The notes under the pieces were generated by a model. That model was not told where the DNA came from, ran no database searches, and was given only the letters and a program-made list of their open reading frames with translations. A stretch of DNA of 64,000 bases. Source: Escherichia coli (GTDB lineage Bacteria; Pseudomonadota; Gammaproteobacteria; Enterobacterales; Enterobacteriaceae). The stretch's first letter is position 1, and the number at the start of each line of letters is the position of its first letter. The DNA lies in the NCBI RefSeq assembly GCF_024502345.1, contig NZ_JALDNN010000001.1; one strand, written 5' to 3'. This document shows, one piece after another, positions 1 through 64,000 of the stretch. Made by a program: the position numbers and the translations under genes.

Positions 1-391
1 CTTCACCGAAGACCTTCAGCCCGGTGGAATCAATTACCAGGTGTGCGATTTCACCCCGGGTGGGCGTTTTGAAACTGACGTTAACCGACTTTGCCCGCCT
101 GCTGACACAGCTGTAATCCGGGCAGCGTAGCGGAACGTTCATCAGAGAAAAAATGGAATCAATAAAGCCCTGCGCAGCGCGCAGGGTCAGCCTGAATACG
201 CGTTTAATGACCAGCACAGTCGTGATGGCAAGGTCAGAATAGCGCTGAGGTCTGCCTCGTGAAGAAGGTGTTGCTGACTCATACCAGGCCTGAATAGCTT
301 CATTATCCAGCCAGAAAGTTATGGAGCCACGGTTGATGAGGGCTTTATTGTAGGTGGGCCAGTTGGTGATTTTGAACTTTTGCTTTGCCAC
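1..391 (-). CDS. IS903-type DDE transposase, N-terminal part (truncated by window edge)
   Basis: GTG start at 389-391 (minus). Hand translation VAKQKFKITNWPTYNKALINRGSITFWLD... matches my recall of the IS903 transposase. Absent from the ORF track because it is open at the window edge. Confidence 0.8.
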   Translation of the reverse strand, partial: MAKQKFKITNWPTYNKALINRGSITFWLDNEAIQAWYESATPSSRGRPQRYSDLAITTVLVIKRVFRLTLRAAQGFIDSIFSLMNVPLRCPDYSCVSRRAKSVNVSFKTPTRGEIAHLVIDSTGLKVFGE

Positions 392-468
392 GGAACGGTC
401 TGCGTTGTCGGGAAGATACGTGATCTGATCCTTCAACTCAGCAAAAGTTCGATTTATTCAACAAAGCC
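1..468 (-). mobile_element. IS903-like element (IS5 family), one end only; runs off the window
   Basis: Reverse complement of 451-468 reads GGCTTTGTTGAATAAATC, the IS903-type terminal inverted repeat. A transposase frame follows. Confidence 0.85.
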
Positions 469-799
469 GCCCTGAAGTAAGAAAATGGTAATAGACCCCA
501 CCGATTTTCGACTAAAAAACAACCCAATAAGGCATTTAAAATTAATGCTATTTAAATCAATAGATTAAAGTGATGATTTTGACAATATGCAGCCCAACTT
601 AAGGGTAAATCAACCTTTCAACAATCAAAACCACACTCCATTAATTTTTATTATTGTGACAATCATCACATTTTACACCTGCGGGTGCTTTGATTTTGTA
701 CATTCACAAAGCTCACCAACCCCAACGACTATGAACGTAAAAAACCTCTTTTTATGCACATATTATTTCCATGTAAATCAATTCATTATGGAGATAATC

Positions 800-1153
800 A
801 TGTTCAAGCTCACGACACCCACCAGTCTTCCCCTTCTCAAACTGTCCGCCTCCGCGCTGGAAGCCCTCAGCAATGAAATCCTTGGCCCCGTCGATGATAT
901 CGACCTGTTTACCGCCTTCTGGAACGAAACGGAAACCCTGCTCTGGCATCTCAACCATGATGACACGCTGCCCGAAGACCCGCTGCTGGCAGTTGCACTG
1001 GCTAACCCGGAATACGTCACCGCACTTGATGATGGCTGGTATCTGCTTCTCGGTATCGTCTGTGATAACGGACAGGGTATCTATCTGGTATTCCCGGACA
1101 CGACCATTATCACTCAACTCCAGAACCTGATTGAGGCGCTGAACCATGAGTAA
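800..1153 (+). CDS. hypothetical protein (117 aa)
   Basis: ORF 587-1153 trimmed to the ATG at 800, which is preceded by GGAGA. Its stop overlaps the next start (ATGAGTAA). Confidence 0.55.
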   Translation: MFKLTTPTSLPLLKLSASALEALSNEILGPVDDIDLFTAFWNETETLLWHLNHDDTLPEDPLLAVALANPEYVTALDDGWYLLLGIVCDNGQGIYLVFPDTTIITQLQNLIEALNHE

Positions 1154-1577
1154 GAAAAAAATCGCTACCGAAGCCGCCGTCATCGAAAGCTATACCGTGT
1201 TCTACAGGGGTGAAGCCGAGAAAATCAGTCCCCACAGTAAGGGTCTGCTGACGTATGAGTTGGGTAAAGAGGGTGAAACCGGAAGCCTTGCCCTGCGCTT
1301 AACCGCCAATGGCGAAGGGGGGCTGTTCTCCCGTGAATGGATAGCGCTTGATGCGATTCACGCCATTCTTGAACAACAGCAGGACAGTTTCCCGTCCCGG
1401 GTATTCCGCCCGCTGTTTGGTCAGGGCAGCACCAACAACGCCGGGTTTCTTGCCGCTGTACTGAGAAGCCCGGATATCTGTCTTATCGAGGCGGACAGCA
1501 GCAGACTCTTTATGCACCGCTGCTACGCCGACTGGCCGCATCGTATGACGCAGCTTGCCGCACTCAGCCAGGACTAA
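1146..1577 (+). CDS. hypothetical protein (143 aa)
   Basis: ORF-track ORF with an 8-nt overlap with the upstream gene, suggesting translational coupling. Confidence 0.6.
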   Translation: MSKKKIATEAAVIESYTVFYRGEAEKISPHSKGLLTYELGKEGETGSLALRLTANGEGGLFSREWIALDAIHAILEQQQDSFPSRVFRPLFGQGSTNNAGFLAAVLRSPDICLIEADSSRLFMHRCYADWPHRMTQLAALSQD

Positions 1578-1623
1578 TCCCCACTTTTTCTGTGTTCCAT
1601 ACCCCTTAAAAAGGAAATTCACT

Positions 1624-2052
1624 ATGTCATCACCCGCTATATTGCAGGGCGGCTATGTGCTGCCTCTCTCCCGGTCGTTCACCCAACTGCTTCTGGATAT
1701 CCTCGCGCAAAAACCGCCTCATCGTCACCCCATCACCGGATTAACCATTAACTTCCGTGACCCTGAATACTCACCGGAAAAGGGCGGCTGGCATCCGGTC
1801 GAAATACGCCTCATCCCTGCCGGAGAAGACTGGCAGCTCGATTACGTCACCGATTTTCACTATGCAGGACATCCATGGCCTGAGCTTGAAAAAGATGTCG
1901 ATGTGAGCTGGACGCAACAATACACGTGGCTTTCCCGTTGTGGCGATATCTCTCATGTCGACGCCCGTGAGTTCTGGTCGCTATGGGAAAGTAACTTTAT
2001 GGCTTACCACGATATGGGGGTTTTCACGGTCCGTACGTTGTGGGAAAGCTGA
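1624..2052 (+). CDS. hypothetical protein, possibly DUF2787-like
   Basis: ORF 1555-2052 trimmed to the ATG at 1624 after AAGGAA. The family assignment is from memory only. Confidence 0.5.
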   Translation: MSSPAILQGGYVLPLSRSFTQLLLDILAQKPPHRHPITGLTINFRDPEYSPEKGGWHPVEIRLIPAGEDWQLDYVTDFHYAGHPWPELEKDVDVSWTQQYTWLSRCGDISHVDAREFWSLWESNFMAYHDMGVFTVRTLWES

Positions 2053-2110
2053 GTGTTCACTACGTTTCCCCCGCATCCCCCCTCTCCCCCATAGTAAGGA
2101 ACTGAATGTT

Positions 2111-2575
2111 ATGTACCGGCTTCTGCTGCTTAACTTCGTGGATTCATTTATCGATAACTGCATTCTGTCCTGCGTCGATGAACCGGCTTACGGCGGTATC
2201 GTGCAGTGCGAACTGCTTTTTGGCCTTGCCGCACACAGCGGTATCTATGTGGGTAACGGCGATATTGTTCATCTTGATGGCGATGGAACCGTTATCAAAA
2301 GTAAGGCTAAAGGTTTTCTTGACCGGCTCGATGGCTGGAACTCCGCTATCTCGGTGTATACCGACTGTATGGATTTGACGCCTCAGGGTTGTGCGCGGGC
2401 CGCTGAACGGGCAAAGGCGGCAGTGGGTCAGCGCTATCCTTATAGCCTGCTCGACTTTAACTGCCACCGGTTTACTGCCCGCTGCGTTACCGGCGATTCG
2501 TGCCCTGATATCTGGCTTGCCAGACACCTCGATACATTTCAGAAAGGGGACCGATGGCGCGTATGGCAACGATGA
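2111..2575 (+). CDS. LRAT / NlpC-P60 (NC-domain) family putative thiol hydrolase or acyltransferase
   Basis: Motifs HSGIYVGNGDIVH and LLDFNCHRF match the His and NCxxF Cys signature of the LRAT/H-rev107 family. Confidence 0.6.
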   Translation: MYRLLLLNFVDSFIDNCILSCVDEPAYGGIVQCELLFGLAAHSGIYVGNGDIVHLDGDGTVIKSKAKGFLDRLDGWNSAISVYTDCMDLTPQGCARAAERAKAAVGQRYPYSLLDFNCHRFTARCVTGDSCPDIWLARHLDTFQKGDRWRVWQR

Positions 2576-2793
2576 AAGCCAGCCGTTGCAGGCAACGTGT
2601 CACCGGACAGGGAGAACGGCTTATCCGGCTGACCATGGTGCTGTTTTACGGTCAGACAATATCTGTTCGCTACATCATCCGGCAGTTTGACGTGTCTCCC
2701 CGCACAGCAAGACGGGACCTCGCTCAACTGGCCTTTGTGCTGGAATCCGCTGGCCCTCACCTCTGGCGACTGGCTCCCTCGCTGAAACCCTGA
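2554..2793 (+). CDS. small putative HTH protein (79 aa)
   Basis: Overlaps the upstream gene by 22 nt. The segment VSPRTARRDLAQL resembles a DeoR/YafY-type HTH recognition helix. Confidence 0.4.
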   Translation: MARMATMKASRCRQRVTGQGERLIRLTMVLFYGQTISVRYIIRQFDVSPRTARRDLAQLAFVLESAGPHLWRLAPSLKP

Positions 2794-2867
2794 CTTTTTT
2801 CTCTGCCGGACATCTCCTGACCACCCCGTATGGCAGGCTGTCTCCGCTTTTCAATCCATAAGGGAAC

Positions 2868-3254
2868 ATGATGAAAATTTCTAAACTGTTAACCGCCACA
2901 CTTCTGCTTTCAGCCTTCAGCCACAGCGCATTTGCCGACGAGCAGGCTGACGCTCAGATGATAACCAACTCGACCTTCTGTGCGATGTACTCCACCCGCC
3001 TGACCCAGACCAGTGACAGCGGCCTTCAGGTAAAAGGCGTCAATCTCAATGCCCGCATCAACGGACCGGTATTCAACAGGGTACTTCAGGTGATGAACAA
3101 AACCTATGGCAGAACCTGGCTCGAATCAAATGCCCGTAACGGCAGCATGACCGCCATGCAGCTTTCGCAGTCGGAGCTGCTTTATAACCCGGAATATGCC
3201 CGGCAGTGCGATGCCTTTGCGGATAAAGTGGAAAAGGAATGGCGCGGAAAGTAA
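2868..3254 (+). CDS. secreted hypothetical protein
   Basis: N-terminal signal peptide MMKISKLLTATLLLSAFSHSAFA/DE. Confidence 0.65.
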   Translation: MMKISKLLTATLLLSAFSHSAFADEQADAQMITNSTFCAMYSTRLTQTSDSGLQVKGVNLNARINGPVFNRVLQVMNKTYGRTWLESNARNGSMTAMQLSQSELLYNPEYARQCDAFADKVEKEWRGK

Positions 3255-3287
3255 TCCCGACGCGTTATACCTCCATCCGGTGAACAG

Positions 3288-3318
3288 AAACCTGCTTTCG
3301 GGCAGGTTTTTTTTACTT
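3288..3318 (+). terminator. rho-independent terminator
   Basis: AAACCTGC / GCAGGTTT stem followed by a T8 run, directly after the 2868-3254 gene. Confidence 0.75.
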
Positions 3319-3332
3319 TTTTATTTTTCAGG

Positions 3333-3349
3333 CGGACAAACCCTGTCCG
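3333..3349. promoter_or_regulatory. palindrome CGGACA-N5-TGTCCG (candidate WYL-regulator operator)
   Basis: Perfect 6-bp arms. Near-identical copy at 4189-4207 and a related copy at 47106-47133. Confidence 0.45.
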
Positions 3350-3396
3350 GGGGCTTCCTTAAACTGTCAGGTCCAATATCTGCAATGAGGTGAAAT

Positions 3397-4146
3397 ATGG
3401 CTACCTACCGACACGACCCTGATCTTGAATTTCTGCGCCACTGCCATCGTGACGATCTGGATTTACTGGTTTCTGTGCTTATCTGCGATCCGAAAGACGG
3501 ACTGGCACGCATCACGGAAACGCTGACCTATGATCCTCAGTATAAAAAACACAAGCCCAACCACCCGCGCTACTGGGATGCCATTGCCGCCGAGGTTCAG
3601 ACGTTTGGGGCGAACAGCTTTGCCACGCTGCTCCGCTGGGGTAAAGGGGTGCTGTACCGGGAAATTCTCACCGATGCCTGCGATAAAATGAAGGTGAACT
3701 ACAACAACAAATCCAGTGTTGAAACCATTGAAATGAATCTGCTGATGAAGATCCTGGAGAAAAGTCTTGAGAAGATGACGCCTGACCAGCTAAAGACCGT
3801 GGCGGAAGAATTGCAGACAGGCTACAGCAACCCCACGCCGGAGTTGCTGACCATGGCAATCCAGGCGGGGATAAAAACATCCGGGTTTGCGGCCTATCAG
3901 ATGGCACTTGTTGTCACAAATGGTGTGGCGAAAGCCCTGTTAGGCAGAGGGCTGACCGTTGCAGGAAATGCCATGCTGACGCGTACCATGGGCGCTTTTG
4001 CCGGTCCCGTGGGCTGGGTGCTCAGTTCTCTCTGGCTGCTGATTGATTTAGCCGGTCCCGCATACCGGGTGACGCTACCATCCTGCATTTTTATTGCCTA
4101 CATGCGCCAGAAGCATCTTTATTCACCTGAGAATACTGACGTTTAG
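3397..4146 (+). CDS. YaaW-like protein (DUF3944 N-terminus plus UPF0174-like region), hydrophobic C-terminus
   Basis: N-terminus YRHDPDLEFLRHCHRDDLDLLVSVL...DGLARITETLT resembles the DUF3944/YaaW pattern (from memory). The C-terminus has hydrophobic segments. Confidence 0.5.
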   Translation: MATYRHDPDLEFLRHCHRDDLDLLVSVLICDPKDGLARITETLTYDPQYKKHKPNHPRYWDAIAAEVQTFGANSFATLLRWGKGVLYREILTDACDKMKVNYNNKSSVETIEMNLLMKILEKSLEKMTPDQLKTVAEELQTGYSNPTPELLTMAIQAGIKTSGFAAYQMALVVTNGVAKALLGRGLTVAGNAMLTRTMGAFAGPVGWVLSSLWLLIDLAGPAYRVTLPSCIFIAYMRQKHLYSPENTDV

Positions 4147-4188
4147 CACTTACATTTAAGGTATTCAGACTTTAAAAAACTTCAGAGG

Positions 4189-4207
4189 GCGGACAAATCC
4201 TGTCCGC
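4189..4207. promoter_or_regulatory. palindrome GCGGACA-N5-TGTCCGC (candidate operator upstream of WYL regulator gene)
   Basis: Perfect 7-bp arms, 42 nt upstream of the ATG at 4249. Confidence 0.45.
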
Positions 4208-4248
4208 TACTGCTGGCATCATTTCCCGGCTAAATTCGGAAATGATGT

Positions 4249-4962
4249 ATGACGCTGATAACACAAGAAAACGAACATGACAGACTGGCAACCCGCCTTT
4301 CCATCATCCTGAGCCGTTTGTTTCAGGGTGAAAAGCTGCATATCGGGACGCTGGCAGAAGAATTTGGAGTGACGACGCGAACGCTGCGACGGGATTTCAA
4401 CGTCCGTCTGACCTACCTTGATATTGAACAGAGCAACGGCGTGTATCAGCTTGCCTCACATTACTTTCGTCGCCGCACGGAACGGGATATGAAGATACTG
4501 GCGAGGTTGCTGCATCTTGACCGTCTGTTACCCGCGATGGATGCCAAACTACTGAGCCTGATGCTTGACGGGGAACGTCCCTCGCCATACAGGATTATGC
4601 TACCGGAGCCGCGCCAGAAACCCACCCTTTTCGGTGATTTCAGCAGACTGACGCTCGCCATACTTAACCAGACCCAGGTGCGTATCAGAACCGACGAAAA
4701 CGTCAGCCATACCGTTCATCCCTACCGTCTGCTTTGCAGCCATGCGGAGTGGTTTCTTGCCGGATGTACGTCATCGGGCGTGTTCGTTATTTCCCTGTCC
4801 CGAATCAGGCTGGTTGAGGTATTACCGGATACAACGTTTGAGATCGATAACACACTCATTTCGCTGATTGAACAGTCTGACTTTATGGAAGCCTTACCCC
4901 ACATGAACATTATTCATCAGATAATGCATTACGGGAGTAAACAGACGAATAATCGTAATTAA
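4249..4962 (+). CDS. HTH plus WYL-domain transcriptional regulator (YfjR/YafY-like)
   Basis: N-terminus DRLATRLSIILSRLFQGEKLHIGTLAEEFGVTTRTLRRDF is a typical YafY-type HTH. Clear paralogue of the 47188-47916 product. Confidence 0.75.
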   Translation: MTLITQENEHDRLATRLSIILSRLFQGEKLHIGTLAEEFGVTTRTLRRDFNVRLTYLDIEQSNGVYQLASHYFRRRTERDMKILARLLHLDRLLPAMDAKLLSLMLDGERPSPYRIMLPEPRQKPTLFGDFSRLTLAILNQTQVRIRTDENVSHTVHPYRLLCSHAEWFLAGCTSSGVFVISLSRIRLVEVLPDTTFEIDNTLISLIEQSDFMEALPHMNIIHQIMHYGSKQTNNRN

Positions 4963-5002
4963 AATCACAACATATTATTAGTGATGATTAAATCACATTA
5001 AC

Positions 5003-5332
5003 ATGATAAGTGAGAAAGTTATGATTATCGATAAAGAATACGCACTTGTAAATGCAACAGCAAGACTTAACACTGACCTGAGGGATTATGAATATGAAAT
5101 AAACAACGCCGCCATCATAACATTTGGCAATGACCTCATTGAGGTAATCGTATATCAGTTCAGCTTTGTCATCAGCATCAGGGCAGAGGGTGAAAAAATA
5201 AAGCACGGCCTACTTGTTAACTTCGGTAAAAATATAGCAAGACAGGTTTCATCACTTTGTGCATCCGCAATGCGAGTCTACCCGAATGAAAAACACAAAC
5301 CGAGCCGTCAGCTTTTCCATTGCATAAATTAG
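5003..5332 (+). CDS. hypothetical protein (109 aa), AT-rich
   Basis: ORF-track ORF only, lying between the WYL regulator and the DUF262/DUF1524 gene. Confidence 0.3.
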   Translation: MISEKVMIIDKEYALVNATARLNTDLRDYEYEINNAAIITFGNDLIEVIVYQFSFVISIRAEGEKIKHGLLVNFGKNIARQVSSLCASAMRVYPNEKHKPSRQLFHCIN

Positions 5333-5393
5333 TTTGTGCAAAGACTGTACTACCGACACGCAATAAATTAAAATAGGCCAGCTAATATAACAT

Positions 5394-7271
5394 ATGAGGT
5401 TTATGATGGCTGGCCAGTATGAAAAAGCAATAACGATAAAACAAGCGATAGATTCAATTAATTTACGCCACTATCTTCTGCCTGCAATTCAGAGGAAGTT
5501 CGTCTGGAGCAGCAGTCAAATATGTTTGCTGTTTGATTCCATCATGCGAGACTACCCGATAAACTCTTTCATGATGTGGGATATCCGTAGTGCCAGTATT
5601 AAAAATGATTACAAATTCTATGAATTCCTGAAAGAATACTGTCAGCGATTTAATGAAGAAAACCCCTGCGTAGCAACAAATGCTGGATTTCATGATTTCA
5701 AGGCGGTGATTGATGGTCAGCAGCGTCTCACATCATTATATATTGGATTGTGTGGAACGTATGCGTATAAACAGCCCCGGGTGTGGTGGCCTTCGGCACA
5801 GGATGATCGCATCCTGCCGCCCAGAAAGCTTTACGTCGATTTAACAGCGCCACTTAATTCAGACGATGAGCTCATGATGAAGTATAACTTCAGGTTCCTG
5901 ACCGACAAGCAATACGCTGATTCACTTACAGACAACAAGCATCACTGGTTCTGCCTGCACGAAATATTCAAATACGAGCAACATGATTCGCCTGATGATA
6001 TTTTATTTAACGTTGTCGTACCAGAACTCGAAAAAAGAGGACTCATTTCCAGTGAATTTTCCAGAAAAACATTACTGAGACTTTATACAAAAATAAGAAC
6101 TGAGAACATCATCCACTACTTCAATGAGAGTAGTCAGGATATTGACCATGTGCTGGATGTTTTCATACGCACGAACAGCGGGGGGACAAAACTTGAGTTC
6201 TCCGACTTACTGATGTCAATAGCGGTAGCGCACTGGCAGGGTGATTTCAGAAGAGAACTGGATGAACTGACAAAAAACATTTATCAGAATAATGAAATGG
6301 GGTTTTATATTGAAAGAGACTGGTTCTTAAAAACCAGCCTGATGCTTATTGACTCTGACGTCCGGTTCAAAGTAAAAAACTTCACTTCAGAGGAGGTCGG
6401 TAAGATACAACAACAATGGTCTGAAATAAAATCCTGCATCAAGGAGACTTTTATTCTTATCAGGCGATTCGGCATCAATCCACAGTCTTTGATATCTAAA
6501 AATGCAGTCATTCCTGTGGTCTACTGGCTTTACAAAAAGCAAACCAGTGGACATCCATTATATACAACGATTAACCTCCTGAATAAAAACCACAATGAAC
6601 GCTCAGTAATTAGCCAGTGGTTTTACATGGTACTTCTGAAAGGGATCTTTGGAAGCCAGGCAGATGCGCTACTCACGAGTATCAGAGATGTAATGAAAAA
6701 TAGTCTTTCAGATATTCACTTTCCTCTTGAAAAGATTATTGACAGATATAAAGGCTCGAATAAAGACCTCAGATTTGACGACGAATACATCGAAAGCCTT
6801 CTCAATATCAGATATGGCGAAGGTCGTTGCCGCGCACTATTGCATCTTCTGTTCCCTGAAATGAATCCGACCGAGGTGTTTCATATTGATCACCTTCACC
6901 CAAGAAATCACTTCTCAAAGAAATATCTTGAAAAATTAGATTATGTTGCGAACTCACCAGAGAACCTCAGCTTTTATGAAAACCCGGAACACTGGGACAC
7001 CATACCTAATCTTCATTTACTGAATCATTCTCAGAATATAAGTAAACAGGATACTTCCCTGAAACAATGGCTATCTCAGCCATCAAACAACTATTCGCCA
7101 TCAATGCTGTTAGTTTCAGATGAAAATATTGAGTTCAGTCGCTTCCCGGAATTCTACAATGAACGAAGAAACGCCCTGAAGCAAAGACTACTGAATCGGG
7201 TATTTCTTACAACAAAAATAGATTCATCACCATCCACAATCGATACGGATGAAGAAATTCTCACCGACTGA
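5394..7271 (+). CDS. GmrSD-like DUF262/DUF1524 protein (putative Type IV modification-dependent nuclease)
   Basis: The N-terminal DUF262 hallmark DGQQRLTS is present. The C-terminus has a His-Me finger-like HIDHLHPRNHF...NLHLLNHSQNISK, as in DUF1524. Confidence 0.75.
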   Translation: MRFMMAGQYEKAITIKQAIDSINLRHYLLPAIQRKFVWSSSQICLLFDSIMRDYPINSFMMWDIRSASIKNDYKFYEFLKEYCQRFNEENPCVATNAGFHDFKAVIDGQQRLTSLYIGLCGTYAYKQPRVWWPSAQDDRILPPRKLYVDLTAPLNSDDELMMKYNFRFLTDKQYADSLTDNKHHWFCLHEIFKYEQHDSPDDILFNVVVPELEKRGLISSEFSRKTLLRLYTKIRTENIIHYFNESSQDIDHVLDVFIRTNSGGTKLEFSDLLMSIAVAHWQGDFRRELDELTKNIYQNNEMGFYIERDWFLKTSLMLIDSDVRFKVKNFTSEEVGKIQQQWSEIKSCIKETFILIRRFGINPQSLISKNAVIPVVYWLYKKQTSGHPLYTTINLLNKNHNERSVISQWFYMVLLKGIFGSQADALLTSIRDVMKNSLSDIHFPLEKIIDRYKGSNKDLRFDDEYIESLLNIRYGEGRCRALLHLLFPEMNPTEVFHIDHLHPRNHFSKKYLEKLDYVANSPENLSFYENPEHWDTIPNLHLLNHSQNISKQDTSLKQWLSQPSNNYSPSMLLVSDENIEFSRFPEFYNERRNALKQRLLNRVFLTTKIDSSPSTIDTDEEILTD

Positions 7272-7474
7272 ACGTTCAGCCCCGATAGTATTGGGGCTTC
7301 AGTATTTATCATCAGCGCAACGTTTCTACTGGCCTGGCTGAAAGAGCATTGGCTACACAACCGGGCAAACGAACTCTCAGTGCAACGTATGACATACAAA
7401 GCCTGTCATCAATATGAAATTGCGATAAAATCGGGCCAATAACAGTACTTAAGAATCATACAACAGGATACAAA

Positions 7475-9031
7475 ATGACAAGCCTTCAGCAGCGTGCAGA
7501 GCTACACCGTCAAATCTGGGCCATTGCCAATGATGTCAGAGGCTCCGTAGATGGGTGGGATTTTAAACAGTATGTACTCGGTGCACTTTTCTACCGCTTC
7601 ATCAGTGAGAATTTTTCCAGCTACATGGAAGCAGGGGATGAGAGCATACATTATGCAGCACTTGATGACAGCATCATTACCGATGACATCAAAGACGATG
7701 CCATCAGGACTAAAGGCTATTTCATCTACCCGAGCCAGCTGTTCTGCAACGTTGCCGCTAAAGCGAACACCAACGACAGGCTGAATGCTGATTTAAACAG
7801 TATCTTCGTCGCTATAGAAAGCTCTGCCTACGGCTACCCGTCAGAGGCCGACATCAAAGGCCTGTTCGCCGATTTCGATACGACCAGCAATCGACTGGGG
7901 AACACAGTTAAAGACAAAAACAGCCGTCTTGCCGCGGTTCTGAAAGGGGTTGAAGGGTTAAAACTTGGTGACTTCAACGAACATCAGATTGACCTGTTCG
8001 GTGATGCCTATGAGTTCCTGATTTCTAACTATGCCGCAAATGCCGGTAAGTCAGGCGGTGAGTTCTTTACACCGCAGCACGTCTCCAAGCTGATTGCACA
8101 ACTGGCTATGCACGGGCAGACCAGCGTTAACAAAATCTACGACCCGGCAGCGGGTTCCGGCTCACTGTTGTTGCAGGCGAAAAAACAGTTTGATAACCAC
8201 ATCATCGAAGAAGGCTTTTTCGGTCAGGAAATCAACCATACGACCTATAACCTGGCGCGTATGAACATGTTTTTGCACAATATCAACTACGACAAGTTTG
8301 ATATCAAGCTGGGTAATACACTGACTGAGCCGCACTTCAGAGATGAAAAACCGTTTGACGCCATCGTATCTAATCCACCGTATTCGGTGAAATGGATTGG
8401 CAGCGATGACCCGACGCTGATTAACGATGAACGTTTTGCCCCGGCTGGCGTTCTGGCCCCCAAATCCAAAGCTGACTTTGCGTTTGTATTACATGCACTG
8501 AACTATCTTTCTGCCAAAGGTCGTGCTGCGATTGTCTGCTTCCCGGGTATTTTTTACCGTGGCGGCGCAGAGCAGAAAATCCGTCAATATCTGGTCGACA
8601 ATAACTATGTCGAAACCGTGATTTCACTGGCACCGAACCTGTTCTTTGGCACCACCATTGCCGTCAATATTCTGGTGCTGTCTAAACATAAAACGGATAC
8701 CAAAGTTCAGTTTATTGATGCCAGCGAATTATTCAAAAAAGAGACTAACAACAATATCCTGACCGATGCCCATATCGAACAGATTATGCAGGTATTTGCC
8801 AGCAAGGAAGATGTTGCTCATCTGGCGAAATCTGTCGCGTTTGAGACCGTTGTCGCTAATGACTATAACCTGTCGGTGAGCTGCTATGTAGAAGCGAAAG
8901 ATAACCGCGAAATTATCAATATTGCTGAGCTAAATGCAGAGCTTAAAACTACGGTTAGCAAAATCGACCAGTTGCGTAAAGATATTGATGCGATTGTGGC
9001 TGAAATTGAAGGCTGCGAGGTGCAGAAATGA
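7475..9031 (+). CDS. hsdM: Type I (family IC) restriction-modification methyltransferase subunit
   Basis: Near-identical, by recall, to EcoR124I HsdM ([15 protein letters not shown]...). Motifs [10 protein letters not shown] and NPPY are present. Confidence 0.95.
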
Positions 9032-10200
9032 GCGAGTTGAGTTATCTGGAAAAATTGCTGGATGGGGTTGAGGTTGAGTGGAAATCATTGGGAGATGTTG
9101 TAAATTTTCAGCGCGGAAGGCGGCTCGTAAAATCTCAGTTAGAAACCAGAGGTAAATATGCGGTTTACCAAAACAGCATGACACCACTCGGTTACTATCA
9201 TGAGTATAATGTCGCAGCTCAATCTTCGTTCATTATCTGTGCGGGTGCAGCCGGTGAAATTGGTTATAGCGAAAATGAATTTTGGGCTGCCGACGATGTT
9301 CATTTCGCAATCACACCAGAATATATAAATGACAGGTTTTTGTTTCATTTTTTGTTGACGCAAAAGAATAAAATTTCAGGACAAGTACGCCGTGCCAGTA
9401 TTCCGCGTCTCTCAAAGTCAGTAATTGAAAAACTTGAATTCCCCATCCCCTGCCCGGATAATCCGGAAAAGTCCCTTGCCATCCAGTCTGAAATCGTTCG
9501 GATTCTGGATAAATTTACTGCACTTACCGCTGAGCTTACCGCTGAGCTTAACATGCGTAAAAAACAGTACAACTACTATCGCGACCAGTTGCTGAGTTTT
9601 GATGAGGGTGAGGTTGAGTGGAAGGCTTTGGAGGAAGTCTCAACTTTTGCTAATGGAAAGGGGCATGAAAAAGACATATCAGAAGACGGTAAATATATTG
9701 TTGTAAACTCTAAGTTTATATCTACCAATGGCGAAGTCGCCAAGTTATCAAACAAACAGCTATGCCCTCTTTTTAAAGACGATATTCTTTTGGTTATGAG
9801 TGACCTGCCCAATGGCAAAGCACTTTCAAAAACATTTATTGTTGATGAAGATCATAAATACACTTTAAACCAACGTATTGGTGGAATTACAGTAAAAAAC
9901 AGTAATGAATTACTCCCTAAGTTTTTGCACTATTTTTTAAATAGAACCCCGCAATTGCTGAAACATGACAATGGTGTTGATCAAACAAATTTGCGTAAAG
10001 GTCAAATACTTGAAGTAAAAATACCAATAATTTCACTCATCAAACAAGTTCAGATCGTTGAAACTCTTGATAAATTCGATACTTACACTAAGTCGATTTC
10101 AGAAGGCCTCCCGCGCGAAATCGAGCTGCGCCATAAACAGTACGAGTACTATCGTGATTTATTGTTCAGCTTCCCGAGACCAGAAACCGCCAGCAACTGA
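9028..10200 (+). CDS. hsdS: Type IC specificity subunit
   Basis: 4-nt overlap with hsdM. Conserved IC regions are present ([34 protein letters not shown]... and [22 protein letters not shown]), with two variable TRDs. Confidence 0.95.
9523..9550 (+). repeat. 12-bp tandem repeat CTTACCGCTGAG x2 (plus a 4-nt partial) encoding TAEL-TAEL in the hsdS central spacer
   Basis: Read directly: 9523-9534 and 9535-9546 are identical. Confidence 0.95.
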
Positions 10201-10316
10201 CGGACCATTGATACCGGCAGGGTTTGTTCTCACCCGCCCGGTATCAGGCTTTAAGAATGCCGGAAGATGCTTCTGATACCCTTCCGGAATTTGCCAGATG
10301 ACGCACAGGATGCACC

Positions 10317-13300
10317 ATGACACAACAGATACACACCATTGCTGAATCCAATAACTTTATCGTCCTTGATAAATACACCAAAGTTCTGGAGAACGGCGAC
10401 AGCTACCAGAGCGAATCGGATCTTGAGCGGGAACTGATTCAGGACCTTCTGAATCAGGGCTATGAATTTATATCCGTTAAGTCACCGACAGCGATGCTGG
10501 CGAATGCACGGGACCAGCTTCAGCATCTTAATGGTGTGGTGTTTAACGAAAGTGAATGGCGGCGCTTCGCAGAGCAGTATCTGGACAGCCCCAGTGACAG
10601 CAGCCTGGACAAAACTCGTAAAATCCATATCGACTATATCTGTGATTTCACGTTTGATGACGGTCGTCTGGAAAACATCTATCTGATAGATAAAAAGAAC
10701 CTGCTGCGCAATAAGGTGCAGGTCATTCAGCAGTTTGAACAGACCGGCTCACACGCTAACCGTTATGACGTCACCATTCTGGTTAACGGCCTGCCACTGG
10801 TGCAAATCGAACTCAAAAAGCGCGGCGTGGCTATTCGTGAAGCCTTTAACCAGATACACCGTTACAGCAAGGAAAGCTTTAACAGCGACAACTCCCTGTT
10901 TAAATACCTGCAACTGTTTGTGATATCTAACGGAACCGATACCCGGTACTTTGCCAGTACCACTAAGCGGGATAAAAACAGCTTTGATTTCACCATGAAC
11001 TGGGCGAAGTCGGATAACACTCTGATTAAGGACCTGAAGGACTTTACCGCCACCTTCTTCCAGAAACATACCCTGCTGAATGTTCTGTTTAATTACAGCG
11101 TGTTTGACAGCAGCCAGACTCTGCTCGTCATGCGCCCCTATCAGATTGCCGCCACTGAGCGAATCCTCTGGAAAATTAACAGCTCATTTAAAGCGAAGAA
11201 TTGGTCAAAACCCGAAAGCGGCGGGTTTATCTGGCATACCACCGGGTCAGGCAAAACCCTGACCAGTTTTAAGGCTGCACGACTGGCAACCGAACTGGAC
11301 TTTATAGACAAAGTCTTCTTCGTGGTCGACAGAAAAGACCTTGATTACCAGACAATGAAGGAGTATCAGCGCTTTTCTCCGGACAGCGTCAACGGTTCGG
11401 ATAATACAGCAGGCCTCAGAAGAAACCTGGATAAGGACGATAACAAAATCATCGTCACAACCATTCAGAAACTCAATAACCTGATGAAAGCCGAAGCTGA
11501 CCTGCCCGTCTATCAGCAGCAGGTAGTGTTTATCTTTGATGAGTGTCACCGCAGCCAGTTTGGTGAGGCCCAGAAAAACCTCAAAAAGAAATTCAGACGC
11601 TTTTATCAGTTTGGTTTTACCGGTACGCCTATTTTCCCGGAAAATGCACTGGGGGCAGAAACCACAACCAGCGTGTTCGGGCGTGAGTTACATTCTTACG
11701 TCATTACTGATGCGATTCGTGATGAAAAAGTACTGAAGTTTAAGGTGGACTATAACGATGTCCGCCCACAGTTTAAGTCTCTTGAAACGGAAACAGACGA
11801 GAAAAAACTCAGCGCGGCTGAAAACCAACAGGCATTTTTGCACCCCCTGCGTATCCAGGAAATAACGCAATACATTCTCAATAACTTCCGGCAGAAAACA
11901 CACCGAACCTTCCCGGGAGCTAAGGGCTTTAACGCCATGTTAGCAGTTAGCAGCGTGGACGCGGCGAAAGCTTATTACACGACGTTTAAAATGCTACAGG
12001 AAGAAGCAGAGAAGAAATCTGGCAGCTATAAATGCCTTCGGGTGGCAACCATCTTCTCCTTTGCTGCAAATGAAGAGCAAAGCGCCATTGGTGATATTAC
12101 TGACGAAAGCTTTGATACCAGTGCAATGAACAGCAGCGCGAAGGAATTCCTGGATTCAGCCATTGATGACTATAACAATCACTTTAAAACCAATTTCAGC
12201 ACCGACAGTAACGGTTTCCAGAACTACTACCGCAATTTAGCTCAACGAGTGAAAAATCAGGATATTGACCTTCTCATCGTGGTGGGAATGTTCTTGACTG
12301 GCTTTGATGCCCCGACGCTTAACACTCTTTTCGTTGACAAAAACCTCCGTTATCACGGCCTGATGCAGGCATTTTCCCGCACAAACCGTATCTATGATGC
12401 CACCAAAACCTTCGGCAATATCGTGACTTTCAGGGATCTGGAGCGTCCGACCATTGATGCCATCACACTATTTGGCGACAAAAACACCAAGAATGTGGTG
12501 CTGGAAAAAAGCTACGAAGAGTACATGCAGGGCTTTACCGATGCGGCAACCGGTGAGGCTAAACGAGGTTTTATGGCTGTTGTTTCGGAGCTGGAGCAGC
12601 GCTTCCCTGACCCTGCCAGTATCGACAGTGAAAAAGAGAAAAAAGCCTTCGTCAAACTGTTTGGTGAATATCTGCGGGCAGAAAACATCCTGCAAAACTA
12701 TGATGAATTTGCCACGCTGAAAGCCCTGCAGAAGGTTGATATTAGTGACCCGGAAGCGGTAGAAACCTTTAAAGCAGAGCACTATGTGGATGATGAAAAA
12801 TTTGCTGAATTACAAACCATTCGTCTCCCGGCAGAACGTAAAGTTCAGGACTATCGCTCAGCATACAATGATATCCGGGACTGGCAGCGACGCGAAAAAG
12901 CATCAAACGACAGGGATAAATCAACCACAGACTGGGATGACGTGGTGTTTGAAATTGACCTGCTGAAGTCGCAGGAAATTAACCTGGATTACATCCTTGG
13001 TCTGATTTTCGACCACAATCGTCAGAAAAAAGGTAAAGAAGCCCTGACTGAAGAGGTCAGACGCTTAATCCGCTCAAGTCTGGGCAACCGTGCCAAAGAA
13101 GGTCTGATTGTTGACTTTATTCAGCAAACTAACCTTGATGACATGCCGGACAAGGCCAGTATCATTGATGCATTCTTTACCTATGCTCAGCGTGAACAGC
13201 AACGGGAAGCAGAGGCGTTGATTAAGGAAGAAAACCTCAATGAAGAGGCTGCAAGGCGCTATATCCGCACATCACTAAAACGGGAGTATGCCACCGAAAA

Positions 13301-13433
13301 TGGGACGGAGCTAAATGAGACGCTACCAAAGCTCAGTCCGCTGAATCCTCAGTACAAAACGAAAAAGCAGACTGTATTCCAGAAAATTGGGGCATTTATC
13401 GAAAAATTTAAAGGGGTTGGAGGACACCTCTAG
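10317..13433 (+). CDS. hsdR: Type IC restriction endonuclease/helicase subunit
   Basis: 1038 aa with helicase motifs TGSGKT and DECHRSQ. Its length and sequence fit an EcoR124I-type HsdR. Confidence 0.95.
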
Positions 13434-13654
13434 ATGTCAGATAAAAGAACAATGCGCTACCGCAATTTATGGGTAAGATTGTATCTTTTAACCTGCATCA
13501 GACCTGTTATGATCGATGAGGCGCTGGTTAATGTTAATGCTAACTGGATGAGTTTTAATCGCTGATTCAGACAATTAGCGTCCAGAACTCACAGAAACCA
13601 GTGCTTGATTTTGGATGGTAAAGTGCTGAACGGACGTATCACAGGAGAATGCTT

Positions 13655-13993
13655 ATGAGCGTAACTATAAAAGACGATCGACTCCGTACCATCGCTACCT
13701 TTGACGGTAAAACCCTGAAAGACGACCGGCTCAGGACCATCGCAACGTTTGACGGTAAAACCCTGAAAGACGACCGGCTCAGAACCATCTCAACTTTTGA
13801 CGGTAAAACCCTGAAAGACGACCGACTCCGCACCATCGCTACCTTTGATGGCAAGACCCTGAAAGACGATCGACTCCGCACCATCGCAACATTTGATGGT
13901 AAAACACTTAAAGACGATCGACTCAGAACCATCGCGACAGTTAATGGTAATGTTAGTATTGTTGTTTTGGCGTTTGCTGCTCGGCTATTTTAG
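13655..13993 (+). CDS. repeat protein: six 16-aa KDDRLRTIATFDGKTL units plus a hydrophobic tail
   Basis: The ATG at 13655 follows AGGAG with a 7-nt spacer. The repeats are conserved at protein level despite synonymous DNA differences. Confidence 0.6.
   Translation: MSVTIKDDRLRTIATFDGKTLKDDRLRTIATFDGKTLKDDRLRTISTFDGKTLKDDRLRTIATFDGKTLKDDRLRTIATFDGKTLKDDRLRTIATVNGNVSIVVLAFAARLF
13670..13957 (+). repeat. 6 x 48-bp in-frame tandem repeat
   Basis: Read directly. The units differ mostly at third codon positions. Confidence 0.95.
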
Positions 13994-14270
13994 GGCTAAG
14001 AGCCTATCTCAACAGAGATTAATACTTTACCCAAAAGATATAATATCAGTATCTAAAAGCCTGCACCGTCTGATTTTTAGTCATTGAATCGCGAGAACGG
14101 GAGATAATTTCTCTTCTATGGGTATAGGCTCATAATGGTAGGATTCTGGTAGCTTCGAAACGCCGTATTTAAGCAATACTTAAGTCATGAAGAACCAAAC
14201 TTAAACATTTTTCTCAAGGTAAACCAGTAAAAAACTGTTAGTGCTGATGGATCGTTTGGGCTCTTTTAAA

Positions 14271-14319
14271 GGGATTGAAAATCCCCGTGTCCTTGGTTCG
14301 ATTCCGAGTCCGGGCACCA
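14271..14319 (+). tRNA. 3' fragment (49 nt) of tRNA-Phe(GAA): anticodon stem-loop to CCA. The 5' half is absent (att remnant, not a functional gene).
   Basis: GGGATTGAAAATCCCCGTGTCCTTGGTTCGATTCCGAGTCCGGGCACCA equals the pheV/pheU 3' part. The upstream 27 nt do not match GCCCGGATAGCTCAGTCGGTAGAGCAG. Confidence 0.9.
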
Positions 14320-14330
14320 AATTCATATCA

Positions 14331-14357
14331 ACGGACCTCCACGGAGGTCCGTTTTTC
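14331..14357 (+). terminator. rho-independent terminator after the tRNA fragment
   Basis: ACGGACCTCC..GGAGGTCCGT stem followed by TTTTCGTTT. Confidence 0.7.
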
Positions 14358-14516
14358 GTTTCAGAACGCCACAATTTAAGCGTTCTGCCTCCAAATCAAT
14401 TCTACCGAACTCAACCAGATTCCCCCCACATCAACCCCATTGTGTGGGTATAATTGCGGGTATACCCCAGTTCGACAGAATTTGTACCCTCTTTAACGCA
14501 TTCAGAAGGCTGAACT

Positions 14517-15782
14517 ATGGCACTGACTGACGCAAAAATCCGGGCTGCAAAGCCCACTGACAAGGCTTATAAACTCACTGACGGGGCCGGCATGTTCCTG
14601 CTGGTTCATCCTAATGGTTCCCGTTACTGGCGTCTCCGTTATCGTATTCTGGGTAAGGAGAAAACCCTGGCACTTGGTGTGTATCCGGAAGTTTCTCTCT
14701 CCGAAGCTCGTACAAAACGGGATGAGGCCCGAAAACTGATTTCGGAGGGGGTTGACCCTTGCGAACAGAAAAGAGCTAAAAAAGTAGTCCCTGATTTACA
14801 ACTCTCTTTTGAACATATTGCACGACGCTGGCATGCCAGTAATAAACAATGGGCACAATCACACAGCGATAAAGTACTCAAAAGCCTCGAGACACACGTT
14901 TTCCCCTTTATCGGCAACCGGGATATCACAACACTCAGTACCCCGGACCTGCTTATCCCTGTTCGTGCTGCAGAAGCTAAACAAATTTATGAAATCGCCA
15001 GTCGTCTGCAGCAAAGAATATCTGCTGTAATGCGTTATGCCGTACAGTCTGGCATCATCAGATATAACCCGGCTCTGGATATGGCTGGTGCATTGACCAC
15101 GGTAAAACGCCAGCATCGCCCTGCTCTGGATCTTTCACGCCTGCCTGAACTTCTGTCGCGTATTGACGGTTATAAAGGCCAGCCTGTCACCCGACTGGCA
15201 GTTATGCTGAATTTACTGGTTTTTATTCGTTCCAGTGAACTCAGATATGCCCGCTGGTCTGAAATTGATATTGACAATGCCATGTGGACTATTCCAGCCG
15301 AACGCGAACCTCTGCCAGGCGTAAAATTTTCATACCGGGGCTCCAAGATGCGAACACCACATCTTGTGCCACTCAGCCAACAGGCTGTAGCCATACTGGC
15401 AGAACTTCAGACATGGGCAGGTGAAAATGGTCTGATCTTTACGGGAGCACATGACCCACGTAAACCAATCAGTGAAAACACCGTAAATAAAGCCCTGAGG
15501 GTTATGGGGTATGACACAACCCAGGATGTCTGTGGTCATGGATTCCGGGCGATGGCATGTAGTGCATTAATAGAATCAGGTTTGTGGTCCCGCGATGCTG
15601 TGGAACGCCAGATGAGCCATCAGGAGCGTAATGGTGTACGTGCTGCGTATATCCATAAAGCCGAACATCTGGAAGAACGTCGACTTATGCTACAGTGGTG
15701 GGCCGATTTTCTGGATGCAAACAGAGAAAGATTTATCAGTCCATTTGAATATGCAAAGATTAATAATCCATTAAAACAATAA
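14517..15782 (+). CDS. int: P4-type tyrosine integrase (tRNA-Phe island integrase)
   Basis: N-terminus MALTDAKIRAAKPTDKAYKLTDGAGMFLLVHPNGSRYWRLRY is typical. The C-terminal catalytic region contains HGFR...Y. Confidence 0.9.
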   Translation: MALTDAKIRAAKPTDKAYKLTDGAGMFLLVHPNGSRYWRLRYRILGKEKTLALGVYPEVSLSEARTKRDEARKLISEGVDPCEQKRAKKVVPDLQLSFEHIARRWHASNKQWAQSHSDKVLKSLETHVFPFIGNRDITTLSTPDLLIPVRAAEAKQIYEIASRLQQRISAVMRYAVQSGIIRYNPALDMAGALTTVKRQHRPALDLSRLPELLSRIDGYKGQPVTRLAVMLNLLVFIRSSELRYARWSEIDIDNAMWTIPAEREPLPGVKFSYRGSKMRTPHLVPLSQQAVAILAELQTWAGENGLIFTGAHDPRKPISENTVNKALRVMGYDTTQDVCGHGFRAMACSALIESGLWSRDAVERQMSHQERNGVRAAYIHKAEHLEERRLMLQWWADFLDANRERFISPFEYAKINNPLKQ

Positions 15783-15826
15783 TCCTCCCGGGAAAATGCC
15801 CGGGAACCACCCGGGGATTATTTTTT
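15783..15826 (+). terminator. probable terminator after int
   Basis: CCCGGG-rich hairpin (AATCCTCCCGGG...CCCGGGGATT) followed by T6. Confidence 0.55.
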
Positions 15827-15950
15827 GTTAAAAAAGGCAAAACGATATTAACTGATGTATTAAATGTTTACCGGATTGCTCCCTGCAGGTGGATTATCAG
15901 AATCCGCAGTTATTCGTTATTTATATATATTCAATAAAAAGAAACATCAT

Positions 15951-15985
15951 AAAAAATCCCGCACCCACAGGGTGATGCGGGATAA
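15951..15985 (-). terminator. rho-independent terminator of the minus-strand transferase gene
   Basis: The minus strand reads ATCCCGCA...TGCGGGAT followed by TTTTTT. Confidence 0.6.
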
Positions 15986-16103
15986 CTGACGTAAGGAATG
16001 CTGCCGGGATTTGGTGGTCCCTTGTGCTGATATGAATACAGGTTCTATTCTATACAGAATCCTTTTCAGTACAAGAGACTGTATTACAGTTTGCCATATA
16101 TGA

Positions 16104-17603
16104 TTACCTGTGGTCCGGAAGAATAAGTGGCTGCGGTTTCAGACTGTCTGCCGGCACATTTTTCTCTCCGTTAAAAACCATAACGGGTTCATTATCTTCG
16201 TCTGTCAGCGGATTGAATGGCGGTATATTTTCGGTACGAATACCGGTCAGCCACTGAAAAATGCCTGCGAAATTACGGGCACTGATTTTCCTGCTGACGG
16301 ACTGATGAGACGTGATGTCACTGGCGGTAATAATCAGGGGAACGCTGTAGCCCCCCTGCACATGACCATCATGATGAACAGGATTAGCACTGTCGCTGAC
16401 CGACAGCCCATGGTCAGAAAAGTAAAGCATTGCAAAGTGACGGGAATGCCGGCGAAGGATACCATCAAGCTGATCGAGAAAGTTATCCAGTTTACTGATG
16501 CTGGCGAGGTAACAGGCAATCTTTCGGGGATACTGCTCCAGGTAATAATTCGGCCAGGAGTTAAGTCGGTCACACGGATTCGGATGAGAGCCAATCATGT
16601 GCAGGAAAATCACCTTCGGCGAGGATTTATCCGCCAGCGCACGTTCTGTTTCCTGTAACAACAACATGTCATCCGTTTTACGGGAAGCGAAGCTGCCTTT
16701 CTTGAGGAAAACGGTATGCTCCGCATCAGAAGCAATAACAGAGATGCGTGTGTCATGCTCTCCCAGTTTTCCCTGATTGGATATCCACCATGTGCTGTAT
16801 CCTGCTTTTGCTGCCAGCGCCACCACGTTGTTGCCGGAGTCAGGGTTCTGCTCATAGTCATAAATCAGTGTCCGGCTCAGGGAAGGTACGGTACTGGCTG
16901 CTGCCGATGTATAGCCGTCAATAAATAAACCGGGAGCCGTATTCAGCCATGGTGTGGTTGGCACGGGATAGCCATATACCGACATATAATCCCTGCGCAC
17001 ACTCTCACCAGTAACGATAACAATCGTGTCATACAACGGTGTTCCCGGCAGGATTTTCCAGTTGTCAGCCCCGTGCTGACTCAGTTGTTTATAACGCTGC
17101 ATTTCACGCAATGTGTCAGTTGTTCCCACAACAATTCCTTTAACCATCCGCAACGGCCAGCTGTTTACAGAGCATAATACGAACAGCAGCAGTGCCAGCC
17201 AGTTACGGTGACCGCGGTGGTGTGTCCGCCAGAAAATCACCATGAATACCAGAATCGCGGCACTGACCAGAAAATGATAAACAGGAATCATCCCGGTAAA
17301 CTCTGCAGCCTCATCAGCCGTGGTCTGCAGCAACGCGACAATAAAACTGTTGTTGATTTTACCGTACGTCATACCCGCAGGCGCATACAGTGCACAACAG
17401 AACAGAAATAACAGCGTTGTAATGGATGTGAGGGTATTTCTGTGTGCAAGGAGAAGAAGGAGAAACAGAAGCAGCACATTTCCTGTGGCATTCTTCTCAG
17501 TGTATCCGCATGCAATTGTGATTATCACAGAAATAACAAAAAAGAATAAAAACAATAAAATCCGGGGTGTGTCGCCCGGACAAAACAGTTTTCTGATATT
17601 CAT
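16104..17603 (-). CDS. phosphoethanolamine transferase family protein (sulfatase domain, YhbX/EptA-like)
   Basis: Multi-TM N-terminus, then VTGESVRRDYMSVYGY and LHMIGSHPNP motifs typical of PEA transferases. Confidence 0.7.
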   Translation of the reverse strand: MNIRKLFCPGDTPRILLFLFFFVISVIITIACGYTEKNATGNVLLLFLLLLLAHRNTLTSITTLLFLFCCALYAPAGMTYGKINNSFIVALLQTTADEAAEFTGMIPVYHFLVSAAILVFMVIFWRTHHRGHRNWLALLLFVLCSVNSWPLRMVKGIVVGTTDTLREMQRYKQLSQHGADNWKILPGTPLYDTIVIVTGESVRRDYMSVYGYPVPTTPWLNTAPGLFIDGYTSAAASTVPSLSRTLIYDYEQNPDSGNNVVALAAKAGYSTWWISNQGKLGEHDTRISVIASDAEHTVFLKKGSFASRKTDDMLLLQETERALADKSSPKVIFLHMIGSHPNPCDRLNSWPNYYLEQYPRKIACYLASISKLDNFLDQLDGILRRHSRHFAMLYFSDHGLSVSDSANPVHHDGHVQGGYSVPLIITASDITSHQSVSRKISARNFAGIFQWLTGIRTENIPPFNPLTDEDNEPVMVFNGEKNVPADSLKPQPLILPDHR

Positions 17604-17682
17604 CGGAGTATATCGACAACATTATTATGAAGAGAACAGGATAATAAAAATCAGAAATTATCTGTAAAACAGATAACAGACA

Positions 17683-17720
17683 ACCCTGCAGTATAATTAC
17701 TGCAGGGTGTTTCCTTTTAA
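17683..17720 (-). terminator. hairpin between the OMP gene and the transferase gene
   Basis: 9-bp perfect stem ACCCTGCAG / CTGCAGGGT with T-rich flanks. Confidence 0.45.
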
Positions 17721-17762
17721 TTACAGAAGATAAGTAATTATTATCTTTCAGGAGCAGTTTCG

Positions 17763-18503
17763 TCAGAAGTTATAAGTCACACCAAGCATGATGTCATGAC
17801 TTTTAACATCAACCTCTGATTTATATTTATCGCCCCACTCATCCTTGTAACTCACACTGCTGTCACCTGCATCAATATAGCGATAGCTGAGGTCAAGAGC
17901 GATATCCGGGGTTACGTCATAACGGACACCAGCCCCAAGGCTCCATGCAAAGTTGTCAGCAGAGTCTGAGTGTGACAACGACTCACGCCCACTGTACCCG
18001 TACCCGTAATCCCAAGTACTGATACCAGTTGTTTTCTGATGAATTCTGGCGTAACCAATCCCTGCGGATACCCATGGTGTGAATGCACTGTCGTTCCGGA
18101 AGTCATAGTACGTATTCAGCATCAGAGTGTTGACTGACACTTCATTCTTCAGGTCATCACGCCAGTAACCACCTGACCAGCTGTCTTTATCTACGTTATA
18201 CTTCGAATCAGCTTTTCCACGCGCGTAAAACTCCAGTTCTGTACGAACCGGAATACTGAACTGCGGATAAAAATCATAACCGGCCGCAATACCGCCACTG
18301 AATACCGTATCATGGTCATCGCCGCCTTTATACTTTGACGTTTCTTCCTCATCTCCTGACAGGAAACGCTGGTCTGAAAGTGACACCACAGAGGCACCGG
18401 CTTTACCGGTCAGATAAAAACCGCTTTTACCTTCCTCAGCACCTGCATTTGCTGCAAATACACAGGCTGCGGCCACCACTGAAACAGCAAAAACCTTTTT
18501 CAT
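17763..18503 (-). CDS. hra: Hra/Hek/Tia-family outer-membrane beta-barrel adhesin/invasin
   Basis: Signal peptide MKKVFAVSVVAAACVFAANAGA, GFYLTGKAGASVVSLSDQRF, and a C-terminal DIMLGVTYNF ending in Phe. Matches my recall of Hra1/Hek. Confidence 0.75.
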   Translation of the reverse strand: MKKVFAVSVVAAACVFAANAGAEEGKSGFYLTGKAGASVVSLSDQRFLSGDEEETSKYKGGDDHDTVFSGGIAAGYDFYPQFSIPVRTELEFYARGKADSKYNVDKDSWSGGYWRDDLKNEVSVNTLMLNTYYDFRNDSAFTPWVSAGIGYARIHQKTTGISTWDYGYGYSGRESLSHSDSADNFAWSLGAGVRYDVTPDIALDLSYRYIDAGDSSVSYKDEWGDKYKSEVDVKSHDIMLGVTYNF

Positions 18504-18937
18504 TTCAATTATCTCCGTTATTGCTCCGTTGCTGCAAGCAGTACTCAGTGCATTTTAAAACCCGCCATGCGATAGTCTCAATTGAATAAAATCGATCGAA
18601 TCGATAGATGATATCGATCGTCATTAACCAGAAATTTTTATCGTATTCAGTCAGCACAGATACAACAAATGCATGCCATGCAGACAGTCATACCCGGCAA
18701 CAACAGCAGATGGTTGCTGAGCAAGCAGGGAGTGAGGCTGAATCCCGGGGAAGAAAAAACCTGTAAAATTTGTTTATTCTGCCAGGAGATAAAAGTGACG
18801 TGTGTTCATGTAACACACCAGGGACGAAAGATGCATGGACTGACAGTTTGGGGGATATGATGCAACTACAGACCAAAGTGTGAATCAGTATGACCCGGGC
18901 CAGAGTTTGTGCGGTTTCTTTATATAAAAAAGCCCAC

Positions 18938-19379
18938 GGTAATGACTCCAACTTATTGATAGTGTTTTATGTTCAGATAATGCCCGATGACTTTGTCATG
19001 CAGCTCCACCGATTTTGAGAACGACAGCGACTTCCGTCCCAGCCGTGCCAGGTGCTGCCTCAGATTCAGGTTATGCCGCTCAATTCGCTGCGTATATCGC
19101 TTGCTGATTACGTGCAGCTTTCCCTTCAGGCAGGATTCATACAGCGGCCAGCCATCCGTCATCCATATCACCACGTCAAAGGGTGACAGCAGGCTCATAA
19201 GACGCCCCAGCGTCGCCATCGTGCGTTCACCGAATACGTGCGCAACAACCGTCTTCCGGAGCCTGTCATACGCGTAAAACAGCCAGCGCTGGCGCGATTT
19301 AGCCCCGACATAGCCCCACTGTTCGTCCATTTCCGCGCAGACGATGACGTCACTGCCCGGCTGTATGCGCGAGGTTACC
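18938..19379 (-). mobile_element. IS1 remnant (about 442 bp including one terminal IR)
   Basis: GGTAATGACTCCAACTTATTGATAGTG at 18938 is the IS1 end. Identity to IS1 stops at GAGGTTACC (19371-19379). Confidence 0.9.
18953..19330 (-). pseudogene. insB: IS1 insB portion, cut off from insA
   Basis: The translation [37 protein letters not shown]... is IS1 InsB. Confidence 0.9.
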
Positions 19380-19445
19380 TGCTCCCCGTTGATTAATACA
19401 CCGTGATGTTAGTAATGTCTTCATAAGCCACATGAGGACATCCCC

Positions 19446-19709
19446 ATGAAGAAGCGTTTTTCCGACGAACAGATCATATGTATTCTCCGCGAGGCCGAAG
19501 CTGGCGTTTCTGCCCGTGAGCTCTGCCGTAAGCACGCCATTTCCGACGCCACCTTTTACACATGGCGTAAGAAGTATGGCGGTATGGAGGTGCCTGAGGT
19601 TAAGCGCCTGAAGTCGCTTGAGGAAGAGAACGCCAGACTCAAGAAGCTGCTTGCCGAAGCCATGCTGGATAAAGAGGCGCTTCAGGTGGCTCTTGGGCGA
19701 AAGTACTGA
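19446..19709 (+). CDS. IS3-family transposase OrfA (HTH)
   Basis: [46 protein letters not shown] is a typical IS407-group OrfA. Confidence 0.9.
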
Positions 19710-19732
19710 CGACAGACCAGAAGCGGGAAGCC

Positions 19733-20566
19733 GTGATGTTGATGTGTGATGCGACCGGTCTGTCGCAACGTCGTGCCTGCAGGCTTACAGGTTTATCCCT
19801 GTCGACCTGCCGCTATGAGGCTCACCGTCCGGCTGCTGATGCGCATTTATCAGGGCGCATCACTGAGCTGGCACTGGAGCGCAGGCGTTTTGGCTACCGT
19901 CGTATTTGGCAGTTGCTGCGCCGTGAAGGGCTTCATGTTAATCATAAGCGCGTGTACCGGCTTTATCACCTCAGTGGCCTGAGCGTAAAACGCAGAAGAC
20001 GTCGTAAAGGGCTGGCAACAGAACGTCTGCCGCTGCTCCGTCCGGCGGCGCCCAATCTGACCTGGTCGATGGATTTCGTCATGGACGCACTTTCCACCGG
20101 TCGCAGGATCAAGTGTCTTACCTGCGTCGATGATTTCACAAAGGAATGCCTGACGGTCACTGTTGCCTTTGGGATTTCAGGCGTTCAGGTCACGCGTATT
20201 CTGGACAGCATTGCACTGTTTCGAGGCTATCCGGCGACGATAAGAACTGACCAGGGGCCGGAGTTCACTTGCCGTGCACTGGATCAATGGGCCTTTGAGC
20301 ATGGTGTTGAGTTGCGCTTAATCCAGCCGGGCAAGCCAACGCAGAACGGATTTATTGAGAGCTTTAACGGACGATTTCGCGATGAATGTTTGAATGAGCA
20401 CTGGTTCAGCGATATCGTTCATGCCAGGAAAATTATTAATGACTGGCGGCAGGATTATAACGAATGCCGCCCGCACTCCACGCTGAATTATCAGACACCG
20501 TCTGAATTTGCAGCGGGCTGGAGAAAGGGTCATTCTGAGAATGAAGATTCCGACGTTACTAACTGA
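19733..20566 (+). CDS. IS3-family transposase OrfB (DDE), normally made as an OrfAB fusion by -1 frameshift near 19697-19703
   Basis: DDE region with TDQGPEF. The orfB frame is open upstream of 19733 and joins orfA if CGAAAG is read in the -1 frame. Confidence 0.85.
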
Positions 20567-20812
20567 GTGTTGTATCTAATCGTGGGGGCAGGTCACTCGA
20601 CTTGGTTCCATTAAAAACCATGAAGTTGATATAGGGTCAAGATTTTATACGATATACACATCAAGCATCTTGCATGAGTCGCACTGACTGACCCGGGTTA
20701 GTTACCATCATATTCTTTATGGTTGAGACCATACGGAAATCAGTGAATTAAAAATATTTATTCATCCAAAACACAAATGGTTTTAAGAAAGCCTAATGCC
20801 CTTCTTGTAAAA

Positions 20813-21082
20813 TTATTCAAGATAGTCAAGTATGTTTTTTATATTGTCAATTAAGGCGACATGCAGGTCAGGGTCATCACATTCATCTGAATGGCAATAG
20901 GAAATATGTTGAAGTATAATTCTTTTTTTGAATTCACTAACTGTACACTCCAACTCATACACCGACCGTACGATATCAATACAAGGTTCATCATCGATTA
21001 AAAAATCCTGCATTTTATTATACTTATCAGTCAGATCTTCTATCATAGAAATTAATACGGGGTCATTAACTAACATTGGCAT
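20813..21082 (-). CDS. small acidic hypothetical protein (89 aa)
   Basis: ORF 20813-21232 trimmed to the ATG at 21082 after GAGGAG. Overlaps the AraC gene end by 17 nt. Confidence 0.4.
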   Translation of the reverse strand: MPMLVNDPVLISMIEDLTDKYNKMQDFLIDDEPCIDIVRSVYELECTVSEFKKRIILQHISYCHSDECDDPDLHVALIDNIKNILDYLE

Positions 21083-21470
21083 ATCTCTCCTCATAATCTG
21101 AAAGTAAAGATGGACACAGCGCTGATAAATTCCAATTCCCTTGCTTGCGGTACCGACCGGGAGGAAGATGAAACTTGTTTTTAAAAGCTCTCGTGAAAGT
21201 TTGTTGCGAATTAAAACCATACTGAAGTGCAATGTCTAGGACTGTTCTGGAAGTCAATTTCAGATCAATCGCAGCACATGATAATCGACGAGCACGAACA
21301 TATTCACCCAGCGCAACACCGGTCGTCTGTTTAAACAAACGTTGAAAATGCCATCGTGAATACCCAGACTTCTCAGCAATAAATTCTACTGGCAAGGTTG
21401 TATTCAATGAACTTTCAACCCACTGCAAAATATCTTTGACAACACTTTCAGAATATTTCCTGGTGTCCAT
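21066..21470 (-). CDS. small AraC-family regulator (MarA/SoxS/Rob-N-like, two HTH)
   Basis: IAEKSGYSRWHFQRLFKQTTG and ALQYGFNSQQTFTRAFKNKF are canonical AraC HTH pairs. Confidence 0.8.
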   Translation of the reverse strand: MDTRKYSESVVKDILQWVESSLNTTLPVEFIAEKSGYSRWHFQRLFKQTTGVALGEYVRARRLSCAAIDLKLTSRTVLDIALQYGFNSQQTFTRAFKNKFHLPPGRYRKQGNWNLSALCPSLLSDYEERYANVS

Positions 21471-21562
21471 TCTCTCCCCCCAAACCATATTCTATGAATA
21501 TATTCAAACCAGAATACGGTCTCTGAGTCTGTCATCCATGAAGAACTCAGGGACCCAACTCT

Positions 21563-24064
21563 TTATTTTCGTAATAACCTCAGGCCATTTGCCACAACCA
21601 GAAGACTGGCACCAACATCAGCAAATACAGCCATCCACATAGTTCCCATTCCCATGAGCGTGAGTACAAGGAATACGGCTTTAATACCTAGAGCGAGGCT
21701 GATATTTTGCACGAGTAAGCTGTACGTTTGTCGGGATAATTTTACAAAGGCTGGGATTTTACGCAGGTCATCATCCATTAAGGCTACATCTGCAGTTTCA
21801 ATCGCCGTATCAGTACCCATTGCGCCCATAGCAAAACCGATATCAGCTGCAGCCAGAGCCGGTGCATCATTGATACCATCACCAACCATCCCAGTGATTC
21901 CAATCCGTGAATGCTCTTCAACTGCACGATGTTTATCTTCTGGCAATTGATTCCCTCGAGCCTCATCGATTCCAACCTGAGATGCGATTGCTTTAGCTGT
22001 ATGTGGGTTATCACCAGTCAGCATAATAGTTTTAACGCCAAGTTCATGAAGTTGTTCAATCGCTTCACGGCTGCTGTTTTTAACAGTATCAGCAACAGCG
22101 AACAACCCAAGCACTTGCTTACCATCATTGAGTAAAATAACTGTTTTACCCTGGCTTTCCAGCCTTTGTACTGTTGCTTTAATCTCTGATGGACAATTAA
22201 AGTGTTCTTCAGTCAAACGCAGGTTACCAAGGTAAAAATCCTTACCTGTAATCGCGCCATGCACACCTCGCCCAACAATCGCTTCAAAGCTGTCAACATC
22301 CTGCTTTTTCAAATCAGCAGAAGCATTCACAATTGCCAGTGAAACAGGGTGATCAGAGTAACTAGCGAGACTAGCTGCAGTAGTACGAACTTCACGCTCG
22401 CTCCACCCATTGAATACCATTACGTCGGTTTGTACTGGTTTCCCATAGGTAATAGTTCCTGTTTTATCCAGCGCAAGGGCTTTTAGCTTACGTCCCTGCT
22501 CAAGATAAACACCGCCTTTAATGAGAATCCCTTTGCGAGCAGCTGCAGTAAGTCCACTAACAATCGTTACTGGCGTAGAAATAACCAGGGCACATGGACA
22601 CGCAATGACAAGCATAACTAAAGCTTTATAGATCCACTCCTGCCATGTTCCTGCCCCAAACAATGGTGGCAATACAGCAACCGCAACAGCAATACCCATA
22701 ACGACGGGGGTATAAATCTGGGAAAAGCGGTCAACAAAACGTTGTGTAGCTGCTTTGGCGCCTTGCGCCTGCTCAACGGCATGAATGATGCGAGCAAGGG
22801 TTGTATTATTTGCAGCTGCAGTGACTTTATATTCAAAAGAGCCTGACTGATTTATTGTTCCAGCAAATACAGCATCGCCCGCAATTTTATCGACAGGCAT
22901 ACTTTCACCTGTAATTGGAGCTTGGTTAATGGTGGTTTGGCCTTTGACGATTTCTCCGTCGAGACCAATTCGTTCACCTGGTTTTACCCTGACAATACTG
23001 CCCGGTTGTACGCTACTGGCGTCAACTTCCTGCCATGTTCCATCAGCTTGTTGGACCATTGCAGTTTCAGGAGTCAGGTTCATCAGGGAACCTATTGCAT
23101 TTCTGGCTCTATCAAGTGATTTGGCTTCTATCAGCTCGGCAATGGTGAATAACACCATAACCATCGCCGCTTCTGGCCACTGCCCAAGGACCAAAGCCCC
23201 AGTAACGGCAATACTCATTAGTGCATTGATATTCAAGTTGCCATTGCGAATCGAAATCCAACCTTTTTTGTAGGTTGTCAGACCACAAGAAAGCACTGCT
23301 ATCAAAGCCAACCCAGCTTCTAGCCAGTCAGGCATATCAGCCCAGTGCATCACTTCGGCTGCAAGAGCAGCTACGCCAGCAAGAGCTAATGGCCACCAGG
23401 GCTTTTTTTTCTCCTGGGTATTTTTCTTGCCGCTAGTATTATCAGAGACTTCTGGCGCGAATCCCAACGAGCGAATTGCAGCCATGATAGCTTCAAGCGA
23501 ATCCGGTGTATGGGTTACAGTCAAAACACGCTGCATCAGGTTGAAATCAAGCTCTTTAACAGCGCTCATTCCACCCAGTTTCTTTTTGATAAGATTTTCT
23601 TCAACAGGACAATCCATCTGCATAATGCGAATTTCTGTCCGTAATCCACCAGCCACAACCTGCGAGCCCCCTAGGCTACTCAATTGTTCTGGAGCAGCGG
23701 AGCAACAATCCCCCTCATGGCCGTGATCGTGGCCTTCATGAGAATGCTCTTGCGCGGCATGAGCATGGTTACATCCCTTATGATTATGCTCATCATGCGA
23801 ATGCCCTTCGCCGCCATGGCTATGGGCATCATGATTATGGCCTTCATGGTTATGGCCTTCATGGTTATGACCTTCATGGGAATGATCATCACTGCATTTC
23901 TTGTGATTATGAGCCTGCTGATCATGTGCATGATCATTTGCTTTATGTGATTCACCAGTATTCTTAACCCGGAGTCCTGTCCCTAAATTGAACGTTTCAC
24001 AGCAACTAGCCGCTTCGTCTCCTGCAGGGTTTTTGCTATTTTTTACACCACCACTCATTTTCAT
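21563..24064 (-). CDS. P1B-type heavy-metal ATPase, Zn/Cd/Pb class (ZntA/CadA-like) with a His-rich N-terminus
   Basis: CPC motif (ACPCALVISTP), [13 protein letters not shown], an MDCPVEE metal-binding domain and a long HxH-rich tract. Confidence 0.9.
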   Translation of the reverse strand: MKMSGGVKNSKNPAGDEAASCCETFNLGTGLRVKNTGESHKANDHAHDQQAHNHKKCSDDHSHEGHNHEGHNHEGHNHDAHSHGGEGHSHDEHNHKGCNHAHAAQEHSHEGHDHGHEGDCCSAAPEQLSSLGGSQVVAGGLRTEIRIMQMDCPVEENLIKKKLGGMSAVKELDFNLMQRVLTVTHTPDSLEAIMAAIRSLGFAPEVSDNTSGKKNTQEKKKPWWPLALAGVAALAAEVMHWADMPDWLEAGLALIAVLSCGLTTYKKGWISIRNGNLNINALMSIAVTGALVLGQWPEAAMVMVLFTIAELIEAKSLDRARNAIGSLMNLTPETAMVQQADGTWQEVDASSVQPGSIVRVKPGERIGLDGEIVKGQTTINQAPITGESMPVDKIAGDAVFAGTINQSGSFEYKVTAAANNTTLARIIHAVEQAQGAKAATQRFVDRFSQIYTPVVMGIAVAVAVLPPLFGAGTWQEWIYKALVMLVIACPCALVISTPVTIVSGLTAAARKGILIKGGVYLEQGRKLKALALDKTGTITYGKPVQTDVMVFNGWSEREVRTTAASLASYSDHPVSLAIVNASADLKKQDVDSFEAIVGRGVHGAITGKDFYLGNLRLTEEHFNCPSEIKATVQRLESQGKTVILLNDGKQVLGLFAVADTVKNSSREAIEQLHELGVKTIMLTGDNPHTAKAIASQVGIDEARGNQLPEDKHRAVEEHSRIGITGMVGDGINDAPALAAADIGFAMGAMGTDTAIETADVALMDDDLRKIPAFVKLSRQTYSLLVQNISLALGIKAVFLVLTLMGMGTMWMAVFADVGASLLVVANGLRLLRK
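23831..23875 (-). repeat. 3 x 15-bp tandem repeat encoding HEGHN units in the ATPase His-rich tract
   Basis: Read directly: ATGRTTATGRCCTTC x3 on the plus strand. Confidence 0.9.
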
Positions 24065-24090
24065 TGCCTCATCTGTTAACTATACTGACG

Positions 24091-24121
24091 ATTAAAGACC
24101 CTAATCTAACTAGAGGGTCAA
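24091..24121 (-). promoter_or_regulatory. MerR-type promoter/operator for the Zn/Cd/Pb ATPase
   Basis: The minus strand reads TTGACC-19 nt-TTTAAT. The dyad ACCCT-N11-AGGGT lies in the overlong spacer. Confidence 0.75.
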
Positions 24122-24139
24122 GCGCATAAGGGGGGAGGC

Positions 24140-24592
24140 ATGAAAATTGGTGAATTGGCCCGTAAGGCGGATTGTCCGGTGGAAACTATTCGGTACTATG
24201 AGAAAGAAGGATTACTTCAGGCTCCATTAAGAGATATTGAAAATAACTATCGCCGTTACAACAATACTCATCTGGAAAAGTTATTATTTATCCGACGCTG
24301 CCGCTCTCTTGATATGACCCATGAGGAAATACGTGCATTGCTACTGGCAATGAATAATCACGGTAAAGACTGTGGCCCCATTGATGCAATAATCAGTGCC
24401 CATCTCACTCATGTTCAGCATCGTATTAAAGAATTAATAGCCCTGGAAATACAACTCAAAGAACTTAATAACTATTGCAGCTCAGACCGGAGCGTGGACG
24501 AATGCGGGATAGTACAGAAATTGACTGCTGATGAAGAGAATGGTGATCTTCCTTTAACCGTACCAACTGACCACTTGGGGGGTGTGCATTAG
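24140..24592 (+). CDS. MerR-family metal sensor (CadR/ZntR/PbrR-like)
   Basis: MKIGELARKADCPVETIRYYEKEGLL. Divergent from the ATPase, and the RBS GGGGGGAGG is present. Confidence 0.85.
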   Translation: MKIGELARKADCPVETIRYYEKEGLLQAPLRDIENNYRRYNNTHLEKLLFIRRCRSLDMTHEEIRALLLAMNNHGKDCGPIDAIISAHLTHVQHRIKELIALEIQLKELNNYCSSDRSVDECGIVQKLTADEENGDLPLTVPTDHLGGVH

Positions 24593-24681
24593 TGGTGTGC
24601 GCTTATAAGTTGATTAGACTGATGGCGTAACACAAGCCCATACAGCTTTGTGCTACGCCATCATGCCCTTAAAATAAGGGG

Positions 24682-25146
24682 TCAGGCTTTTTCCATTTCG
24701 TTACCACGAGAACGACGTTGCACTGCCCCTTCTCTCTTACCGGGATGGCTTTTAGCATCAGCGGTCATTAATGTCTGGAGTATTGGGCATTCAACTCGCT
24801 CATCCCCAGCACAGCTTTTGATCAGAGCTCTGAGTGTATCTGCCATTCGTCGCATATTTTCCATACGTCGCTCTAAATCATCCATATGCTCTTGTGCCAG
24901 ACGTTTAACATCGGCGCTCTGGCGAGATTTGTCATTCCATAACTTGAGCAAATCGGCTATCTCTTCAAGAGAAAAACCAAGATCGCGCGCACTGCGGATA
25001 AAAATCAGACGATGGACATCATTGGGTGCATAATCACGGTAGCCCGCTTCGGTACGGCCAGTAGCAGGAATCAGACCAATTTGCTCGTAATAGCGAATCA
25101 TCTTTGCGGAGATTCCTGATTCGTTCGATGCTTTACCAATGTTCAT
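24682..25146 (-). CDS. cueR: MerR-family Cu(I) sensor (CueR-like)
   Basis: MNIGKASNESGISAKMIRYYEQIGLIP plus a C-terminal C...C pair (CAGDERVECP). ORF-track ORF 24682-25284 trimmed to the ATG at 25146. Confidence 0.8.
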   Translation of the reverse strand: MNIGKASNESGISAKMIRYYEQIGLIPATGRTEAGYRDYAPNDVHRLIFIRSARDLGFSLEEIADLLKLWNDKSRQSADVKRLAQEHMDDLERRMENMRRMADTLRALIKSCAGDERVECPILQTLMTADAKSHPGKREGAVQRRSRGNEMEKA

Positions 25147-25159
25147 AGCTCCCCTTTTC

Positions 25160-27655
25160 TTAGTGCTCAGAGTCTTCTGCCAGCGGAGGCTGGAACCGAC
25201 GCAAACGAAGTGCGTTGCCCAGGACAAATACACTGGATAGCGCCATCGCGCCTGCAGCAAAGATTGGTGAAAGCAGCAATCCATAGGCAGGGTACAGCAG
25301 GCCTGCTGCTACAGGGATCAATGCGGCATTATAACCAAACGCCCAAAAAAGATTTTGCCTGATGTTACCTATGGTTGCCTTAGACAATCCAATAGCATTA
25401 GGCACACCCTGTAGGTTGCCGGACATTAAGACAACATCAGCAGATTCCACCGCTATATCGGTACCTGTACCAATTGCAAGCCCAATATCTGCCACGGCTA
25501 AAGCTGGGGCATCATTAATGCCATCACCAACATAAGCGACCTTACCGTAAGACTCCTTCAACCGACGAACTGCTTCAACTTTCCCTTCTGGCAACACTTC
25601 GGCAACCACTTCATCAATACCAAGCTGTCTCGCAATCGCATTTGCTGTATTGGCATTGTCACCGGTAATCATTGCGACTTTGAGCCCCAGTTGGTGCAAT
25701 GCATTTATGGCAATCGGCGTACTTGATTTAATAGGGTCAGCGACTGCGATAATGGCAGCCAGACGTCCATCAATAGCAACATAGAGTGGCGATTTTCCTT
25801 CGTTTCCAAGGCGTATCGCAGTCTTTGAAAAATACTCGATATCCAAGCCTAACTCACGCATAAATCGATCGGCCCCGACCTCTACGCGCTCTCCGTCTAC
25901 GGTAGCCCTGACGCCCATCCCAGTAATTGAATCAAACTCAGTCAACGCTGGCAGCGATATCTCTTTTCCTAGAGCAGCTTCAACGATAGCGCGGGCAATA
26001 GGATGTTCCGAACGTGATTCAACAGCGGCAACTTTTGCTAATACTAAGTCAAGCTCAAACCCTTCGGCCAACTCCAGGTCTGTCATTACTGGGCGCCCTT
26101 CAGTCAAAGTACCTGTTTTGTCTACAGCGACAACCCTGGCATCTTTAAGCAACTGCAGAGCTTCTCCCTTACGGAACAAGATCCCCATTTCTGCACCACG
26201 CCCAGTACCTACCATGATAGAGGTTGGGGTAGCCAATCCCATTGCACATGGGCAGGCAATGATCAATACAGCCACGGCATTAACCAGTGCGAAAGACAGG
26301 GCCGGTGATGGCCCAAATGTTAACCAGGCAAGGAAAGTTAACAACGCTGCCAGCATCACCACAGGAACAAACCATAATGTCACCTTATCGACCACGGCTT
26401 GTATAGGTAGTTTAGAGCCCTGGGCTTGCTCTACCATTCTGATTATTTGTGACAACATCGTCTGGCCACCAACGGCTGTTGCACGCAACCTCAATGCTCC
26501 TTTCTGGTTAACAGTCCCGCCAACCATTAAGCTTCCGGGAACTTTCTCGACGGGGATAGGCTCCCCCGTTATCATCGATTCATCGACAAAACTTGTTCCT
26601 TCACTCACCTCACCATCAACAGGTATCCGCTCACCTGGTCGAACTTCGATAATGTCATCAAGGGCTACATCACTAATGGGAATATCGATGACAATGCCGT
26701 TACGCAGCACATGCGCCTCTTTGGCCTGCAATCCAACCAAACGCTTGATAGCCTCAGACGTTCGACCTTTAGCTCGCGCCTCCATAAATCGTCCTAAAAG
26801 AATAAGAGCGACGATTACCGCAGCAGCTTCGTAATACACATTGACGGTACCTTGAGGCAAAAGACCTGGAGCAAAGGTCGCAATCATTGAATAACCGAAT
26901 GCAGCGAGAGTCCCGACGGAGACGAGAGAGTTCATGTCTGGGCCAAGTCTTAATAACGCGGGAATACCTTTCAGGTAAAAGCGCCGCCCCGGAATAGCCA
27001 ACACCAGCAATGTTAATACAAACTGGAGATACCAGCTTTCCTGGAGCCCAATGGTATCCATTATCCATTGATGCATTCCCGGTATCACATGCGACCCCAT
27101 TTCCAGAATAAATACTGGTAACGCAAGTACGGTCGCCAGAACTAAATCTTTCTTCAACGCAACCTTTTCAGCATCTTTTTTTTCTGCGGCACTATCATTA
27201 TTCTGGCTTTGGTTATCAACCAGGCTGGCTTCATAACCGATTTTTTCGATAGCAGTTATGAGGTCATCAACTCCTGCGGTTCCACGTACAGTAGCTCTTT
27301 CAGTCGCTAAATTAACAGTGGCTTCTTTTACACCTTTAACCGCTCGGAGCGATTTTTCGACACGCCCTACGCATGATGCACATGTCATGCCCTGAACTGA
27401 TAACTCTACAGAAGCTTGAGGAACCTCATAACCAACCTTTTCAACTGCTTCAACCAACGCCATACGATTAACGAATGCATTTAGGCGGATATCTGCACGC
27501 TCTGTTGCAAGGTTAACGCTTACGTTTTGTACGCCTTCAACCTTAGCCAGAGCGGCTTCAACTCGTCCAACGCAGCTTGCACAAGTCATTCCCTCAATGG
27601 GCAAGCTGACTTGAGTTTCACCATCATTAGAATGCTGTTTTTTTTGAATGCTCAT
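25160..27655 (-). CDS. copA: Cu(I)-translocating P1B-1 ATPase
   Basis: Two N-terminal [15 protein letters not shown] domains, CPC ([11 protein letters not shown]), DKTGT and GDGINDAP. Confidence 0.9.
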
Positions 27656-27691
27656 GATGTATTTCTCATCGTTATGGTCAGATAAAGAACA

Positions 27692-27722
27692 ACCTTAAGG
27701 CTTACCATCGTGGGAAGGTCAA
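27692..27722 (-). promoter_or_regulatory. CueR-type MerR promoter for copA
   Basis: The minus strand reads TTGACC-19 nt-TAAGGT with the dyad CTTCCCA-cga-TGGTAAG, similar to E. coli PcopA. Confidence 0.7.
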
Positions 27723-27777
27723 GCGCATTATTTTGAACATGCCGATGCCGTGGAAGGAATGGATATAAAAACCCTTT

Positions 27778-27800
27778 ACATGAACACATATTCATATGTT
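27778..27800 (+). promoter_or_regulatory. ArsR/SmtB (CzrA-like) operator upstream of the CDF gene
   Basis: ACATGAACACATATTCATATGTT closely resembles the S. aureus czr operator core ATGAACAAATATTCAGATG (recall). Confidence 0.6.
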
Positions 27801-27840
27801 ATATTGAAGGCATCATGTATAACCAACCGCTTGAGGCCCT

Positions 27841-28845
<1,005 letters not shown>

Positions 28846-28890
28846 TCAGGCCTCTGGTGATGCACTATCAATTTAGGAGGGAGAATCATA

Positions 28891-29253
28891 ATGTCCAGCA
28901 CATCAGATTGCGGCAACATACAAGACTGTTCCGCGACAGATCATGTCGCGGAGCCAGATCTATCAATGCTCTCGCAAAACGACATTGGGCAACTTTCCGA
29001 GATTTTCCATCTACTGGGGGACCAGTCAAGACTACGAATCCTGCTTTACTGTATGCGTGGTTCGGTCTCTGTAGGCGACATTGCTGAGTCGCTCCAGTTA
29101 TCACAATCTCTGGTCAGTCATCATCTGAGGTTGTTACGAAGTGCAAGGCTTGTTCGCGGAGAGAGAAAGGGTAAGTACATATTTTATAGCATAATGGATC
29201 ACCATGTAAGTCATGTTCTTCAGGACATGGTATTTCACATAGCTGAAGAATAA
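28891..29253 (+). CDS. ArsR/SmtB-family metalloregulator
   Basis: LGDQSRLRILLYCM...VGDIAESLQLSQSLVSHHLRLLRSARLV is a canonical ArsR wHTH. Confidence 0.85.
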   Translation: MSSTSDCGNIQDCSATDHVAEPDLSMLSQNDIGQLSEIFHLLGDQSRLRILLYCMRGSVSVGDIAESLQLSQSLVSHHLRLLRSARLVRGERKGKYIFYSIMDHHVSHVLQDMVFHIAEE

Positions 29254-29486
29254 CCCGAATGAATTTTGATAAGTAGAGCTTGTGTAATTCCAACTCACCT
29301 TAGTTTTTCATTACTTTGGTGAGTTGTTTCATCATTAATTTATTAAAACCTTAATAATTAACCTTTTAATAATGAAACCTGCCCCCTTCCCTTGTATGTA
29401 ATAAATACCTGATGGTTCACTATCACCAGATAAAGCGAAGTGAGCAGGCCACCTCATGAAGGAGAAACCTTGCTTTGCAAGCTTAT

Positions 29487-29508
29487 TGAATAGCCACGGA
29501 TAATCTAG
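29487..29508 (+). repeat. solo terminal-IR remnant of the IS3-family element found at 33425-38146
   Basis: TGAATAGCCACGGATAATCTAG versus TGAATCGCCACGGATAATCTAG at 33425 (21/22 match). Confidence 0.7.
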
Positions 29509-29510
29509 TT

Positions 29511-29550
29511 TGTCTGCTTCGTGCCAAAAGCGGACATTGCTACATCACAA
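29511..29550 (+). repeat. hairpin repeat copy 1 (TGTCTGCT-loop-AGCGGACA) plus 10-bp TACATCACAA
   Basis: Read directly. The partner copy is at 32483-32518. Confidence 0.85.
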
Positions 29551-29637
29551 TGCGTTATGGTCAACATCAGAATGCAGCCCTTGTGTTGTGACGTGTAGTC
29601 TGGCCTAAACGCAGTTGCACTACATTACCTCGTGGGG

Positions 29638-29886
29638 TCAGCGACGGCCCCGTTTCAGTTCACGTACACAGGGATCATACTCATCTGCATAGCCACCAAA
29701 GTCATGGCTGGGCATGAAGTACCACTTTTCACCTTTCCAACCAGCGATCCGGGTGGTCGGTTTGGTTTTATTCAGAACAACAATACAGACGCCGACGGGA
29801 GACACTGGAGGAAGAAGTCGTTGCACCACACACTCACGATTGCCCACATCAATCCAGTCTTTGACGTGAATTTCAGGATGGTTCAT
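29638..29886 (-). CDS. hypothetical protein (82 aa)
   Basis: ORF-track ORF, co-oriented with and downstream of the AAA_13 ATPase, inside the hairpin-bracketed segment. Confidence 0.4.
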   Translation of the reverse strand: MNHPEIHVKDWIDVGNRECVVQRLLPPVSPVGVCIVVLNKTKPTTRIAGWKGEKWYFMPSHDFGGYADEYDPCVRELKRGRR

Positions 29887-30166
29887 TGTTTATCTTCATG
29901 TGATGGAATTGCTTACCGTAATGCATCCGATTACCGTGCAAGATCATGTATCCTGTCGCCTTCCTGCTCCCTTGAGGTGGCGCTGCCTTGGTACAGTCAG
30001 CACTCTGAATGTCAGGCCCAGCCGCGAGGCCGGAAGCTCATCAGGTCGCTGCGGTAGGGGAAAACGGTCCGGGTAACAGACCGTAATCGCCTGCTGGTGG
30101 TTATTGGCCCTGACTGGAGCCGCACTGAAAACTGAAGCGCATTAATATACTCGCGCCTCCGACAGG

Positions 30167-32305
30167 TCAGGCAATTTCTTCCAGCGCATCGTCATTTGCC
30201 GGTGGAGGAGGAAGTATAAGCGCGTCGCACTCCCTGATGACATATTCAGGAATGAGATCAAACCGGGCAGGATCCAGCTGACAGATAAATTCATTTTCAA
30301 TGTGGTAGGTCTCATTCATGAATTTACGTATTACTGCGTTCTCGAGTCCGGTCTGAAGCAACCTGAACACCTGCAGTTTCTCGTAGCCATTACGGCAGAG
30401 CAGATAAAGCGCACGTATACGATCCGGGTCGGTGAGCTGAACGAAAGTGGCCTGGTAGTCAAAGCCGGGAATGCGATCGGCGATTGCCTGGCAGCCGAAG
30501 GCAACTTTTTCTGCGGACATTTCAGGATGTCCCACTCCCTGCACAACGGGTTCACGGGTGTCGATGGGCGTTTCACGGTGATGAAAAAGGTTTGACAGCA
30601 CCTGATAGGCATCACCGAGGTCGTCCATAATTTCATAATGTCGGCGAAGATAGATCAACTTGATGATGTCTTCACTATCAGAGTCAGTGACAGACTGGCA
30701 GATCTGAGCAAAAGTGCGGATATCACTTTCACCGATGAGCTGCTCGGTGATGCAGCCTGCGCTGTAGTGCAAGTGTGAGGCCGTAACCAGATTACTGAAC
30801 AGCTTCCTGACGGACTTCAGTGTATCAATAATAGGCTCAACATCGTGAGTCAGCATCAGTACCGTTTCATTTTTCAGGCACTCACCGGTATTGCGGCGAA
30901 ACAGCATCTCCAGGATGGCAAATTTCTTGTTCTTATCAAACGATGAAATCGGGTCGTCAAGAATGATCAGGCCTGGCTTCTTGGCTAAGCATTCATACAT
31001 AAACAGAACAATGGCAAAGGCGTTGCGTTCACCGTAGCTGAGATGCTGGCTGCCGCCGCTGACGTAGCCTTCAAAGTCTTCGTGGCGCAGTTTCAGCCGA
31101 CATTTATCGCCTTCCCCAGTGATATCCACCTGATAACGATAGCCTGCGTAAGCCAGAAAGGTATTGATATCGGTTTTATGCTTGAGGATCAGCTTCTGCA
31201 TGCCCTGACGCTGCTTATTTATTTGACCCTGCAGGCGTCCGGCCTGCGTCGTCAGGTCGTCTAAAGAGGTATTGAGACTGGCTACGGTGCGGGCCGTTTT
31301 ATCCGACTGCAGCTCCGGGAAAAACTTCACGTCTAGGCGACAGGCTTCCAGTGCAGCCTTGACGTTGGTTGAAGCGCTGAACGTAAAGCCGTTAAGAGTC
31401 TTAAGGGTATTCAGCATATTTATCAGGCTGTCTGTCTGCTTCTTCACTGTCACGAGATATTCTTCGTGCTGTTTTTCCAGCCCACTTTTTAGGGTTGTAA
31501 TATCAGCGAGGCGGGCACGGGCAGGCTCTGAAAAATATTCGCCGAGTTTATCTAGCACGCCGATCAGGCCGATCAGGTTTTTAATGACAGCCTTATCATA
31601 CTCCGCGCTGACGCGGCTAATCTGCTCGGCCTTTTCACGGGAGTCGCCAGTACAGAACGGACAGCAGCCGTCGGATAGCGCGGAGAATTTCTCATACCCC
31701 CGGGTCTGCCACTCGATCCACTCTACGCTGCTTTTACTTTGGATGTACGGCTTATAAGATTCCAAACCGTCGGGAATGTGCTGAAGCTTGTTGCCAGCGG
31801 ATAAGCCTTTCATACCGGTAGACGTTTTTGCAATCCCGGTACTACTCAGCTTAAATGCGGCGCTGAGTTCCCCCAGGTGCGTGATGAATTCTTCAAGCCC
31901 GACGTTATCAGCAAACTGCTGCCGTATGGCCACGACCATGGCTTCGATTTCGCGTTCTGTCTCGTGATACGCTTCACTTTTGATGAAGATGTCAAAACTA
32001 TTACTTACTAACTCGTCTGGTTGAAAAGTGAATTGATCGACATATTTTTCATTAAAGCACATGACGTTTTGCAGGCCATCGACACCAGTTACCCTAGGCT
32101 GTACTGCATCGGGATTAGAACCACGGTATCTAAACGGAAGCAGGTCGCTGAGACCCTGTTCATCCCCGTTTACCGTACACTGAATCGCGCGGGAAATGGT
32201 GCTTTTTCCGGTGCCGTTAGGCGCAAATTTAATATTTAGTTTTTTTTCTGCCAGAGTTATATTTGCTTTATCGATGTTATTACAGCAATTAATTTCAATT
32301 TCCAT
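30167..32305 (-). CDS. AAA_13 / RloC-PrrC-like ABC-type ATPase (candidate anticodon nuclease or abortive-infection protein)
   Basis: Walker A APNGTGKST, a coiled-coil insert with CCPFC, signature LSYGERNAF and Walker B LIILDDP. The C-terminal region contains RRHYE...FHHRE. Confidence 0.65.
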   Translation of the reverse strand: MEIEINCCNNIDKANITLAEKKLNIKFAPNGTGKSTISRAIQCTVNGDEQGLSDLLPFRYRGSNPDAVQPRVTGVDGLQNVMCFNEKYVDQFTFQPDELVSNSFDIFIKSEAYHETEREIEAMVVAIRQQFADNVGLEEFITHLGELSAAFKLSSTGIAKTSTGMKGLSAGNKLQHIPDGLESYKPYIQSKSSVEWIEWQTRGYEKFSALSDGCCPFCTGDSREKAEQISRVSAEYDKAVIKNLIGLIGVLDKLGEYFSEPARARLADITTLKSGLEKQHEEYLVTVKKQTDSLINMLNTLKTLNGFTFSASTNVKAALEACRLDVKFFPELQSDKTARTVASLNTSLDDLTTQAGRLQGQINKQRQGMQKLILKHKTDINTFLAYAGYRYQVDITGEGDKCRLKLRHEDFEGYVSGGSQHLSYGERNAFAIVLFMYECLAKKPGLIILDDPISSFDKNKKFAILEMLFRRNTGECLKNETVLMLTHDVEPIIDTLKSVRKLFSNLVTASHLHYSAGCITEQLIGESDIRTFAQICQSVTDSDSEDIIKLIYLRRHYEIMDDLGDAYQVLSNLFHHRETPIDTREPVVQGVGHPEMSAEKVAFGCQAIADRIPGFDYQATFVQLTDPDRIRALYLLCRNGYEKLQVFRLLQTGLENAVIRKFMNETYHIENEFICQLDPARFDLIPEYVIRECDALILPPPPANDDALEEIA

Positions 32306-32482
32306 ACCTAATCCTTTACGGCAAAGACACTGAGCAGGCCCCGTATATTGCAGGCCCGATTAATTATTTAAGCTGAAGCCAGAACATATAAGCACCGTTT
32401 CATTTTTGAGTAAAGCACTCCGGGATTCGCCCTTGGTACCGCAGCGCCGGAGCAGTTGTTTTATAGAGCGTATGTACGGCGC

Positions 32483-32518
32483 TTGTGATGTATGTCCGCT
32501 TCGTGCCAAGAGCGGACA
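32483..32518 (+). repeat. hairpin repeat copy 2 (TTGTGATGTA plus TGTCCGCT-loop-AGCGGACA)
   Basis: Read directly. The hairpin has the same orientation as copy 1, while the adjoining 10-mer is inverted. Confidence 0.85.
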
Positions 32519-32588
32519 TTTGCACCCTCAGTACCCGCACCAGACTAAGCCGGCTCAGCAATGTCGGCGTTGCTGATACTGACAGACG

Positions 32589-33424
32589 TTATGCCGTTTT
32601 AAAGCGACGTTTCCGGTGTATCACCATGAGAGCGACAATTACCGCCACCGCAATTGTCGCGGTCCCCCGGAAGACGACTGATGAATCTCCTAGGATGATT
32701 TCCATGAATGATGATAAAAACTGGCCGGAGAATATAGCCATAGAAAGCCAGGCAAGGTTACGTCCCCGGACGCGAGCGTGACTCTGCTCGACTGTCATAT
32801 GATTCACAAGCGGCACCGACAGACCAAACCCACAACTCATTAAAACCCCGCCAGCGATGTAGAACACTACATTATCAGCGAATGAAAATATGAAATGTCC
32901 GGCAGCGTAGCAGCTAAACGCCGTGTACAGATTTCCGTACTCACGTAAACGCGCTATGAGGCGCGGCATCATCGCAGCAGCCCCGACGGCGACCAGTGAG
33001 ATAAACGACAGAAAGTATCCGGTTTCTGCTGCCCCAATAGCCATGCAGCTAAACACCTGCGGAATGATGATAATGCTGGTGAAGAAGCAAATCATGGACA
33101 GCAGGGCTGCAAAAAGCACAGGCGCTAATCGAGTCGCACTCACCGATTCGCTTTCTCCGGCGTTTTCATTCATGTTTTCTGTCCCAGAGGACAATTGTTA
33201 CGGCACAAACGCCAGCTGCATAACCAGAAGAACCTAGGCAAAAAGATGAAGCAAAAACGGCCACTGCCAGCCAAGGGTTGCAAGTAATCCGCCTATAAAC
33301 AGAAAAATGACACCGCCCAGCTCAATCAACATTCCCTGCGAAGGTATCATTTTCAGGCAAGCCTGACCGCTATGAAACGAGGAAATCAATCCGGTTCCTG
33401 CTGACATGACGATGGCGGTATCTG
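32589..33424 (-). pseudogene. MFS-type transporter remnant: 5' end removed by IS insertion, two in-frame stops
   Basis: The 6-TM ORF at 32589-33194 continues in the same frame upstream through TAA (33198-33200) and TAG (33234-33236) into further TM-like sequence, up to the IS end at 33425. Confidence 0.6.
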
Positions 33425-33442
33425 TGAATCGCCACGGATAAT

Positions 33443-33909
33443 CTAGACACTTCCGAGCCGTTGATAATACTGGTTTTCATATTCTGTCGGTGACATCTGA
33501 TCGCTAGAACCATGCCGACGCCTACTGTTATAAAACATTTCGATGTAATCAAAAATATCGCTGCGGGCTTCTTCCCGCGTTCCGTAGATCTTTTTCTTTA
33601 TCCGCTCGCGTTTCAGTAACTGGAAAAAGCTTTCTGCAACCGCGTTATCGTGGCAGTTACCACGACGGCTCATGCTGCCCTCCAGTCCGTGTGATTTCAG
33701 GAACGACTGCCACTCATGGCTTGTGTACTGACTGCCCTGATCCGAGTGAACCAGCACCTGTTTTTGGGGGTTACGCCGCCATACAGCCATCAGCAGTGCG
33801 TTCAGGACAATGTCCTTTGTCATCCGGGATTGCATTGACCAGCCGATAATTTTACGTGAGAACAGATCAACAACCACGGCAAGATACAGCCAGCCTTCGT
33901 GAGTCCTGA
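33443..33909 (-). pseudogene. IS3-family orfB, 3' part (exon 2 relative to the intron)
   Basis: The translation continues IRTHEGWLYLAVVVDLFSRKIIGW...HSDQGSQY...NAVAESFF. Confidence 0.85.
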
Positions 33910-33960
33910 GTAGAGTAAGAGGCAGGGCGTAGTCGGACTATTTCCCTGCCTCTCCTCCCC

Positions 33961-33994
33961 GAACCGGACGTGCACCTTTCAGCGCATCCGGCTC
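33961..33994 (-). ncRNA. group II intron domain V
   Basis: The minus strand reads GAGCCGGATGCGCTGAAAGGTGCACGTCCGGTTC, a canonical 34-nt DV hairpin with a GAAA loop, 5 nt after the IEP stop. Confidence 0.9.
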
Positions 33995-33999
33995 TCCAT

Positions 34000-35523
34000 T
34001 TAAATGCTGGCGAACGCCATTGCCACTTCTGTAAAGCGCGATGTATACGTGTTTCTGGTCTCCGTCCTCAGATAGGGATTACCTTCGGGTAGCCGCCAGC
34101 GGAACAGCTTCTTGCCTTGCCCCACCAACCGGTACAGTATTTCGCCGCTGAGCTTGCCGTGATTGGTTTTACCAAATAAAACCCACGTTTTGCTCTGACC
34201 CGGTTTCGGTGATTTACACCACCACCTCATCAGGGAAGCGATACCTGTACGGTATTTGCGGGCCAGCCAGTGAGCCAGCTTCCAGAACACGACACGGTCG
34301 ATATAACTGAAGACTTTGGCCTTAAAATCAACGAACTGATAGAACATAGCCCAGCCTTTCAGTTTTCGGTTGAGTTGTTCAGCCATATCGACTTTGCTTT
34401 CACTGTAGTTGCCTGATAACAGTGCTGTCAGCGATGCGGCGAAGTTTCTGGCTTTCTCCTGCGGGATCGTTGAGACCACTCGCATCTCGCCATAACGACT
34501 GCGTTTGCGAATGATCCTGTGCCCCAGAAAGATAAAGCCGTCATTAACATGGGTGATTTTAGTCTTATCCATGTTCAGCCTGAGTTTCAGACTGCCTTCG
34601 AGCACACCCCGACACTCCTCCCTGATGGCTTCCGCCTGTGCTTTGGTGCCTTTGACGATGAGGACAAAATCATCGGCATAGCGGCAGTACGCCACCGCGG
34701 GTTTCCACTGCCAGTTTTCTCTGACCGCCGTACTTCGGCCCCGTTGGATACTGTTATTCCAGTACCACCGATCTTTTCTGGCTTTCCCGCTCAGGTAGCG
34801 CTCATGCAGGTATTGATCGAACTCATTCAGCATGATGTTCGATAATAGCGGCGATATAACACCGCCCTGTGGCACACCTTCACTGGCCGCCCGAAAGAGA
34901 CCGACATCGATATGTCCCGCCTTGATGGTTTTCCACAGCAGAGTCATGAAACGTGCGTCACTGATCCTGCGGCGTACAGCCTTCATCAGCAGTCGATGAT
35001 GTACGGTGTCGAAGTAACTGGACAGGTCGCCTTCAATCACCCAGCGTCCCCGGGTTTCACCACAGTCTGTGAGCTGTAATTTCACCGTGCGGATCGCGTG
35101 GTGGACACTGCGCTCAGGCCGGAAGCCATATGAGAGCGTATGAAAATCACTCTCCCATATCGGCTCCATCGCCATCAGCATGGCCCGCTGAACAATACGA
35201 TCCCGCAACGCGGGGATACCCAGTGGTCGCAGTTTGCCGTTGCTTTTAGGGATGTAAACCCGTCTGGCGGGCAAGGGCTGGTAGTGGCCTGAGAGTAATT
35301 CATCCCTGAGGATTTGCAGCTCAACAGCCAGTCTGGCCTGTAGCATTGTTTTGTTCACGCCATCAACGCCGGGGGTATGGGCCCCCTTTGATGAAAGCGT
35401 GATCCGCGCCGCTTCAGCCAGCCATTCTGGTTGTGTTATCAGACGCAGCAGCCGTTGAATCCGTAGGGACGGATCGGTGGCTGCCCATGTGGCAAGCTTG
35501 CGTTGCATTTCGCTGATTATCAA
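34000..35523 (-). CDS. group II intron reverse transcriptase/maturase (IEP)
   Basis: RT motifs are present, including YADDFVLIV, plus a maturase (X) domain. No obvious HNH endonuclease Cys/His cluster is seen at the C-terminus. Confidence 0.9.
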   Translation of the reverse strand: MIISEMQRKLATWAATDPSLRIQRLLRLITQPEWLAEAARITLSSKGAHTPGVDGVNKTMLQARLAVELQILRDELLSGHYQPLPARRVYIPKSNGKLRPLGIPALRDRIVQRAMLMAMEPIWESDFHTLSYGFRPERSVHHAIRTVKLQLTDCGETRGRWVIEGDLSSYFDTVHHRLLMKAVRRRISDARFMTLLWKTIKAGHIDVGLFRAASEGVPQGGVISPLLSNIMLNEFDQYLHERYLSGKARKDRWYWNNSIQRGRSTAVRENWQWKPAVAYCRYADDFVLIVKGTKAQAEAIREECRGVLEGSLKLRLNMDKTKITHVNDGFIFLGHRIIRKRSRYGEMRVVSTIPQEKARNFAASLTALLSGNYSESKVDMAEQLNRKLKGWAMFYQFVDFKAKVFSYIDRVVFWKLAHWLARKYRTGIASLMRWWCKSPKPGQSKTWVLFGKTNHGKLSGEILYRLVGQGKKLFRWRLPEGNPYLRTETRNTYTSRFTEVAMAFASI

Positions 35524-36179
35524 AGGTCTTCACCTCGTTAGGTCAGTTAATTCACGTCGCAAACACATTCAAACTGCTTCCCTTCGCCATGTAATGGGCT
35601 TTCCCCATCGCGGACTACTACGGAAGCTCCGCCAGCCAGCGCGTCATCGGAGCCATGCCCCCTTAACATCCGTCGCTGACCTTCCCCGGTTTACCTGCCT
35701 GGACTCAGGCATACTGAGGAGGCTGCCCGTCGCACTCTTTATCCTTGCTTGCCGCAAGTTGGCAGAAGTCAGCAACGCAAGCGTGATAGACGCTGCTGCC
35801 CCGGTGTTTCGCATACATGTCAAAACACCTTCGACCGGCAGTGCTTACGTATCACTGCCAGTTCCTCCTGCACGGCCTGTCAGATCACGTAGGCCGTGGT
35901 GACGTTTTCAACCCACAGAGGCGGATTAACGGGTTCATGTTCTTCAGCCTTTCAGTACTTAACCTTGAGGATCATCTCGGCTTAGTGATCTCGCCTCAAT
36001 CCCCGTTGTCAGCGGGTTACATCACCCTGCGGGCATGCCGCAGGTCACTGCCGCTCAGGTTCTCCACCGTCACACCCGGTGGGATTGTTGGGTTTCTCAT
36101 CGTGAGTTACCGGTTCAATATTCCAGACAGACTCGCGGTTCATTTAAGCATCCATGCCCGCCCTGAACTCCGGGCACAC

Positions 36180-36611
36180 TGTAGGTTATGTCCGTTACCC
36201 AACGCTCATCCGGAGCATCCGGATTGAACTGTCGCTGGAGCCTGTTGGGCGACACAATACTGGCCTCGCCTTTACGTGCCCGCGGGCTCCGGTATCCGAC
36301 CTGAGCCTTTATCCCGACACGTTTCATCAGTCGCCAGACTCTGTTGACTCCGCACTGTTGCCCGCTATCCCGCAGATCCAGATGGATCTTGCGATAACCA
36401 TAGACACATCCCGATTCCAGCCAGAACTGTTTAATCTGTCCTGTCAGTCTCAGGTCTACCTGATGGCGTTGTGAATGCGGCTGCTGAAGCCAGGAGTAAA
36501 AGCCACTGGGATGAACATCCAGCACCCTACAAAGCAGGCGAACAGGCCAGAAACAGGTGTTGTCGCGGATAAAGGCGTACCTCAGTCGGACAGTTTTGCG
36601 AAGTACGCCGC
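36180..36611 (-). pseudogene. IS3-family segment: orfA 3' end (...AAYFAKLSD*) and orfB 5' half
   Basis: The translation ...GFYSWLQQPHSQRH...ERWVTDITY ends at the intron 5' junction. Confidence 0.85.
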
Positions 36612-37832
36612 TGTAGATTCAATTGGTCAACGCAACAGTTATGTGAAAACATGGGGTTGCGGAGGTTTTTTGAATGAGACGAACATTTACAGCAGAGGAA
36701 AAAGCCTCTGTTTTTGAACTATGGAAGAACGGAACAGGCTTCAGTGAAATAGCGAATATCCTGGGTTCAAAACCCGGAACGATCTTCACTATGTTAAGGG
36801 ATACTGGCGGCATAAAACCCCATGAGCGTAAGCGGGCTGTAGCTCACCTGACACTGTCTGAGCGCGAGGAGATACGAGCTGGTTTGTCAGCCAAAATGAG
36901 CATTCGTGCGATAGCTACTGCGCTGAATCGCAGTCCTTCGACGATCTCACGTGAAGTTCAGCGTAATCGGGGCAGACGCTATTACAAAGCTGTTGATGCT
37001 AATAACCGAGCCAACAGAATGGCGAAAAGGCCAAAACCGTGCTTACTGGATCAAAATTTACCATTGCGAAAGCTTGTTCTGGAAAAGCTGGAGATGAAAT
37101 GGTCTCCAGAGCAAATATCAGGATGGTTAAGGCGAACAAAACCACGTCAAAAAACGCTGCGAATATCACCTGAGACAATTTATAAAACGCTGTACTTTCG
37201 TAGCCGTGAAGCGCTACACCACCTGAATATACAGCATCTGCGACGGTCGCATAGCCTTCGCCATGGCAGGCGTCATACCCGCAAAGGCGAAAGAGGTACG
37301 ATTAACATAGTGAACGGAACACCAATTCACGAACGTTCCCGAAATATCGATAACAGACGCTCTCTGGGGCATTGGGAGGGCGATTTAGTCTCAGGTACAA
37401 AAAACTCTCATATAGCCACACTTGTAGACCGAAAATCACGTTATACGATCATCCTTAGACTCAGGGGCAAAGATTCTGTCTCAGTAAATCAGGCTCTTAC
37501 CGACAAATTCCTGAGTTTACCGTCAGAACTCAGAAAATCACTGACATGGGACAGAGGAATGGAACTGGCCAGACATCTAGAATTTACTGTCAGCACCGGC
37601 GTTAAAGTTTACTTCTGCGATCCTCAGAGTCCTTGGCAGCGGGGAACAAATGAGAACACAAATGGGCTAATTCGGCAGTACTTTCCTAAAAAGACATGTC
37701 TTGCCCAATATACTCAACATGAACTAGATCTGGTTGCTGCTCAGCTAAACAACAGACCGAGAAAGACACTGAAGTTCAAAACACCGAAAGAGATAATTGA
37801 AAGGGGTGTTGCATTGACAGATTGAATCTACA
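36612..37832 (+). mobile_element. IS30, complete (1221 bp) with a 2-bp GC target duplication
   Basis: Ends are TGTAGATTCAATTGGTCAACGC and ...GATTGAATCTACA. GC flanks both ends. Confidence 0.95.
36674..37825 (+). CDS. insI: IS30 transposase
   Basis: 383 aa, MRRTFTAEEKASVFELWKNGTGFSEIANILGSKPGTIF... matches the IS30 transposase by recall. Confidence 0.95.
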   Translation: MRRTFTAEEKASVFELWKNGTGFSEIANILGSKPGTIFTMLRDTGGIKPHERKRAVAHLTLSEREEIRAGLSAKMSIRAIATALNRSPSTISREVQRNRGRRYYKAVDANNRANRMAKRPKPCLLDQNLPLRKLVLEKLEMKWSPEQISGWLRRTKPRQKTLRISPETIYKTLYFRSREALHHLNIQHLRRSHSLRHGRRHTRKGERGTINIVNGTPIHERSRNIDNRRSLGHWEGDLVSGTKNSHIATLVDRKSRYTIILRLRGKDSVSVNQALTDKFLSLPSELRKSLTWDRGMELARHLEFTVSTGVKVYFCDPQSPWQRGTNENTNGLIRQYFPKKTCLAQYTQHELDLVAAQLNNRPRKTLKFKTPKEIIERGVALTD

Positions 37833-38083
37833 GCGGCTTTTTTTAATATGTCCCGTTCGTCGGTAACCCGCTTCAGCTCTTTCTGAAGGCGGCGGATCTC
37901 GGTCTGAGCATCTGACTGTTCTTTATTAGTGGAAGAATCCGGGCCGTACTTCTTTATCCAGGCGTAAAGGCTGTGGGTGGTGATATCGAGACGTGTTGCA
38001 ACGCTGGCAACAGAATAACCGCGATCAACAACCTGTTTGACTGCTTCAATTTTAAACTCTTCGGGATAACGCTTACCGCTCAT
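37833..38083 (-). pseudogene. IS3-family orfA 5' part, cut by IS30 next to the A7G frameshift motif
   Basis: MSGKRYPEEFKIEAVKQVVDRGYSVASVATRLDITTHSLYAWIKKYG...ILKKAA, then IS30. Confidence 0.85.
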
Positions 38084-38239
38084 GGGCACCTCTCTTTAAG
38101 CCATCTTAAATGACTCTGAGGTGTCTGTTAAACCCGTGGCGATTCAAGAAGGTTGAATATGATTCCCGACTCATTAATGGAACGCTGCATGATGTTATGC
38201 ATTACGGGTTGACATTACGATGTGACGGGCCGGGTTAGC

Positions 38240-38726
38240 TGTATGGAGCCTGTACACAAGTTTGTGTAATTGCCTGATTTTGATATGTTCAATTCAACAT
38301 CAAAAGCAGGTTACTTTATGGACGAAAAACAGTTGTAGGCTCTGGCTAACGAACTGACCAAAAATCTCAAAACCCCTGACGATCTCAACCAGTTCGATCG
38401 CCTGCTGAAAAAAATCAACGTTGAGCGCCGCCTCAACGCCGAAATGCTCCATCACCTCGGCTACGGTAAACATCAGTCTAAACCGGGTGCCAACTCCCGC
38501 AACGGCTATTTCACAAAAACCGTTACCACCGGCGATGGCCCGCTGGAACTGCGTACGCCGTGCGATCGTGACGGCTCCTTCGAGCCCCAACTGGTGAAGA
38601 AAAACCAGACCCGGATCACCGGGATGGATAACCAAATCCTGTCACTGTACGCCAAAGGGATGACCACCCGTGAGATAGTGGCTGCGTTCAAAGAGTTGTA
38701 TGACGCGGATGTCTCACCGACGCTGG
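38240..38726 (+). pseudogene. IS256-family (IS1414-like) fragment: left end plus a transposase N-terminus with an in-frame TAG, truncated
   Basis: ATG at 38318 and TAG at 38336-38338. The frame then reads ALANELTKNLKTPDDLNQFDRLLKK...GMTTREIVAAFKELYDADVSPTL. The left boundary is approximate. Confidence 0.7.
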
Positions 38727-39030
38727 TAGTCCTTCATGCTCCGGAAGGTCAGACTGATGTTGTCTTCACTGCCATCATCAGCAAGCGTGTTTTTAACGGT
38801 AAGATTGACTTTTGGGGAATATTCAGAAATGACAGAATCACAATTATTTTTATTCAAATCAACTTTTTTGCGCTCAGACAAGGGGCAGACTCCTGACCAT
38901 TACTGAAGTCGCCCGCCACGAGCAATTTCAGGGGGAGCTCCGTTTTCTTGCTCGCACCACCGGTATGCAAATCAAGTTTTAAATTAATACGCGCTTTAGG
39001 GATTTCGGACTGAAAGGAAGAATTAGACAT
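38727..39030 (-). pseudogene. tssB: T6SS sheath small subunit TssB (VipA) remnant: frameshifted and 3'-truncated
   Basis: The minus strand reads MSNSSFQSEIPKARINLKLDLHTGGASKKTELPLKLLVAGDFSNGQES, then a frameshift, then PLSERKKVDLNKNN...ISLTFRSMKD. It ends at the IS256-family junction. Confidence 0.75.
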
Positions 39031-39766
39031 GGCTGTCCCTGTTCTATGGAGTGATAGAAACGGTCAATGCCAGTGAAAAATAAATAAGAAAAAATTACCC
39101 AGCCAGAACAACTTTCCGGTTCGCGTCATCCGACGTAAATAAAAATCCCGGAACCAAAAAAAGCGGGCGCATTCCATCCACCAGCATGTCGACACTGTAT
39201 TTTCTGGGTATTTGTCTGAAATGAAAAATTTCGGATAAGGCCCAATGGCTGGAGTTTGGGAACGTTCCCTGCCAGATCGAAAATGAAAAAATGTAACAAA
39301 GATTTACATTCCTGGCTTTTAACAAAAAAAATATCATCTTTCTGATTTATAAAAATTTTACACCATAACCCTTCAGGCCCCGCGGGATAAGGATGTACAG
39401 AAAATGATCAATTTGGCTTAGGGTGTATATTTGTACAAAATATCACCAGTCACGTGAAATATCTGATTTTGTACTTTTATCAGAAATTGAGAAGCTGGAC
39501 GTGACTGAGCATGTGAAAAACTGGCGACAGTTTCAGGTTTCCATCATTTCTTATTATTCACGTAAACCGGGCTTATTTATTTTTTTTCAGATTAAAGGAA
39601 TTGCAACGCCCGGACTTTACGCATATCTCATACCTGTACCAGCGATATGAATATCTCAGCCGCCGGTGCATTAGCGCGACCAGGAACAACACCCGTTCGG
39701 TTTACAGAAAGACAGACGTGGACAGTGATGAGCTTTGCTGCGGGTTGAGAACGGTTGTTTTACTGC

Positions 39767-40372
39767 TCAAGGTTGTAACACGATCCGATTCGACTCCAGC
39801 ATGACAGCCGACAGTGTATGAGCCGCAAAAACAGCCATACAGGCTGACAAGTCGCCATTCACAAGAAACTCAACCGGCGCAACGAGTTTCCCTCCATCCG
39901 AAAATCCGCAGGTCAGTGCCGACTTCCTTACCAGCAGTGCATTCGCATCGCTGTATTCCAGGGCCAGAAGCGTTTCATTGTCCCAGTCCCTGTCACTCAC
40001 CGCTGCATTGACCCAGCCCCGCGATTTAAGCTGTTCAATTGCGTACGTCAGCCGATACAAATCCGACTGCGCTGACACCGGTCCGGTGCACGAAGACCAC
40101 AGATATTCCAGACGACTGAATAAGCTGGCGGCAAGGCCTTTGTTACGCCCCAGCGTCAGCAATCCCTCAATATCAGATGCGATTGCACGTGGAAACCGTT
40201 TTTGCTTATACGCCACCGTTAACCAGCGCAGTATAAATGCATGCGTGCTGAGTGGCGACAATGCCTGACCATCCTGCTGAGCGGTACGTAAGGCGACAAG
40301 GGCGCACCAGGCGAAATGCGCAAGTGCTGTGACGGTTTGTTCCGGGGGTAAGGTATCGTGAGCTTTTTTCAT
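39767..40372 (-). CDS. hypothetical island protein (possibly DUF2913-like)
   Basis: ORF-track ORF in the co-oriented CP4-like module. The family name is from memory only. Confidence 0.5.
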   Translation of the reverse strand: MKKAHDTLPPEQTVTALAHFAWCALVALRTAQQDGQALSPLSTHAFILRWLTVAYKQKRFPRAIASDIEGLLTLGRNKGLAASLFSRLEYLWSSCTGPVSAQSDLYRLTYAIEQLKSRGWVNAAVSDRDWDNETLLALEYSDANALLVRKSALTCGFSDGGKLVAPVEFLVNGDLSACMAVFAAHTLSAVMLESNRIVLQP

Positions 40373-40448
40373 TCAGGGATTATATCGGCGCTGCAGACAC
40401 CGGGGAAGACCTGGATAACTCCCCCATTAATTAGAGAAGCTATTACTT

Positions 40449-41015
40449 TCACGGACAAATCATCCCCGTTCTGGCCGTTGCTATTGGCTCTGACATGGCC
40501 TTAACATGCACGGTAAGCTGGTTAAAGGGTGTTGCGAAGACTCCCTGAGCGACGCGGTTAATAATGATCTGCGTCATACTCGTTACACCGTCAGTGCAGG
40601 CGGTACCGGTCACCTTTTGCCATGCGTCGGCGATGATGGCGTTAAGCCCCGGAGGCGCACTGTCGGTCAGTTGCAGGTTTCGCCCTGTACCCAGCGTATC
40701 GAGATTGAGCAGCAGCACCATTTTGCACTCCGGTGCGCTGGCCGTCTCCCATATCCAGCGTAACAGCGTCGGGAGTGAACGATGTCGTGCCTGCTGACGC
40801 TGGCGCGAATATTCGCCGGTGCGCTGCCAGACTTCAGAGTGAAAACGCAGAATCAATGACCGGTATTCGCTCATGGCTTCACGATACGGTAGCGCCAGCG
40901 TAAAGCTGAATGCCGCCAGTCGCGGGTAATGGTCAACGGCCTGTTGCAGAAATGCACGCGTGCTGACGGCATCCGCGCTGACAGCATCAGACGCCCGTAT
41001 GTAAGAATGATTCAT
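40449..41015 (-). CDS. inovirus Gp2 / YfjJ-YagK family protein
   Basis: The pattern HYPRLAAFSFTLALPY... is shared with 42596-43201, 62146-62688 and 63213-63773. Confidence 0.6.
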   Translation of the reverse strand: MNHSYIRASDAVSADAVSTRAFLQQAVDHYPRLAAFSFTLALPYREAMSEYRSLILRFHSEVWQRTGEYSRQRQQARHRSLPTLLRWIWETASAPECKMVLLLNLDTLGTGRNLQLTDSAPPGLNAIIADAWQKVTGTACTDGVTSMTQIIINRVAQGVFATPFNQLTVHVKAMSEPIATARTGMICP

Positions 41016-41090
41016 AATGCAGACTCTCTTTAGGTTAAATCAGGGAGGACACCGCCTCTACGGCGGTATCTGGTTCATAAAGACGGGGAA

Positions 41091-41507
41091 CTATCTGGTA
41101 CTGCAGCAGTAGTTTCTCTGCCAGTGCGCTTCTTCGATGCTGTAGATACCAGTCAGACACCGGGGACAGTGCTTCACGCCCTGGTAATGGTCGCCGCACC
41201 ACACGCAGTACCAGGAGAGCACCATTACCGTCGCTTCCAGCCCGTTGATGAGACTGCGCAGCTTTCGGTGCCGGGCTTCGGTTTTCACTTCCGGGTCAAG
41301 GTGGGCGCAGGCCATCAGCACATGCCGGGCCACGCTCTGCTGGTCATGTTCAAACCACGGCGGCTCCCCGTATGTCCCCGCATGGAGCACCAGTCGACAG
41401 CCGCAGGACGCGCAGCTCCATATCTGCCCCGGCGCACTCACGGCCTCCCCGGCTGTCGCGAAGTGGCCTTCGCGGTCATTGGCCAGATAACATTTCAGCA
41501 TGCGCAT
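41091..41507 (-). CDS. zinc-ribbon protein (two CxxC pairs), paralogue of the upstream gene
   Basis: CASCGC...PPWFEH...CVWCG...CPRC. Confidence 0.6.
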   Translation of the reverse strand: MRMLKCYLANDREGHFATAGEAVSAPGQIWSCASCGCRLVLHAGTYGEPPWFEHDQQSVARHVLMACAHLDPEVKTEARHRKLRSLINGLEATVMVLSWYCVWCGDHYQGVKHCPRCLTGIYSIEEAHWQRNYCCSTR

Positions 41508-41944
41508 GCCGTCACTTCCTCTATCCGGTTGGTATCAGCACGCACATCACTGTGCTCGCCCGTCCGGCAGGTGAGGCAGTAGCGCTCACCGTGGTAATCA
41601 CTGCCGCAGCCGTGACAGTGCCAGTCTGCGTAGAAAACCAGGGGACGGGCTTCCGGTACATAAGACTGCAGTTGCCGGATATGGCGGGTCTCCCTCACCC
41701 CGGGCTTTACATACGGGCAGTGCTGTCGACCGTTCTCCGAAAGCTTTGCTGCATGATGTTCAAACCACGGACGTTCGGTGTCGTATTCAGGATGGTACTG
41801 CAGGGCACTGGCACACAGATGGCAGCTGTAGCGGTCATACGGCGCGGTCTGCGCGGTTATGGCTCCCGTGAGACGGCCGTTGCCGTCCAGAGCCATAAAC
41901 GATTTTGCATACATAGTGGTACTCTCCTTACCGCCAGACGACAC
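41495..41944 (-). CDS. zinc-ribbon protein (two CxxC pairs)
   Basis: CHLCAS...RPWFEH...CHGCG...CLTC. Overlaps the downstream paralogue by 13 nt. Confidence 0.6.
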   Translation of the reverse strand: MSSGGKESTTMYAKSFMALDGNGRLTGAITAQTAPYDRYSCHLCASALQYHPEYDTERPWFEHHAAKLSENGRQHCPYVKPGVRETRHIRQLQSYVPEARPLVFYADWHCHGCGSDYHGERYCLTCRTGEHSDVRADTNRIEEVTACAC

Positions 41945-42051
41945 GCAGGCGTCAGCCGTCCCGGTACGGGCAGCGTGGCAGGGTGAATGGCGGTTCAGTT
42001 ATGCGTTAGCGGGTCGGTACGGTTGGTGGTCGGCACCGGAATACAGAAAGG

Positions 42052-42186
42052 TTACGGTTGTGCAGGTGCGTCGGTGGGTCTGAAACAAACGGGACAGGGT
42101 CTGGCGCCACAGTACTGTCGCCGGCAACGGGGACACGTCCAGCGAACCGGGATGGCCTGTGGCTGAGTGCGGCGTCGTTTTTCCAT
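42052..42186 (-). CDS. small zinc-ribbon protein (44 aa), not in the ORF track
   Basis: Hand translation MEKRRRTQPQAIPVRWTCPRCRRQYCGARPCPVCFRPTDAPAQP after the RBS AGGGAGGA. A homologous ORF lies at 62804-62917. Confidence 0.55.
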   Translation of the reverse strand: MEKRRRTQPQAIPVRWTCPRCRRQYCGARPCPVCFRPTDAPAQP

Positions 42187-42203
42187 TCAGATATCCTCCC
42201 TGC

Positions 42204-42443
42204 TCAGACGCCACGGGAATCAGCAATACGCTGCTGCATCCAGGCTTCCACCTCGCTTCTGCGCCAGCGGGAGCTGCGCCCCAGCTTGATGGGTTTCGGA
42301 AACAACCCGTCGCCAATCAGTTTGTAAAACCATTTGTCGGTCATCCCGGTAAACGTGGTGATAAAGGTCATGTCGATAAGCGGGTCCTGAGCTGAAAGCA
42401 GTGTGTCAGGGCTGGCATTAATATTCGTATTCAACGTGGTCAT
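42204..42443 (-). CDS. alpA: AlpA-family phage/island regulatory protein (excisionase-like HTH)
   Basis: FITTFTGMTDKWFYKLIGDGLFPKPIKLGRSSRWRRSEVEAWM. Confidence 0.85.
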   Translation of the reverse strand: MTTLNTNINASPDTLLSAQDPLIDMTFITTFTGMTDKWFYKLIGDGLFPKPIKLGRSSRWRRSEVEAWMQQRIADSRGV

Positions 42444-42595
42444 GGTATTTTTCTCCCTCTGAGGATATGGCTATCGGGAGACGTCCGGTGGTGGTTGAAT
42501 CATGGGGTTACCGGTTCTCCTCAGAGGATAGGGGAACGTTGTAAAAAATTACCCGGCCCGCACAATCAGGCCTGATGAATCGAGATATGTCTGGC

Positions 42596-43201
42596 TCAGC
42601 CACGGCTGCAACCGAAGTTACGCTCACCGTCACCGGTGATTTTGGTCTCCAGCTTGGCTAAATAGGCCGCCTGCGACAGGGCCTGTTGCAGTTGAGCACC
42701 ATCGCCACGTGTCAACCATGAGACTGGACTCGCCGGGAAACGAGCCAGAACGGCATGCGCCTGTGCATCCACCTTCAGGGCGCTGCACCACGCTTGTTTA
42801 ATCATACCTGCAAGCGAATCCGGGTCTTTGTAATCTCCCGGTCCGCACCACGTATCGCGGTTCAGCAACAGCACCGCGTGGTAATGCTTCTTCCCTTTGA
42901 TTTCACCAAACTCCCGCGCCCAGATAAAACGCAGCGTGGTCGGCCAGACGCGTTTGCCCTCGCGACGTTGACGCGTCTGAAGGGCATCAATCCGGGCTTT
43001 CAGGGAATCGGTGAAGCGGGAGATAACAGCAGCATCGGTGGCCGCTGGCGTATCCGGCAGACGGAGGTCAACACGCAGGGCCAGTAAGCGGGTGTAAGCG
43101 TTAAGAGCGCAACTGAAGGTATCAGCGATGCGTTGCTGCCAGTAAGGGTCGTATGTGTAACTCATTAAAATGGACTCCGGTGGGTTATCGTTCATAACCA
43201 T
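42596..43201 (-). CDS. inovirus Gp2 / YfjJ-YagK family protein
   Basis: YTRLLALRVDLRLP...KKHYHAVLLL pattern. Confidence 0.6.
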   Translation of the reverse strand: MVMNDNPPESILMSYTYDPYWQQRIADTFSCALNAYTRLLALRVDLRLPDTPAATDAAVISRFTDSLKARIDALQTRQRREGKRVWPTTLRFIWAREFGEIKGKKHYHAVLLLNRDTWCGPGDYKDPDSLAGMIKQAWCSALKVDAQAHAVLARFPASPVSWLTRGDGAQLQQALSQAAYLAKLETKITGDGERNFGCSRG

Positions 43202-43336
43202 TACCGGTGCTGTTAAAAAAAACTTATTGCCTTCAGCGAGTCCGCCAGTCGATCCCTCAGAGACGGCTGGCTTCAGTAAAATATCGTGGCTGGCAGAATG
43301 ATTGCGTAAAGGGTAATCGCCTCTCAGAAATCGGTT

Positions 43337-43762
43337 CTAATGCCGGGTGACCCGAAGGCTGCGAAAAAACAGTCTTCCCGTTAGACGATGGCGGGTACGC
43401 TTGACATAAGCGGCGTCAACGAGTTCATCGGGTGGCAAATCACGGGTGATATTACAAATCGTCGCCAGTGCTGTATCGGAGAGTTTAAAACTCCGTGACA
43501 AGGCGTAGTAATCCCCGGTTTTTTGGTTACTGATGTTATCGAATAACGCTCTGAAGAAATCCGTCTGTGAAGGTCTGCGGGCGTTGATAATTGCCTCTGT
43601 CGCTTCATCCCTGAATGTTACCTCCACCTCTTCCATCCCCAGTGAGCGAATGATCCCGGCAATGTCAGGCCAGTAGCGAAGATCGAAACTGTTAAGTCGC
43701 TGCAATTCTGGCTTACAGAAGCAGCTGAAGATTGCGATGCCCTTGTATTGACCTGGACCCAA
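43337..43762 (-). CDS. hypothetical protein (start uncertain)
   Basis: ORF-track ORF only. Confidence 0.35.
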   Translation of the reverse strand: MGPGQYKGIAIFSCFCKPELQRLNSFDLRYWPDIAGIIRSLGMEEVEVTFRDEATEAIINARRPSQTDFFRALFDNISNQKTGDYYALSRSFKLSDTALATICNITRDLPPDELVDAAYVKRTRHRLTGRLFFRSLRVTRH

Positions 43763-45311
43763 AATAGGTTGTGGTTACCCTGAAAAGCAAATATTACCCC
43801 AGAGGGATGTATATACCCGGGGCAAGAGCCCCTGTACCAGTCCCTCATTGCTGTCATGATATTATTACCCCGTTCAATAAGCCCGATAAATAATCGTTAT
43901 CGGGACTACTGCTAAAACGCCCTGTAACGCATCAGGAGCGCCATATTCATACTAACCACAGATTTCCACTATCGTGTTATTCAATGCGCTTATGCAGGCT
44001 CACAGGAAGCTATGGCGGTATAAGACACTACAGCGCTCAATTACTTATTAAATAGCTTGCGGTGATTACCAGGATAATCACCCTATTCCACGTCACCTCA
44101 ATCGGGTTATTCTGTTTACGATACAATCATGACTATTATCACCAACACGGATAATGCCCCGTTTACAGTCGTTACCAATGGCCTTGTTTACACATATCAA
44201 AAAACTTTCAGGGATAACGGGTCACCGTAGTATCTGTAACTGACAGGTATTGTAAGCGTCAATATCAGGCAGACAGAGCAATACCGACAGGCTTACTACA
44301 GGTTAGTTCACTGACTGAGCATTTAACGCTCATCACTAATACGCAGACCAGTAATAAACCATTGATACTCACCTGCTGATTTTCAGGCATGACCATTCAC
44401 CCAAAACGTTACTGTTAACCAGTAACCACCCTGTCGTTATGATTATTAGATTACTGATGTTAATCATCTTCACTTTTATCCTGACGAGGACTAGTCAATG
44501 GTAATATCGACTCAATTCAATTCTGTTTTCTTAATGATAGATTTTTAATGAGTGCTAAACATTCAGGTTGTGACTACATTGAATGGTGTATTTCTTACCT
44601 GATGGCAATGATTGCTCAATGGATACCATCCAATAGTACTATCCCCTTAGTGAATACCTTCAGATAATAATACCTCCCAGGCATAACCCACTTACTGATA
44701 ACACATCATCGATTACTGTTACAAATGATAAGACCCCTTCTTTAATATATTAATACCAATCCAACACGCCAGGCATAACAATAGCTATGAAGATAACCAC
44801 GCCAGACAGCACTTACCTACAACAAACGCCTGCATCAGTTACTCTGGAATTATCTTTTTTCAATAACATGAAAATAGACACCACGTCATATCAAATAACC
44901 TCAATCAAATTAACCCCGTATCATCACTGCCCGCAGAAGCCCTCAATCCTGATTATGAGCAACAAAATGGAAATACCTCATGGCAGCCCGACCTGATACC
45001 AGAAATGCCCCCTGAAGCGAACCAGGCACCATGATGGGGATGAAAACGAAAGCATGCAGGAGAACAAGATAACCTATTGAGACGATACTCATCCAGTAAA
45101 CAGAGAAGCATCTGAGAGATAAACAAAGAAAATGACAACTTTAAAACCATGGTAAAACCTTGTCAAAACCAGTATAAATCAACAATAAAACCTCACGATG
45201 ACTACCAGATGTGTTTTTAAGTGACGATAAAACCATCATCGTGATACTGTGTAGCTACAACAATCACCACCATAACCACTACTATGTAGTTTACGATTAC
45301 AGGTATCCACA

Positions 45312-46280
45312 ATGGTTGTACATTACGACAATGGCAGACAACATCTTATAAAAACCCGTGACCTGAGAGTCTGTGCTTTTTATGCCGGGTGGCTGGGTGT
45401 TAATAAAATAATTAACACCCGTGACATTCCTCACCAGGATGCAGAAAGTTGTCGACAGGCACTCAACAAACTGATTAATCAGTTCATACCGAATGCAGAA
45501 CAGCGGGCAAGACTTTTTTCTGATATGGAAACAGCCCGTGATGAAAACATCCTTCCGCTGGAAAGTTTTGACTGGCTAGAACAGGATGAACGGGCAACAT
45601 TCTGGTTATGGGCGTATATTTGCAAGGCCGGAGACTACGAACTTGGTATTGACAAACCAGCAAATGCAGAGTTCGGAAAGAACTGGTATCAGCGAATGAA
45701 TCTGAGTGTATCTCCGACAAGCCACCAGGAAAGAATTAATATTATCATCTCTTTTTTCGACAACATTATTATTCCGACCCCACCGGTAAATCATCTCAAG
45801 CGCCAGGTCATGGACAGGCTGAAAGACCAGTGGAAAAATATTTACAGCAAACCAGCTCCGCTGAAATGGTTACCTAATGAAGAAGACGCGGTACTGTGGG
45901 CATGGAACAGCCTCAAATCGCTTCAGGAAGAAAGAAATGCGCCCACTATCGGGCTCTCATTAAATATTTCAACGCCAGGAATGAGTACCTGGTTTACCCC
46001 CCTGAGTCATTCTGAACGCAATTTAGCCCTGCGCACGGCGATCGACTTATGGGACGATGCACCGGATACAAAGCGTTTATTCCTTCTGAACCTGAATAAA
46101 GCCTGGAACCAGCAAAAATTACGTCAGTCCCGTACCGATAAAAAAGCACTCAATACGTACCTGAAGAACGAAACAAAAACTCGACTGGACTTTATGGCAG
46201 AACGTAGCGGAGTTCGCATCAGTGATATGCTGGAAATGCTGATTAATGACCATTACCGAAAAACCTGTGGTGGTGAGTGA
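45312..46280 (+). CDS. hypothetical protein (322 aa) with a possible C-terminal ribbon-helix-helix-like tail
   Basis: ORF-track ORF. The C-terminus TRLDFMAERSGVRISDMLEMLI resembles an RHH segment. Confidence 0.5.
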   Translation: MVVHYDNGRQHLIKTRDLRVCAFYAGWLGVNKIINTRDIPHQDAESCRQALNKLINQFIPNAEQRARLFSDMETARDENILPLESFDWLEQDERATFWLWAYICKAGDYELGIDKPANAEFGKNWYQRMNLSVSPTSHQERINIIISFFDNIIIPTPPVNHLKRQVMDRLKDQWKNIYSKPAPLKWLPNEEDAVLWAWNSLKSLQEERNAPTIGLSLNISTPGMSTWFTPLSHSERNLALRTAIDLWDDAPDTKRLFLLNLNKAWNQQKLRQSRTDKKALNTYLKNETKTRLDFMAERSGVRISDMLEMLINDHYRKTCGGE

Positions 46281-46629
46281 GGGCTTTGCGCTAAAAACAA
46301 GGTGAGCGGAGGCAGTAATACAGACCAGAAATGACATTCAAAATAATTTCAGACCTATATTACCGGTGTGAGAACGGCAGCAGAAGTGCTGCCGTTTTGT
46401 TATTTCACTCACGGAGGTTAATGTGTCCAGTAAGAACAAACGGGGTCCCGATACCCTGTTACCGTCGTTATTCCTTCTCCCGGGTCAACTGTCCCACAAA
46501 ATACCCGTGCGTATGCTTCTCGCGCTAAGTCACAGCTATGCTTTCTGTTCCGGTACCCAGGTCTCTCTGATACACGGTCCGCCAGCTCATGAAGGCGGCT
46601 ATTTATTGCCAGTAATAAGGGAGAAAGAA

Positions 46630-46926
46630 ATGCATTGTCCGAATTGCGGTTCGCAAAACATACGACTGCGCCATGTGGGTAAAAAGACGGGTGGGGTCAT
46701 TGGCGCAACAGCCGGAGGCATTGCCGGGCTTGAAGGAGCCTCCACCGGTGCGCTGATAGGTTCAGTCATTCCGGTTGTCGGTACGATAGCCGGAGGCCTC
46801 ATTGGTTTTCTGTCCGGCGCCTGTGCTGGTGCGGTGGCAGGCTCTCTGGCCGGAGAACAACTGGACGGTACCGTCTTTGATGAATACGGCTGCACGCAGT
46901 GCGAGCATATCTTCAGTGCACCGTAA
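46630..46926 (+). CDS. zinc-ribbon plus glycine-zipper membrane protein (98 aa)
   Basis: ORF 46423-46926 trimmed to the ATG after GGGAGA. Contains CPNCG...CTQC flanking a G/A-rich hydrophobic core. Confidence 0.55.
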   Translation: MHCPNCGSQNIRLRHVGKKTGGVIGATAGGIAGLEGASTGALIGSVIPVVGTIAGGLIGFLSGACAGAVAGSLAGEQLDGTVFDEYGCTQCEHIFSAP

Positions 46927-47105
46927 CGTTAATAAGGGTCAGCCCATCCTGCACAAAGCCTGAGCCGCTGACCGTACTCGCTACGGCACGACTGATGACA
47001 GGGCGTGTCAGCATGCTGTCGTCATTTCAGCTACCTGGCACTAACCCTTTGTTAATTCTCCTGTTTACTGAAAGATGAATTTTACTTTTTCTTTTCCGCC
47101 ATTAC

Positions 47106-47133
47106 GGGGGATGGACATAACGTGTCCCTCCCC
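47106..47133. promoter_or_regulatory. extended palindrome around GGACA-N5-TGTCC (candidate operator upstream of the second WYL regulator gene)
   Basis: GGGGATGGACATAACGTGTCCCTCCCC, with the core at 47113-47127. Confidence 0.4.
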
Positions 47134-47187
47134 GCCCGCATAATAACCGCATGAAATATCAACCTATTTATCGCACACGGAGCGTCC

Positions 47188-47916
47188 ATGCAACGACCCG
47201 ATGAAGAGGCCCGCTACGACCGGCTGGCCGTCAGATTGTCGGTCATTATCAGCCGGTTAATGGCCGGAGAAACGCTGACCCTTCAGACACTGTCCGGTGA
47301 GTTTGGTGTATCGATACGCACCCTGCGTCGTGACTTACATCAACGGCTGGTCCACCTCGACATTATCGGGGAGAACGGCACGTATCGGCTCAGTGAGAGC
47401 GCCACGCGTGATCACTCTCCGGGGGCCGTTTCCTTTGCCCGCAGTACCGGTATCGCACGCATTATCCCGTCGCAGAACCGGCAACTGATGCACCTGCTGA
47501 TGAATGAAACGGGCACCTCACCCTGCTTTATCTGGCACGACTTACCGCCAGCATGGACACAGGCTGACAGTTTTCATCGTCTGGCCGAAGCCATTTGTCA
47601 TCACCGGGTGGTCAGTCTGCTGGTCGGCGGTGTCCGTCACGATGAGCAGGAGCCTTACCGCCTGATTTACCGGCATCAGCACTGGTATCTGGTCGTCTGT
47701 TGCCGGGGGAGCCTTCGGGTGTTCCGGCTGGAAGACATTATCTCGGCCTCACTCTCAGAGCAAACCTTCCGTCGCCGGAGCGAAATCAGTTCGCTCATTA
47801 CTGAAGAGGGATTTATCAGCGCACTGCCCCACTTTCGCTTTATCAGTGATGTCATTCACACCTTCAGGGAACAACACCCTGAACATCCATCCAGACCCAA
47901 AGGAGTCAAATCGTGA
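47188..47916 (+). CDS. yfjR: HTH plus WYL-domain regulator, YfjR-like
   Basis: YDRLAVRLSVIISRLMAGETLTLQTLSGEFGVSIRTLRRDL. Resembles CP4-57 YfjR by recall. Confidence 0.7.
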   Translation: MQRPDEEARYDRLAVRLSVIISRLMAGETLTLQTLSGEFGVSIRTLRRDLHQRLVHLDIIGENGTYRLSESATRDHSPGAVSFARSTGIARIIPSQNRQLMHLLMNETGTSPCFIWHDLPPAWTQADSFHRLAEAICHHRVVSLLVGGVRHDEQEPYRLIYRHQHWYLVVCCRGSLRVFRLEDIISASLSEQTFRRRSEISSLITEEGFISALPHFRFISDVIHTFREQHPEHPSRPKGVKS

Positions 47917-48179
47917 AACCTGTCGAAGGCCCTCTGCTGCTCTTCACCCTGATGTTGTCTGCCGTAACCCTGAGCGGCTGTGGCGACAAAAATGAACGCG
48001 AGTTTATCCGGGGATGCAAATCAGGCGGCGGTACTACCGCCGTCTGCGGATGTATCCGGGATGACCTCAAAACGAAATATACGCACGGGGAGCTGGAGAA
48101 AATGAACCAGCAATACGGTTATGTCCCCCCGCGCTTCATGGACAACATGCTGAGCGCTGCTCAGCAGTGCAGAAAATAA
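47913..48179 (+). CDS. lipoprotein (YfjS-like)
   Basis: The GTG start overlaps the regulator stop (GTGA). Lipobox LSGC is present. Confidence 0.6.
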   Translation: MKPVEGPLLLFTLMLSAVTLSGCGDKNEREFIRGCKSGGGTTAVCGCIRDDLKTKYTHGELEKMNQQYGYVPPRFMDNMLSAAQQCRK

Positions 48180-48191
48180 GGAAATCTGAAC

Positions 48192-48503
48192 ATGGCGCTT
48201 GTCATTAAATATTTCGCGATTGCCTTCGCCATCGCGCTTGTGGTCGTGCTGTTTAACGTGTTCGGGAGTACCGGCGAGATACGCAGTTTTGGTCAGGGAA
48301 TGGAATATCTGTTCTGGATGACGCTTGGGCCCGGAGCCGGTATGACGGTCGGTGCTGCTCTTCGACAATGGCTGATGCCGGATGCGGTATACACCCGCGA
48401 AGGAATGACCGGATTACTCAAGGCCCGTCTGTTCTGGCTTGTGGGCCCACAGTATATCGGCTGGCTGGCCGGACTTATCGTCGTGGGTAAACAACTCATG
48501 TAA
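48192..48503 (+). CDS. small inner-membrane protein
   Basis: Two or three hydrophobic helices. Confidence 0.55.
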   Translation: MALVIKYFAIAFAIALVVVLFNVFGSTGEIRSFGQGMEYLFWMTLGPGAGMTVGAALRQWLMPDAVYTREGMTGLLKARLFWLVGPQYIGWLAGLIVVGKQLM

Positions 48504-48549
48504 CACGGCTGCCCCCCAACAACATTTTTGACTGAGAAGGAAAAATACC

Positions 48550-49020
48550 ATGCGATTCATGCACGCCATCCTGTCAGCAGGATTACTGACCTTTGCCATC
48601 ACGGCACAGGCGGTCCCCAATATGTGGAGCAGTGGCTTCGGTATGGGCGTCACCGAGTACATCATCACCAGCCCGGAAAACGTGATGATGAACCTGAACT
48701 GCACCGGCAACCCTGACGACCAGAATATCCTGCAGCATCACGTCATGCTCACCCTGCCTGACGGCAGCGGTGCCGATTCACAGGATGAGAAAACCGCCAT
48801 CACCGTCGTCACGGATGACCAGACGTTCCCCCTGCCGTCCTCTCTGGGCTGGCGTAACGGCGACAACGCCTGGCTGTCGTTCATTGATGCCATCAGAAAA
48901 GCAACGTCGTTTGAGATTTACGTCAACGACAAACAGGTGGGGCACTTTACCCCTTCGGCTGGAAACGTTCACAAGGTTCTGGCTGATATGCCCGAATGCA
49001 CGACACTGACCGCCGGGTAA
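48550..49020 (+). CDS. periplasmic protein (YfjT-like)
   Basis: Signal peptide MRFMHAILSAGLLTFAITAQA/VP. Confidence 0.6.
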   Translation: MRFMHAILSAGLLTFAITAQAVPNMWSSGFGMGVTEYIITSPENVMMNLNCTGNPDDQNILQHHVMLTLPDGSGADSQDEKTAITVVTDDQTFPLPSSLGWRNGDNAWLSFIDAIRKATSFEIYVNDKQVGHFTPSAGNVHKVLADMPECTTLTAG

Positions 49021-49068
49021 CCCGGCGCATCCCCGGTTTACAGCAAAATCAATCAAGGACAATACGAT

Positions 49069-49581
49069 ATGACCGACATTTCGACACTCAGCCAGCGACT
49101 GACGACGCCAACCCTGCATTTTGTTCTACTCACCGTCGCCACCTGCGGCATCTGGCCGTTACTGTGGCTGTACCGAAAACAGCAGATTATCAGCGACACC
49201 ACCGGATATCCGGTTTGCGGCAATCTGTTTATCATCTGGCTCGCCGTCTGTTTTGGGCTCGGACGACAGTTCGGCGTGATGGCCTCACCGGACCTGGCGG
49301 GCTACTACACGGGCAGCGATACACTGTTGGCCTTAAGCGGCATTCTGTCGCTCACCTGCGGCGTGATGTACATCGTCTGGGCCTTTAAGGCCAGAGCAGC
49401 ACTGCGACACTATGCGCTGAACACCTTCCGGTTTGACCTGAAGATGAATGCGTTTTATACCGTGGTGCTCAACGTCTTCTACATTACATACTGCATCAAC
49501 GATATGCCGCAGGCACTGGCGAAGCACCGCATTATTCATGGTCAGGCCCCTGTGCCGCCGGAGTCTCCGTCACCGCAGTAA
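49069..49581 (+). CDS. membrane protein
   Basis: Several TM helices and a Pro-rich tail. Confidence 0.55.
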   Translation: MTDISTLSQRLTTPTLHFVLLTVATCGIWPLLWLYRKQQIISDTTGYPVCGNLFIIWLAVCFGLGRQFGVMASPDLAGYYTGSDTLLALSGILSLTCGVMYIVWAFKARAALRHYALNTFRFDLKMNAFYTVVLNVFYITYCINDMPQALAKHRIIHGQAPVPPESPSPQ

Positions 49582-49663
49582 CGCAGCTCTCCTCTTATTA
49601 TCCGGCCGGGGCATTCCTGTGTGCCCCAGATTCATCCGGATCCCCCCTCTGAGATTTGACCCA

Positions 49664-49885
49664 ATGACATTACTGAAAATCGTGCTCAACACCCTGCGTC
49701 AGGTGCTGACGTGGTGCGCCAGCAGCCGGGCGCAGCAGTTTGTGGAAGACCACTTCCGCGAAGAAGGCTATGACGAAGACAGTATTTACATCGCCAGACA
49801 GGCGGCAACCCTGCTCGCAGGTGCCTTAATCACAGCGCTCATGGAACAGATACTGCAGCTTATTGCCACACACTTAACCCACTGA
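49664..49885 (+). CDS. hypothetical protein (73 aa)
   Basis: ORF 49448-49885 trimmed to MTLLKIVLN. The RBS is weak. Confidence 0.35.
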
Positions 49886-49940
49886 TGCCCTGCTCACTGA
49901 GCGGGGCATTTTGTTTTATGCCATTCATCAGGAACTGAAT

Positions 49941-50174
49941 ATGCAAGTCACTGACGATACGTCGTTACCGCCAGGGCAATTCACCCGCCGACAGGCTGAA
50001 GCCGTGGTCACGCTTTACCACAACGTCACTATAGAAGATGACCAGGGTACGCACTTTCGGCTGGTTATTCGCGACAGCGAGGGGACGTTAATCTGGCGGG
50101 CCTGGAATTTTGAAGCCAGTGCCGGGGAATGGCTTAACCGCTATCTGCTCAGCCACGGGATCCCCAAACACTGA
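49941..50174 (+). CDS. hypothetical protein (77 aa)
   Basis: ATG after AGGAA. Confidence 0.45.
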
Positions 50175-50277
50175 CACACCACAGCTTAACCCAATAGCGA
50201 CCACACAAAAAAGCCATGCTCCCACAGGAGCATGGCTGTTTTGTTTATGCCGTTAAATCAACAATAAGGAATTTACC

Positions 50278-50673
50278 ATGAGACTAGCCAGCCGCTTTGG
50301 ACGGACAAACCAGATCCGTCGCGATCGTCCGTTAACCCGCGAAGAACTGATGCAGGTCGTTCCCAGCGTATTCAGTGCAGATCGCCACGGTTCCAGGAGC
50401 GAAAAATACGCTTACATACCCACCATTACTCTGCTCGAAAATCTTCAACGCGAAGGCTTTGAACCCTTCTTCGCCTGCCAGTCACGCGTACGCGACCCTG
50501 ACCGCCGGGAGCACACCAAACATCTGCTGCGCCATCTTTGTAGACCGGAGAATGATGTTTGGATGAAAGCGAGTTTTGGTACCCTCATCATTGAGGGTAC
50601 CAACAGCAAAATACTCGGCGAATGCTATTGTCTAAGCACAGCGCCAAGCCTTAGCGGCACGAATAGTTGTTAA
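50278..50673 (+). pseudogene. DUF932 (YfjQ/YafZ-like) gene truncated after about 85 codons by the incoming AT-richer block
   Basis: MRLASRFGRTNQIRRDRPLTREELM...FFACQSRVRDPDRREHTKHLLR matches the family N-terminus by recall. After about 50532 the sequence is unrelated and the frame runs to a chance stop. Confidence 0.7.
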
Positions 50674-50675
50674 CC

Positions 50676-53414
50676 TTACTCAGCTTTAGCAAACTGCTGG
50701 GTGAAGTAAGCCAATGAATTAGCTTCTTTTACGGCATCATGCGGAATGAGTAAGTATTTCCAAGGTTTGCCACCGTGCTGTGCAAGGTATTCACTGGCAT
50801 GACTACACCATTTCACACCACTGCGGGCTTTTTCGGTGACTTCCTCATTCCAACTGCCGTCTTGGTTTTGATGTTGAGTACTTTTAGTTTCAATCATCAA
50901 TACATAGTCGGCGGTTTCAGCAACGAAATCCGGCACGTATTCAGGATGCTCGCTACCGCGTTTGTAGTACATCTTGAATTGGCCTTTGGCAGGCTTAAAC
51001 CACTTCTCGCAGTCGCGTTCTAAAATCACCGCAAAACGGCGCTCAGTGTCTGAATCAAACTTTTGCAATGGGTATAGACAACGGCTAAAGCCGCCAAAGA
51101 GCATTTGTTTGATGCGACTGACATCGCGTACTGTATCACGGTAGCTTTGCACCGGCTGGTCTTGCGCTATGGTGTAAGCGCAGTCACGTAAGGTACTAAA
51201 GCCACTGCGTACATCGACGACGTACTCGGTTGCTTCTTCAAAGAAGTGGTTGTTCAGTTGCGCATGAATTAACTTCGCAATCGCATCACTCTGGTTTTGC
51301 AGAATGTTCTCAACCACATCGTCGTCGTTTTCAGCGGCCAGTGTATTGACAGCTTGAGTGGCTAGGTCAAACAAAAGTTCAGCTTGCTCGTCGTAAGGAA
51401 TATCGTCGTAATCGAACAGCTTCTTCAAAATATAGTTTTGTTTCACCGGCTCGTAGTTGCCCGAATCGCCTTCGCCACGAATGGTTTGGTGATTGTCTTG
51501 CAGGCTTTGTTGAATCAGAGTTCGGTCGATAGGTTTTAAACCTTTAATGGCAGCAATGTCCAAATCGAACGGGTGATAGCCGGTACGTACTTCACCTGAT
51601 GGTGAAACAATAATACGCGGAATATCTATGGTGTTATCCACCGTGAGCTGGGTGACTTGCTCAACAATCGCCGCAATATCCACCGATTCTTCAGTAAATA
51701 GCTCCCGTTGCTCTTGGGTTAACTGAGCTTTTACTTGTTCGGTGATCTGTGCTTTTACCTCAGTCGTTAACAATGCTTTGCTGGTCGGCGCATCGGTAGG
51801 GCGTGTTTGATATTGCTTGATCACGTCCAATGCAGCGCGGGCAACGGTTTGTTGGTTAGGCGTGGTATAAGTGGCTTTAGGTTCTTGTACCTCACGGTTA
51901 CCGTCTGCACCGGTTGCGGTTACACCTGAACCAGTCAGTTGCTGCTCTAGGTTCGATTTAACCTGCACACTTTGTTTGGTTACATCGTCTTCTGGGCGAT
52001 CTAATACGCGTGTTTTCAGGCGCAGTGGGTTATTCGGGTCGTTAGCCTCATCAACAATTTCTTGGAATTTGTCGTGCGCAACAATGCTCAGCGTATCGAC
52101 GGCTTCAACACCTGTACGTTTGCCATAAGGTAAACGCAAACCACGGCCAATTGACTGTTCAATTAGGGTTCTGGCGTTGGCTGCACGTAGTGGCACAATG
52201 GTGTACAGGTTAGTAACGTCCCAACCTTCTTTCAGCATGTTAACGTGAATGACGATCTCGGTTGGCTCATCGACATGCTCAACATTGAGCAGTGCTTGAA
52301 TAGTTTCTTCTTCTTTTTTACTGCTATCCACTTGAATGACTTTGCCACGGTAGCGGCCGTCAAACACTGTTTCAAGTTTGGTTAAAAGCTCTGCTGCATG
52401 CGTGGTATCACGGGCAATCACCAACATAAAAGGCTTAACTAACTTAGCATCGTTTTCATGTGCATAAGTGATTAAATCCACCTTGGTTTGCTCATGTAAA
52501 CGAATACCGTCCATTAACTTAATGGTTTCTAGTTCGTCTTTATCATATTGGCTGGCATCAAAGTTACGCTGAGTAACAACGGCAGGCTCTTTAACAAAAC
52601 CATCATCCATGGCACAGGCCAATGGGTAATCAATCACCACATTTTTAAAGTGCACAGGGCCACGACTTGATTCGGTAAATGGTGTGGCCGTTAGCTCTAA
52701 TGCGAATAGTGGATTAAGCTCATTGAGCGCACGCATACCGGCATCGGCACGATAGCGATGCGATTCGTCCATCAGCAGCACTAAGTCAGGTAAGTTCGAT
52801 AGATACTCAAAGTAGCTTTCGCCTAGGGTTTCCGCTAAACGCTTAATACGCGGGGCTTTGCCTCCACGTACTTCGGTGTTAATTTTCGCGATGTTAAACA
52901 CATTGATCCGAACCGAACCAAATAGATCGCCCATGACTTGTGCGCCGCGGCTCTCATAGTTATCACCGGTGATCACTTCTGGCGGTGCTAGCACAAAATC
53001 GGTAATGCCTTTAAACACGTACTTCGGTGAGGCGGGCGAGAAATCGCTGATCAGCTTTTCATAAATAGTCAGGTTAGGTGCCAACACAAAATAATTGCGA
53101 ATGCCATGTACCTGATACAAATAGGTAATAAACGCCCCCATCAAACGGGTTTTACCTACACCTGTTGCCAAGGCAAAACACAGTGAAGGAAAGTCACGTT
53201 CAAAATCGCTGAGCTTAGGAAACTGCGCTTTTAAGGTTTCTAATAGCTCCGGCACATCGCGTTTTGGGTTCAGTAGTTTGTGCTCAGAAGCACTAATCGC
53301 CACTGCCAACGCACGCAGCGAATCTTGCTGCGGCTGGCGTAAGCTTAAACGGCCAATAATATTATTAATGGCACGTAATTGGTCGGGTTTTAAGCTTGAT
53401 AAATCCATGGTCAT
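50676..53414 (-). CDS. res: Type III restriction enzyme Res subunit (SF2 helicase plus C-terminal PD-ExK nuclease)
   Basis: ATGVGKT, MDESHRY, TATP and C-terminal PDF...IETK. Confidence 0.85.
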   Translation of the reverse strand: MTMDLSSLKPDQLRAINNIIGRLSLRQPQQDSLRALAVAISASEHKLLNPKRDVPELLETLKAQFPKLSDFERDFPSLCFALATGVGKTRLMGAFITYLYQVHGIRNYFVLAPNLTIYEKLISDFSPASPKYVFKGITDFVLAPPEVITGDNYESRGAQVMGDLFGSVRINVFNIAKINTEVRGGKAPRIKRLAETLGESYFEYLSNLPDLVLLMDESHRYRADAGMRALNELNPLFALELTATPFTESSRGPVHFKNVVIDYPLACAMDDGFVKEPAVVTQRNFDASQYDKDELETIKLMDGIRLHEQTKVDLITYAHENDAKLVKPFMLVIARDTTHAAELLTKLETVFDGRYRGKVIQVDSSKKEEETIQALLNVEHVDEPTEIVIHVNMLKEGWDVTNLYTIVPLRAANARTLIEQSIGRGLRLPYGKRTGVEAVDTLSIVAHDKFQEIVDEANDPNNPLRLKTRVLDRPEDDVTKQSVQVKSNLEQQLTGSGVTATGADGNREVQEPKATYTTPNQQTVARAALDVIKQYQTRPTDAPTSKALLTTEVKAQITEQVKAQLTQEQRELFTEESVDIAAIVEQVTQLTVDNTIDIPRIIVSPSGEVRTGYHPFDLDIAAIKGLKPIDRTLIQQSLQDNHQTIRGEGDSGNYEPVKQNYILKKLFDYDDIPYDEQAELLFDLATQAVNTLAAENDDDVVENILQNQSDAIAKLIHAQLNNHFFEEATEYVVDVRSGFSTLRDCAYTIAQDQPVQSYRDTVRDVSRIKQMLFGGFSRCLYPLQKFDSDTERRFAVILERDCEKWFKPAKGQFKMYYKRGSEHPEYVPDFVAETADYVLMIETKSTQHQNQDGSWNEEVTEKARSGVKWCSHASEYLAQHGGKPWKYLLIPHDAVKEANSLAYFTQQFAKAE

Positions 53415-53435
53415 TATAATTATCCTTATTAACCG

Positions 53436-55142
53436 TTAATCTTGCGCTGCATCGTCATCGGCAGACGCATCGTCAGTTAGGTTTGCCACGTTTAACGAAT
53501 AATCGTCCTGACCAAATTGGCACTTGTCTAAAATGGCTTTTGGCAGTTTTTTCAAGGTTAAATTGGTAAAACGACCTGGCTCGCAGCGAAATGCACCACA
53601 CATAACCAGTAAAGTTCGGTCACTGCCAACTTCTTCTGACAGCGCTTCTAATTTATCTACCGATAAGCTTTGTGTGGTGACATAAATATGATCCGTCTCG
53701 GTTGAATAACCGTGATCCCACCAATTCACTTCCGATGGCGCATAGGTAAAACCTTCCAGCTTACAAACGGCTTCGGCGAGCATTTCTGGGTTGTACTCTT
53801 TATTGATCACTTCCAAGCCAAACTTATCTTTCACAATTAAGGTCGGGGCAAGTTTGTAATAGCGGAAGCCACCGCCACCTTGCCAGTTTACAGACTTAGA
53901 AATACCACCTTGATCTTCGCCATCAATCACTTTTTGCAAGCGCGGGATAATATGGGTATGACAATGATCACCTAGCTCGACCGAGATCCAACGTCTTTTC
54001 ATCTTGTGAGCTACAGCAGCAGTAGTTCCCGAACCACCGAATGAATCAAAGACTAAATCGCCTTCTCGCGTACACATTTCGAAAATCCGCTTCAAAAGCG
54101 CTTCGGGTTTTTTTCCATTTTTGAAACTAACGCCGCCTTCATTTGCTATTCCATTCCAACTAATGTCAGTCCAAACATCAGTTATTAGTTCAGCAGGTTG
54201 CATCTCACCGTCAATTTCCAAAAGCCTATTGGAGTAAAAGACCATTTGCCTACCATTTGCGATATAAAAGCCTTCGACATCCTCATTTGGATGTACATAA
54301 ACCTTATCCCTATCTTTCTTTGACTTCTCGATAGTTTCTTTTCTCTTTATTTTAGCACCACCACCAATTGCAACGGATTGAAATACACGTTCTGCATTAT
54401 CAATTGCGAATTGTGCTAATTCATCATCAAATGTATCAGGCAGTTTTTTCTTGGCTTCTTTTGTATCTTTATAGCCATTGGCCTTTGCAAACGCATCGGC
54501 AATACCGCACCACGTCCAACTTTTATAATGGTCATCTGGGTTTAATAGATATTTGTTATATCCCGTATCATATCCTTTAGGTATATAGATTTTGTTAAGC
54601 GGTTTCTGGGTGCGATCTTTTGCGTATACAAGCAAAAAGTTTACTGTGGAGAAAACTGTGGCCCCTGTTGCCTTAAAGCCTGAAGGGTCATTTGTGGTCA
54701 TCGATATGGTATTTAACTGATTTGCACGACCAAAAATCTCGTCCATCAAAACTTTTAAATAAGCCATTTCGCAGTCATCTAAGTGAACGAATATTACTCC
54801 ATCATCACTTAGTAGATTACGAATTATTTCTAACCTATCCCTCATTAAGCCCAGCCAAATGGAATGCTCCAGACCATCATCATAGTGCTCAAAAGCACTT
54901 CCGGTATTGAATGGTGGGTCTATGTAAACACACTTCACTTTGCCTGCATATTCTTGCTCTAGCGCCTTCAATGCCAATAAGTTATCGCCAAAAATCAGTT
55001 TATTATCAAAAATATCGTTTTCGGTCACTTTTTGGCTGGCGTGATAAGACTTGCTCGGGTCTTCTAACAAAATGCGCGGCTCTAACTTTTTGCGCTCGTT
55101 TTTGCCTATCCAGGTCAGTTCTAATTTGGTTTTGCTCATCAT
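53436..55142 (-). CDS. mod: Type III-style beta-class N6-adenine DNA methyltransferase (Mod)
   Basis: YIDPPFNTG (motif IV) precedes FDSFGGSGTTAAVA (motif I). Sits immediately upstream of res. Confidence 0.85.
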   Translation of the reverse strand: MMSKTKLELTWIGKNERKKLEPRILLEDPSKSYHASQKVTENDIFDNKLIFGDNLLALKALEQEYAGKVKCVYIDPPFNTGSAFEHYDDGLEHSIWLGLMRDRLEIIRNLLSDDGVIFVHLDDCEMAYLKVLMDEIFGRANQLNTISMTTNDPSGFKATGATVFSTVNFLLVYAKDRTQKPLNKIYIPKGYDTGYNKYLLNPDDHYKSWTWCGIADAFAKANGYKDTKEAKKKLPDTFDDELAQFAIDNAERVFQSVAIGGGAKIKRKETIEKSKKDRDKVYVHPNEDVEGFYIANGRQMVFYSNRLLEIDGEMQPAELITDVWTDISWNGIANEGGVSFKNGKKPEALLKRIFEMCTREGDLVFDSFGGSGTTAAVAHKMKRRWISVELGDHCHTHIIPRLQKVIDGEDQGGISKSVNWQGGGGFRYYKLAPTLIVKDKFGLEVINKEYNPEMLAEAVCKLEGFTYAPSEVNWWDHGYSTETDHIYVTTQSLSVDKLEALSEEVGSDRTLLVMCGAFRCEPGRFTNLTLKKLPKAILDKCQFGQDDYSLNVANLTDDASADDDAAQD

Positions 55143-55196
55143 TTCTGTGCTCTTATCTTGTGTTCGTTACTTAGCGTTATTATTCTACAGCAATCG

Positions 55197-57062
55197 CTAC
55201 GCAGGTTGTGCTTGGCGATTACTCGCTTGGGTGTTTTGCCCTTGTCGGCGTTGCGCTTGCTCGGCTAAGTAACTGAATAAATTCTGGTTGTGTGGGTCGT
55301 TCGCTTGAAGGCGTTCTTGTTTTGCTACAACTGCCGGGCTTTCTGCCAAGTTTAAATGGCTAATCCACACCGTTTGCATTAAACGTGCGGTATCGCCCAA
55401 GCGTTTGAAGTATGCGTGCGGCGCACTGCCTAATACTAATGCCGTAAAACTATCAAAAAATTGCTGACGAAGTTCATCAAAAGCGTGGCTGATTAATCTT
55501 TTAAATGCCGCTTGCTCGGTAATCTCAGGAGCCGTAATAGCGCCTTCAAACTGCGCCATTAATAGCGTGGTTATGCAGTAAGTAAAATGTCGATATACCA
55601 GTTTTTCTGGGCTTGGACTACTGCGCTCTGCGTTTGTACATAAGACTTGAATAGCCAGATAGCAGTTCACCGCGTTAATGGCGACGGCCCCCTGTAAATC
55701 TGTACTAAAAACGGCTTGGTACTCGGCACTTTCTTGGTTAGTGAATTTGCTTGGCTCTACTTTTAGCTGATAAGGCACGCGTACATCACCGTGCATACAG
55801 GCCAATGCTTTGGCCAAGGTGTCGATAGTAATGCTGCGAATACCCGCTGCTGCGCTTTGTTGTGGGCGGTAGAGATATTCAACACCAAACATTTTCATCT
55901 CTTGGCGCAAGCGTTCTTGGGTATCATCCAGCGCGGCAAAGTTGGCTAAATCGACCGGGTTTTGCAGGTTACGCGCTTTGGTTACTTGTTTGTGAAATGC
56001 ATCGTTACCCGTGTTGATAATGGTTACCATCACTTGAGCTTGGCTGATGTCTGCATTTGGGTTTTCACGCATAAACTGTGCAGCACTAGCAATGGTTTGT
56101 GCACCGTTAACGACGGACAGGCCATCGACTGCAACATGCTTGCTACCTGTGTGGCCTCTAATATTCCCTTTTGGTTTTACTGCATTGCCAACCAGAGTAA
56201 TGCCATTGTTAAGATAAATAAAATTTTCCGGCTCATGTAAAAGGGTGTCTTTAATCGCCCTATTTACCCCACGTCTGCCAGCACCAATAAAATAGCGAAT
56301 ATTTTTCTCGTAAAGTTTACGGTCATGAGTAGTGTGCAAGGCAATTAAATCGGTTAGCTTGGCGATACCAAATACGACTTTTCGTGGTTGTTCTTGCACT
56401 CGGAACTTATATACAGCGACACGCTCGTTTACCGTATCAACCGCATGTTCACTGCGAAGAGCCTGCTCAACATCGGTGGCGGTGTATTCTTGATATTCAG
56501 GTGCGATTTGCTCTTCACCTTCATCAATCAGCTCTTGGATCGCTGGTTGTAGGTAGTTTTGTGCTTGTATGGTAATGCCATTACCTGTGTATGCGACAAG
56601 CAGTTGAATTCTTTCGCACTCGTCTAATGCGGCTTCAATATTTGCTTGAAGGTTTTGAACATTTTGATTAAAGCGGTGAAATTGCTTGTTTAAAAGTAAC
56701 TTTACACCCTCAATAAAAGCCTGTGCTTCGCCCAATTGGAATTGCGCATCTTCCTTCATTTTTGACTGTACTAAGTACAGAGTCTGATCAGCTTCGTGAT
56801 AATAAATTGCATCAATACCATGGTCTTCATAGTCGTCCACCACAGCTTTTGCTGCGGTCACTACGTCTAAATCGAATTTTTGCTGTAGTACGAATGCGCT
56901 AAAAGCCCTGGAAATTTGCTTTTTAGGTTTATCTTCTCGCCCACCTTGCCCAAGCAATGGCGGTAAATGCGGCACAAAACGCTGCTGTAGCAGTTCTTTT
57001 AATAGGGTAAGAAATTGTGGTTGTAATGCTGCCAAGTGAGTTGTCCTTATTTTTATTGCCAA
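55197..57062 (-). CDS. AIPR (abortive infection phage resistance) family protein
   Basis: [17 protein letters not shown]...NNGITLV...VVNGAQT core. The N-terminus GIDAIYY...LYLVQSK is nuclease-like. An apparent TTG start overlaps the Abi_2 stop. Confidence 0.75.
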
Positions 57063-57982
57063 ATTGGCCGCGCTTGCCAGTCGGCTGGAAAGCCCATGCG
57101 GTCAATGTCTATTTGGTGATGATTTATCAATTGGATGAGTCGTTGCTTCCAGTGATGTTCACCACTGATCACATCCATGAGGTAGCCCAACATCACCAAG
57201 GTGTTATAAATTTTTCGTAAACGCCGGTCGCTATCGGGCAGGTTTTGCAAGCTTTGAATCAGTGCCGGTTCACCATGGCGTGGCAGTACCGTGGTTTTAA
57301 TAAAATCACGGTTCCATAGCCTAGAATGATGGGCACTTAAATTGCGCACTAGCGACAAATGCTCACAGAATGAGGTAAGAGTTTTTTCATCTAGGCCGTA
57401 GCTTTTGCTTATTACCTGGCGGTCGGCACGCAGCTTGATATTGCTGTACCAACAGGAAAGTTGCCCCATGGTTAACAGCTCAACACAGGCCCAAATAGGG
57501 GGTAGTGGCTCTTGATATTTTTGCGTAAGGTGCTTGATGAACTCTTCACGACTGCACTTTACCTCACCCGTGAGTTTGCCAAGGCTACTGGCGTATTCTA
57601 ATAAATCACCAAAGAGCTCTGGTTTTAAATGAGGGTGCGCGGTTTGGTATTTTTGGCTCAACTGATACGCAATTTGTGTGCGTAATGACACCTCAAAACG
57701 CTCGATGGCATCTAGCACTAACAAACGTAGTTCACGGTCGAAAACATATAGGCTTAGGACTTGGTCAAACTGAGTACCTGTGATAAACGTATGACTGGCA
57801 TGATCTTGCTCATAGGGCAAACAATAAGCCGCAAAACGATAGTAGTTCAGCTGTGCTAAGTAAAACTCAGCTTTCGGGACATCACTGATCACTAGGCCAC
57901 GTTGTTGCAACAAGCGTACTTGATCGCTAAAGCTTGTAGGGGGCTTGGTAAAAGCGACTTTAGGGACTGGTTTGCGGCTCAT
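57053..57982 (-). CDS. Abi_2 (AbiD/AbiF-like) abortive-infection family protein
   Basis: [10 protein letters not shown]...[16 protein letters not shown]...[10 protein letters not shown] is the Abi_2 pattern. The ATG at 57982 follows GGGAGG. Confidence 0.75.
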
Positions 57983-58086
57983 TTGACCTCCCATGCAACA
58001 GAAGATCGAATTTTGCGGGCCCCAGAAACGAGTAACCCCTCACAGGGCGCTGATCTGACGGGTAGCGGGAGGGGTGTTGTTGCAGT

Positions 58087-58114
58087 GATCATAGCCCCAA
58101 ACTGAAAAAAGTCA
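58087..58114 (-). promoter_or_regulatory. candidate sigma70 promoter for the Abi_2-AIPR pair
   Basis: The minus strand reads TTGACT-16 nt-TATGAT in the 157-nt gap after the SNF2 gene. Confidence 0.45.
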
Positions 58115-58139
58115 ATGCTGGCGTTGAAATTGATTGTCA

Positions 58140-61034
58140 TCATTGAACCGTCCACCCAATGGTAAATAGGGTCTCTTGGCTGGTTTTTTTATTCAGTTTG
58201 CCTTCTAAGCTTTCAATCAGCTGTTCGCGCTTTTCGTCCACTTCATCTTGTTTATCAAACAGTTCACGGCGGCTTTTATTGCGCTGACTTTCTAACTGGC
58301 GCTGCTGTTTTTGCAGGGCAAGTTTCTCTTCCAGGGTTGGAGCTATTTTGGCTTCGCGGCGTACTTGCTTGATTTGCTTATCAAGCTCTTTTATAGATTG
58401 TTCAAGCCCTTCTTTTAAATCGTCTGCCCAAGAATCTAACTTGTTTACCTCTTGCTCGAAGAAGCTGAGATTACGATCGTTAACTTGCTTTTCGATGCCT
58501 AGTCTCGACTGCTGTAACGCATGCTGCAGCGCATATTGATAGCCAGGATATAAGGCGGCAAGTTCTTGCTCACTTACTTCACTTTGCACACAGGCACTAA
58601 GCTGCATCAGCTTTTGCACGACTTCACTTGGTAGCGGATGACCATGTTCATCTTGCGCGGCGAACAATAAATGGTCTTCGCTACGCTCCAATGATTCGAC
58701 ACTAAATTTTTGTAGGCTTAGTACACCTGACAAACCCACTAAGGGTTCTAGCATACTGATTTTTGTTTGGTGGTTGCTGTAATCAAAAATTACGCTGGCA
58801 ATGGGTAATTCACGTTGAAGCGCGTTGCTGATCACCCATTCACCCAGCGGGTGGGTGATACGATACACATGGGCATTGGCTAGTTTACCGGTTTCAATAC
58901 TGCCGCTTTGCTGTCCTCGGCGTACAAGTTGGTAGCTACCTGTAGGAGCCTGATTGATACTTTGATTAAGCGTAAAACTATGGTTGCTTGGGTCAATGTC
59001 TGCGATAGCTGCAAGTTCATGCGTACTGAGTTGCCAGAACCAACGGCCTACTTTATCGAGGCGTTGCTGCGCGGCATCTAGCTGAATTTTGAGTAAGTCG
59101 TGAATATCTTCATCGAAATTTTCCAGCAGCAGTTGCTGGGTCTCGCGCATTTTTTGGTTGATGTCGGCTTCTAGCTCTTTTTGCAATTGATCAAAAGCTG
59201 CTTCTATTTCCGCCGGTTGCCGACAAGTCTCGTATATATTTTGGATGCGTTTTTCAAAATCAATACCAGATTCAATGCTGCCTAGCACATCGTCCGATGC
59301 ACCAAACACGCCATCGAACAGATGGAATTTTTCAGTCAGTAACTCTAAAACACGCTGATCGGCTTTGTTGGCTTCGTTGAGGAAGTTGATCACCACAACA
59401 TCAAATTGCTGCCCATAGCGGTGACAACGGCCAATACGTTGCTCTACTCGTTGTGGGTTCCATGGTAAGTCATAGTTAATAAGTAACGAACAGAACTGTA
59501 AGTTAACCCCTTCTGCAGCCGCTTCGGTTGCGATCATAACTTCGGCATGATGGCGGAAGTAATCAATTAGGGCAGTACGGCGGTCAATTTGCGGTGAACC
59601 ACTCACCTTATCACTACCTTGGTTTTCAGCTAACCACTGCTGATAAACTTTGGTTGCTTCTGGATGGTTATTGCTGCCACTAAAGGTGACTAATTTATCA
59701 GCAAAGCCATTCGCCTCGAGGAAACGAGCTAGGTATTCTTGCGTGCGCTTCGATTCGGTAAAAATAATGACTTTACGTGGCGCCCCCATTTCCTCCATTT
59801 TGGCAAACCCTTGATTAAGCGCCGTTAGCAAGGCTTGGGTTTTACTGTCGGTGGTAATGGATTTAGCCTGCTCGATATAATGCTCAAGCTCGGCTATTTC
59901 AGCATTGAGTAACTCAAAGTCAATATCACTCTCAGGGGTATTGCTTTGTGTTTCTTCTACATACTCGCTGTACTCTTCTCCTAAATCATCACTCTCAACA
60001 AGCTCACTGATAATATCGAGGTCCGATTTAGCCTGTACTTTCAAGTCAACCAATCGGCGCTTTATAGTTTCGAGTGTGTTGAGCACTGCGTGCGAACTAG
60101 ATGCTAATAGCTTTCTCAGTATAAGGCCGGTTAAATGACGTTGGCTCTTGGGTAGTGCATAGCTCTCGTCCTTTTCCAATAAGGCACTAATACTTTCGTA
60201 AAGTGCCATCTCAGCATTAGAGGGTGTAAACGGTACGGTGAGTGTTTGACGTTGGGTATAGCGGACGTATTCGAGTACATCTTTGCGCAAGGTACGCTGA
60301 ATAAACCCGGTAAGTCGTTTCTTTAAATGCCCTAGCGCACTTTCGTTATTGACAAAGTGTTGTTTGAAGCTTCGCTCATCGCCGAAGATTTGATCGTCGA
60401 TAATGGTTGAAAGTCCATACAATTCCATGAGCGAGTTTTGTAAGGGTGTTGCAGTAAGTAATAGCTTTTTACTGCCATCTAATGCGCGGCGTAGCGTTTG
60501 ACCCATTTTATTGCTGCTACGATGTGCATTACGTAGCTTGTGCGCTTCGTCGATGACGACAATATCCCATGGCTCTAGCATTAGCTGCGTTTCCATTCTC
60601 GCAGCATAGTGATAGGACATAATAGAAACGCAGTGATTAGCTAGCGGGTTAGTTTGACCATTGTTAACACTAATGCGCCACGTTTTTGCATCAAGCACTT
60701 GCGTTGGTAAATTAAACTTATCGCCCAATTCCTGCGCCCACTGGCGTCGCAATGACGCCGGGCAGATGATCAATATGCGGCGTTTACGCTCTGCCCAATA
60801 CTGTGACAGTACTAAGCCTGCTTCAATAGTTTTCCCTAAGCCCACTTCATCAGCGAGTACAACACCTTTGCTTAACGGGTTGTTGAGCGCAAAAAGTGCC
60901 GCATGAATTTGGTGCGGATTGAGATCAACACTGGCATCAAAAAGAGATTGAGACAATTTATCAACGCCATTTTCAGCGTGGCGAATGGTTAATTCCTGCG
61001 CAAAGTATTTTGCTTGATAATCAGTTATTACCAT
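58140..61034 (-). CDS. SNF2-family helicase (964 aa) with a long coiled-coil-rich C-terminal extension
   Basis: LADEVGLGKT, VVIDEAHKLRN, LLLTATPLQNS, QRIGRCHRYGQ. ORF 58140-61115 trimmed to the ATG at 61034 (MVITDYQAKYF). Confidence 0.85.
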   Translation of the reverse strand: MVITDYQAKYFAQELTIRHAENGVDKLSQSLFDASVDLNPHQIHAALFALNNPLSKGVVLADEVGLGKTIEAGLVLSQYWAERKRRILIICPASLRRQWAQELGDKFNLPTQVLDAKTWRISVNNGQTNPLANHCVSIMSYHYAARMETQLMLEPWDIVVIDEAHKLRNAHRSSNKMGQTLRRALDGSKKLLLTATPLQNSLMELYGLSTIIDDQIFGDERSFKQHFVNNESALGHLKKRLTGFIQRTLRKDVLEYVRYTQRQTLTVPFTPSNAEMALYESISALLEKDESYALPKSQRHLTGLILRKLLASSSHAVLNTLETIKRRLVDLKVQAKSDLDIISELVESDDLGEEYSEYVEETQSNTPESDIDFELLNAEIAELEHYIEQAKSITTDSKTQALLTALNQGFAKMEEMGAPRKVIIFTESKRTQEYLARFLEANGFADKLVTFSGSNNHPEATKVYQQWLAENQGSDKVSGSPQIDRRTALIDYFRHHAEVMIATEAAAEGVNLQFCSLLINYDLPWNPQRVEQRIGRCHRYGQQFDVVVINFLNEANKADQRVLELLTEKFHLFDGVFGASDDVLGSIESGIDFEKRIQNIYETCRQPAEIEAAFDQLQKELEADINQKMRETQQLLLENFDEDIHDLLKIQLDAAQQRLDKVGRWFWQLSTHELAAIADIDPSNHSFTLNQSINQAPTGSYQLVRRGQQSGSIETGKLANAHVYRITHPLGEWVISNALQRELPIASVIFDYSNHQTKISMLEPLVGLSGVLSLQKFSVESLERSEDHLLFAAQDEHGHPLPSEVVQKLMQLSACVQSEVSEQELAALYPGYQYALQHALQQSRLGIEKQVNDRNLSFFEQEVNKLDSWADDLKEGLEQSIKELDKQIKQVRREAKIAPTLEEKLALQKQQRQLESQRNKSRRELFDKQDEVDEKREQLIESLEGKLNKKTSQETLFTIGWTVQ

Positions 61035-61227
61035 CCAACACCCCTTTTCCTTGAGCTGCTTGCGTACTGATCCATTCTTCAAGATCGGATTGTTTAAAGC
61101 GCCAAGCATTGCCAACTTTAAAAGCAGGAATTTTATGTACCGCTGCTAGACGGTAAACAGTTCTCTCATTTACCTTCAAATACTCAGCTACTTCTTTAAT
61201 TGTCAGAACGGTATCAGTCATTTTCAC
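61021..61227 (-). CDS. excisionase-type (HTH_17/MerR-like) DNA-binding protein
   Basis: LTIKEVAEYLKVNERTVYRLAAVHKIPAFKVGNAWRFKQSDLEEWI. Confidence 0.8.
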   Translation of the reverse strand: MKMTDTVLTIKEVAEYLKVNERTVYRLAAVHKIPAFKVGNAWRFKQSDLEEWISTQAAQGKGVLDGNN

Positions 61228-61433
61228 TCGGCCACTTTGAAAAGTGCGTCAATTATCTAATGCGAGTGTCAAAATAGTACAAATAAGTACATGAATCAAT
61301 CTTATTCGGCACTTGCCGGAGCTCCTTGGCTTTAATCCTCATCAATTTTAGGTACAGTTTTCAGGCTCGGGGATAAAGTATAAAGAATGTCGTACTGCCG
61401 CTGCCAGAGCAATATTCCCCCCTGCTGGTTGTA

Positions 61434-62093
61434 TCAGAGATGGTATGCCGGTATTTTGCGGGTTGTTCCCGTCAGGTTATCGTGCACCTCCACGGTCGTC
61501 GTTACCACCGGCATTCCGGCCTTTCTCAGCCTCAGGACATCAGCCGCAATACGCTGACTGCCAAACCAGAACAGGCCGTCCAGTGCAGTCACCAGTAAAC
61601 CTGCCTCCAGCGCATACTTCAGCCGTTCACGGGGCGCTTTCACTTCCCTGGCAACCTGCTGATATGGCGATGATGTGCTTTCATTCCCAACCACGCGACG
61701 AATACGGTGAGACAGATGATACCGGTATATATCCGGCACACCAGAAAGACTGGCCTTCAGGCTGTACACGCAGCCAAACCGTTTATCGTTGAACACCACA
61801 TTTTTCTGGCTGATGCCCCATTCTTCACGCAGCGCGGCAATCAGTTGTGGTGTCCGGGTAAGCAGCAAGCGAAAAGGCAGCTCAAAACTGGTGACGTAAT
61901 CCACATTCAACAATGCAATACGCAGTCGTTCTTCTGGCCCGGCCTCTGTCTGCCGACACTCCTCCAGAACATCCTGCCACTGCCGGCGAAGACGGGGCGA
62001 TTCGTTCCGTTCTGTAAAACAGTATTTATCTGCCAGATAATCAATTCGTGTACGCATACTGAAAAGAATTCCGTATAAAGATTCAGCAGACAA
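61434..62093 (-). CDS. hypothetical island protein (219 aa)
   Basis: ORF-track ORF at the end of the second CP4-like module. Confidence 0.5.
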   Translation of the reverse strand: MSAESLYGILFSMRTRIDYLADKYCFTERNESPRLRRQWQDVLEECRQTEAGPEERLRIALLNVDYVTSFELPFRLLLTRTPQLIAALREEWGISQKNVVFNDKRFGCVYSLKASLSGVPDIYRYHLSHRIRRVVGNESTSSPYQQVAREVKAPRERLKYALEAGLLVTALDGLFWFGSQRIAADVLRLRKAGMPVVTTTVEVHDNLTGTTRKIPAYHL

Positions 62094-62145
62094 AACTTTA
62101 TCAGTCTGTAAAAATTAACGGAAGAGTCGATATTTCTCCCGGTCA

Positions 62146-62688
62146 TCACCGGATGATTGTTGCAATAACCAGTGGCCTCAGAGACTGAACAGCCGTTTTT
62201 AACGCAACGTATTGCTCTGATGTATCAGGCCGGGTAACCCGAAAACACCTTTCCACCCGACATTGTCCGCCCGTATCCATCCCCCGCCAGGTCTGCTGCA
62301 GTAAATCCACCACTTGCGAACATTGTTCATCAACTGTGACACTGGCTCGCGGGTGACAAATACTCGTCTGGCTGAGCAGCAACAGGCATCGCATTGTTGC
62401 TCCTCCATGTTGTTCCCGCAACCAGCGTAATACCACCGGCGATGATGGACTGGTCGTGTGATTACGCTCAGTAATACGTTCATAAAAGGAAGTACAGAAT
62501 GCATGAATATGTTGCCCGTTGATGTTTCCTTCTGCCGAATGGAGCGTGAAGTGAAATGCCAACAGATGTGGCCAGTGGTCCACCCCCTGCTGAACAAAAC
62601 GCCGGATTTCCCCCGGCGCTGAAAGTAAGGCTTCGGTTATTTGCACTATTTTACCCCTGTGAATTTTGTTAAGCCGGTGCAGACACAC
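62146..62688 (-). CDS. inovirus Gp2 / YfjJ-YagK family protein
   Basis: HWPHLLAFHFTLHSAEG pattern, paralogous to 40449-41015. Confidence 0.55.
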   Translation of the reverse strand: MCLHRLNKIHRGKIVQITEALLSAPGEIRRFVQQGVDHWPHLLAFHFTLHSAEGNINGQHIHAFCTSFYERITERNHTTSPSSPVVLRWLREQHGGATMRCLLLLSQTSICHPRASVTVDEQCSQVVDLLQQTWRGMDTGGQCRVERCFRVTRPDTSEQYVALKTAVQSLRPLVIATIIR

Positions 62689-62803
62689 GGAAAGCGCACA
62701 TCAACACCAGCACAGTACGATACAAACACCAGTGACTGACGGGACGAAGGAAATGACGAATCAGTCAGGAAATGATGACAAACAGTTGGCTGACCAGAGG
62801 GTG

Positions 62804-62917
62804 TCAGCAGAAAGATGAGCGGGAGTGTCGCCAGCACCAGGGACAGGGCTGATTTCCGCAATACCAGCGCCGGCATTTTGCACATTGACAGCGTACTGGC
62901 ATTACAACACGTTTCAT
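62804..62917 (-). CDS. small zinc-ribbon protein (37 aa), not in the ORF track
   Basis: MKRVVMPVRCQCAKCRRWYCGNQPCPWCWRHSRSSFC. The ATG overlaps the alpA stop (ATGA). Homologous to 42052-42186. Confidence 0.55.
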   Translation of the reverse strand: MKRVVMPVRCQCAKCRRWYCGNQPCPWCWRHSRSSFC

Positions 62918-63144
62918 GCTGCTCCTCGTGATTCCTCAATTCGCTGCTGCATCCACTGCTCCACTTCACTTTTGTACCAGCGGCTGCTGCGCCCCAGTTT
63001 GATGGGTTTAGGGAAATGACCTTCACTGATCAGCCTGTAAAACCATTTATCGGTCATGCCGGTGAAACTGGTGATGTAGTTCATGTCGATCAGGGGATCA
63101 TCGGCACGCAGCAATACGCTGTCGTGGCTTGTTGTGGTCAACAT
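62914..63144 (-). CDS. alpA: AlpA-family regulatory protein
   Basis: ORF 62914-63264 trimmed to MLTTTSHDS. Contains YITSFTGMTDKWFYRLISEGHFPKPIKLGRSSRWYKSEVEQWM. Confidence 0.85.
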   Translation of the reverse strand: MLTTTSHDSVLLRADDPLIDMNYITSFTGMTDKWFYRLISEGHFPKPIKLGRSSRWYKSEVEQWMQQRIEESRGAA

Positions 63145-63212
63145 GGTCAGAATGTCCTCAGTGAGATTTATGAAGAATGGGGTAATACGGGAAATGGGAT
63201 TGCGTGCTGCTT

Positions 63213-63773
63213 TCAGCACTGCCAACCGGGATTGCCGGCAAGGCAACGGGCTTCCGGATCGCACACTCCACGGCGATCGCGGGCGAAATCACTGAACGCC
63301 CAGATAAGGTCCTTAAACAGGGCTTCGCAGTCCGGTGACCGGCGATCCAGTACCACATCCCGGGTGATCTGCTTCTGGTACAGCTTTGCTTCACCTGGTG
63401 ACGCGAAACCCAGCACATTACTCCAGGCATCCAGTATCAACCGATCCAGTTCGGGGCCGTCGAAATACTCCTGTCTGACGCACAGCACCACGTGGTATTC
63501 CGGCTTTTCCGGATGACGGGTCAGGAGCCAGCAGAGGTCACGCCCGGGCGTTGCATTCATCAGCGCACTGACAGTTTCGATAAAGGCCATACCAAACCAG
63601 GTCTTTCTGCTGCTGAAGGTAGTGTCATATTCACATGGCAGACGAAGCAGGATCCGCCGTACCCGGGAGCCGGACTGCTCACGCAGCGCACGCTCAAGAA
63701 CGCCGATGACTTTGCTCTGATAAGATGGCCAGAAGGGGGCAAGGCTATAGTCGAAATAAGGAATAGCATTCAT
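63213..63773 (-). CDS. inovirus Gp2 / YfjJ-YagK family protein
   Basis: ORF 63213-63803 trimmed to MNAIPYF. Contains VRRILLRLPCEYD...EYHVVLCV. Confidence 0.55.
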   Translation of the reverse strand: MNAIPYFDYSLAPFWPSYQSKVIGVLERALREQSGSRVRRILLRLPCEYDTTFSSRKTWFGMAFIETVSALMNATPGRDLCWLLTRHPEKPEYHVVLCVRQEYFDGPELDRLILDAWSNVLGFASPGEAKLYQKQITRDVVLDRRSPDCEALFKDLIWAFSDFARDRRGVCDPEARCLAGNPGWQC

Positions 63774-64000
63774 AAGATATGCTCCGTTATGCGCAGCCCA
63801 CAACGCGTCCTGCCCGAGAATGAGCTGACGTGTTATGGTTTGCGGATGGGGTTGATGGAATACGTGAAGAACCGAAACAGAACGGGAAGATCAGGTCACC
63901 GACAAGGGGCGAACACCGGATACAGGTTCAGGATGAATGATCTCCGTTGACTTCGGTTCACATCATTAATCAAGGCGGTAAGGTTTTACCGACGGAGTGT

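What the first reader, a model, noticed from the sequence alone, without database searches (positions are those of the whole stretch)
30167..32305. Stand-alone RloC-like protein with CPFC zinc hook and a PrrC-like R-x3-E...H arrangement
The protein has a split ABC ATPase: Walker A APNGTGKST, then about 430 aa later LSYGERNAF and LIILDDP. A coiled-coil insert between them contains CCPFC, the Rad50-like zinc-hook arrangement described for RloC. The C-terminal third contains LRRHYEIMDD...LFHHRE, an Arg-x3-Glu followed by His. This recalls the Arg/Glu/His anticodon-nuclease triad of PrrC, although the spacing differs from my recollection. The window also holds a Type IC R-M (7.5-13.4 kb) of the family that normally hosts prrC, but with no prrC between hsdS and hsdR.
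Basis: partly seen in the sequence, partly recalled or inferred. Interest (0 to 1): 0.55.

Follow-up and report, generated by a model that had tools for sequence, protein, structure and literature searches.

The report
RloC-clade ATPase with divergent nuclease-like tail
This plasmid gene encodes an untested relative of the tRNA-cutting phage-defence proteins RloC and PrrC; it keeps their ATPase, zinc hook and key catalytic-type residues, but its C-terminal domain is so altered that standard models no longer recognise it.

Summary

- **What fits RloC/PrrC.** The ATPase carries the Walker-B/D-loop 'DDP[IV]SSxD' shared by PrrC and RloC. It also has an invariant CPxC hook in a helical insert. Relatives are often embedded in type I R-M operons or defence islands.
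- **What does not fit.** Pfam AAA_13 and the PADLOC PrrC model cover the nuclease domain of genuine PrrC and RloC-like controls, but they stop at residue ~490 here.
- **The His is wrongly assigned.** H575 is Lys in 26% of relatives and H576 varies. The invariant residues are R554, E558 (93%) and H668.
- **Two motifs survive.** LRRHYE and KFMNETYH mirror PrrC's LRNLYE and RIINFTSH and RloC-like RRxLE and RFINKYSH. They are 88-106 residues apart, against 28-41 in PrrC and RloC-like proteins. Fold searches give only weak, HEPN-enriched hits.

My best reading is a large, uncharacterised RloC-clade subfamily (PADLOC candidate PDC-S06, model PDLC04889). It is probably an ATP- and zinc-hook-gated HEPN-type RNase. 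No activity has been tested.

The parts
30167..32305 (-). 712-aa ORF: PrrC/RloC-clade ABC ATPase with a zinc-hook insert and a divergent C-terminal domain. RefSeq WP_009654821, annotated 'AAA family ATPase'.
   Evidence: ORF; Pfam AAA_13, E 7e-18; PADLOC PDC-S06 model PDLC04889, E 1e-297, full length; annotation
32198..32224 (-). Walker A / P-loop APNGTGKST (residues 28-36)
   Evidence: K34 is 100% conserved in 121 representatives
31136..32008 (-). Helical (coiled-coil-like) insert in the ATPase head, residues ~100-390
   Evidence: AF2 model: helices 111-387. Foldseek's best matches are SMC/Rad50/RecN heads
31652..31663 (-). CPFC zinc-hook-type motif (residues 215-218), in a low-confidence loop between helices 193-207 and 226-235
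   Evidence: C215 100%, P216 98%, C218 99% in 121 representatives. pLDDT <50 at 214-217. RloC-like proteins carry the same CP[FY]C or CxFC
31016..31042 (-). ABC signature-type motif LSYGERNAF (residues 422-430)
30935..30970 (-). Walker B / D-loop LIILDDPISSFD (residues 446-457). The 'DDP[IV]SSxD' form is shared with PrrC and RloC-like proteins.
   Evidence: A viral-contig scan with this pattern returned almost only PrrC-like, RloC-like and this-family ORFs
30842..30853 (-). H-loop LTHD (H487, invariant)
30206..30736 (-). All-alpha C-terminal domain (residues 524-700). It matches no Pfam family and no solved structure significantly. It is the candidate divergent HEPN/ACNase domain.
   Evidence: (pLDDT 86.8)
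30632..30649 (-). Motif 1, LRRHYE (R554-x3-E558). Aligns with PrrC LR320NLYE324 and RloC-like RRxLE.
30356..30583 (-). Family-specific segment (~residues 575-650) between the two motifs.
   Evidence: Motif spacing is 88-106 residues here, against 28-32 (PrrC) and 33-41 (RloC-like). H575 is 74% His and 26% Lys
30302..30325 (-). Motif 2, KFMNETYH (K661-x6-H668). Resembles PrrC R349IINFTSH356 and RloC-like RFINKYSH or KFINEYSH, and is HEPN Rx4-6H-like.
   Evidence: H668 100%, K661 90%
29638..29886 (-). 82-aa ORF downstream, with no family match. It accompanies the gene on the plasmid and in the E. coli chromosomal copy but is missing from the Pantoea copy, so it is not an obligate partner.
29508..29538 (+). 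31-nt hairpin-containing repeat at the downstream edge of the ~3-kb gene module
   Evidence: module limits
32490..32520 (+). Second copy (90% identical) of the 31-nt repeat at the upstream edge of the module

Best explanation
The gene encodes a single-protein defence or stress effector of the PrrC/RloC clade of ABC ATPases.

**Shown**
- An ABC ATPase head with the clade-specific DDP[IV]SSxD Walker-B/D-loop.
- A helical insert carrying an invariant CPxC hook.
- A conserved all-alpha C-terminal domain.
- Relatives placed in type I R-M operons, beside sbcCD, and in defence islands and prophages.

**Inferred**
- The C-terminal domain is a strongly diverged HEPN-type anticodon-nuclease domain.
- R554 and E558 (helix 546-560) and K661 and H668 (helix 657-674) would correspond to PrrC R320/E324 and R349/H356. 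A family-specific helical subdomain of about 65-75 residues is inserted between them.
- By analogy with RloC, the ATPase and zinc hook would keep the RNase off until a DNA-linked signal releases it (DNA breaks, loss of restriction activity, or a phage anti-restriction factor). It would then cut tRNA and shut down translation, as in abortive infection.
For: 1. **Clade membership of the ATPase.**
 - Pfam AAA_13 matches at E 7e-18.
 - The RloC-type PDC-S06 models match at E 1e-14 to 1e-10.
 - A DDP[IV]SSxDxN scan of viral contigs returned three colinear groups: PrrC-like, RloC-like and this family.
2. **Hook.** CPxC is 98-100% conserved in 121 representatives. The same CP[FY]C occurs in RloC-like proteins.
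3. **Catalytic-type residues.**
 - The only 100%-conserved residues of the C-terminal domain are R554 and H668. E558 is 93% conserved and K661 90%.
 - Motif 1 lies 105 residues after Walker B here, against 109 in PrrC-like and 122 in RloC-like proteins. From the H-loop the distances are 67, 69 and 78.
 - Motif 2 reads KFINETYH or RIINQDNH in this family, RIINFTSH in PrrC, and RFINKYSH or KFINEYSH in RloC-like proteins.
 - Only 2 of 1944 background ORF segments carry both motifs in order. Both come from loci fetched by the Walker-B pattern.
4. **Alignments.** hhalign repeatedly puts R554/E558 on PrrC R320/E324 and on RRxLE. The best local match of residues 640-705 to the RloC-like profile is KFINETYH on RFINxxSH.
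6. **Context.**
 - 15 of 80 genome loci have type I hsd genes within 4 kb. The gene often sits directly after hsdS (gap -9 to +21 bp) and before hsdR.
 - 7 of 80 are next to sbcCD (gap 8-26 bp).
 - RhuM-Fic, Fic and ArdA genes recur nearby.
 - The 62%-identical E. coli/plasmid relative sits among TIR, KAP NTPase, AAA_15/21 ATPase and VapBC genes.
 - phrog_2801 matches at E 2e-119.
Against: - **HMMs that recognise the ACNase domain do not recognise this one.** AAA_13 covers RloC-like controls over profile positions 1-713 and PrrC over 486-687. Here it stops at position 572, residue 490.
- **PADLOC PrrC model.** It reaches profile positions 318-341 of 372 in three of the four RloC-like controls but matches only the Walker B motif here.
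- **Own model only.** The C-terminal domain alone hits only its own model and no Pfam family.
- **Profile-profile E-values are not significant.** They are 0.05-0.1 against RloC-like and 0.08-0.2 against PrrC, even after removing the insert.
- **Motif departures.** Lys replaces the HEPN Arg, and the His spacing (x109) violates the published RloC rule.
- **Motif definitions.** I wrote the motif patterns after seeing the sequences.
Confidence: 0.55

Rival explanations
1. It is an RloC-clade ATPase sensor whose C-terminal domain is not an RNase. The domain would be a new effector or an adaptor that recruits or regulates partner nucleases (HsdR, SbcCD) or binds DNA. On this view the R/E/H conservation serves another chemistry or an interface.
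For: - No significant sequence or fold match to any ACNase or HEPN domain.
- Tight operon-like juxtaposition with sbcCD in 7 of 80 loci and with hsdS/hsdR in others.
- A large family-specific subdomain at residues 575-650.
Against: - About 55 of 80 loci, and this window, have none of the recurring neighbour families (hsd, sbcCD, Fic/RhuM, SLFN-AlbA2, ArdA), so the protein must work alone.
- The invariant residues are exactly the PrrC/RloC catalytic types. They sit at the colinear position and in near-identical local motifs.
Confidence: 0.25
2. It is an orthodox RloC: the same family and the same wobble-nucleotide-excising tRNase, with the reader's R-x3-E...H(575/576) triad.
For: - Architecture, hook and R-x3-E.
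- Hits to PDC-S06 and AAA_13.
Against: - H575 and H576 are not conserved.
- No conserved His lies at x36-52.
- The ACNase part of AAA_13 and of the PrrC HMM is not matched, although RloC-like controls match at full length.
- RloC-like proteins match this family's HMM only in the ATPase lobe.
Confidence: 0.07
3. It is the ATP-binding subunit of an ABC or ECF transporter, or a housekeeping SMC/RecN-like DNA repair protein, as some automatic annotations suggest.
For: - JGI names such as 'energy-coupling factor transporter ATP-binding protein EcfA2'.
- PDB sequence hits to transporter NBDs at E ~0.01.
- Foldseek hits to SMC and Rad50 heads.
Against: - Transporter similarity is confined to the signature and Walker B region, residues 410-498.
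- There is a 290-residue helical insert with a zinc hook.
- No permease genes are conserved alongside.
- The distribution is patchy and mobile: 85 of 5426 E. coli genomes, plasmids and prophages.
- The gene is embedded in defence islands and R-M operons.
Confidence: 0.03

Closest known systems
RloC (Geobacillus kaustophilus / Acinetobacter baylyi; Davidov & Kaufmann 2008, PMC2610378; Klaiman 2012, PMC3458546)
   Same: - A single polypeptide with an ABC ATPase head using the DDP[IV]SSxD Walker-B/D-loop.
- A helical insert with a conserved CxxC hook (CP[FY]C in some RloC-like proteins as well).
- A C-terminal all-alpha domain that begins with an L/M-R-R-x-h-E helix and later has [RK]-h-h-N-x-x-x-H.
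- Mostly stand-alone, with a minority embedded in type I R-M loci and some next to anti-restriction genes.
   Different: - About 50-100 residues shorter in the coiled-coil arms (hook at ~215 against ~256-330).
- The C-terminal domain is not recognised by AAA_13 or PrrC HMMs that cover RloC-like proteins.
- The His lies x109 after the Glu, not x36-52.
- Tyr or Phe precedes the His, not Ser.
- Lys replaces Arg in the Rx6H motif.
- There is an extra subdomain of ~65-75 residues.
- I had no G. kaustophilus RloC sequence. The RloC-like controls were recognised by motif and by full-length AAA_13 matches.
PrrC anticodon nuclease (E. coli; R320/E324/H356)
   Same: - The same Walker-B/D-loop.
- The same distance from the H-loop to the R-x3-E helix (67 against 69 residues).
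- LRRHYE against LRNLYE, and KFMNETYH against RIINFTSH.
- Relatives occupy the prrC position between hsdS and hsdR.
   Different: - PrrC is 396 aa with no coiled-coil or hook.
- PrrC is always linked to a type IC R-M, whereas here the gene lies 17 kb from the window's type IC system with unrelated genes between.
- The PADLOC PrrC HMM matches only the Walker B motif.
PADLOC candidate system PDC-S06 (model PDLC04889) / PHROG 2801
   Same: - Full-length match to PDLC04889 at E 1e-297.
- phrog_2801 matches at E 2e-119, including the C-terminal domain.
- This is the family's existing database label.
   Different: - These are untested candidate labels with no assigned function.
- The other PDC-S06 models are orthodox RloC-like proteins. 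The label therefore merges this subfamily with RloC.
Other ABC-HEPN fusions of Anantharaman et al. 2013 (PrrC/RloC/APECO1_4465 group; PMC3710099)
   Same: That paper describes ABC ATPase plus C-terminal HEPN proteins, in R-M operons with RhuM or Fic/Doc genes and in prophages. This family shows the same contexts.
   Different: I could not locate APECO1_4465, so identity with that prototype is untested.
Rad50/SbcC/SMC
   Same: ATPase head fold and a CxxC hook in a coiled-coil insert.
   Different: The arms are much shorter, there is no Mre11/SbcD-type obligate partner, and there is an extra C-terminal domain.

Membership tests
PrrC/RloC clade of ABC ATPases (Pfam AAA_13) | ABC head with Walker A, LSxGE signature, 'DDP[IV]SSxD' Walker-B/D-loop and H-loop | tested here: met
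   - All motifs are present and 95-100% conserved.
- AAA_13 matches at E 7e-18, above its gathering score.
- The pattern scan recovers PrrC-like, RloC-like and this family together.
RloC | Coiled-coil/helical insert in the ATPase head with a conserved CxxC zinc-hook loop | tested here: met
   - C215-P-x-C218 is 98-100% conserved.
- It lies in a loop between helices of a ~290-residue helical insert.
- Zinc binding itself was not testable.
RloC | C-terminal Arg-x3-Glu-x36-52-His triad, with Ser often preceding the His (PMC2610378) | tested here: not met
   - R554-x3-E558 is conserved, but no conserved His lies 36-52 residues downstream.
- H593 (x34) is variable.
- The invariant His is H668 (x109) and is preceded by Tyr or Phe.
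RloC / PrrC | C-terminal domain recognisable as the ACNase (HEPN) domain by family HMMs | tested here: not met
   - Positive controls pass. AAA_13 covers profile 1-713 in RloC-like proteins and 486-687 in PrrC. The PrrC HMM reaches positions 318-341 of 372 in three of the four RloC-like controls.
- This protein matches AAA_13 only to profile 572 and the PrrC HMM only at 173-195.
- The C-terminal domain alone hits only PDLC04889.
RloC / PrrC | Local catalytic motifs: h-R-[RN]-x-h-E helix and [RK]-h-h-N-x-x-x-H (HEPN Rx4-6H-type) | tested here: met
   - LRRHYE and KFMNETYH sit at colinear positions and involve the family's invariant residues.
- The joint motif occurs in 2 of 1944 background ORF segments.
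- Caveat: I defined the patterns after seeing the sequences, and Lys replaces Arg.
HEPN superfamily | Four-helix up-down HEPN core detectable by structure comparison | tested here: inconclusive
- Foldseek finds nothing significant.
PrrC | Gene embedded between hsdS and hsdR of a type IC R-M that silences it | tested here: not met
   - In the window, hsdS and hsdR are 116 bp apart with no insert, and the gene lies 17 kb away.
- Some distant family members do sit after hsdS.
RloC / PrrC | Anticodon-loop cleavage of tRNA; for RloC, wobble-nucleotide excision and zinc and DNA responsiveness | not testable with these tools
   This needs expression and tRNA northern blots or tRNA-seq.
PADLOC PDC-S06 (PDLC04889) | Full-length HMM match | tested here: met
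   E 1.3e-297, residues 1-698 on profile positions 1-688 of 693.

The most novel reading that the evidence does not exclude
The C-terminal domain is a previously undescribed effector module. One version is a HEPN-derived RNase whose ~70-residue inserted subdomain gives it a target other than tRNA-Lys-type anticodon loops. The other is not an RNase at all. Either way it would be coupled to an RloC-type zinc-hook ATPase that senses DNA ends, in some lineages working in cis with SbcCD or type I restriction enzymes. That would define a separate single-gene defence system hidden inside the 'PDC-S06 / AAA family ATPase' label.
Probability: 0.25. Interest if true: 0.6.

Novelty: new variant of a known kind. 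Interest (0 to 1): 0.42.

Why it matters
**Size and spread of the family**
- At least 1100 clusters at 50% identity.
- About 58% identity is retained across Proteobacteria, Nitrospirae, Cyanobacteria and other phyla.
- It is carried on large IncHI1B/IncFIB resistance plasmids of Klebsiella, in 85 of 5426 complete E. coli genomes for this allele, and in prophages.
- It is annotated only as 'AAA family ATPase' or as an untested PADLOC candidate.

**What a confirmed tRNase activity would do**
- It would add a third structural type of ABC-ATPase-gated anticodon nuclease beside PrrC and RloC.
- It would show how far the ACNase/HEPN domain can diverge before models lose it.
- It would give defence-finder tools a separate model.

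**Link to DNA-break sensing.** The sbcCD and hsdS/hsdR juxtapositions offer a way to test the long-proposed link between DNA-break or restriction sensing and translation shut-off.

Tried and rejected
- **PDB by sequence or profile.** Only transporter NBD motifs matched.
- **Fold search of the C-terminal domain.** Foldseek on the C-terminal model gave nothing significant. The afdb50 library was unavailable, so AlphaFold models of PrrC and RloC could not be compared.
- **hhalign of the C-terminal domain.** Comparisons against PrrC and RloC-like profiles, including 81 alternative deletions of the insert, never beat E ~0.05. The RloC-like against PrrC control itself gives only E 0.004, so the method has little power here.
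- **Small downstream ORF as partner or antitoxin: rejected.** It has no homologue in 80 family loci and is deleted in the 97%-identical Pantoea copy.
- **Functional link to the window's type IC R-M: no evidence.** It is 17 kb away, with an integrase gene and metal-resistance genes between.
- **Rfam on the module.** No RNA family matched.
- **HEPN paper supplement.** It holds no alignments.
- **APECO1_4465.** Locating it by gi order in APEC O1 failed.
- **PrrC-bearing type IC loci in E. coli.** I found none by annotation. PrrC was instead recovered from a viral contig through its LARP peptide.
- **Literature on the accessions.** No experimental paper turned up.
Full report
**1. The observation**

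The window has a 712-aa ORF at 30167-32305 on the minus strand.
- Walker A APNGTGKST (residues 28-36).
- CCPFC (214-218).
- LSYGERNAF (422-430).
- LIILDDPISSFD (446-457).
- LRRHYE (553-558).
- LFHHRE (573-578).

The separation between Walker A and the signature and Walker B motifs is about 394 and 418 residues, a little less than the 430 stated. The context statement is also correct. hsdM (7475-9031), hsdS (9028-10200) and an EcoR124-type hsdR (10317-13433) form a type IC R-M. A GmrSD gene lies upstream (5394-7271). Nothing sits between hsdS and hsdR.

**2. Where the DNA comes from**

- The region is 100% identical to large conjugative IncFIB/IncHI1B plasmids of Klebsiella and relatives. There the gene is annotated 'AAA family ATPase' and sits among metal-resistance genes.
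- A 98.4%-identical copy lies in 82 E. coli chromosomes, in an integrase island next to ychF.
- The shared segment runs from about window 29521 to 32490. On the plasmid, two 31-nt hairpin-containing direct repeats bracket it (29508-29538 and 32490-32520).
- A 97%-identical Pantoea copy has the same limits. It lacks 29639-29972, which includes the 82-aa downstream ORF. That ORF also has no homologue in 80 family loci, so it is not an obligate partner.
- No Rfam family matches the module.

**3. Family**

- PADLOC gives a full-length match to candidate model PDC-S06 / PDLC04889 (E 1e-297). It gives weaker, ATPase-only matches to other PDC-S06 models and to LmuB. The PrrC model matches only the Walker B motif.
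- Pfam AAA_13 matches at E 7e-18 but only up to profile position 572 of 713, which is residue 490.
- PHROG 2801 (unknown function) matches at E 2e-119, including the C-terminal domain.
- The family is very large. More than 3400 proteins were scored in the 90%-cluster database, with the best 120 at 57-99% identity from hosts in several phyla.
- In the 50%-cluster library, 1106 clusters match, and at least 120 are full-length colinear members down to 29% identity.
- I found no experimental paper on it. PDC-S06 appears only in survey lists and as a 'probable true positive' in a language-model preprint.

**4. Conservation**

Figures below are from 121 diverged representatives.
- Invariant or nearly so in the ATPase: K34, C215-P216-x-C218, S423, E426, D450, D451, P452 and H487.
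- Only two C-terminal residues are 100% conserved: R554 and H668.
- Others in that domain: E558 93% (Asp in most of the rest), S571 96%, R648 97%, K661 90%, E665 91%, E670 90% and N671 96%.
H575 is His in 74% and Lys in 26%, and H576 is variable.

**5. Structure**

- AlphaFold2 gives a confident full-length model (pLDDT 83.7). It has an ABC head, a helical insert from about residue 110 to 387 with a low-confidence loop at the CPFC, and an all-alpha C-terminal domain.
- Foldseek matches the whole model to SMC, Rad50 and RecN heads.
- The C-terminal domain modelled alone (residues 524-712, pLDDT 86.8) has no significant Foldseek match in the PDB.

**6. Direct comparison with PrrC and RloC-like proteins**

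- *PrrC sequence.* I recovered an E. coli-type PrrC (396 aa) from a viral contig through its published LARP peptide KYGDSNKSFSY. R320, E324, R349 and H356 are at the published positions.
- *Three groups.* A scan of viral contigs for the shared Walker-B/D-loop DDP[IV]SSxDxN gave 88 ORFs, most of which fall into three groups:
 - PrrC-like: about 370-412 aa, no CxxC.
 - RloC-like: 720-870 aa, CxxC at about 256-330, with RRxLE and then [RK]hhNxxSH.
 - This family: 690-745 aa, CxxC at about 215.
- *Positive controls.* The RloC-like proteins match AAA_13 over profile positions 1-713, and PrrC matches over 486-687. They match the other PDC-S06 models at full length, and three of the four match the PrrC HMM into the nuclease domain. 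PDC-S06 is therefore essentially the RloC superfamily, and the last ~140 positions of AAA_13 are the ACNase domain.
- *Negative result.* Against these working controls, the window protein's C-terminal domain is not recognised. RloC-like proteins match its model only in the ATPase lobe.
- *Profile-profile comparison.* The C-terminal domains are not significantly similar: E 0.05-0.1 against RloC-like and 0.08-0.2 against PrrC, with or without the insert. The accepted RloC-PrrC relationship itself scores only E 0.004 with these shallow profiles, so the test has little power.

**7. What nevertheless links the C-terminal domain to the ACNase domain**

- The hhalign alignments consistently put R554/E558 on PrrC R320/E324 and on the RloC-like RRxLE.
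- The distance from the H-loop to that Arg is 67 residues here, 69 in PrrC-like and 78 in RloC-like proteins.
- The best local match of residues 640-705 to the RloC-like profile is KFINETYH on RFINxxSH.
- The motif variants overlap across families. PrrC has RIINFTSH, and RloC-like proteins have RFINKYSH, KFINEYSH or KVVNPESH. This family has KFINETYH, KFINEAFH or RIINQDNH.
- The two motifs occur in this order in only 2 of 1944 background ORF segments. Both come from loci fetched by the Walker-B pattern.
- The main difference is the spacing between the motifs: 88-106 residues here, against 28-32 in PrrC-like and 33-41 in RloC-like proteins. This implies an inserted helical subdomain at about residues 575-650.
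- I defined the motif patterns after seeing the sequences, so this is supportive evidence, not proof.

**8. Genomic context of the family**

Counts below are from 80 genome loci.
- 15 have type I hsd genes within 4 kb. The gene often lies directly after hsdS (gap -9 to +21 bp) and before hsdR, which is the prrC position.
- 7 lie 8-26 bp from sbcD or sbcC.
- RhuM-Fic (5), Fic (3), SLFN/AlbA_2 ATPase (5) and ArdA (3) genes recur.
- The remainder, like the window copy, stand alone in variable regions.
- A 62%-identical relative, recorded in over 12,000 blocks of the contig index, was read on five plasmid and chromosome contigs. There it sits among an AAA_15/21 ATPase, VapBC, a CAP12-type TIR protein and a KAP NTPase.
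- These contexts match those described for PrrC/RloC-type ABC-HEPN proteins (PMC3710099) and for RloC (PMC2610378).

**9. Conclusion**

- The protein belongs to the PrrC/RloC clade by its ATPase and its hook, and its family is defence-associated.
- It is not an orthodox RloC.
- The most likely mechanism (confidence about 0.55) is an RloC-like, ATPase- and hook-gated HEPN-type RNase. R554, E558, K661 and H668 would be the catalytic residues, with a family-specific subdomain inserted between them.
- The main rival (about 0.25) is that the C-terminal domain is a different effector or an adaptor.
- I rate the finding a new variant of a known kind. It is of moderate interest because the family is huge, plasmid-borne and untested.

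Noticed in passing
window 29508-29538 and 32490-32520; L002 14812-14837 and 16132-16157; L003 8438-8463: A ~31-nt element with an internal 9-bp hairpin (core TGTCCGCTT-N8-AGCGGACA) brackets the ~3-kb ATPase module on the plasmid. It recurs at cassette junctions in the E. coli ychF island and in Pantoea. It could be a recombination or insertion hotspot, or a terminator-like repeat. It was not found in the other family loci.
   Followed up: partly
window 29638-29886 (-): An 82-aa ORF lies 280 bp downstream of the ATPase gene and has no Pfam or PHROG match. It is present on the plasmid and in the E. coli island (95% aa identity) but is precisely absent (indel 29639-29972) from the Pantoea copy. 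Its function is unknown.
   Followed up: partly
window 5394-13433: A defence cluster: a GmrSD/DUF262 type IV restriction gene (5394-7271) immediately upstream of a complete EcoR124-type type IC hsdM-hsdS-hsdR. A tyrosine integrase gene follows at 14517-15782.
   Followed up: partly
L004, L006, L007, L014 (downstream) and L066, L077 (upstream) of the family gene: In several phyla the family gene is separated by only 8-26 bp from sbcD-sbcC. This suggests co-transcription of an RloC-like protein with the hairpin and DNA-end nuclease SbcCD.
   Followed up: no
L017, L022, L024, L029 (genome loci): A recurring five-gene arrangement: hsdM, hsdS, a conserved 93-aa ORF (13 bp upstream), the family ATPase, a SLFN/AlbA_2-HATPase-wHTH protein, then hsdR. 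The 93-aa ORF has no Pfam match.
   Followed up: no
L180-L184 (loci of P0029): The 62%-identical relative was read on five plasmid and chromosome contigs. Four of them share the same island, made up of an AAA_15/21 ATPase, VapBC, a YuaX-CAP12/TIR pair and a KAP NTPase. In the fifth (L183) IS and resistance genes replace the TIR and KAP genes.
   Followed up: no
window 32589-33194 (-) and 33443-33877 (-): A truncated MFS transporter fragment (201 aa, matching only the C-terminal half of MFS_1) lies upstream of the module. Next to it is an ORF whose sequence looks to me like an IS3-family transposase orfB fragment (not scanned). Together they suggest a mosaic, IS-remodelled region.
   Followed up: no

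Follow-up and report, generated by a model that had tools for sequence, protein, structure and literature searches.

How did an insertion sequence (IS) in an Escherichia coli genome come to hold two other mobile elements, and why do the bases on either side of it carry no direct repeat? The locus in question lies at positions 33425–38146, on the minus strand, of a 64,000-nucleotide stretch of DNA (hereafter, the window), and the host IS sits in a plasmid-type resistance/defense island. The explanation that accounts best for the locus as a whole, and that is very probably correct, is that a copy of an IS3-family element was entered by two site-specific invaders, that the resulting nest is of a recurrent type, and that it marks the place of a deletion of ~30.6 kb. 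The nest is real, well explained, and of a kind already known, reflecting mobile-DNA behavior that is ordinary in many enterobacterial genomes; current understanding of the IS3-family, E.c.I4, and IS30 element families is unchanged by it. What it offers is a reading of the locus itself: five pseudogene fragments and two intact genes resolve into three elements, and the nest explains ~30 kb of DNA missing relative to sister plasmids, which allows the history of the island to be reconstructed. A three-level nest of IS3-family host, group II intron, and IS30 had been proposed in a first-pass annotation of the sequence, and every coordinate and length that it gave for the nest proved to be exact.

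Anatomy of the three elements

The whole nest comprises 4,722 bp. In silico removal of the group II intron E.c.I4 (33910–36179, minus strand; 2,270 bp), IS30 (36612–37832, plus strand; 1,221 bp), and one GC dinucleotide leaves a host IS of 1,229 bp with matching terminal inverted repeats (IRs), the same remainder that the first-pass annotation had calculated. This reconstruction has uninterrupted counterparts in 184 E. coli genomes, to which it aligns from end to end (positions 1–1229, ~97% identity); thus, the boundaries inferred for the host IS are correct, and the comparison with uninterrupted copies that had been called for, carried out on E. coli genomes, leaves them where they were first placed. 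The terminal IRs are 38 nt long with 74% complementarity, and their 13 identical terminal bases, TGAATCGCCACGG and its complement, form the two ends of the nest. The length and the imperfect IRs agree with the IS3 family, whose members are 1.2–1.55 kb long and have IRs that start with TG and end with CA. The host IS is distributed over three segments, all on the minus strand: a 5′ segment (37833–38146; IS positions 1–314) with the IRL end, orfA without its last codons, and the slippery site; a middle segment (36180–36611; IS positions 313–744) with the N-terminal part of orfB; and a 3′ segment (33425–33909; IS positions 745–1229) with the C-terminal part of orfB and the IRR end. In the reconstructed element, orfA is intact (92 aa) and stops just past A AAA AAA G (IS positions 303–310), and in the −1 frame orfB stays open to its stop codon; the two are joined at an A AAA AAG-type heptamer in the −1 programmed-frameshift layout of the IS3 family, and PGAP labels the uninterrupted relatives “IS3 family transposase, programmed frameshift.” OrfA matches Pfam HTH_Tnp_1, a helix-turn-helix domain, and reconstructed OrfB matches HTH_21, rve, rve_2, and rve_3, which include the DDE/integrase core. 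ISEc16 and ISEc31 are no more than candidates for the name of the host IS.

The intron is located on the sense strand of orfB, after IS position 744, within codons for W-V-T-D-I-T-Y-I. Its termini (GTGTG at the start, AC at the end) fit the 5′ GUGYG and 3′ AY of group II introns, and Rfam RF00029 (domains V/VI) matches at 33910–33996 with 64.9 bits against a gathering score of 40. The intact ltrA gene (34000–35508, minus strand) encodes the 502-aa intron-encoded reverse transcriptase/maturase, which contains Pfam domains RVT_1 and GIIM, lacks an endonuclease domain, and is identical to WP_001189111.1 as annotated in sister locus L008. The intron is 99.7% identical over 1,764 bp to a fragment in the CP4-6 prophage of E. 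coli K-12, a 1,764-bp sequence listed in the literature as E.c.I4-tr1. Homing of E.c.I4 into the IS3-like transposases of IS629, IS911, ISEc16, and ISEc31 has been described (PMC3522654), and the intron, the kind of target, and the fixed position in the transposase gene reported there (Leclercq and Cordaux, 2012) are the same as in the window; that study does not treat a co-resident IS30, whereas the window has one. E.c.I4 would have retrohomed into the conserved D-I-T-Y-I codons, where the integrase-core domain begins, and, judging from sequence, its splicing out of transposase mRNA is possible in principle.

IS30 is 99.8% identical to IS30A of K-12, and its intact transposase gene (36674–37825; 383 aa) is antisense to the host IS and encodes a protein with Pfam matches HTH_38 and rve, an N-terminal helix-turn-helix followed by a DDE core. 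Its inverted repeats lie inside 31-nt arms that are 90% complementary and that also span the GC duplication and flanking bases. The 2-bp target duplication GC (left copy, 36610–36611; right copy, 37833–37834) corresponds to the center of a palindrome, GCCGCGGC, situated 4 nt 3′ of the slippery heptamer of the host, in keeping with IS30 targeting, in which 2 bp are duplicated at a preferred and partly palindromic site (Szabo et al., 2022; PMC9333248). Insertion of IS30 in GCCGCGGC cuts off the end of orfA and splits orfB from the frameshift site; because of this removal and separation, the host IS is unable to make OrfAB transposase, and it would move only with transposase supplied in trans. 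Both invaders are intact, and each would have entered the host IS at its own preferred landing site.

DNA lost between the flanks of the nest

The triplets that flank the host IS in the window are CTG on the left (33422–33424) and AGA on the right (38147–38149). The first-pass annotation had drawn attention to this lack of a direct repeat and had taken the IS not to be a simple insertion; it was right on both counts, as a deletion is found between the flanks. IS3-family insertions typically duplicate 3 bp (3–5 bp) of target; outside the window, perfect 3-bp duplications (GCT, AAA, CTT, AGT, or TGA) surround the nest at five of nine independent sister sites, and no such duplication borders any of the four uninterrupted copies of the host IS that were examined. 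In the Klebsiella pneumoniae plasmid pKpCol17ndm, the counterparts of window positions 33424 and 38147 are bases 149,732 and 180,332, so that 30,599 bp are missing from the window. The left flank runs on uninterrupted in sister loci L001 and L015, an IS-free relative continuing from ...TATCTG directly into ACTGAAATC, and the right flank, in L002 and L014, follows a 41-bp IRR remnant that ends on the same nucleotide, the base preceding AGA in the relatives being the outer end of this remnant. The window has lost ~30.6 kb from a pKpCol17ndm/pMB18183-type backbone, and the right endpoint of the loss is the outer end of the 41-bp remnant, which, having been lost from the window, was invisible to the first-pass annotation. 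Among the genes lost are a Cap15/CD-NTase (CBASS-like) pair, a cluster for fluoride resistance, and two RND efflux systems. The opposite reading, a gain of 30.6 kb by the sister plasmids, was rejected as unparsimonious since the arrangement is found in at least 18 plasmids and also in one chromosome, the sister junctions are clean (left checked in L001, right in L002 and L014), and the base in question belongs to an IRR (the remnant) in the sisters but to an IRL in the window.

A deletion endpoint that falls, to the exact base, on an old IR remnant is the footprint expected of IR-targeted transposition or of recombination through IR homology. There is close to an even chance that the deletion came about by IR-targeted insertion beside the remnant and subsequent attack of the resulting junction on the CTG site. 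With transposase provided in trans, the element would insert next to the IR-like 41-bp remnant, as shown for IS911 (Loot et al., 2002, as cited in PMC9333248); abutted IS ends would form, with the sequence ...GGCGATTCA-AGA-TGAATCGCC (remnant against IS end); this junction would attack the CTG site in cis, at a distance of 30.6 kb; and the DNA between the CTG site and the junction, remnant included, would be deleted. IS30 prefers hot spots, and IR–IR junctions of copy-out/paste-in elements give deletions that start at an IR edge (PMC9333248); the deletion in the window likewise starts at an IR edge and has IR-like sequence at its other breakpoint, although those experiments employed IS30 and IS911 ends, whereas for the window we infer IR targeting by a different IS3-family member on a 41-bp remnant.

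The same product would also be expected from a transposase-independent, short-homology deletion, for the IRL end and the 41-bp remnant have 15 identical terminal bases, ACCCGTGGCGATTCA, in direct orientation. According to this rather unlikely alternative, the IS first inserted at 33424 with duplication of CTG, and the 30.6 kb were lost later by recombination or slippage at ACCCGTGGCGATTCA. Recombination across the 15-bp direct identity yields the exact junction observed, without a scar, and the left junction in IS-free relatives (CTG followed by ACT) fits a CTG target; however, RecA-dependent recombination normally needs more than 15 bp, slippage across 30 kb should be a very rare event, and an intermediate with CTG on both sides was not found in E. 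coli genomes, plasmids, or metagenome contigs. More broadly, neither a deletion intermediate nor the window's own junctions were found in E. coli genomes, plasmids, genome contigs, or metagenome contigs, so the mechanism of the deletion and the order of events cannot be read directly from sequence; insertion beside the remnant followed by junction attack is the course that we favor.

Recurrence of the nest and its origin

Nests with this 4,722-bp architecture are found in unrelated contexts, both on E. coli chromosomes and on plasmids of Citrobacter, Klebsiella, and Enterobacter. Public nests of this length (E. coli MB06022, WR3-3, and C; plasmids of C. freundii, E. hormaechei, and K. pneumoniae) share their ends and insertion points with the nest of the window, which differs from them in its host IS, a distinct variant 38–49 nt from theirs, and in its flanks, which are unique among the public nests, the left junction being present in no collection searched. 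The nest has arisen repeatedly, through two site-specific invasions independent of each other, and is not one composite that spread, a conclusion drawn from the discordant histories of the components, from the variants at the landing sites, and from the two orientations of IS30. Host IS copies in sister nests differ by 1.5–10% (18–49 nt, and ~130 nt in L006), whereas the introns within them differ at 0–6 of 2,270 nt and the IS30 copies at 0–2 of 1,221 nt, most copies of either by ≤0.3%. Three IS30-family variants, 10% and 18% apart and with every ORF intact, occupy a single dinucleotide; L010 and L013 have site and flanks in common and differ only in the IS30 variant, and the same holds for L007 and L012 with respect to the intron variant. 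Part of the low intron and IS30 divergence in diverged hosts could be due to gene conversion from other copies, not to fresh insertion.

It is improbable that the nest was born once and spread as a unit, its intact ends mobilized by transposase that uninterrupted copies supply in trans. A single origin would fit an architecture and length that are constant across at least 10 replicons, the presence at 5 sites of 3-bp duplications outside the entire composite, the intact ends of the composite, and the existence of related active copies, but the component divergences are discordant, three IS30-family and two intron variants occur at the same positions, IS30 is found in both orientations at its site, and the host IS copies of L005, L007, and L011 are near-identical (≤6 differences) yet carry three different IS30 variants. 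As the sole origin of the nest, it is largely refuted. Unit transposition had at one point been read from the 3-bp duplications and a constant IS30 orientation; this reading was dropped in view of the discordant distances and of inverted-junction probes that matched 114 genomes, the orientation having appeared constant in the first sample because an oriented composite was used as the query.

Repeated invasion by two site-specific elements has a known counterpart. In the CP4-6 prophage of K-12, an analogous three-level nest consists of IS911A interrupted by IS30A, with the E.c.I4-tr1 intron fragment (ykfC) following, with intron and IS30 identities to the window nest of 99.7% and 99.8%. IS30A lies 5 nt after the slippery site A AAA AAG, against 4 nt after the heptamer in the window, and E.c.I4 lies in the D-V-T-Y-I codons of orfB, equivalent to the D-x-T-Y-I position in the window. 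The two nests differ in that the K-12 host is IS911 proper, in which no nucleotide homology to the host IS of the window could be detected; in that IS30A points the other way relative to its host and has duplicated AC instead of GC; and in that IS5A cuts off the intron and the rest of IS911A, which is not so in the window.

The landing site of IS30 was surveyed more widely. Three IS30-family variants are present at the same GC dinucleotide, in both orientations, consistent with a 2-bp duplication at a preferred site, and E. coli C has the nest with an inverted IS30 and the same GC duplication. In a census of E. coli genomes, which counts genomes without correction for shared ancestry, IS30 was present at the site in the window orientation in 245 and in the opposite orientation in 114, and the site was empty in 128, a figure that is too low given the 184 genomes with full-length uninterrupted copies of the host IS. 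The census suggests that IS30 sits on one specific dinucleotide in about three-quarters of the E. coli genomes that have that part of the IS. A consensus for IS30 hot spots was reportedly worked out by Olasz et al. in 1998. Tentatively, and with the balance somewhat against it, IS30-family transposases may have a dedicated hot spot just 3′ of the frameshift heptamer, both in the host IS and in IS911, which is unrelated to it in sequence; no fewer than three diverged IS30 relatives would have struck it many times independently, in either orientation. If so, most E. coli genomes with this IS would hold an IS30-killed copy, and one IS would be systematically disabled by another at its regulatory core; no description of an IS30-family hot spot 3′ of the frameshift heptamer acting in this way was found in the literature.

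The region to the left of the nest

An older IRR remnant of 22 bp is located at 29487–29508 (plus strand); it matches 21 of 22 bases, is specific to the IRR end, and substantiates the copy of the IS end reported at 29487 by the first-pass annotation. Directly next to the remnant lies a hairpin repeat bracketing a separate AAA-ATPase module. A tblastn search found no longer, diverged IS remains beside either this remnant or the 41-bp one. The 22-bp remnant is common to all relatives of the backbone and is also found in a chromosome island of EH09-18-41. Window positions 20596–33424 are colinear with and ≥99.97% identical to plasmid pMB18183_1 of E. coli strain 44, and positions 21193–33424 are colinear with pKpCol17ndm except for an IS66 insertion of that plasmid's own; both plasmids have the 22-bp remnant and neither has an IS at 33425. 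Because it is present in relatives without that IS, the 22-bp copy is an older scar of the whole backbone.

The first-pass annotation had linked the 22-bp copy with the IS at 33425 in an IS-mediated rearrangement or deletion across 29.5–33.4 kb. A rearrangement at the IS did take place, in the form of the 30.6-kb loss between the element's flanks that was revealed by the recommended comparison of junctions in related genomes, but it does not lie in that interval, which is colinear in IS-free relatives. Although the 22-bp copy is a true piece of an IRR and is oriented like the one at 33425, an event across 29.5–33.4 kb is scarcely credible, since the interval is ≥99.97% identical and colinear in remnant-bearing relatives without the IS, and the remnant recurs in the EH09-18-41 chromosome island and adjoins the hairpin repeat of a separate module. 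The nest is bordered on this side by a decayed MFS transporter gene in two fragments (32589–33407, minus strand), whose decay, likewise noted at first pass, is evident from the ORF at 32589–33194 (minus strand), whose match to Pfam MFS_1 is confined to the C-terminal half. Truncation of this gene by the IS was considered and rejected, as annotations of IS-free relatives show it in the same fragments, equally decayed; the gene adjoins the IS and is not broken by it.

Architecture of the nest and identity of its parts

The segment at 33425–38146 is, true to the base, the three-level nest described in the first-pass annotation, in which a group II intron and an IS30 lie inside an IS3-family element on the minus strand. 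On the plus strand, the left edge of the host IS reads ...GGTATCTG|TGAATCGCCACGGATAATCTAGACAC at 33425 (the IRR end) and its right edge ...GTGTCTGTTAAACCCGTGGCGATTCA|AGAAGG at 38146 (the IRL end); the termini form an imperfect 38-nt inverted repeat whose outermost 13 bases are identical. The intron (2,270 bp, 33910–36179, minus) starts with GTGTG and ends with AC, has domains V/VI at 33910–33996 (Rfam RF00029, 64.9 bits) and contains a 502-aa ORF with RVT_1 and GIIM domains. IS30 (1,221 bp, 36612–37832, plus) has GC duplicated at either side and encodes an intact 383-aa transposase. Removal of both inserts and one GC leaves the predicted 1,229 bp, with an intact orfA (92 aa), a slippery run (A AAA AAA G) and an orfB whose −1 frame is open up to its stop. 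Of 5,426 complete E. coli genomes, 184 contain uninterrupted elements that match the reconstruction over positions 1–1229 with ~97% identity and that PGAP labels “IS3 family transposase, programmed frameshift”; because this match runs end to end, the boundaries inferred for the host IS are correct.

The host is an IS3-family IS, with an OrfA that matches HTH_Tnp_1 and an OrfB that matches HTH_21 and rve. IS3-like hosts of E.c.I4 in the literature include ISEc16 and ISEc31 (PMC3522654), which are candidate names for this element and nothing more. IS30 cuts off the end of the orfA reading frame (its last codons), and 1.2 kb now parts the frameshift site from orfB, so that, judging from this anatomy, synthesis of the frameshift transposase OrfAB by the copy in the window would be impossible.

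The intron lies on the orfB sense strand after IS position 744, inside the W-V-T-D-I-T-Y-I codons (OrfB residues 129–136) where the rve match begins, which we take, by homology, to be the region of the first catalytic Asp. It is E.c.I4, with 99.7% identity to the intron fragment of the K-12 CP4-6 prophage (“E.c.I4-tr1, prophage CP4-6, 1764 bp” in a published supplement). The K-12 small RNA gene EyeA (b4690) corresponds to 35716–35790 (minus) in the 5′ half of the intron and thus lies, in K-12, within an E.c.I4 fragment. IS30 is 99.8% identical to K-12 IS30A and antisense to the host; its duplicated GC (IS positions 313–314) is the center of the palindrome GCCGCGGC, 4 nt past the slippery heptamer.

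Recurrence of the nest and occupancy of its two sites

Complete E. coli genomes (8) and PLSDB plasmids (20, from Citrobacter, Klebsiella, Enterobacter and E. coli) contain the same 4,722-bp layout, outer ends included, at 93–99% identity. Ten nest copies, plus that of E. coli C, were inspected more closely. Their contexts are unrelated (e.g., a lambdoid prophage, beside a Qat defense system, next to repHI2, inside a DUF5503 gene), and perfect 3-bp duplications (GCT, AAA, CTT, AGT, TGA) flank five of nine independent sites; in the small sample of four uninterrupted copies, none has a direct repeat of 3 bp (or of 2–5 bp). One of these four (locus L019) is located inside an IS911-like element. 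In E. coli C (NZ_CP020543.1, 1894928–1899650), where simple insertion with a TGA duplication split the DUF5503 gene in two, the 4,722-bp nest holds IS30 inverted, with the same GC duplication. Several Citrobacter plasmids have an additional IS110-family element inside the nest (~6.3 kb in total, e.g., NZ_CP056400.1, 111632–117941), which is a fourth nesting level.

Between sites, host IS copies differ by 18–49 nt (~130 nt, or 10%, for locus L006), introns by 0–6 of 2,270 nt and IS30 copies by 0–2 of 1,221 nt. The exact same dinucleotide holds three IS30-family variants, namely IS30, “IS30H” (10% divergent) and a third (18% divergent), whose ORFs are all intact and whose differences are mostly synonymous. 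Nests L005, L007 and L011 have near-identical host ISs (≤6 differences), yet contain three different variants; that of L011, an E. cloacae plasmid, is the 18%-divergent relative (34 residues different), positioned as in the window. L010 and L013 share site and flanks but differ in IS30 variant; L007 and L012 share site and flanks but differ by 7.6% in the intron, that of L012 (K. pneumoniae pBckp021-1) being the copy divergent from E.c.I4, with the same position as in the window and an intact 502-aa ORF (25 residues different). The best reading is that two site-specific invaders have struck the host IS repeatedly. The invaders may owe part of their low divergence to gene conversion, which cannot, however, account for the two orientations of IS30. 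Movement of the composite as a unit from a single origin, first suggested by the 3-bp duplications, is argued against by the per-component comparison.

When complete E. coli genomes were searched with 200-bp junction probes, IS30 was found at the site in the window orientation in 245 genomes and in the opposite orientation in 114, with the site empty in 128; the intron junction was present in 47 genomes and the empty intron site in 705. These are counts of genomes rather than of independent insertion events, and the empty-IS30-site probe undercounts (128 genomes versus 184 with a full uninterrupted copy). By genome counts, most E. coli genomes with that part of the IS have an IS30-family element at the dinucleotide a few nucleotides 3′ of the frameshift site. 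This quantitative result, the occupancy of one dinucleotide among E. coli carriers, is the least expected of the analysis, and our literature search found no description of IS30 occupying that dinucleotide in most carrier genomes.

The true IS911A of K-12 is likewise host to E.c.I4, in its D-V-T-Y-I codons, and to IS30A, 5 nt past its A AAA AAG site; unlike in the window, IS30A is in the other relative orientation and its duplication is AC, not GC. Nucleotide similarity between IS911A and the window host IS is not detectable; when the two target regions are anchored at the IS30 duplication, 24 of 42 bases agree. The K-12 nest is an independent parallel. Precedents exist for each element and behavior: E.c.I4 homes into IS3-like transposases, IS30 inserts at hot spots with 2-bp duplications, K-12 has the IS911A::IS30A/E.c.I4 nest, and deletions associated with IS ends are known. 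The nest is already in many public genomes as auto-annotated fragments.

The 30.6-kb deletion between the flanks

The left flank (29000–33424) is 100% identical in plasmid pMB18183_1 of E. coli strain 44, which continues without the IS as ...TATCTG|ACTGAAATC... into a CBASS-like pair of genes, one of the Cap15 family and one for a nucleotidyltransferase. For the right flank, from 38147 on, identity is 100% in the chromosomal island of EH09-18-41 and in at least 18 large plasmids of Klebsiella, Raoultella, Citrobacter and E. coli. Both flanks are present in K. pneumoniae pKpCol17ndm, whose bases 149,732 and 180,332 line up with window 33424 and 38147, respectively; the window is without 30,599 bp present there, a count that includes two IS insertions maybe specific to that plasmid. 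Genes in the missing DNA are those for the Cap15-like/CD-NTase pair, NIPSNAP and DUF3147, a cluster of fluoride riboswitch, eno and crcB, two RND efflux systems with a two-component system, and MipA plus a heavy-metal-associated protein. With the CBASS-like pair, the fluoride cluster and the RND systems lost, as the comparison of the 33424/38147 junction with L015:14734–26001 and L014:1–20000 shows, the island is without a defense system and several resistance modules that its sisters have.

An IS-linked rearrangement or deletion had been proposed across 29.5–33.4 kb; there is a deletion, but between the flanks of the IS, and the proposed location is unsupported, since 29487–33424 is colinear in pMB18183_1, pKpCol17ndm and EH09-18-41, as far as covered. 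All three also have the 22-bp IRR copy at 29487, which is a second, older IRR remnant. The first remnant is seen in L002 and L014, where the bases directly left of 38147 read ...GGCTCGGAAGTGTCTAGATTACCCGTGGCGATTCA; this end is a 41-bp IRR remnant of the same host IS (40/41 bases), and its outer end is the exact nucleotide of the window's IRL end. A tblastn search for further adjoining IS-derived sequence found none.

We tentatively favor, at somewhat short of even likelihood, IR-targeted insertion followed by a junction-driven deletion. Given OrfAB in trans, the element would first have inserted next to the IR-like remnant, duplicating AGA and leaving the IS ends abutted; this IR–IR junction would then have attacked CTG, 30.6 kb off, intramolecularly, deleting the intervening DNA together with the remnant. 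Documented cases of IR-targeting involve IS911 (Loot et al., 2002, as cited in PMC9333248) and IS30, and in copy-out/paste-in elements abutted IR–IR junctions show high reactivity (PMC9333248). An alternative that yields the same observed sequence, with no scar to tell the two apart, is insertion at 33424 with a CTG duplication, followed by loss through the 15-bp direct identity ACCCGTGGCGATTCA common to the IRL end and the 41-bp remnant. We consider it somewhat less likely, as an identity of 15 bp at a distance of 30 kb would be expected to serve RecA-dependent recombination and slippage equally poorly as a substrate. Multi-step histories take the remaining probability. Intermediates of either course were absent from the E. 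coli genomes, plasmids, genome contigs and metagenome contigs searched.

The surrounding island

The window leaves the pKpCol17ndm/EH09-18-41 backbone at 20596/21193 and 50533. Outside the shared backbone lie GmrSD (5394–7271), a type I R-M system (7475–13433), a P4-type integrase (14517–15782), a type III R-M system (50676–55142), an AIPR protein (55197–57062) and a SNF2 helicase (58140–61115); no tRNA genes were found within the 64-kb window, which looks like a mosaic island of defense and metal resistance. A two-gene module at 29521–32490 (a 712-aa AAA_13-family ATPase and a small ORF) has 31-nt direct repeats at its two ends (29508–29538 and 32490–32520; 28/31 bases alike), each of which folds as a hairpin, TGTCCGCT-N10-AGCGGACA; the left hairpin adjoins the 22-bp IRR remnant. 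Integrase-linked islands of ~82 E. coli chromosomes also have this module, again with similar hairpins; it may be a mobile or exchangeable defense-type cassette. To the right of the nest, 38342–39030 contains an IS256-family transposase gene that is truncated and a tssB fragment with a frameshift (gene calls from the EH09-18-41 annotation of identical sequence), which are more debris of earlier rearrangements.

Follow-up and report, generated by a model that had tools for sequence, protein, structure and literature searches.

Gene content and layout of the locus

The locus lies on the minus strand of a 64,000-nt stretch of Escherichia coli DNA, hereafter called the window, and consists of a small HTH gene, a gene for an SNF2 helicase, an Abi_2 and an AIPR gene, and adjacent genes for a methyltransferase (Mod) and a restriction subunit (Res) (Table 1). 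The first-pass annotation described six co-oriented, tightly packed genes. The ORF listing places all six on the minus strand and bears out their common orientation, and the 14-nt overlap of HTH and SNF2 and the gaps of 54 and 21 nt before Mod and Res proved correct. Tight packing applies to most junctions; it is not uniform, as 145 nt separate SNF2 from Abi_2. Within this gap lies the region's best sigma-70-like match, TTGACT-16-TATGAT at 58115–58088, which agrees with the consensus at 10 of 12 positions and is the best of 12 promoter-like matches, a total number that is not above chance in the promoter scan. The 10-nt overlap claimed for Abi_2 and AIPR exists between the open reading frames and rests on a TTG start; where PGAP annotated an identical locus in E. 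coli, the Abi protein has 309 aa and the AIPR protein 612 aa, with starts at 57982 and 57035, and 17 nt lie between the two genes.

Table 1. Features of the locus and their positions in the window
Feature	Position	Strand	Remarks
5' leader, likely promoter/operator region	61228..61356	-	upstream end of transferred block
HTH, 68 aa, excisionase-type	61021..61227	-	HTH_17, MAD1 family
SNF2, 964 aa	58140..61034	-	start at ATG 61034; predicted RapA/DrmD-like Swi2/Snf2 ATPase
Intergenic spacer, start of cargo slot A	57995..58139	-	promoter-like site inside
Abi_2 (AbiD-like), putative embedded cargo 1	57053..57994	-	Pfam/PADLOC match
AIPR (AbiU-like), putative embedded cargo 2	55197..57062	-	Pfam/PADLOC match
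Mod, 568 aa, Type III, beta-class N6-adenine methyltransferase	53436..55142	-	PADLOC MTase_III
Res, 912 aa, divergent Type III-like	50676..53414	-	PADLOC REase_III, Pfam ResIII
3' trailer to insertion junction in truncated DUF932 gene	50524..50675	-	homology end

The block is more AT-rich than its flanks, as had been noted, with a G+C content of 0.42–0.47 compared to 0.54–0.55 on the left and 0.49–0.53 on the right. Its arrival as a unit, also proposed earlier, is supported by homology borders in both E. coli and Methylophaga: position 50524 is the border of homology to other E. coli genomes, and homology to Methylophaga sulfidovorans spans 61356 to 50524. Homology of the leader to the Methylophaga locus L003 runs from 61356 on with 95% nucleotide identity, and the homology to this locus is interrupted at 58181, near cargo slot A. 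Two TGTACT repeats 10 nt apart can be read in the leader sequence, where no consensus promoter passed the promoter scan, and a GGTACCCTCA/TGAGGGTACC hairpin can be read in the trailer. The DUF932 gene at the junction is indeed interrupted, the share replaced being about three quarters rather than the two thirds first estimated; the flanking ORF (50278–50673, plus strand) retains only positions 2–52 of the 227 profile positions. The same six genes recur in 24 E. coli genomes and on one contig from a gut metagenome.

The catalytic motifs of SNF2, Mod, and Res are all intact, and every motif listed for them in the first-pass annotation was found. The SNF2 protein carries LADEVGLGKT at aa 60, VVIDEAHKLRN at aa 159, and QRIGRCHRYGQ at aa 532, with ATPase motifs that are invariant among its relatives (alignment A1), and Pfam assigns it an SNF2-rel_dom (119 bits) and a Helicase_C domain. 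Its top PADLOC match is DrmD, with 693 bits over aa 30–665, compared to 190 bits for the HmaA model. Both NCBIfam models for DrmD score below their cut-offs: the DrmD_b model NF038318 with 697 bits against 950, covering model positions 22–656 of 868, and NF038317 with 305 bits against 610. The C-terminal domain (aa ~661–964) is unlike that of DrmD_b; it is specific to the clade, common to its members, and represented in 984 clusters (50% identity). Neither an N-terminal Tudor domain nor a nuclease or other effector domain was seen in the domain search and the structural model. RapA is the sole solved structure that aligns with SNF2 over the full length, the predicted structure being of moderate quality (pLDDT 67, pTM 0.36).

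Mod contains DPPFNTG at aa 75 followed by FDSFGGSGTT at aa 365 and matches Pfam N6_N4_Mtase with 139 bits and PADLOC MTase_III over its full length with 944 bits. It has the characteristics of a Type III methyltransferase, being of the beta class, with motif IV preceding motif I and the target-recognition region in the centre, and its nearest solved structures are the Type III Mods 6K0W and 4ZCF. The target-recognition region (aa ~120–360, nt ~54063–54785) is hypervariable: identity to orthologues is 10–40% in the centre of the protein and exceeds 85% at both ends. Res combines, by motif and profile, an SF2 ATPase (ATGVGKT at aa 83, MDESHRY at aa 215) with a C-terminal PD-(D/E)xK nuclease (PDF at aa 828, IETK at aa 841), and matches Pfam ResIII with 74 bits and PADLOC REase_III with 634 bits. 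Motif I, DESH, and the residues D829, E842, and K844 are invariant (alignment A2), while only a faint match to EcoP15I Res was obtained (E = 5.8e-6 over about 70 residues). The mod gene stands directly upstream of res on the same strand, which is the Type III order.

Of the remaining proteins, Abi_2 scores 175 bits in Pfam (cut-off 25.6) and 238 bits with PADLOC AbiD, AIPR 134 bits in Pfam (cut-off 25) and 128 bits with PADLOC AbiU, and HTH 69.9 bits with Pfam HTH_17. The HTH protein also passes the NCBIfam MAD1 equivalog cut-off (81.9 bits against 80), with 38 bits for PADLOC mad1. The initial view that the upstream pair and the Abi genes belong to no named system needs qualification, as four of the six genes receive names from standard tools (RM type III, AbiD, AbiU); the suspected linkage of SNF2 to the Mod/Res genes holds, as described below.

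Linkage of SNF2 with Mod and Res, and variation around this core

Related loci were compared in two sets, each comprising the best 80 of about 560–590 confirmed candidates drawn from scans with an upper limit of 600 matches, a choice that favours closer relatives. In the SNF2-led set, Mod and Res lie downstream on the same strand in 59 of 61 species-level loci. The other two are L055, with the permuted order Mod-Res-SNF2, and L048, where a C-terminal fragment of Res lies upstream of SNF2 at a contig edge; when both are counted, a Type III-like Mod/Res association is present in 61 of 61. In the Res-led set, again the best 80 of about 560–590, 66 loci have Mod/Res of the window type; SNF2 is found upstream in 50 of these, most others being short of upstream sequence, so that intact SNF2 is retained in 50 of about 53 informative loci. 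This tabulation, suggested with the first-pass annotation, thus shows SNF2 strongly enriched beside Mod/Res. Although named systems account for most of the genes, the central claim of that annotation, a locus that goes beyond a common Mod/Res pair, is upheld in a more restricted form. The Mod/Res family almost always carries an additional gene for an SNF2 motor. In the commonest Mod/Res type SNF2 adjoins Mod, the median distance being 66 nt, and a clean HTH-SNF2-Mod-Res operon occurs on Klebsiella IncFII plasmids.

One SNF2 clade pairs with three Mod/Res families: the window type, a type with a 1050-aa Mod and an 1120-aa Res, and the classical EcoP15I-like type. The SNF2 tree follows the Res type, nearest neighbours sharing the type in 83 of 88 cases. 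SNF2, Mod, and Res therefore travel and evolve together, and on these sequence comparisons the RapA/DrmD-like ATPase is best regarded as a conserved third core gene. SNF2 is truly not intact at only three Mod/Res loci (L137, L091, and L084), where Mod and Res are full-length, and remnants of SNF2 persist at two of the three. The reverse case is E. coli MB46, which has kept HTH-SNF2 and lost Mod/Res. These four examples indicate that SNF2 and Mod/Res can each survive without the other for some time at least.

The regulator varies. Among 104 related loci, only 16 have HTH ahead of SNF2, and others have WYL or XRE regulators in its position, which marks HTH as an apparently accessory, swappable part of the operon. 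It is probably the operon's transcriptional regulator. PGAP labels it 'mads1'. Deletion of mad1 had little effect in MADS, where MAD1 is dispensable, and MAD1 is common to unrelated operons, so the label does not imply a MADS system.

The genes between the core components vary as well. In 50 window-type loci of the Res-led set that retain SNF2 (from the best 80 of about 560–590), 144 cargo ORFs fall into 61 clusters distributed over two slots, and the families represented include OLD, Ppl, IetAS, GmrSD/HEC-06, HEC-01, RhuM/PDC-S05, and PDC-S02. Abi_2 occurs in four of these 50 loci, most relatives being without it; the AIPR cluster occurs in 17, every time in slot A, of which AIPR is the most frequent occupant in the lineage. 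Each is found without the other, Abi_2 at L003 and AIPR at L006 and L086 among others. Further E. coli strains and Salmonella plasmids have other cargo between the same arms, and the commonest relatives carry no cargo. The nested genes thus vary and include known defence systems, the pattern termed 'guilt by embedding'. Such embedding was previously reported for Hma, BREX, DISARM, and Type I R-M; we did not find it reported for an SNF2 + Type III system in the literature consulted. Judged by this distribution, Abi_2 and AIPR appear to be independent single-gene cargo modules, lodged between SNF2 and Mod in a variable slot that is prone to recombination, and they probably have their own promoter. 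Because cargo with its own promoter-like site intervenes, co-transcription of SNF2 with Mod is not assured.

Proposed working of the locus and alternative readings

We consider it likely that the locus is a modular defence operon of three layers: a core of SNF2 and Type III-like Mod/Res, a swappable HTH regulator, and independent Abi cargo. The core would join a dedicated SNF2 ATPase to Res and to a Mod with a swappable target-recognition region. HTH, translationally coupled to SNF2, probably controls expression of the operon, for example upon entry into a new host. Mod would mark host sites on one strand, and on unmarked incoming DNA the Mod-Res complex would bind and then cut. We infer that SNF2, Mod, and Res cooperate physically in an active locus, with the SNF2 motor acting on this DNA as an auxiliary factor that allows effective restriction, for instance through removal of bound proteins; its task could alternatively be to drive communication between sites. 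SNF2 may improve methylation too, although it is probably not strictly required for protective methylation. Abi_2/AbiD and AIPR/AbiU would provide a second, independent layer of defence.

A role of SNF2 in defence is suggested by analogy with experiments on other systems. ArmA, the SNF2 protein of ARMADA II, is essential for defence (PMC13463889). In class 1 DISARM, a double deletion of drmD and drmMI removed almost all defence against one phage, and DrmMI methylated more completely when the full system was present (10.1101/2021.12.28.474362). In MANTIS, the ATPase is needed to load the methyltransferase.

The six genes could also be taken to form one integrated machine with all parts interdependent, since they are co-oriented, closely packed, moved as a unit, and recur together in the 24 E. 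coli genomes and the gut metagenome contig. We regard this as very unlikely, and the six-gene composite of the first-pass annotation is not sustained: HTH is present in 16 of 104 related loci, Abi_2 and AIPR in four and 17 of the 50 window-type loci that retain SNF2 and each without the other, 61 unrelated cargo families substitute in the slots, and the commonest relatives are cargo-free. The opposite extreme, plain adjacency in a defence island, would have HTH-SNF2 act as a stand-alone system, comparable to HmaA or to the ietH helicase, that happens to neighbour a two-gene Type III system of the ordinary kind. Nuclease-fused SNF2 helicases can indeed defend alone (PMC11232893), cargo with a promoter-like site parts SNF2 from Mod, and each side occurs without the other, in the three SNF2-less loci and in MB46. 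This reading is nevertheless quite unlikely in view of an association of 61/61 and 50/~53 in the best-80 sets, with fixed strand and order, across three Mod/Res families, an SNF2 tree that follows the Res type, and an SNF2 protein that has no nuclease or other effector domain; moreover, two of the three SNF2-less loci hold SNF2 remnants and therefore point to decay, not independence.

The same three loci, all metagenomic, bear on the possibility that SNF2 is chiefly a methylation factor which loads or activates Mod as the AAA+ protein MtsA does in MANTIS, self-protection then depending on SNF2. ATPase-dependent methylation is established in MANTIS, and the more complete DrmMI methylation in full DISARM fits the idea. 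If methylation needed SNF2, Mod and Res without SNF2 should be lethal; the natural persistence of full-length Mod and Res at these loci speaks, if weakly, against it, and we hold this reading to be unlikely. It is highly improbable that the locus is a degenerate or variant member of class 1 DISARM, ARMADA, MADS, or Hma, even though the best PADLOC and NCBIfam matches of SNF2 are DrmD models, PGAP calls HTH 'mads1', and the pairing of SNF2 with an adenine methyltransferase is common to all these systems. The locus has no DrmA/DrmB/DrmC, YprA/DUF1998, mad2-8, DUF1156, or DUF499 protein, SNF2 falls under the cut-offs of both DrmD models and differs at the C-terminus, the methyltransferase belongs with Type III Mods (PF01555) rather than being PglX-like, and Type III-like Mod/Res partners SNF2 in 61 of 61 loci of the best-80 SNF2-led set.

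Within the modular operon that we favour, SNF2 might go beyond an accessory and form an obligate third subunit that changes how the Type III enzyme works; we regard this as possible but somewhat doubtful. Motor-driven communication or protein clearance might then replace passive one-dimensional sliding, or cleavage or methylation might be licensed through ATP hydrolysis. The two-subunit restriction enzyme that slides after an ATP trigger is classically exemplified by Type III, and a large conserved SNF2-carrying branch suggests that this textbook picture is incomplete. The branch links Type III to DISARM, ARMADA, and BREX type 3, users of the same kind of motor. Should SNF2 be an obligate subunit, the branch would represent a distinct and widespread R-M sub-type of about a thousand protein clusters in several phyla, including common conjugative plasmids of Klebsiella and Salmonella. 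The two cargo slots, with dozens of known and unknown families, could be mined for defence genes, as Hma was. The system lends itself to testing, being native to E. coli, having a cargo-free four-gene version on common Klebsiella IncFII plasmids, and offering invariant motifs as evident targets for point mutation.

Comparison with known systems

The locus fits no named system, and the earlier exclusion of BREX, DISARM, and Dnd/Ssp is upheld. A literature search found no published name for an SNF2 + Type III core. The annotations 'mads1' for HTH and 'DrmD-like' for SNF2 are misleading for this locus. With MADS it shares an HTH protein above the MAD1 equivalog cut-off at the head of a methylation-based operon; it differs in that mad2-8 (kinase, specificity subunit, and the mandatory mad6-8) are missing, only mad1 having been matched by the six proteins among the matches listed.

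MANTIS (formerly Gao_RL) likewise combines an ATPase, an adenine methyltransferase for asymmetric sites, and a helicase-nuclease effector, and inverted site pairs stimulate its restriction, a trait found in Type III systems too. Its ATPase is the AAA+ protein MtsA with the co-regulator MtsB rather than SNF2, the methyltransferase and effector families differ, and there is no AAA+ or BrxC-like protein in the locus. Hma has the same layout, with SNF2 helicase, slot, methyltransferase, slot, and third enzyme, and with overlapping cargo families (Ppl, GmrSD/HEC-06, AAA_21 + DUF4276/HEC-01). The core of Hma is unrelated, consisting of HmaA with a C-terminal DUF3883/NOV_C nuclease, HmaB with DUF1156, and the DUF499 ATPase HmaC; none of DUF1156, DUF499, and DUF3883 is found in the locus.

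Class 1 DISARM (DrmD-DrmMI-DrmABC) and ARMADA (ArmA-ArmB-ArmC-ArmD) also place a RapA/DrmD-like SNF2 protein beside an adenine methyltransferase at the head of the operon, followed by a helicase-nuclease effector. Their effector pairs a YprA/DUF1998 helicase with a nuclease of the PLD or Vsr kind, compared to a Type III Res here, their methyltransferase is PglX-like, compared to a Type III Mod (PF01555), and the C-terminal domain of SNF2 differs. The reported absence of DISARM components is correct for DrmA, DrmB, and DrmC and has to be qualified for DrmD, whose model is the best match of SNF2, below the equivalog level. No match to DUF1998 or PLD was obtained with the six proteins, the sole DrmA match being weak, secondary, and on SNF2, and none of DrmA, DrmB, and DrmC was seen in the annotated representative related loci L020, L022, and L055. 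For ARMADA, both a YprA-like ArmC with DUF1998 and a PglX-like ArmB are missing.

With Type III R-M systems such as EcoP15I and EcoP1I the locus shares a mod gene just upstream of res, a beta-class Mod with a central variable recognition region, and a Res that has the motifs of an SF2 helicase and, at its C-terminus, a PD-(D/E)xK motif. Classical Type III systems need Mod and Res only; they methylate one strand, and their ATP-dependent cleavage needs two unmethylated inverted sites. The locus departs from them in its conserved third gene for SNF2, its embedded defence cargo, and a Res that is very distant from that of EcoP15I.

Gene content of the locus

The locus consists of a three-enzyme core, a swappable regulator and two hitch-hiking Abi genes, in place of the single six-gene machine envisaged by the first-pass annotation. 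ORF calling places the six minus-strand genes where they had been put before, and Pfam and PADLOC agree with the domain assignments of all six proteins. The quoted motifs were all found at sensible positions, and the gap sizes and the overlap between HTH and SNF2 were right as given. The overlap claimed for Abi_2 and AIPR exists only with a TTG start, and PGAP sets the two genes 17 nt apart in an identical E. coli locus. The packing is not uniformly tight, with a 145-nt spacer between SNF2 and Abi_2. The block is AT-rich as described, with a G+C content 7–12 points below that of the left flank. Its supposed replacement of two thirds of a DUF932 gene has to be revised, since the flanking ORF retains no more than roughly the first quarter of the domain. 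A promoter and terminator scan of the region gave counts not above the shuffled expectation; the best promoter-like site, the sole standout in the scan, is at the start of the SNF2–Mod space, in the SNF2–Abi_2 gap.

Genes of the locus and other features of the window
Feature	Position	Strand	Basis or remark
HTH_17 excisionase-type protein (HTH)	61021-61227	minus	domain match
SNF2/Helicase_C protein (SNF2), 964 aa	upstream of Abi_2	minus	domain match
Abi_2 protein	within 55143-58139	minus	domain match
AIPR protein	within 55143-58139	minus	domain match
N6_N4 methyltransferase (Mod), 568 aa		minus	PADLOC Type III Mod model, full length, 944 bits
ResIII protein (Res), 912 aa		minus	Type III Res model, 634 bits
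Slot A (SNF2–Mod space)	55143-58139		
GmrSD-like (DUF262) gene, then complete Type I hsdM-hsdS-hsdR operon	5394-13433		second defence cluster
P4-type tyrosine integrase	14517-15782		
Two heavy-metal P-type ATPase genes	21563-27655	minus	E1-E2 ATPase, HMA domains
AAA_13 ATPase, 712 aa	30167-32305		domain family common in defence proteins
Group II intron reverse transcriptase/maturase	34000-35523		
Sharp drop in G+C	43500-45500		G+C 0.39
HTH-WYL regulator gene	47188-47916		about 3 kb left of the locus

The Walker A, DEAH and motif VI residues of SNF2 are invariant in the alignment. Its best profile matches are models of DrmD, the SNF2 helicase of DISARM. NCBIfam DrmD_b scores 697 bits (cut-off 950) and covers model positions 22–656 of 868 only, a partial alignment which indicates that the final 300 residues of SNF2 are unlike DrmD_b. 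The earlier statement that DISARM is lacking stands for the remaining DISARM genes, which are absent, but not for the SNF2 protein, which is itself DrmD-like. The last 300 residues are conserved across the whole clade, and the C-terminal domain taken alone occurs in 984 clusters at 50% identity, always at the C-terminal end of proteins about 950 aa long. The AlphaFold model of SNF2 is moderate overall (pLDDT 67) and confident in its C-terminal part, and was used solely to compare the domain layout with that of RapA, which alone among solved structures aligns with SNF2 over its full length. The C-terminal domain is predicted to be beta-rich with a long coiled-coil hairpin inserted, and the model agrees with the published account of the BrxHII/RapA C-terminal domain. 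RapA-like N-terminal Tudor domains are absent from SNF2, as is a nuclease domain.

The motif order of Mod is that of the beta class, and among solved structures Type III Mods are the nearest to it. Comparison with four orthologues shows ends that are 80–100% identical and a stretch from about residue 120 to 360 with only 10–40% identity; such a variable centre is what exchange of target-recognition regions usually leaves behind. Res carries helicase motifs I and II and an invariant PD...ExK motif. Its match to EcoP15I Res is faint, which makes it a divergent branch of the Type III Res family.

The window's HTH exceeds by two bits the NCBIfam equivalog cut-off for MAD1, the small HTH of the methylation-associated defence system (MADS), and PGAP labels it 'mads1'. 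The label is misleading at this locus, because no further MADS gene is present there. The mandatory genes of MADS are mad6-8, and deletion of mad1 had little effect. RefSeq places the same label on the HTH of the window and on that of locus L001 (22498-22698). When ORFs ending at the SNF2 start were searched with a profile, HTH immediately preceded SNF2 in only 16 of 104 loci. The other loci inspected contain WYL, XRE or other HTH genes in its position, or nothing obvious; among the substitutes are a WYL-domain regulator overlapping the SNF2 start by 4 nt, an 85-aa XRE-type HTH and a 348-aa HTH protein. HTH was accordingly rejected as a core gene, and given its rarity and its substitutes it is best read as one among several interchangeable regulators.

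Linkage of SNF2 to Mod and Res

Tabulating gene neighbourhoods from the SNF2 side and from the Res side, as the first-pass annotation had proposed, reveals a strong linkage of SNF2 to Type III-like Mod and Res. For the forward set, one genome per species was scanned with the SNF2 protein and the best 80 of about 560–590 candidates were taken. These 80 loci encode full-length relatives with 50–97% identity, in Gamma-, Beta- and Deltaproteobacteria, Neobacillus, Gemmatimonas, Nitrospirae and Verrucomicrobiota. Among the 61 loci with at least 7 kb of downstream sequence, to which the count was restricted, SNF2 is followed on the same strand by a Type III-like Mod and Res in 59. Of the two apparent exceptions, L055 has the permuted order Mod-Res-SNF2, and in L048 the contig edge upstream of SNF2 bears just the C-terminal end of a classical Type III Res.

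The reverse set came from a metagenome scan with the window's Res family and added 80 further loci, again the best 80 of about 560–590 candidates. Both sets together contain 66 loci with a complete Mod and Res of the window's type, and SNF2 lies upstream in 50 of them. In ten of the 16 loci without SNF2, the sequence available upstream of Mod is shorter than 3 kb. L143 and L153, in which recognised cargo families fill the whole available upstream sequence, are uninformative on SNF2 loss, and L146 has about 3.5 kb upstream with small unmatched ORFs only. Real losses number three of 16, one with a tRNA synthetase adjoining Mod and two with SNF2 remnants only.

SNF2 is partnered by three versions of Mod/Res: the window's pair of 568 and 912 aa, a much commoner pair of about 1050 and 1120 aa (PADLOC MTase_III PDLC03646 and REase_III PDLC03654), and a classical EcoP15I-like pair. 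A neighbour-joining tree of 88 SNF2 proteins groups by the accompanying Res type: 83 of the 88 share that type with their nearest neighbour, and the window type falls into two large pure clades. The linkage counts and the tree together establish that SNF2, Mod and Res form a linked, co-evolving triad. In one E. coli locus (L163, strain MB46, 7031-12041) a second IS1 has removed Mod and Res and left HTH-SNF2 alone.

Cargo slots and transfer between hosts

Additional genes reside in the SNF2–Mod space (slot A) and the Mod–Res space (slot B). Slot A is occupied in all 50 window-type loci (757–5817 nt), and slot B either measures 24–135 nt or holds up to 5 kb of content; the slots contain 144 ORFs in 61 clusters. 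Slot A houses AIPR (17 loci), a 770-aa LmuB-like ABC ATPase (10 loci), OLD-family nucleases, Ppl, IetA/IetS, GmrSD/HEC-06, HEC-01 and a Type IIG-like methyltransferase, and slot B houses RhuM/PDC-S05, DUF1016-PDDEXK/PDC-S02, a Zeta-toxin-like kinase and small paired ORFs. Abi_2 is found in slot A in three loci and in slot B in one more. It occurs without AIPR in Methylophaga sulfidovorans (L003), and AIPR occurs without Abi_2 in L006 and others, so the two are distinct single-gene modules. In other E. coli strains and in Salmonella IncFIB plasmids, the stretch from the same SNF2 to the same Mod contains an IS element and another Abi gene, and the E. coli loci L163 and L164 (strain CFSAN064036; 2572-12041) have the same HTH-SNF2 with IS1 and a split Abi gene in slot A.

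The commoner relatives can do without cargo, slot A being empty and SNF2 abutting Mod in 35 of 46 loci, and Klebsiella IncFII plasmids carry a clean HTH-SNF2-Mod-Res operon without cargo. One such operon lies at 8729-18481 in the leading region of the K. pneumoniae plasmid pR85_2-2 (L165, NZ_CP091585.1), with ssb, psiB and psiA nearby and a DUF932 gene adjoining; a DUF932 gene also abuts the window's block. The window-type loci L003–L013 and L083–L162 never have slot A empty, although its occupants come from dozens of unrelated families, and it is possible that cassettes are swapped by recombination between the conserved ends of SNF2 and Mod and never precisely deleted. Entire known systems embedded in slot A of relatives include an Eco57I/MmeI-like Type IIG methyltransferase-type protein (L107, 3527-6664), IetA/IetS (L101, 3145-6494) and Ppl (L090, 3772-6570). 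Many further cargo clusters lack annotation or match no family, as at L143 (2397-4025), and could be mined for defence candidates.

The whole block is present in 24 of 5,426 complete E. coli genomes with at least 99.5% identity, and the HTH-SNF2 pair in 29; position 50524 is where the matches to other E. coli genomes begin. Positions 9678-18600 of L003, from a methylotroph of a different order, were compared with 50524-61356 of the window. Nucleotide identity is 95% over HTH and SNF2 (61356-58181) and about 90% across the Mod C-terminus and Res (54064-50524), and the cargo and the Mod recognition region are replaced between these arms. From the extent of the matches in E. coli and L003, the transferred unit is 50524-61356. 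Arms of 90–95% identity around a replaced centre point to recent long-range transfer with a mosaic middle, and on these alignments the unit has moved recently between distant hosts. Transposon-like ends were rejected, as a terminal repeat search found no direct or inverted repeats pairing the two block ends. There is no tRNA attachment site, nor any tRNA gene in the 64-kb window. The SNF2 C-terminal domain is found on 44 plasmids, 27 of them conjugative, and has no relative in the phage genomes searched.

The P4-type integrase suggests that the whole of the window to its right is an integrated island, of which the P-type ATPase genes are probably the metal-resistance cargo. The sharp drop in G+C left of the locus marks another foreign segment.

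Proposed working and relation to known systems

The locus combines a Type III-like Mod/Res pair with intact motifs, a dedicated SNF2 ATPase inherited with the pair, a swappable regulator and embedded independent Abi genes. By analogy with characterized systems, Mod would mark host sites, Mod-Res would cut unmarked DNA as Type III enzymes do, and the SNF2 motor would assist on the same DNA, with the Abi genes perhaps acting as an independently triggered back-up layer. In MANTIS the ATPase is needed to load the methyltransferase. ArmA is essential for ARMADA II (PMC13463889), protection against at least one phage requires DrmD with DrmMI, and DISARM methylation is more complete with the full system present (10.1101/2021.12.28.474362). 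Full-length Mod and Res persist in the three loci that have lost SNF2, a weak argument that the motor is not strictly required for protective methylation. Because these natural loci keep Mod and Res, we tentatively favor, with low confidence, a role of SNF2 in restriction, where it might clear roadblocks or drive communication between sites, and consider a role in methylation less likely.

The family is large and conserved, has a native member in E. coli and lends itself readily to testing. Neither a name nor a description of the SNF2 plus Type III core or of its slots was found in the literature searched, the coverage of which was incomplete. All parts are familiar, and it is the function of the SNF2 partner that we infer. 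At the sequence level the locus is a Type III R-M system, and it falls outside class 1 DISARM, ARMADA, MADS, Hma and MANTIS, whose defining partners are absent from it. Earlier work has described embedded defence genes in Hma, BREX, DISARM and Type I R-M. The likeness to DISARM and ARMADA lies in the pairing of a RapA-like SNF2 with an adenine methyltransferase, and that to Hma in the layout and the hosted cargo (PMC11232893).

Follow-up and report, generated by a model that had tools for sequence, protein, structure and literature searches.

Layout of the locus

The window, a stretch of 64,000 nt of Escherichia coli DNA, carries a minus-strand operon in which ORFs for an Abi_2 and an AIPR protein lie between a SNF2 helicase gene and a type III Mod/Res pair. 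A first-pass annotation had nested the two genes inside a restriction-modification (R-M) operon, a position borne out by SNF2 on one side and Mod/Res on the other. The genes and motifs that it named are real; the overlap that it saw between the Abi_2 and AIPR genes is not. The features are the following.

61021..61221, minus strand: small HTH gene of excisionase type, first of the operon (PGAP annotation; RefSeq name mads1)
58140..61034, minus strand: SNF2-family helicase, DrmD-like, 964 aa (Pfam SNF2-rel_dom 2e-34, Helicase_C)
58088..58115, minus strand: sigma-70-type promoter, TTGACT, 16 nt, TATGAT; start of transcript predicted near 58081
58026..58083, minus strand: conserved 58-nt hairpin RNA, AbiFr-like, putative antitoxin, between the promoter and the Abi_2 start codon
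57053..57982, minus strand: Abi_2 (AbiD/AbiF family) HEPN protein, 309 aa, putative RNase toxin (Pfam Abi_2 2.4e-51)
57036..57052, minus strand: non-coding Abi_2-AIPR spacer, 17 nt (Abi_2 stop TAA at 57055-57053; AAGGA at 57048-57044)
55197..57035, minus strand: AIPR (AbiU1-like) protein, 612 aa, TTG start (Pfam AIPR 1.3e-38, residues 251-539)
53436..55142, minus strand: type III-like N6-adenine DNA methyltransferase, Mod (Pfam N6_N4_Mtase 3.1e-40; PADLOC MTase_III 944 bits, full length)
50676..53414, minus strand: type III-like restriction/helicase subunit, Res (Pfam ResIII 2.1e-20; PADLOC REase_III 634 bits)

The HTH gene overlaps the start of the SNF2 gene by 14 nt. The latter spans 58140-61115 when taken as the longest ORF, and its product scores 693 bits against the PADLOC DrmD profile. 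Both PADLOC and Pfam identify Mod (N6-adenine methyltransferase) followed by Res (ResIII), as in a type III R-M system, and a bidirectional terminator-like site at 50212-50237 closes the operon. A DrmD-like SNF2 protein beside an adenine methyltransferase recalls DISARM class 1, and the MAD1-like HTH gene heading the operon recalls MADS. However, DrmA, DrmB (DUF1998) and DrmC (PLD) are absent from the operon and the NCBIfam DISARM_DrmD_b score of 697 bits is under the cut-off of 950. Of mad1 to mad8, kinase and ATPase included, only the HTH protein matches (antiphage_MADS1, 82 bits for a cut-off of 80), and this protein also matches the excisionase family TIGR01764. Both identities were rejected on account of these scores and absent components.

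The largest gap in the operon is the 157-nt SNF2-Abi_2 interval (57983-58139), the remaining gaps having 17, 54 and 21 nt. It was described in the first-pass annotation as holding a candidate promoter of its own, a GGGAGG ribosome-binding site and a GC-rich stem (ACCCCTC...GAGGGGT), and all three are present. The ribosome-binding site lies at 57992-57987, ahead of the ATG at 57982, and the stem is part of the 58-nt hairpin RNA. On the coding strand, the boxes TTGACT (58115-58110) and TATGAT (58093-58088) form the top promoter-like site in 14 kb (10/12 matches). Promoter-like sites in the region do not exceed chance (14 found, 20.1 expected from shuffling); the case for the promoter rests on its positional conservation. 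A site composed of TTGACT, TTGATA or TTGCAT, 16-17 nt, and TATGAT, TATAAT, TATTAT or TATACT is kept at this position before Abi_2 relatives whose flanks are unrelated. The gap promoter probably serves an RNA/Abi_2 cassette.

Abi_2 and its upstream hairpin RNA

The longest ORF for Abi_2 is 57053-57994. Its start is placed at 57982, as in PGAP; this position is conserved in a relative found between other genes (locus L094), which does not keep the ATG at 57994. The protein matches PADLOC AbiD (3.4e-71), and its profile aligns over residues 7-309 with residues 3-300 of PDB 8VZ6 (E 3.5e-72, 34.5% identity). This entry is PbAbiF, a HEPN toxin whose structure was determined together with its RNA antitoxin (Zilberzwige-Tal et al. 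2025, cited in PMC12373285 and PMC12737573). The HEPN motif RNLSAH, in which 18 relatives all keep R213, N214 and H218, aligns with LTRNSCCHH of PbAbiF. The locus combines the features of an AbiF system, namely full-length homology to a characterised AbiF, the HEPN motif and an upstream structured ncRNA on the same strand with its own promoter.

The RNA folds with an outer helix P1 (58075-58069 with 58041-58035) and an inner helix P2 (58067-58064 with 58051-58048) that closes a conserved 12-nt loop (58063-58052), a 6-nt bulge occupying 58047-58042. A U-rich tail extends to about 58020. An RNA model (R1) matches this element with 79.4 bits (E 7e-22), the sole significant match in the whole window; a weak one at 15773-15828 (14.8 bits, E 0.9) is taken as chance. 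The same model recovers non-seed members right upstream of Abi_2 genes in L197 (33 bits) and in L186 and L187 (28 bits). When the RNAs are aligned by sequence only, 93% of cells are paired, for 38-56% in slid controls, and six pairs (15 cells) are altered on both sides, among them pairs of P2 (GC to AU, UA to CG). None of 500 shuffles equalled the observed percentage paired, number of both-side-changed cells or covariation score. This covariation comes from more distant relatives because the helices are nearly invariant within the gammaproteobacterial clade. All seven P1 pairs covary among 62 distinct viral copies, and in L020 a UUCG hairpin is inserted in the loop while P1 and P2 are retained. 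The fold of the entire gap is no more stable than that of shuffled sequence (z +1.64), so the signal sits in the conserved hairpin and not in overall stability.

The hairpin is nearly constant across loci where Abi_2 identity is just 60-88%. Its loop ACCCGUNAGAUC and bulge CCCUGU persist from Gammaproteobacteria as far as contigs whose promoters are of Bacteroidota type, the sequence of P1 varying freely. Searches against Rfam 15 give no family for the RNA, RF03085 included, in window positions 57900-58250 at E up to 10, in 18 Abi_2 loci at the gathering score and in the leader of L198 at E up to 10. No match was obtained either in seven phage loci at E up to 0.01. The low-scoring matches are evident chance (snoRNA, Xist, PK-repZ). 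The structure is different from, or much diverged from, the catalogued abiF motif RF03085. The stem was also considered as a SNF2 terminator, a REP-like repeat or an integron attC site; these identifications were rejected since the element travels with Abi_2, not with SNF2, and only some 33 copies occur in 5,426 E. coli genomes.

A GC-rich hairpin with a U-rich tract between a promoter and a gene could also be a mere cis-acting attenuator or terminator that ends the SNF2 transcript or limits abi_2, deprived of any antitoxin role. Longer U-runs are indeed found in copies that stand free behind a promoter of their own, both in an E. coli island and in viral contigs, and the C. difficile RNA also works in cis by premature termination (PMC12373285). 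Yet a plain terminator would not need the conserved loop and bulge, and the RNA stands free in phage tRNA arrays where there is nothing to attenuate. As Abi_2 is moreover homologous over its full length to an AbiF whose structure was solved with the ncRNA bound, we hold this reading to be unlikely.

AIPR and the slot between SNF2 and Mod

The longest ORF for AIPR (55197-57062) begins at a TTG that the first-pass annotation saw overlapped by the Abi_2 stop, with the next in-frame Met about 100 codons in. That Met is indeed found at about 93 codons, but the TTG at 57062 is merely the longest possible start. Homologues of 608-612 aa start with MAALQPQF, corresponding to the TTG at 57035 that PGAP also selects. 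The close relatives L015 and L016 have 1-nt deletions between both TTGs that break the frame, and in loci devoid of Abi_2 the sequence upstream of the AIPR TTG is the end of the SNF2 gene. The two genes are thus 17 nt apart, and AIPR would be translated from its own TTG.

The AIPR protein has the AIPR domain (PF10592) and the full-length architecture of AbiU, residues 47-535 of the 621-aa ORF translation aligning with positions 21-507 of the 537 in the PADLOC AbiU profile (1.4e-37). Ahead of the AIPR domain, a fold search points to a restriction-endonuclease-like fold of PD-(D/E)xK enzymes, whereas Makarova et al. assigned a HEPN domain to the AIPR N-terminus (PMC3506569). At least two diverged versions of the N-terminal 250 residues are found in operons whose remainder is nearly identical.

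The closest AIPR relatives (Vibrio cholerae, 93%; Enterobacter, 72%; Marinobacter, 59%) lie in SNF2-AIPR-Mod-Res operons without Abi_2, with SNF2-AIPR junctions of 0-17 nt in the Abi_2-less relatives. A survey of gene adjacency, which the first-pass annotation had put forward as a check of the pair, finds Abi_2 next to AIPR in 6 of 19 species-level loci of this AIPR subfamily, the other 13 having no Abi_2. Both genes together are found in none of 61 distant AIPR loci, 77 SNF2-seeded loci and 67 Abi_2-seeded viral loci. E. coli, Proteus, Catenovulum and two MAGs carry the pair, and Nitrincola has a diverged version of it (SNF2 74%, Abi_2 68%, AIPR 61%). With SNF2 97-99% identical, the copies of E. 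coli, Proteus and Catenovulum represent a single operon that has spread horizontally and do not count as independent observations. The E. coli and Nitrincola types hold Abi_2 of different subclades, each with AIPR-less members.

Promoter, RNA and Abi_2 are found together in every Abi_2 context examined. They share the SNF2-Mod slot with AIPR in the window and in L008, L014-L017 and L020, and occupy it without AIPR in L006, L096 and L181; hosts of the latter arrangement are Halioxenophilus, an E. coli variant and Salmonella plasmids. They are solo between housekeeping or flagellar genes in L094 and L095, Abi_2 alone between housekeeping genes having 84-88% identity, and are carried by plasmids (L182, L183) and viral contigs (L185-L222). 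In other SNF2-seeded loci the slot holds unrelated defence genes, or none; its occupants include AIPR, Abi_2, OLD-family nucleases, GmrSD, RhuM, SIR2-HerA and PHP-SMC ATPases.

We favour the hypothesis, with a probability of roughly 0.75, that two independent defence elements, an AbiF-type cassette and AIPR, share one variable slot of a HTH-SNF2-[slot]-Mod-Res operon. The partner of Abi_2 would be the hairpin RNA and not AIPR, as judged from their co-occurrence. AIPR appears to be the older, long-term resident of an HTH-SNF2-AIPR-Mod-Res operon, and the cassette would have entered between the stop codon of SNF2 and the start codon of AIPR. The right junction of this insertion has the sequence TGGCAAT in common with the SNF2 3' end of Abi_2-less relatives. 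A single ancestral Abi_2-AIPR pair with repeated loss of Abi_2 was considered less parsimonious because in both lineages the relatives that lack Abi_2 join SNF2 and AIPR tightly, as within an operon, and the Abi_2 subclades are not the same.

The first-pass annotation proposed instead a translationally coupled Abi_2-AIPR module, possibly a second-line arm of the R-M system. In such a module the HEPN RNase and the AIPR nuclease would cooperate or cross-regulate. The adjacency and common orientation of the genes over 17 nt speak for it, but there is no overlap, the spacer tolerates indels (L015, L016) and each gene is found without the other. Recurrence of the arrangement in two diverged lineages, together with the first description of lactococcal AbiU as an AIPR-like AbiUi plus a HEPN AbiUii (PMC13064643), makes some functional interplay possible. 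The distribution described above, with most close AIPR loci lacking Abi_2, Abi_2 filling the slot or living alone without AIPR, and different Abi_2 subclades in the two lineages, stands against a module. Abi_2 proteins were taken there as single-gene systems, a view now outdated as AbiD/F is described as a protein with an upstream RNA antitoxin (PMC12373285, PMC13064643). Abi_2 already has a conserved partner in the RNA, and the RNA and promoter belong to its cassette, leaving the two-gene module unsupported and, in our estimate, improbable.

It is very improbable that AIPR is itself interchangeable cargo in a pile-up of three unrelated systems (R-M, AIPR and AbiF): AIPR/AbiU1 can act alone in Lactococcus (PMC13064643), many SNF2-seeded loci have other occupants or none between SNF2 and Mod, and the operon lacks AIPR in the E. 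coli variant and in Halioxenophilus, but AIPR identity drops alongside SNF2 and Res identity (93/86, 72/85, 59/71, 52/50, 40/49, 27/46%), Mod-Res always directly follows AIPR and the junctions to SNF2 are tight, which indicates long co-inheritance, and the association of AIPR with type III R-M operons is a long-standing observation (PMC2292703, PMC3506569).

Relation to known systems and phage copies of the RNA

The locus is best read as an AbiF-type type III toxin-antitoxin cassette in a type III-like R-M operon already bearing AIPR, elements of kinds already known. In the AbiF architecture a SigA promoter precedes an ncRNA with a terminator, read-through leads into abiF and the toxin is neutralised by the RNA (PMC12373285). 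The cassette of the window (about 58115-57053) resembles PbAbiF-AbiFr and C. difficile AbiFCd-RCd22 in its full-length homologous Abi_2-family HEPN protein with RNxxxH, and in the order of housekeeping-sigma promoter, structured ncRNA (hairpin and U-tract) and abi gene on the same predicted transcript. It also resembles them in its location on mobile elements and in defence islands. Its RNA is better conserved than the protein, as with AbiD/F, whose upstream sequence reportedly varies less than the genes (PMC13064643). RCd22 differs in having two 36-37-nt motifs, while the RNA of the window consists of one 58-nt hairpin that contains an inner 4-bp helix and does not match RF03085; the leader has about 100 nt compared to 168 nt in C. 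difficile. This lack of a match counts against the AbiF reading, and so does the 3' tract of the window copy (UUACUCGUUUCUGG), which makes a poor terminator. Unlike these two systems, the present one, recognised from its sequence alone, has an E. coli host and sits inside a SNF2/type III R-M operon.

The cassette is probably self-contained. Its sigma-70 promoter would drive synthesis of the ~58-nt hairpin RNA, whose weak U-rich end would permit read-through into the Abi_2 gene and production of the HEPN RNase toxin. Judging from the PbAbiF/AbiFr and C. difficile AbiF/RCd22 systems, the RNA would bind the Abi_2 dimer and block its active site. The RNase would be released, and the cell arrested, once infection halts transcription by the host or makes the RNA unstable.

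Abortive-infection genes are known to nest in R-M loci, like PrrC in EcoprrI type Ic and the rlo genes in Campylobacter type I loci, and PrrC is restrained by the R-M proteins themselves. The window has the same layout of a second line behind restriction, an RNase-type suicide gene standing between restriction subunit genes. Unlike PrrC, Abi_2 brings its own promoter and putative RNA antitoxin and occurs unchanged outside R-M loci, so nothing indicates that it depends on the R-M proteins. An RNA just upstream of an RNase toxin gene, with free-standing copies in phages, is also found in ToxIN. ToxI forms an array of tandem repeats, which the toxin processes, and phage pseudo-ToxI is a decoy acting by RNA mimicry; the RNA described here is instead a single hairpin whose phage copies are often embedded in tRNA arrays.

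AIPR lies inside a type III-like operon as in the AIPR/AbiU1 cases of Iyer et al. 2008 (PMC2292703) and Makarova et al. 2012 (PMC3506569), the specific five-gene HTH-SNF2-AIPR-Mod-Res arrangement being distinct from those cases. It matches the AbiU profile over nearly its full length, and its possible nuclease-like fold would resemble FokI, as reported for AbiUi (PMC13064643).

The result is mainly corrective in that the internal promoter would belong to a mobile toxin/RNA-antitoxin cassette, whose hairpin RNA is missed by annotation pipelines and by Rfam 15. E. coli gains a candidate native AbiF-type system that is tractable and directly testable. The junction after the SNF2 gene in this family of R-M-like operons is a hot spot of differing single defence genes, which makes it a useful bait site for new ones.

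The same RNA is present in many phage contigs without any Abi_2 gene, often adjoining tRNA genes. The core pattern occurs in at least 120 IMG/VR contigs, and 77 of 79 RNA loci examined there have no Abi_2 gene. We tentatively advance, at somewhat less than even odds, that the leader RNA represents a large family absent from Rfam 15, that the phage orphans are decoy antitoxins directed against Abi_2/AbiF and that the SNF2-Mod junction is a recurrent docking site for cassettes. Such decoys would be a counter-defence by RNA mimicry like pseudo-ToxI, far more widespread, and a common form of RNA-based anti-defence that would account for part of the non-tRNA spacers within the tRNA arrays of phages. 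Seventeen copies of the RNA are fused end to end with tRNA genes, from which tRNA processing would release them.

Gene order and the Abi_2/AIPR junction

The feature is most likely an AbiF-type toxin/RNA-antitoxin cassette adjoining an AIPR gene linked to restriction-modification (R-M), both elements being of kinds already known. It belongs to a single tight minus-strand row of genes in the order HTH, SNF2, Abi_2, AIPR, Mod and Res.

Operon genes and promoter-region motifs (window positions)
61221-61021, minus: small excisionase-type HTH gene (RefSeq name mads1; model cut-off exceeded by 2 bits)
61034-58140, minus: SNF2/DrmD-like helicase
58115-58088, minus: promoter-like TTGACT, 16 nt, TATGAT
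58075-58069 and 58041-58035, minus: stem halves ACCCCTC and GAGGGGT
57992-57987, minus: GGGAGG
57982-57053, minus: Abi_2 protein
57035-55197, minus: AIPR protein
55142-53436, minus: type III-like Mod
53414-50676, minus: type III-like Res

The 157-nt gap is the widest intergenic gap of the row, and the promoter-like site, GGGAGG and both stem halves are all found where the first-pass annotation placed them. Strain HCP6S3_I2 matches this E. coli DNA with 100% identity over window positions 55197-58200, and strain CFSAN004176 shares 99.9% identity over the entire operon. The operon is carried in a CP4-57-like integrative island (window 61021-64000 and upstream) with ECs1377-family, AlpA-type HTH, YfjI, YagK/YfjJ and inovirus Gp2-family genes upstream of it and ardA and integrase remnants beyond the Res end. 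V. cholerae carries this operon next to a P4-type integrase beside rpoD/dnaG.

The proposed overlap of the Abi_2 stop with the AIPR start does not exist; TTG 57062 only marks where the longest ORF that could be drawn begins. Homologues of AIPR have 608-612 aa and begin with MAALQPQF, which corresponds to the TTG at 57035; PGAP annotates this same start, single-base deletions between the two TTGs in two close relatives would break the frame, and in Abi_2-less loci the bases upstream of the AIPR TTG belong to the SNF2 3' end. AIPR starts on these grounds at TTG 57035, which leaves a 17-nt spacer, containing AAGGA, after the Abi_2 stop. The Abi_2 start at 57982, as originally taken, is the conserved one; the in-frame ATG at 57994 lacks such conservation.

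AIPR and Abi_2 as probable separate tenants of the SNF2-Mod junction

AIPR has long been part of the operon. Genomic neighbourhood look-up shows that its nearest relatives, in Vibrio cholerae (93%), Enterobacter bugandensis (72%) and Marinobacter nauticus (59%), have the order HTH-SNF2-AIPR-Mod-Res without Abi_2, 0-17 nt separating the SNF2 stop from the AIPR start. A census of one genome per species, scanned with an AIPR alignment, gave 19 loci at ≥48% identity. Mod lies directly 3' of AIPR in all 19, Res is found in all 15 that are long enough to reach it, and SNF2 is directly upstream of AIPR in most; Abi_2 stands between SNF2 and AIPR in only 6. From the closest to the most distant relatives, AIPR identity drops in parallel with that of SNF2 and Res, a pattern suggesting long co-inheritance. 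AIPR/AbiU1 genes within R-M operons, notably type III, have been known since 2008-2012 (PMC2292703, PMC3506569).

Among operons with 97-100% identical SNF2 and Res, AIPR residues 50-300 are only 40-60% identical and residues 300-612 are 88-100% identical (window against the Catenovulum locus L017, and also against Enterobacter and Alteromonas; window region 56135-56885), which points to a mosaic AIPR with at least two exchangeable N-terminal forms. Mod (53436-55142) is 60-71% identical in most operons, even where the other genes reach 97-100%, and 69% in HCP6S3_I2 although the Abi_2/AIPR region matches completely; its close relatives are found only in loci L016 (96%) and L017 (98%). This suggests that the Mod target-recognition domain has been swapped between operons.

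Abi_2 is not tied to AIPR. Its relatives occur as single genes amid housekeeping genes in Oceanospirillum (88% identity), within a flagellar cluster in Oceanisphaera (84%) and on plasmids. Three cases hold Abi_2 without AIPR in the SNF2-Mod slot: Halioxenophilus, four E. coli genomes and conjugative Salmonella plasmids. The operon is present in 29 of 5,426 complete E. coli genomes, 19 with Abi_2 and AIPR, 5 with a deletion in AIPR, 4 with Abi_2 only and 1 truncated. The only second, diverged Abi_2+AIPR instance is the Nitrincola type, whose Abi_2 clusters with AIPR-less slot copies (73-75%); the window Abi_2 clusters with solo copies (84-89%). The two genes occur together in none of 61 distant AIPR loci, 77 SNF2-seeded metagenomic loci and 67 Abi_2-seeded viral loci. 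The first-pass observation is thus confirmed only in part, and its translationally coupled two-gene module is not supported, given AIPR relatives without Abi_2, solo Abi_2 genes and AIPR-less slot copies.

The AIPR deletion in the five E. coli genomes is internal. In the AIPR-less variant of the four E. coli chromosomes and the conjugative Salmonella plasmids (L006, E. coli CUPF09; L181, Salmonella IncI/IncF plasmid pSa44-CIP-CRO), SNF2 is followed by an IS1 element or IS256-family transposase, the leader RNA, a different, frameshift-split Abi_2 (67% identical) and Mod-Res.

Unrelated defence genes collect at the junctions of this operon family, which are hot spots for them. In some SNF2-seeded metagenomic loci Mod lies directly 3' of SNF2 (no gene intervenes in L127, L128, L130, L150 and L171). 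In others the interval is occupied by PHP-SMC/AAA_21 ATPases, RhuM, OLD-family nucleases, IrrE-like (IrrE/M78-HTH) HTH peptidases, GmrSD, an Mrr-like nuclease, SIR2+HerA (DUF2130+SIR2+HerA) or AAA+subtilase+SIR2. Loci with an occupied SNF2-Mod interval are L025, L032, L111, L114, L123-L126, L131, L133, L135, L136 and L140. Res adjoins Mod or stands a few kb further on, as in census loci L024, L029 and L030, where a PHP-SMC ATPase, a Schlafen/AlbA_2 protein and a Fic protein occupy the Mod-Res interval. The most plausible reading of the Abi_2-AIPR adjacency is a single hot spot with two tenants.

Similarity to solo copies has its left edge at the -35 hexamer. The right junction has TGGCAAT in common with the SNF2 3' end of Abi_2-less relatives (window 57036-57062 against 9970-10001 of comparison locus L001), and the old SNF2 tail and RBS (AAAATAAGGA, then A one position on) are still recognisable 3' of the Abi_2 stop; the sequence suggests insertion of the cassette through microhomology. 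In Nitrincola the cassette has gone in precisely at the point separating SNF2 stop and AIPR ATG, two codons that overlap one another in the closest relatives lacking Abi_2. Both edges and the Nitrincola insertion thus indicate a mobile unit of roughly 58115-57053 that has entered this junction more than once.

The leader RNA and the AbiF-type reading

The partner of Abi_2 is the leader RNA in the 157-nt gap, not AIPR. Every Abi_2 relative examined, in any context, has a promoter-like site followed about 8 nt on by a nearly invariant stretch of about 60 nt, CAACAAYACCCCTCCCGCTWCCCGT.AG.TCAGCGC.C.G.GAGGGGTTACTC.TTTCTGG, which is conserved more strongly than the Abi_2 protein, as likewise reported for lactococcal AbiD/F genes (PMC13064643). 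The predicted RNA comprises two helices, the outer of 7 bp (the "GC-rich stem" noticed earlier) and the inner of 4 bp, together with a 12-nt loop and a 6-nt bulge, both conserved, and a U-rich tail. Abi_2 relatives of 30-49% identity in viral contigs keep this layout with other helix sequences (outer helices ACCCCCCA/TGGGGGGT, ACTCACCC/GGGTGAGT, GCTTACCC/GGGTAAGC, CCCGGC/GCCGGG and ACCGACCC/GGGTCGGT). In an alignment of 21 copies made by sequence only, 93% of cells are paired and 6 pairs changed on both sides, inner helix included. Neither the observed percentage of pairing nor the covariation score was reached by any shuffle, and slid-register controls gave 38-56% pairing. The covariance model built from this alignment recovers non-seed members at the expected place and has one strong match in the window, at 58083-58026.

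The Abi_2 profile matches PDB 8VZ6 over its full length (E 3.5e-72), the structure of PbAbiF solved with its ncRNA antitoxin AbiFr (PMC12737573), and the HEPN RNxxxH motif is retained in the window protein. [quoted passage not shown] AbiD, AbiD1 and AbiF are grouped in a 2026 review as systems made up of a protein and an RNA (PMC13064643). Given this homology, motif and published layout, the window cassette most likely acts as an AbiF-type type III toxin-antitoxin with the RNA as putative antitoxin. The RNA has no match to the Rfam abiF motif RF03085 or to anything else in Rfam 15.

Two RNA sequence types (GCUA...GCGCCCUGU and GCUU...GCGCACCGC) follow two Abi_2 subclades, the window/Oceanospirillum and Nitrincola/Halioxenophilus types (RNA alignment A4 and Abi_2 matrix), a pattern that RNA-protein co-evolution would produce.

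Orphan copies of the RNA

The part worth following is this RNA family without annotation, together with its phage orphans, for which no description was found in the searchable literature. At least 120 IMG/VR contigs contain the conserved core, CGCTNCCCRTNAGANCAGCG (orphan-related viral loci L252-L330 and L177-L180). All 79 fetched loci match the covariance model and 77 lack an Abi_2 gene, which is present in just 2. The outer helix of the viral copies covaries in 7 of 7 pairs, with 97.5% paired and 119 cells changed on both sides, in an alignment fitted to the model; Rfam 15 has no family matching these copies. Seventeen viral copies adjoin a tRNA gene on the same strand end to end, with constant spacing (in L319, tRNA 934-1006, RNA 1007-1060, tRNA 1062-1134) and 11 more lie within 300 nt of one; others map to lambdoid nin regions, where they have a promoter of their own and the U-tract is better. 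An attractive possibility is that the orphan viral RNAs serve phages as decoy antitoxins against AbiF-type toxins.

Orphans also turn up in a defence island of E. coli and on a plasmid of Vibrio cidicii. The copies in E. coli E14 (NZ_CP121149; L007 8000-8057), where the RNA follows the DEAD-box helicase gene of a type I R-M island, and on V. cidicii plasmid CP035920 (L184 5000-5057) match the window copy at 96.5% and 95% identity, have no Abi_2 behind them and share an upstream flank (CACGAGATGGTACGAATA...). The U-tract is weak in Abi-linked copies (UCGUUUCUGG), and UUUUU runs occur in orphans with their own promoter.
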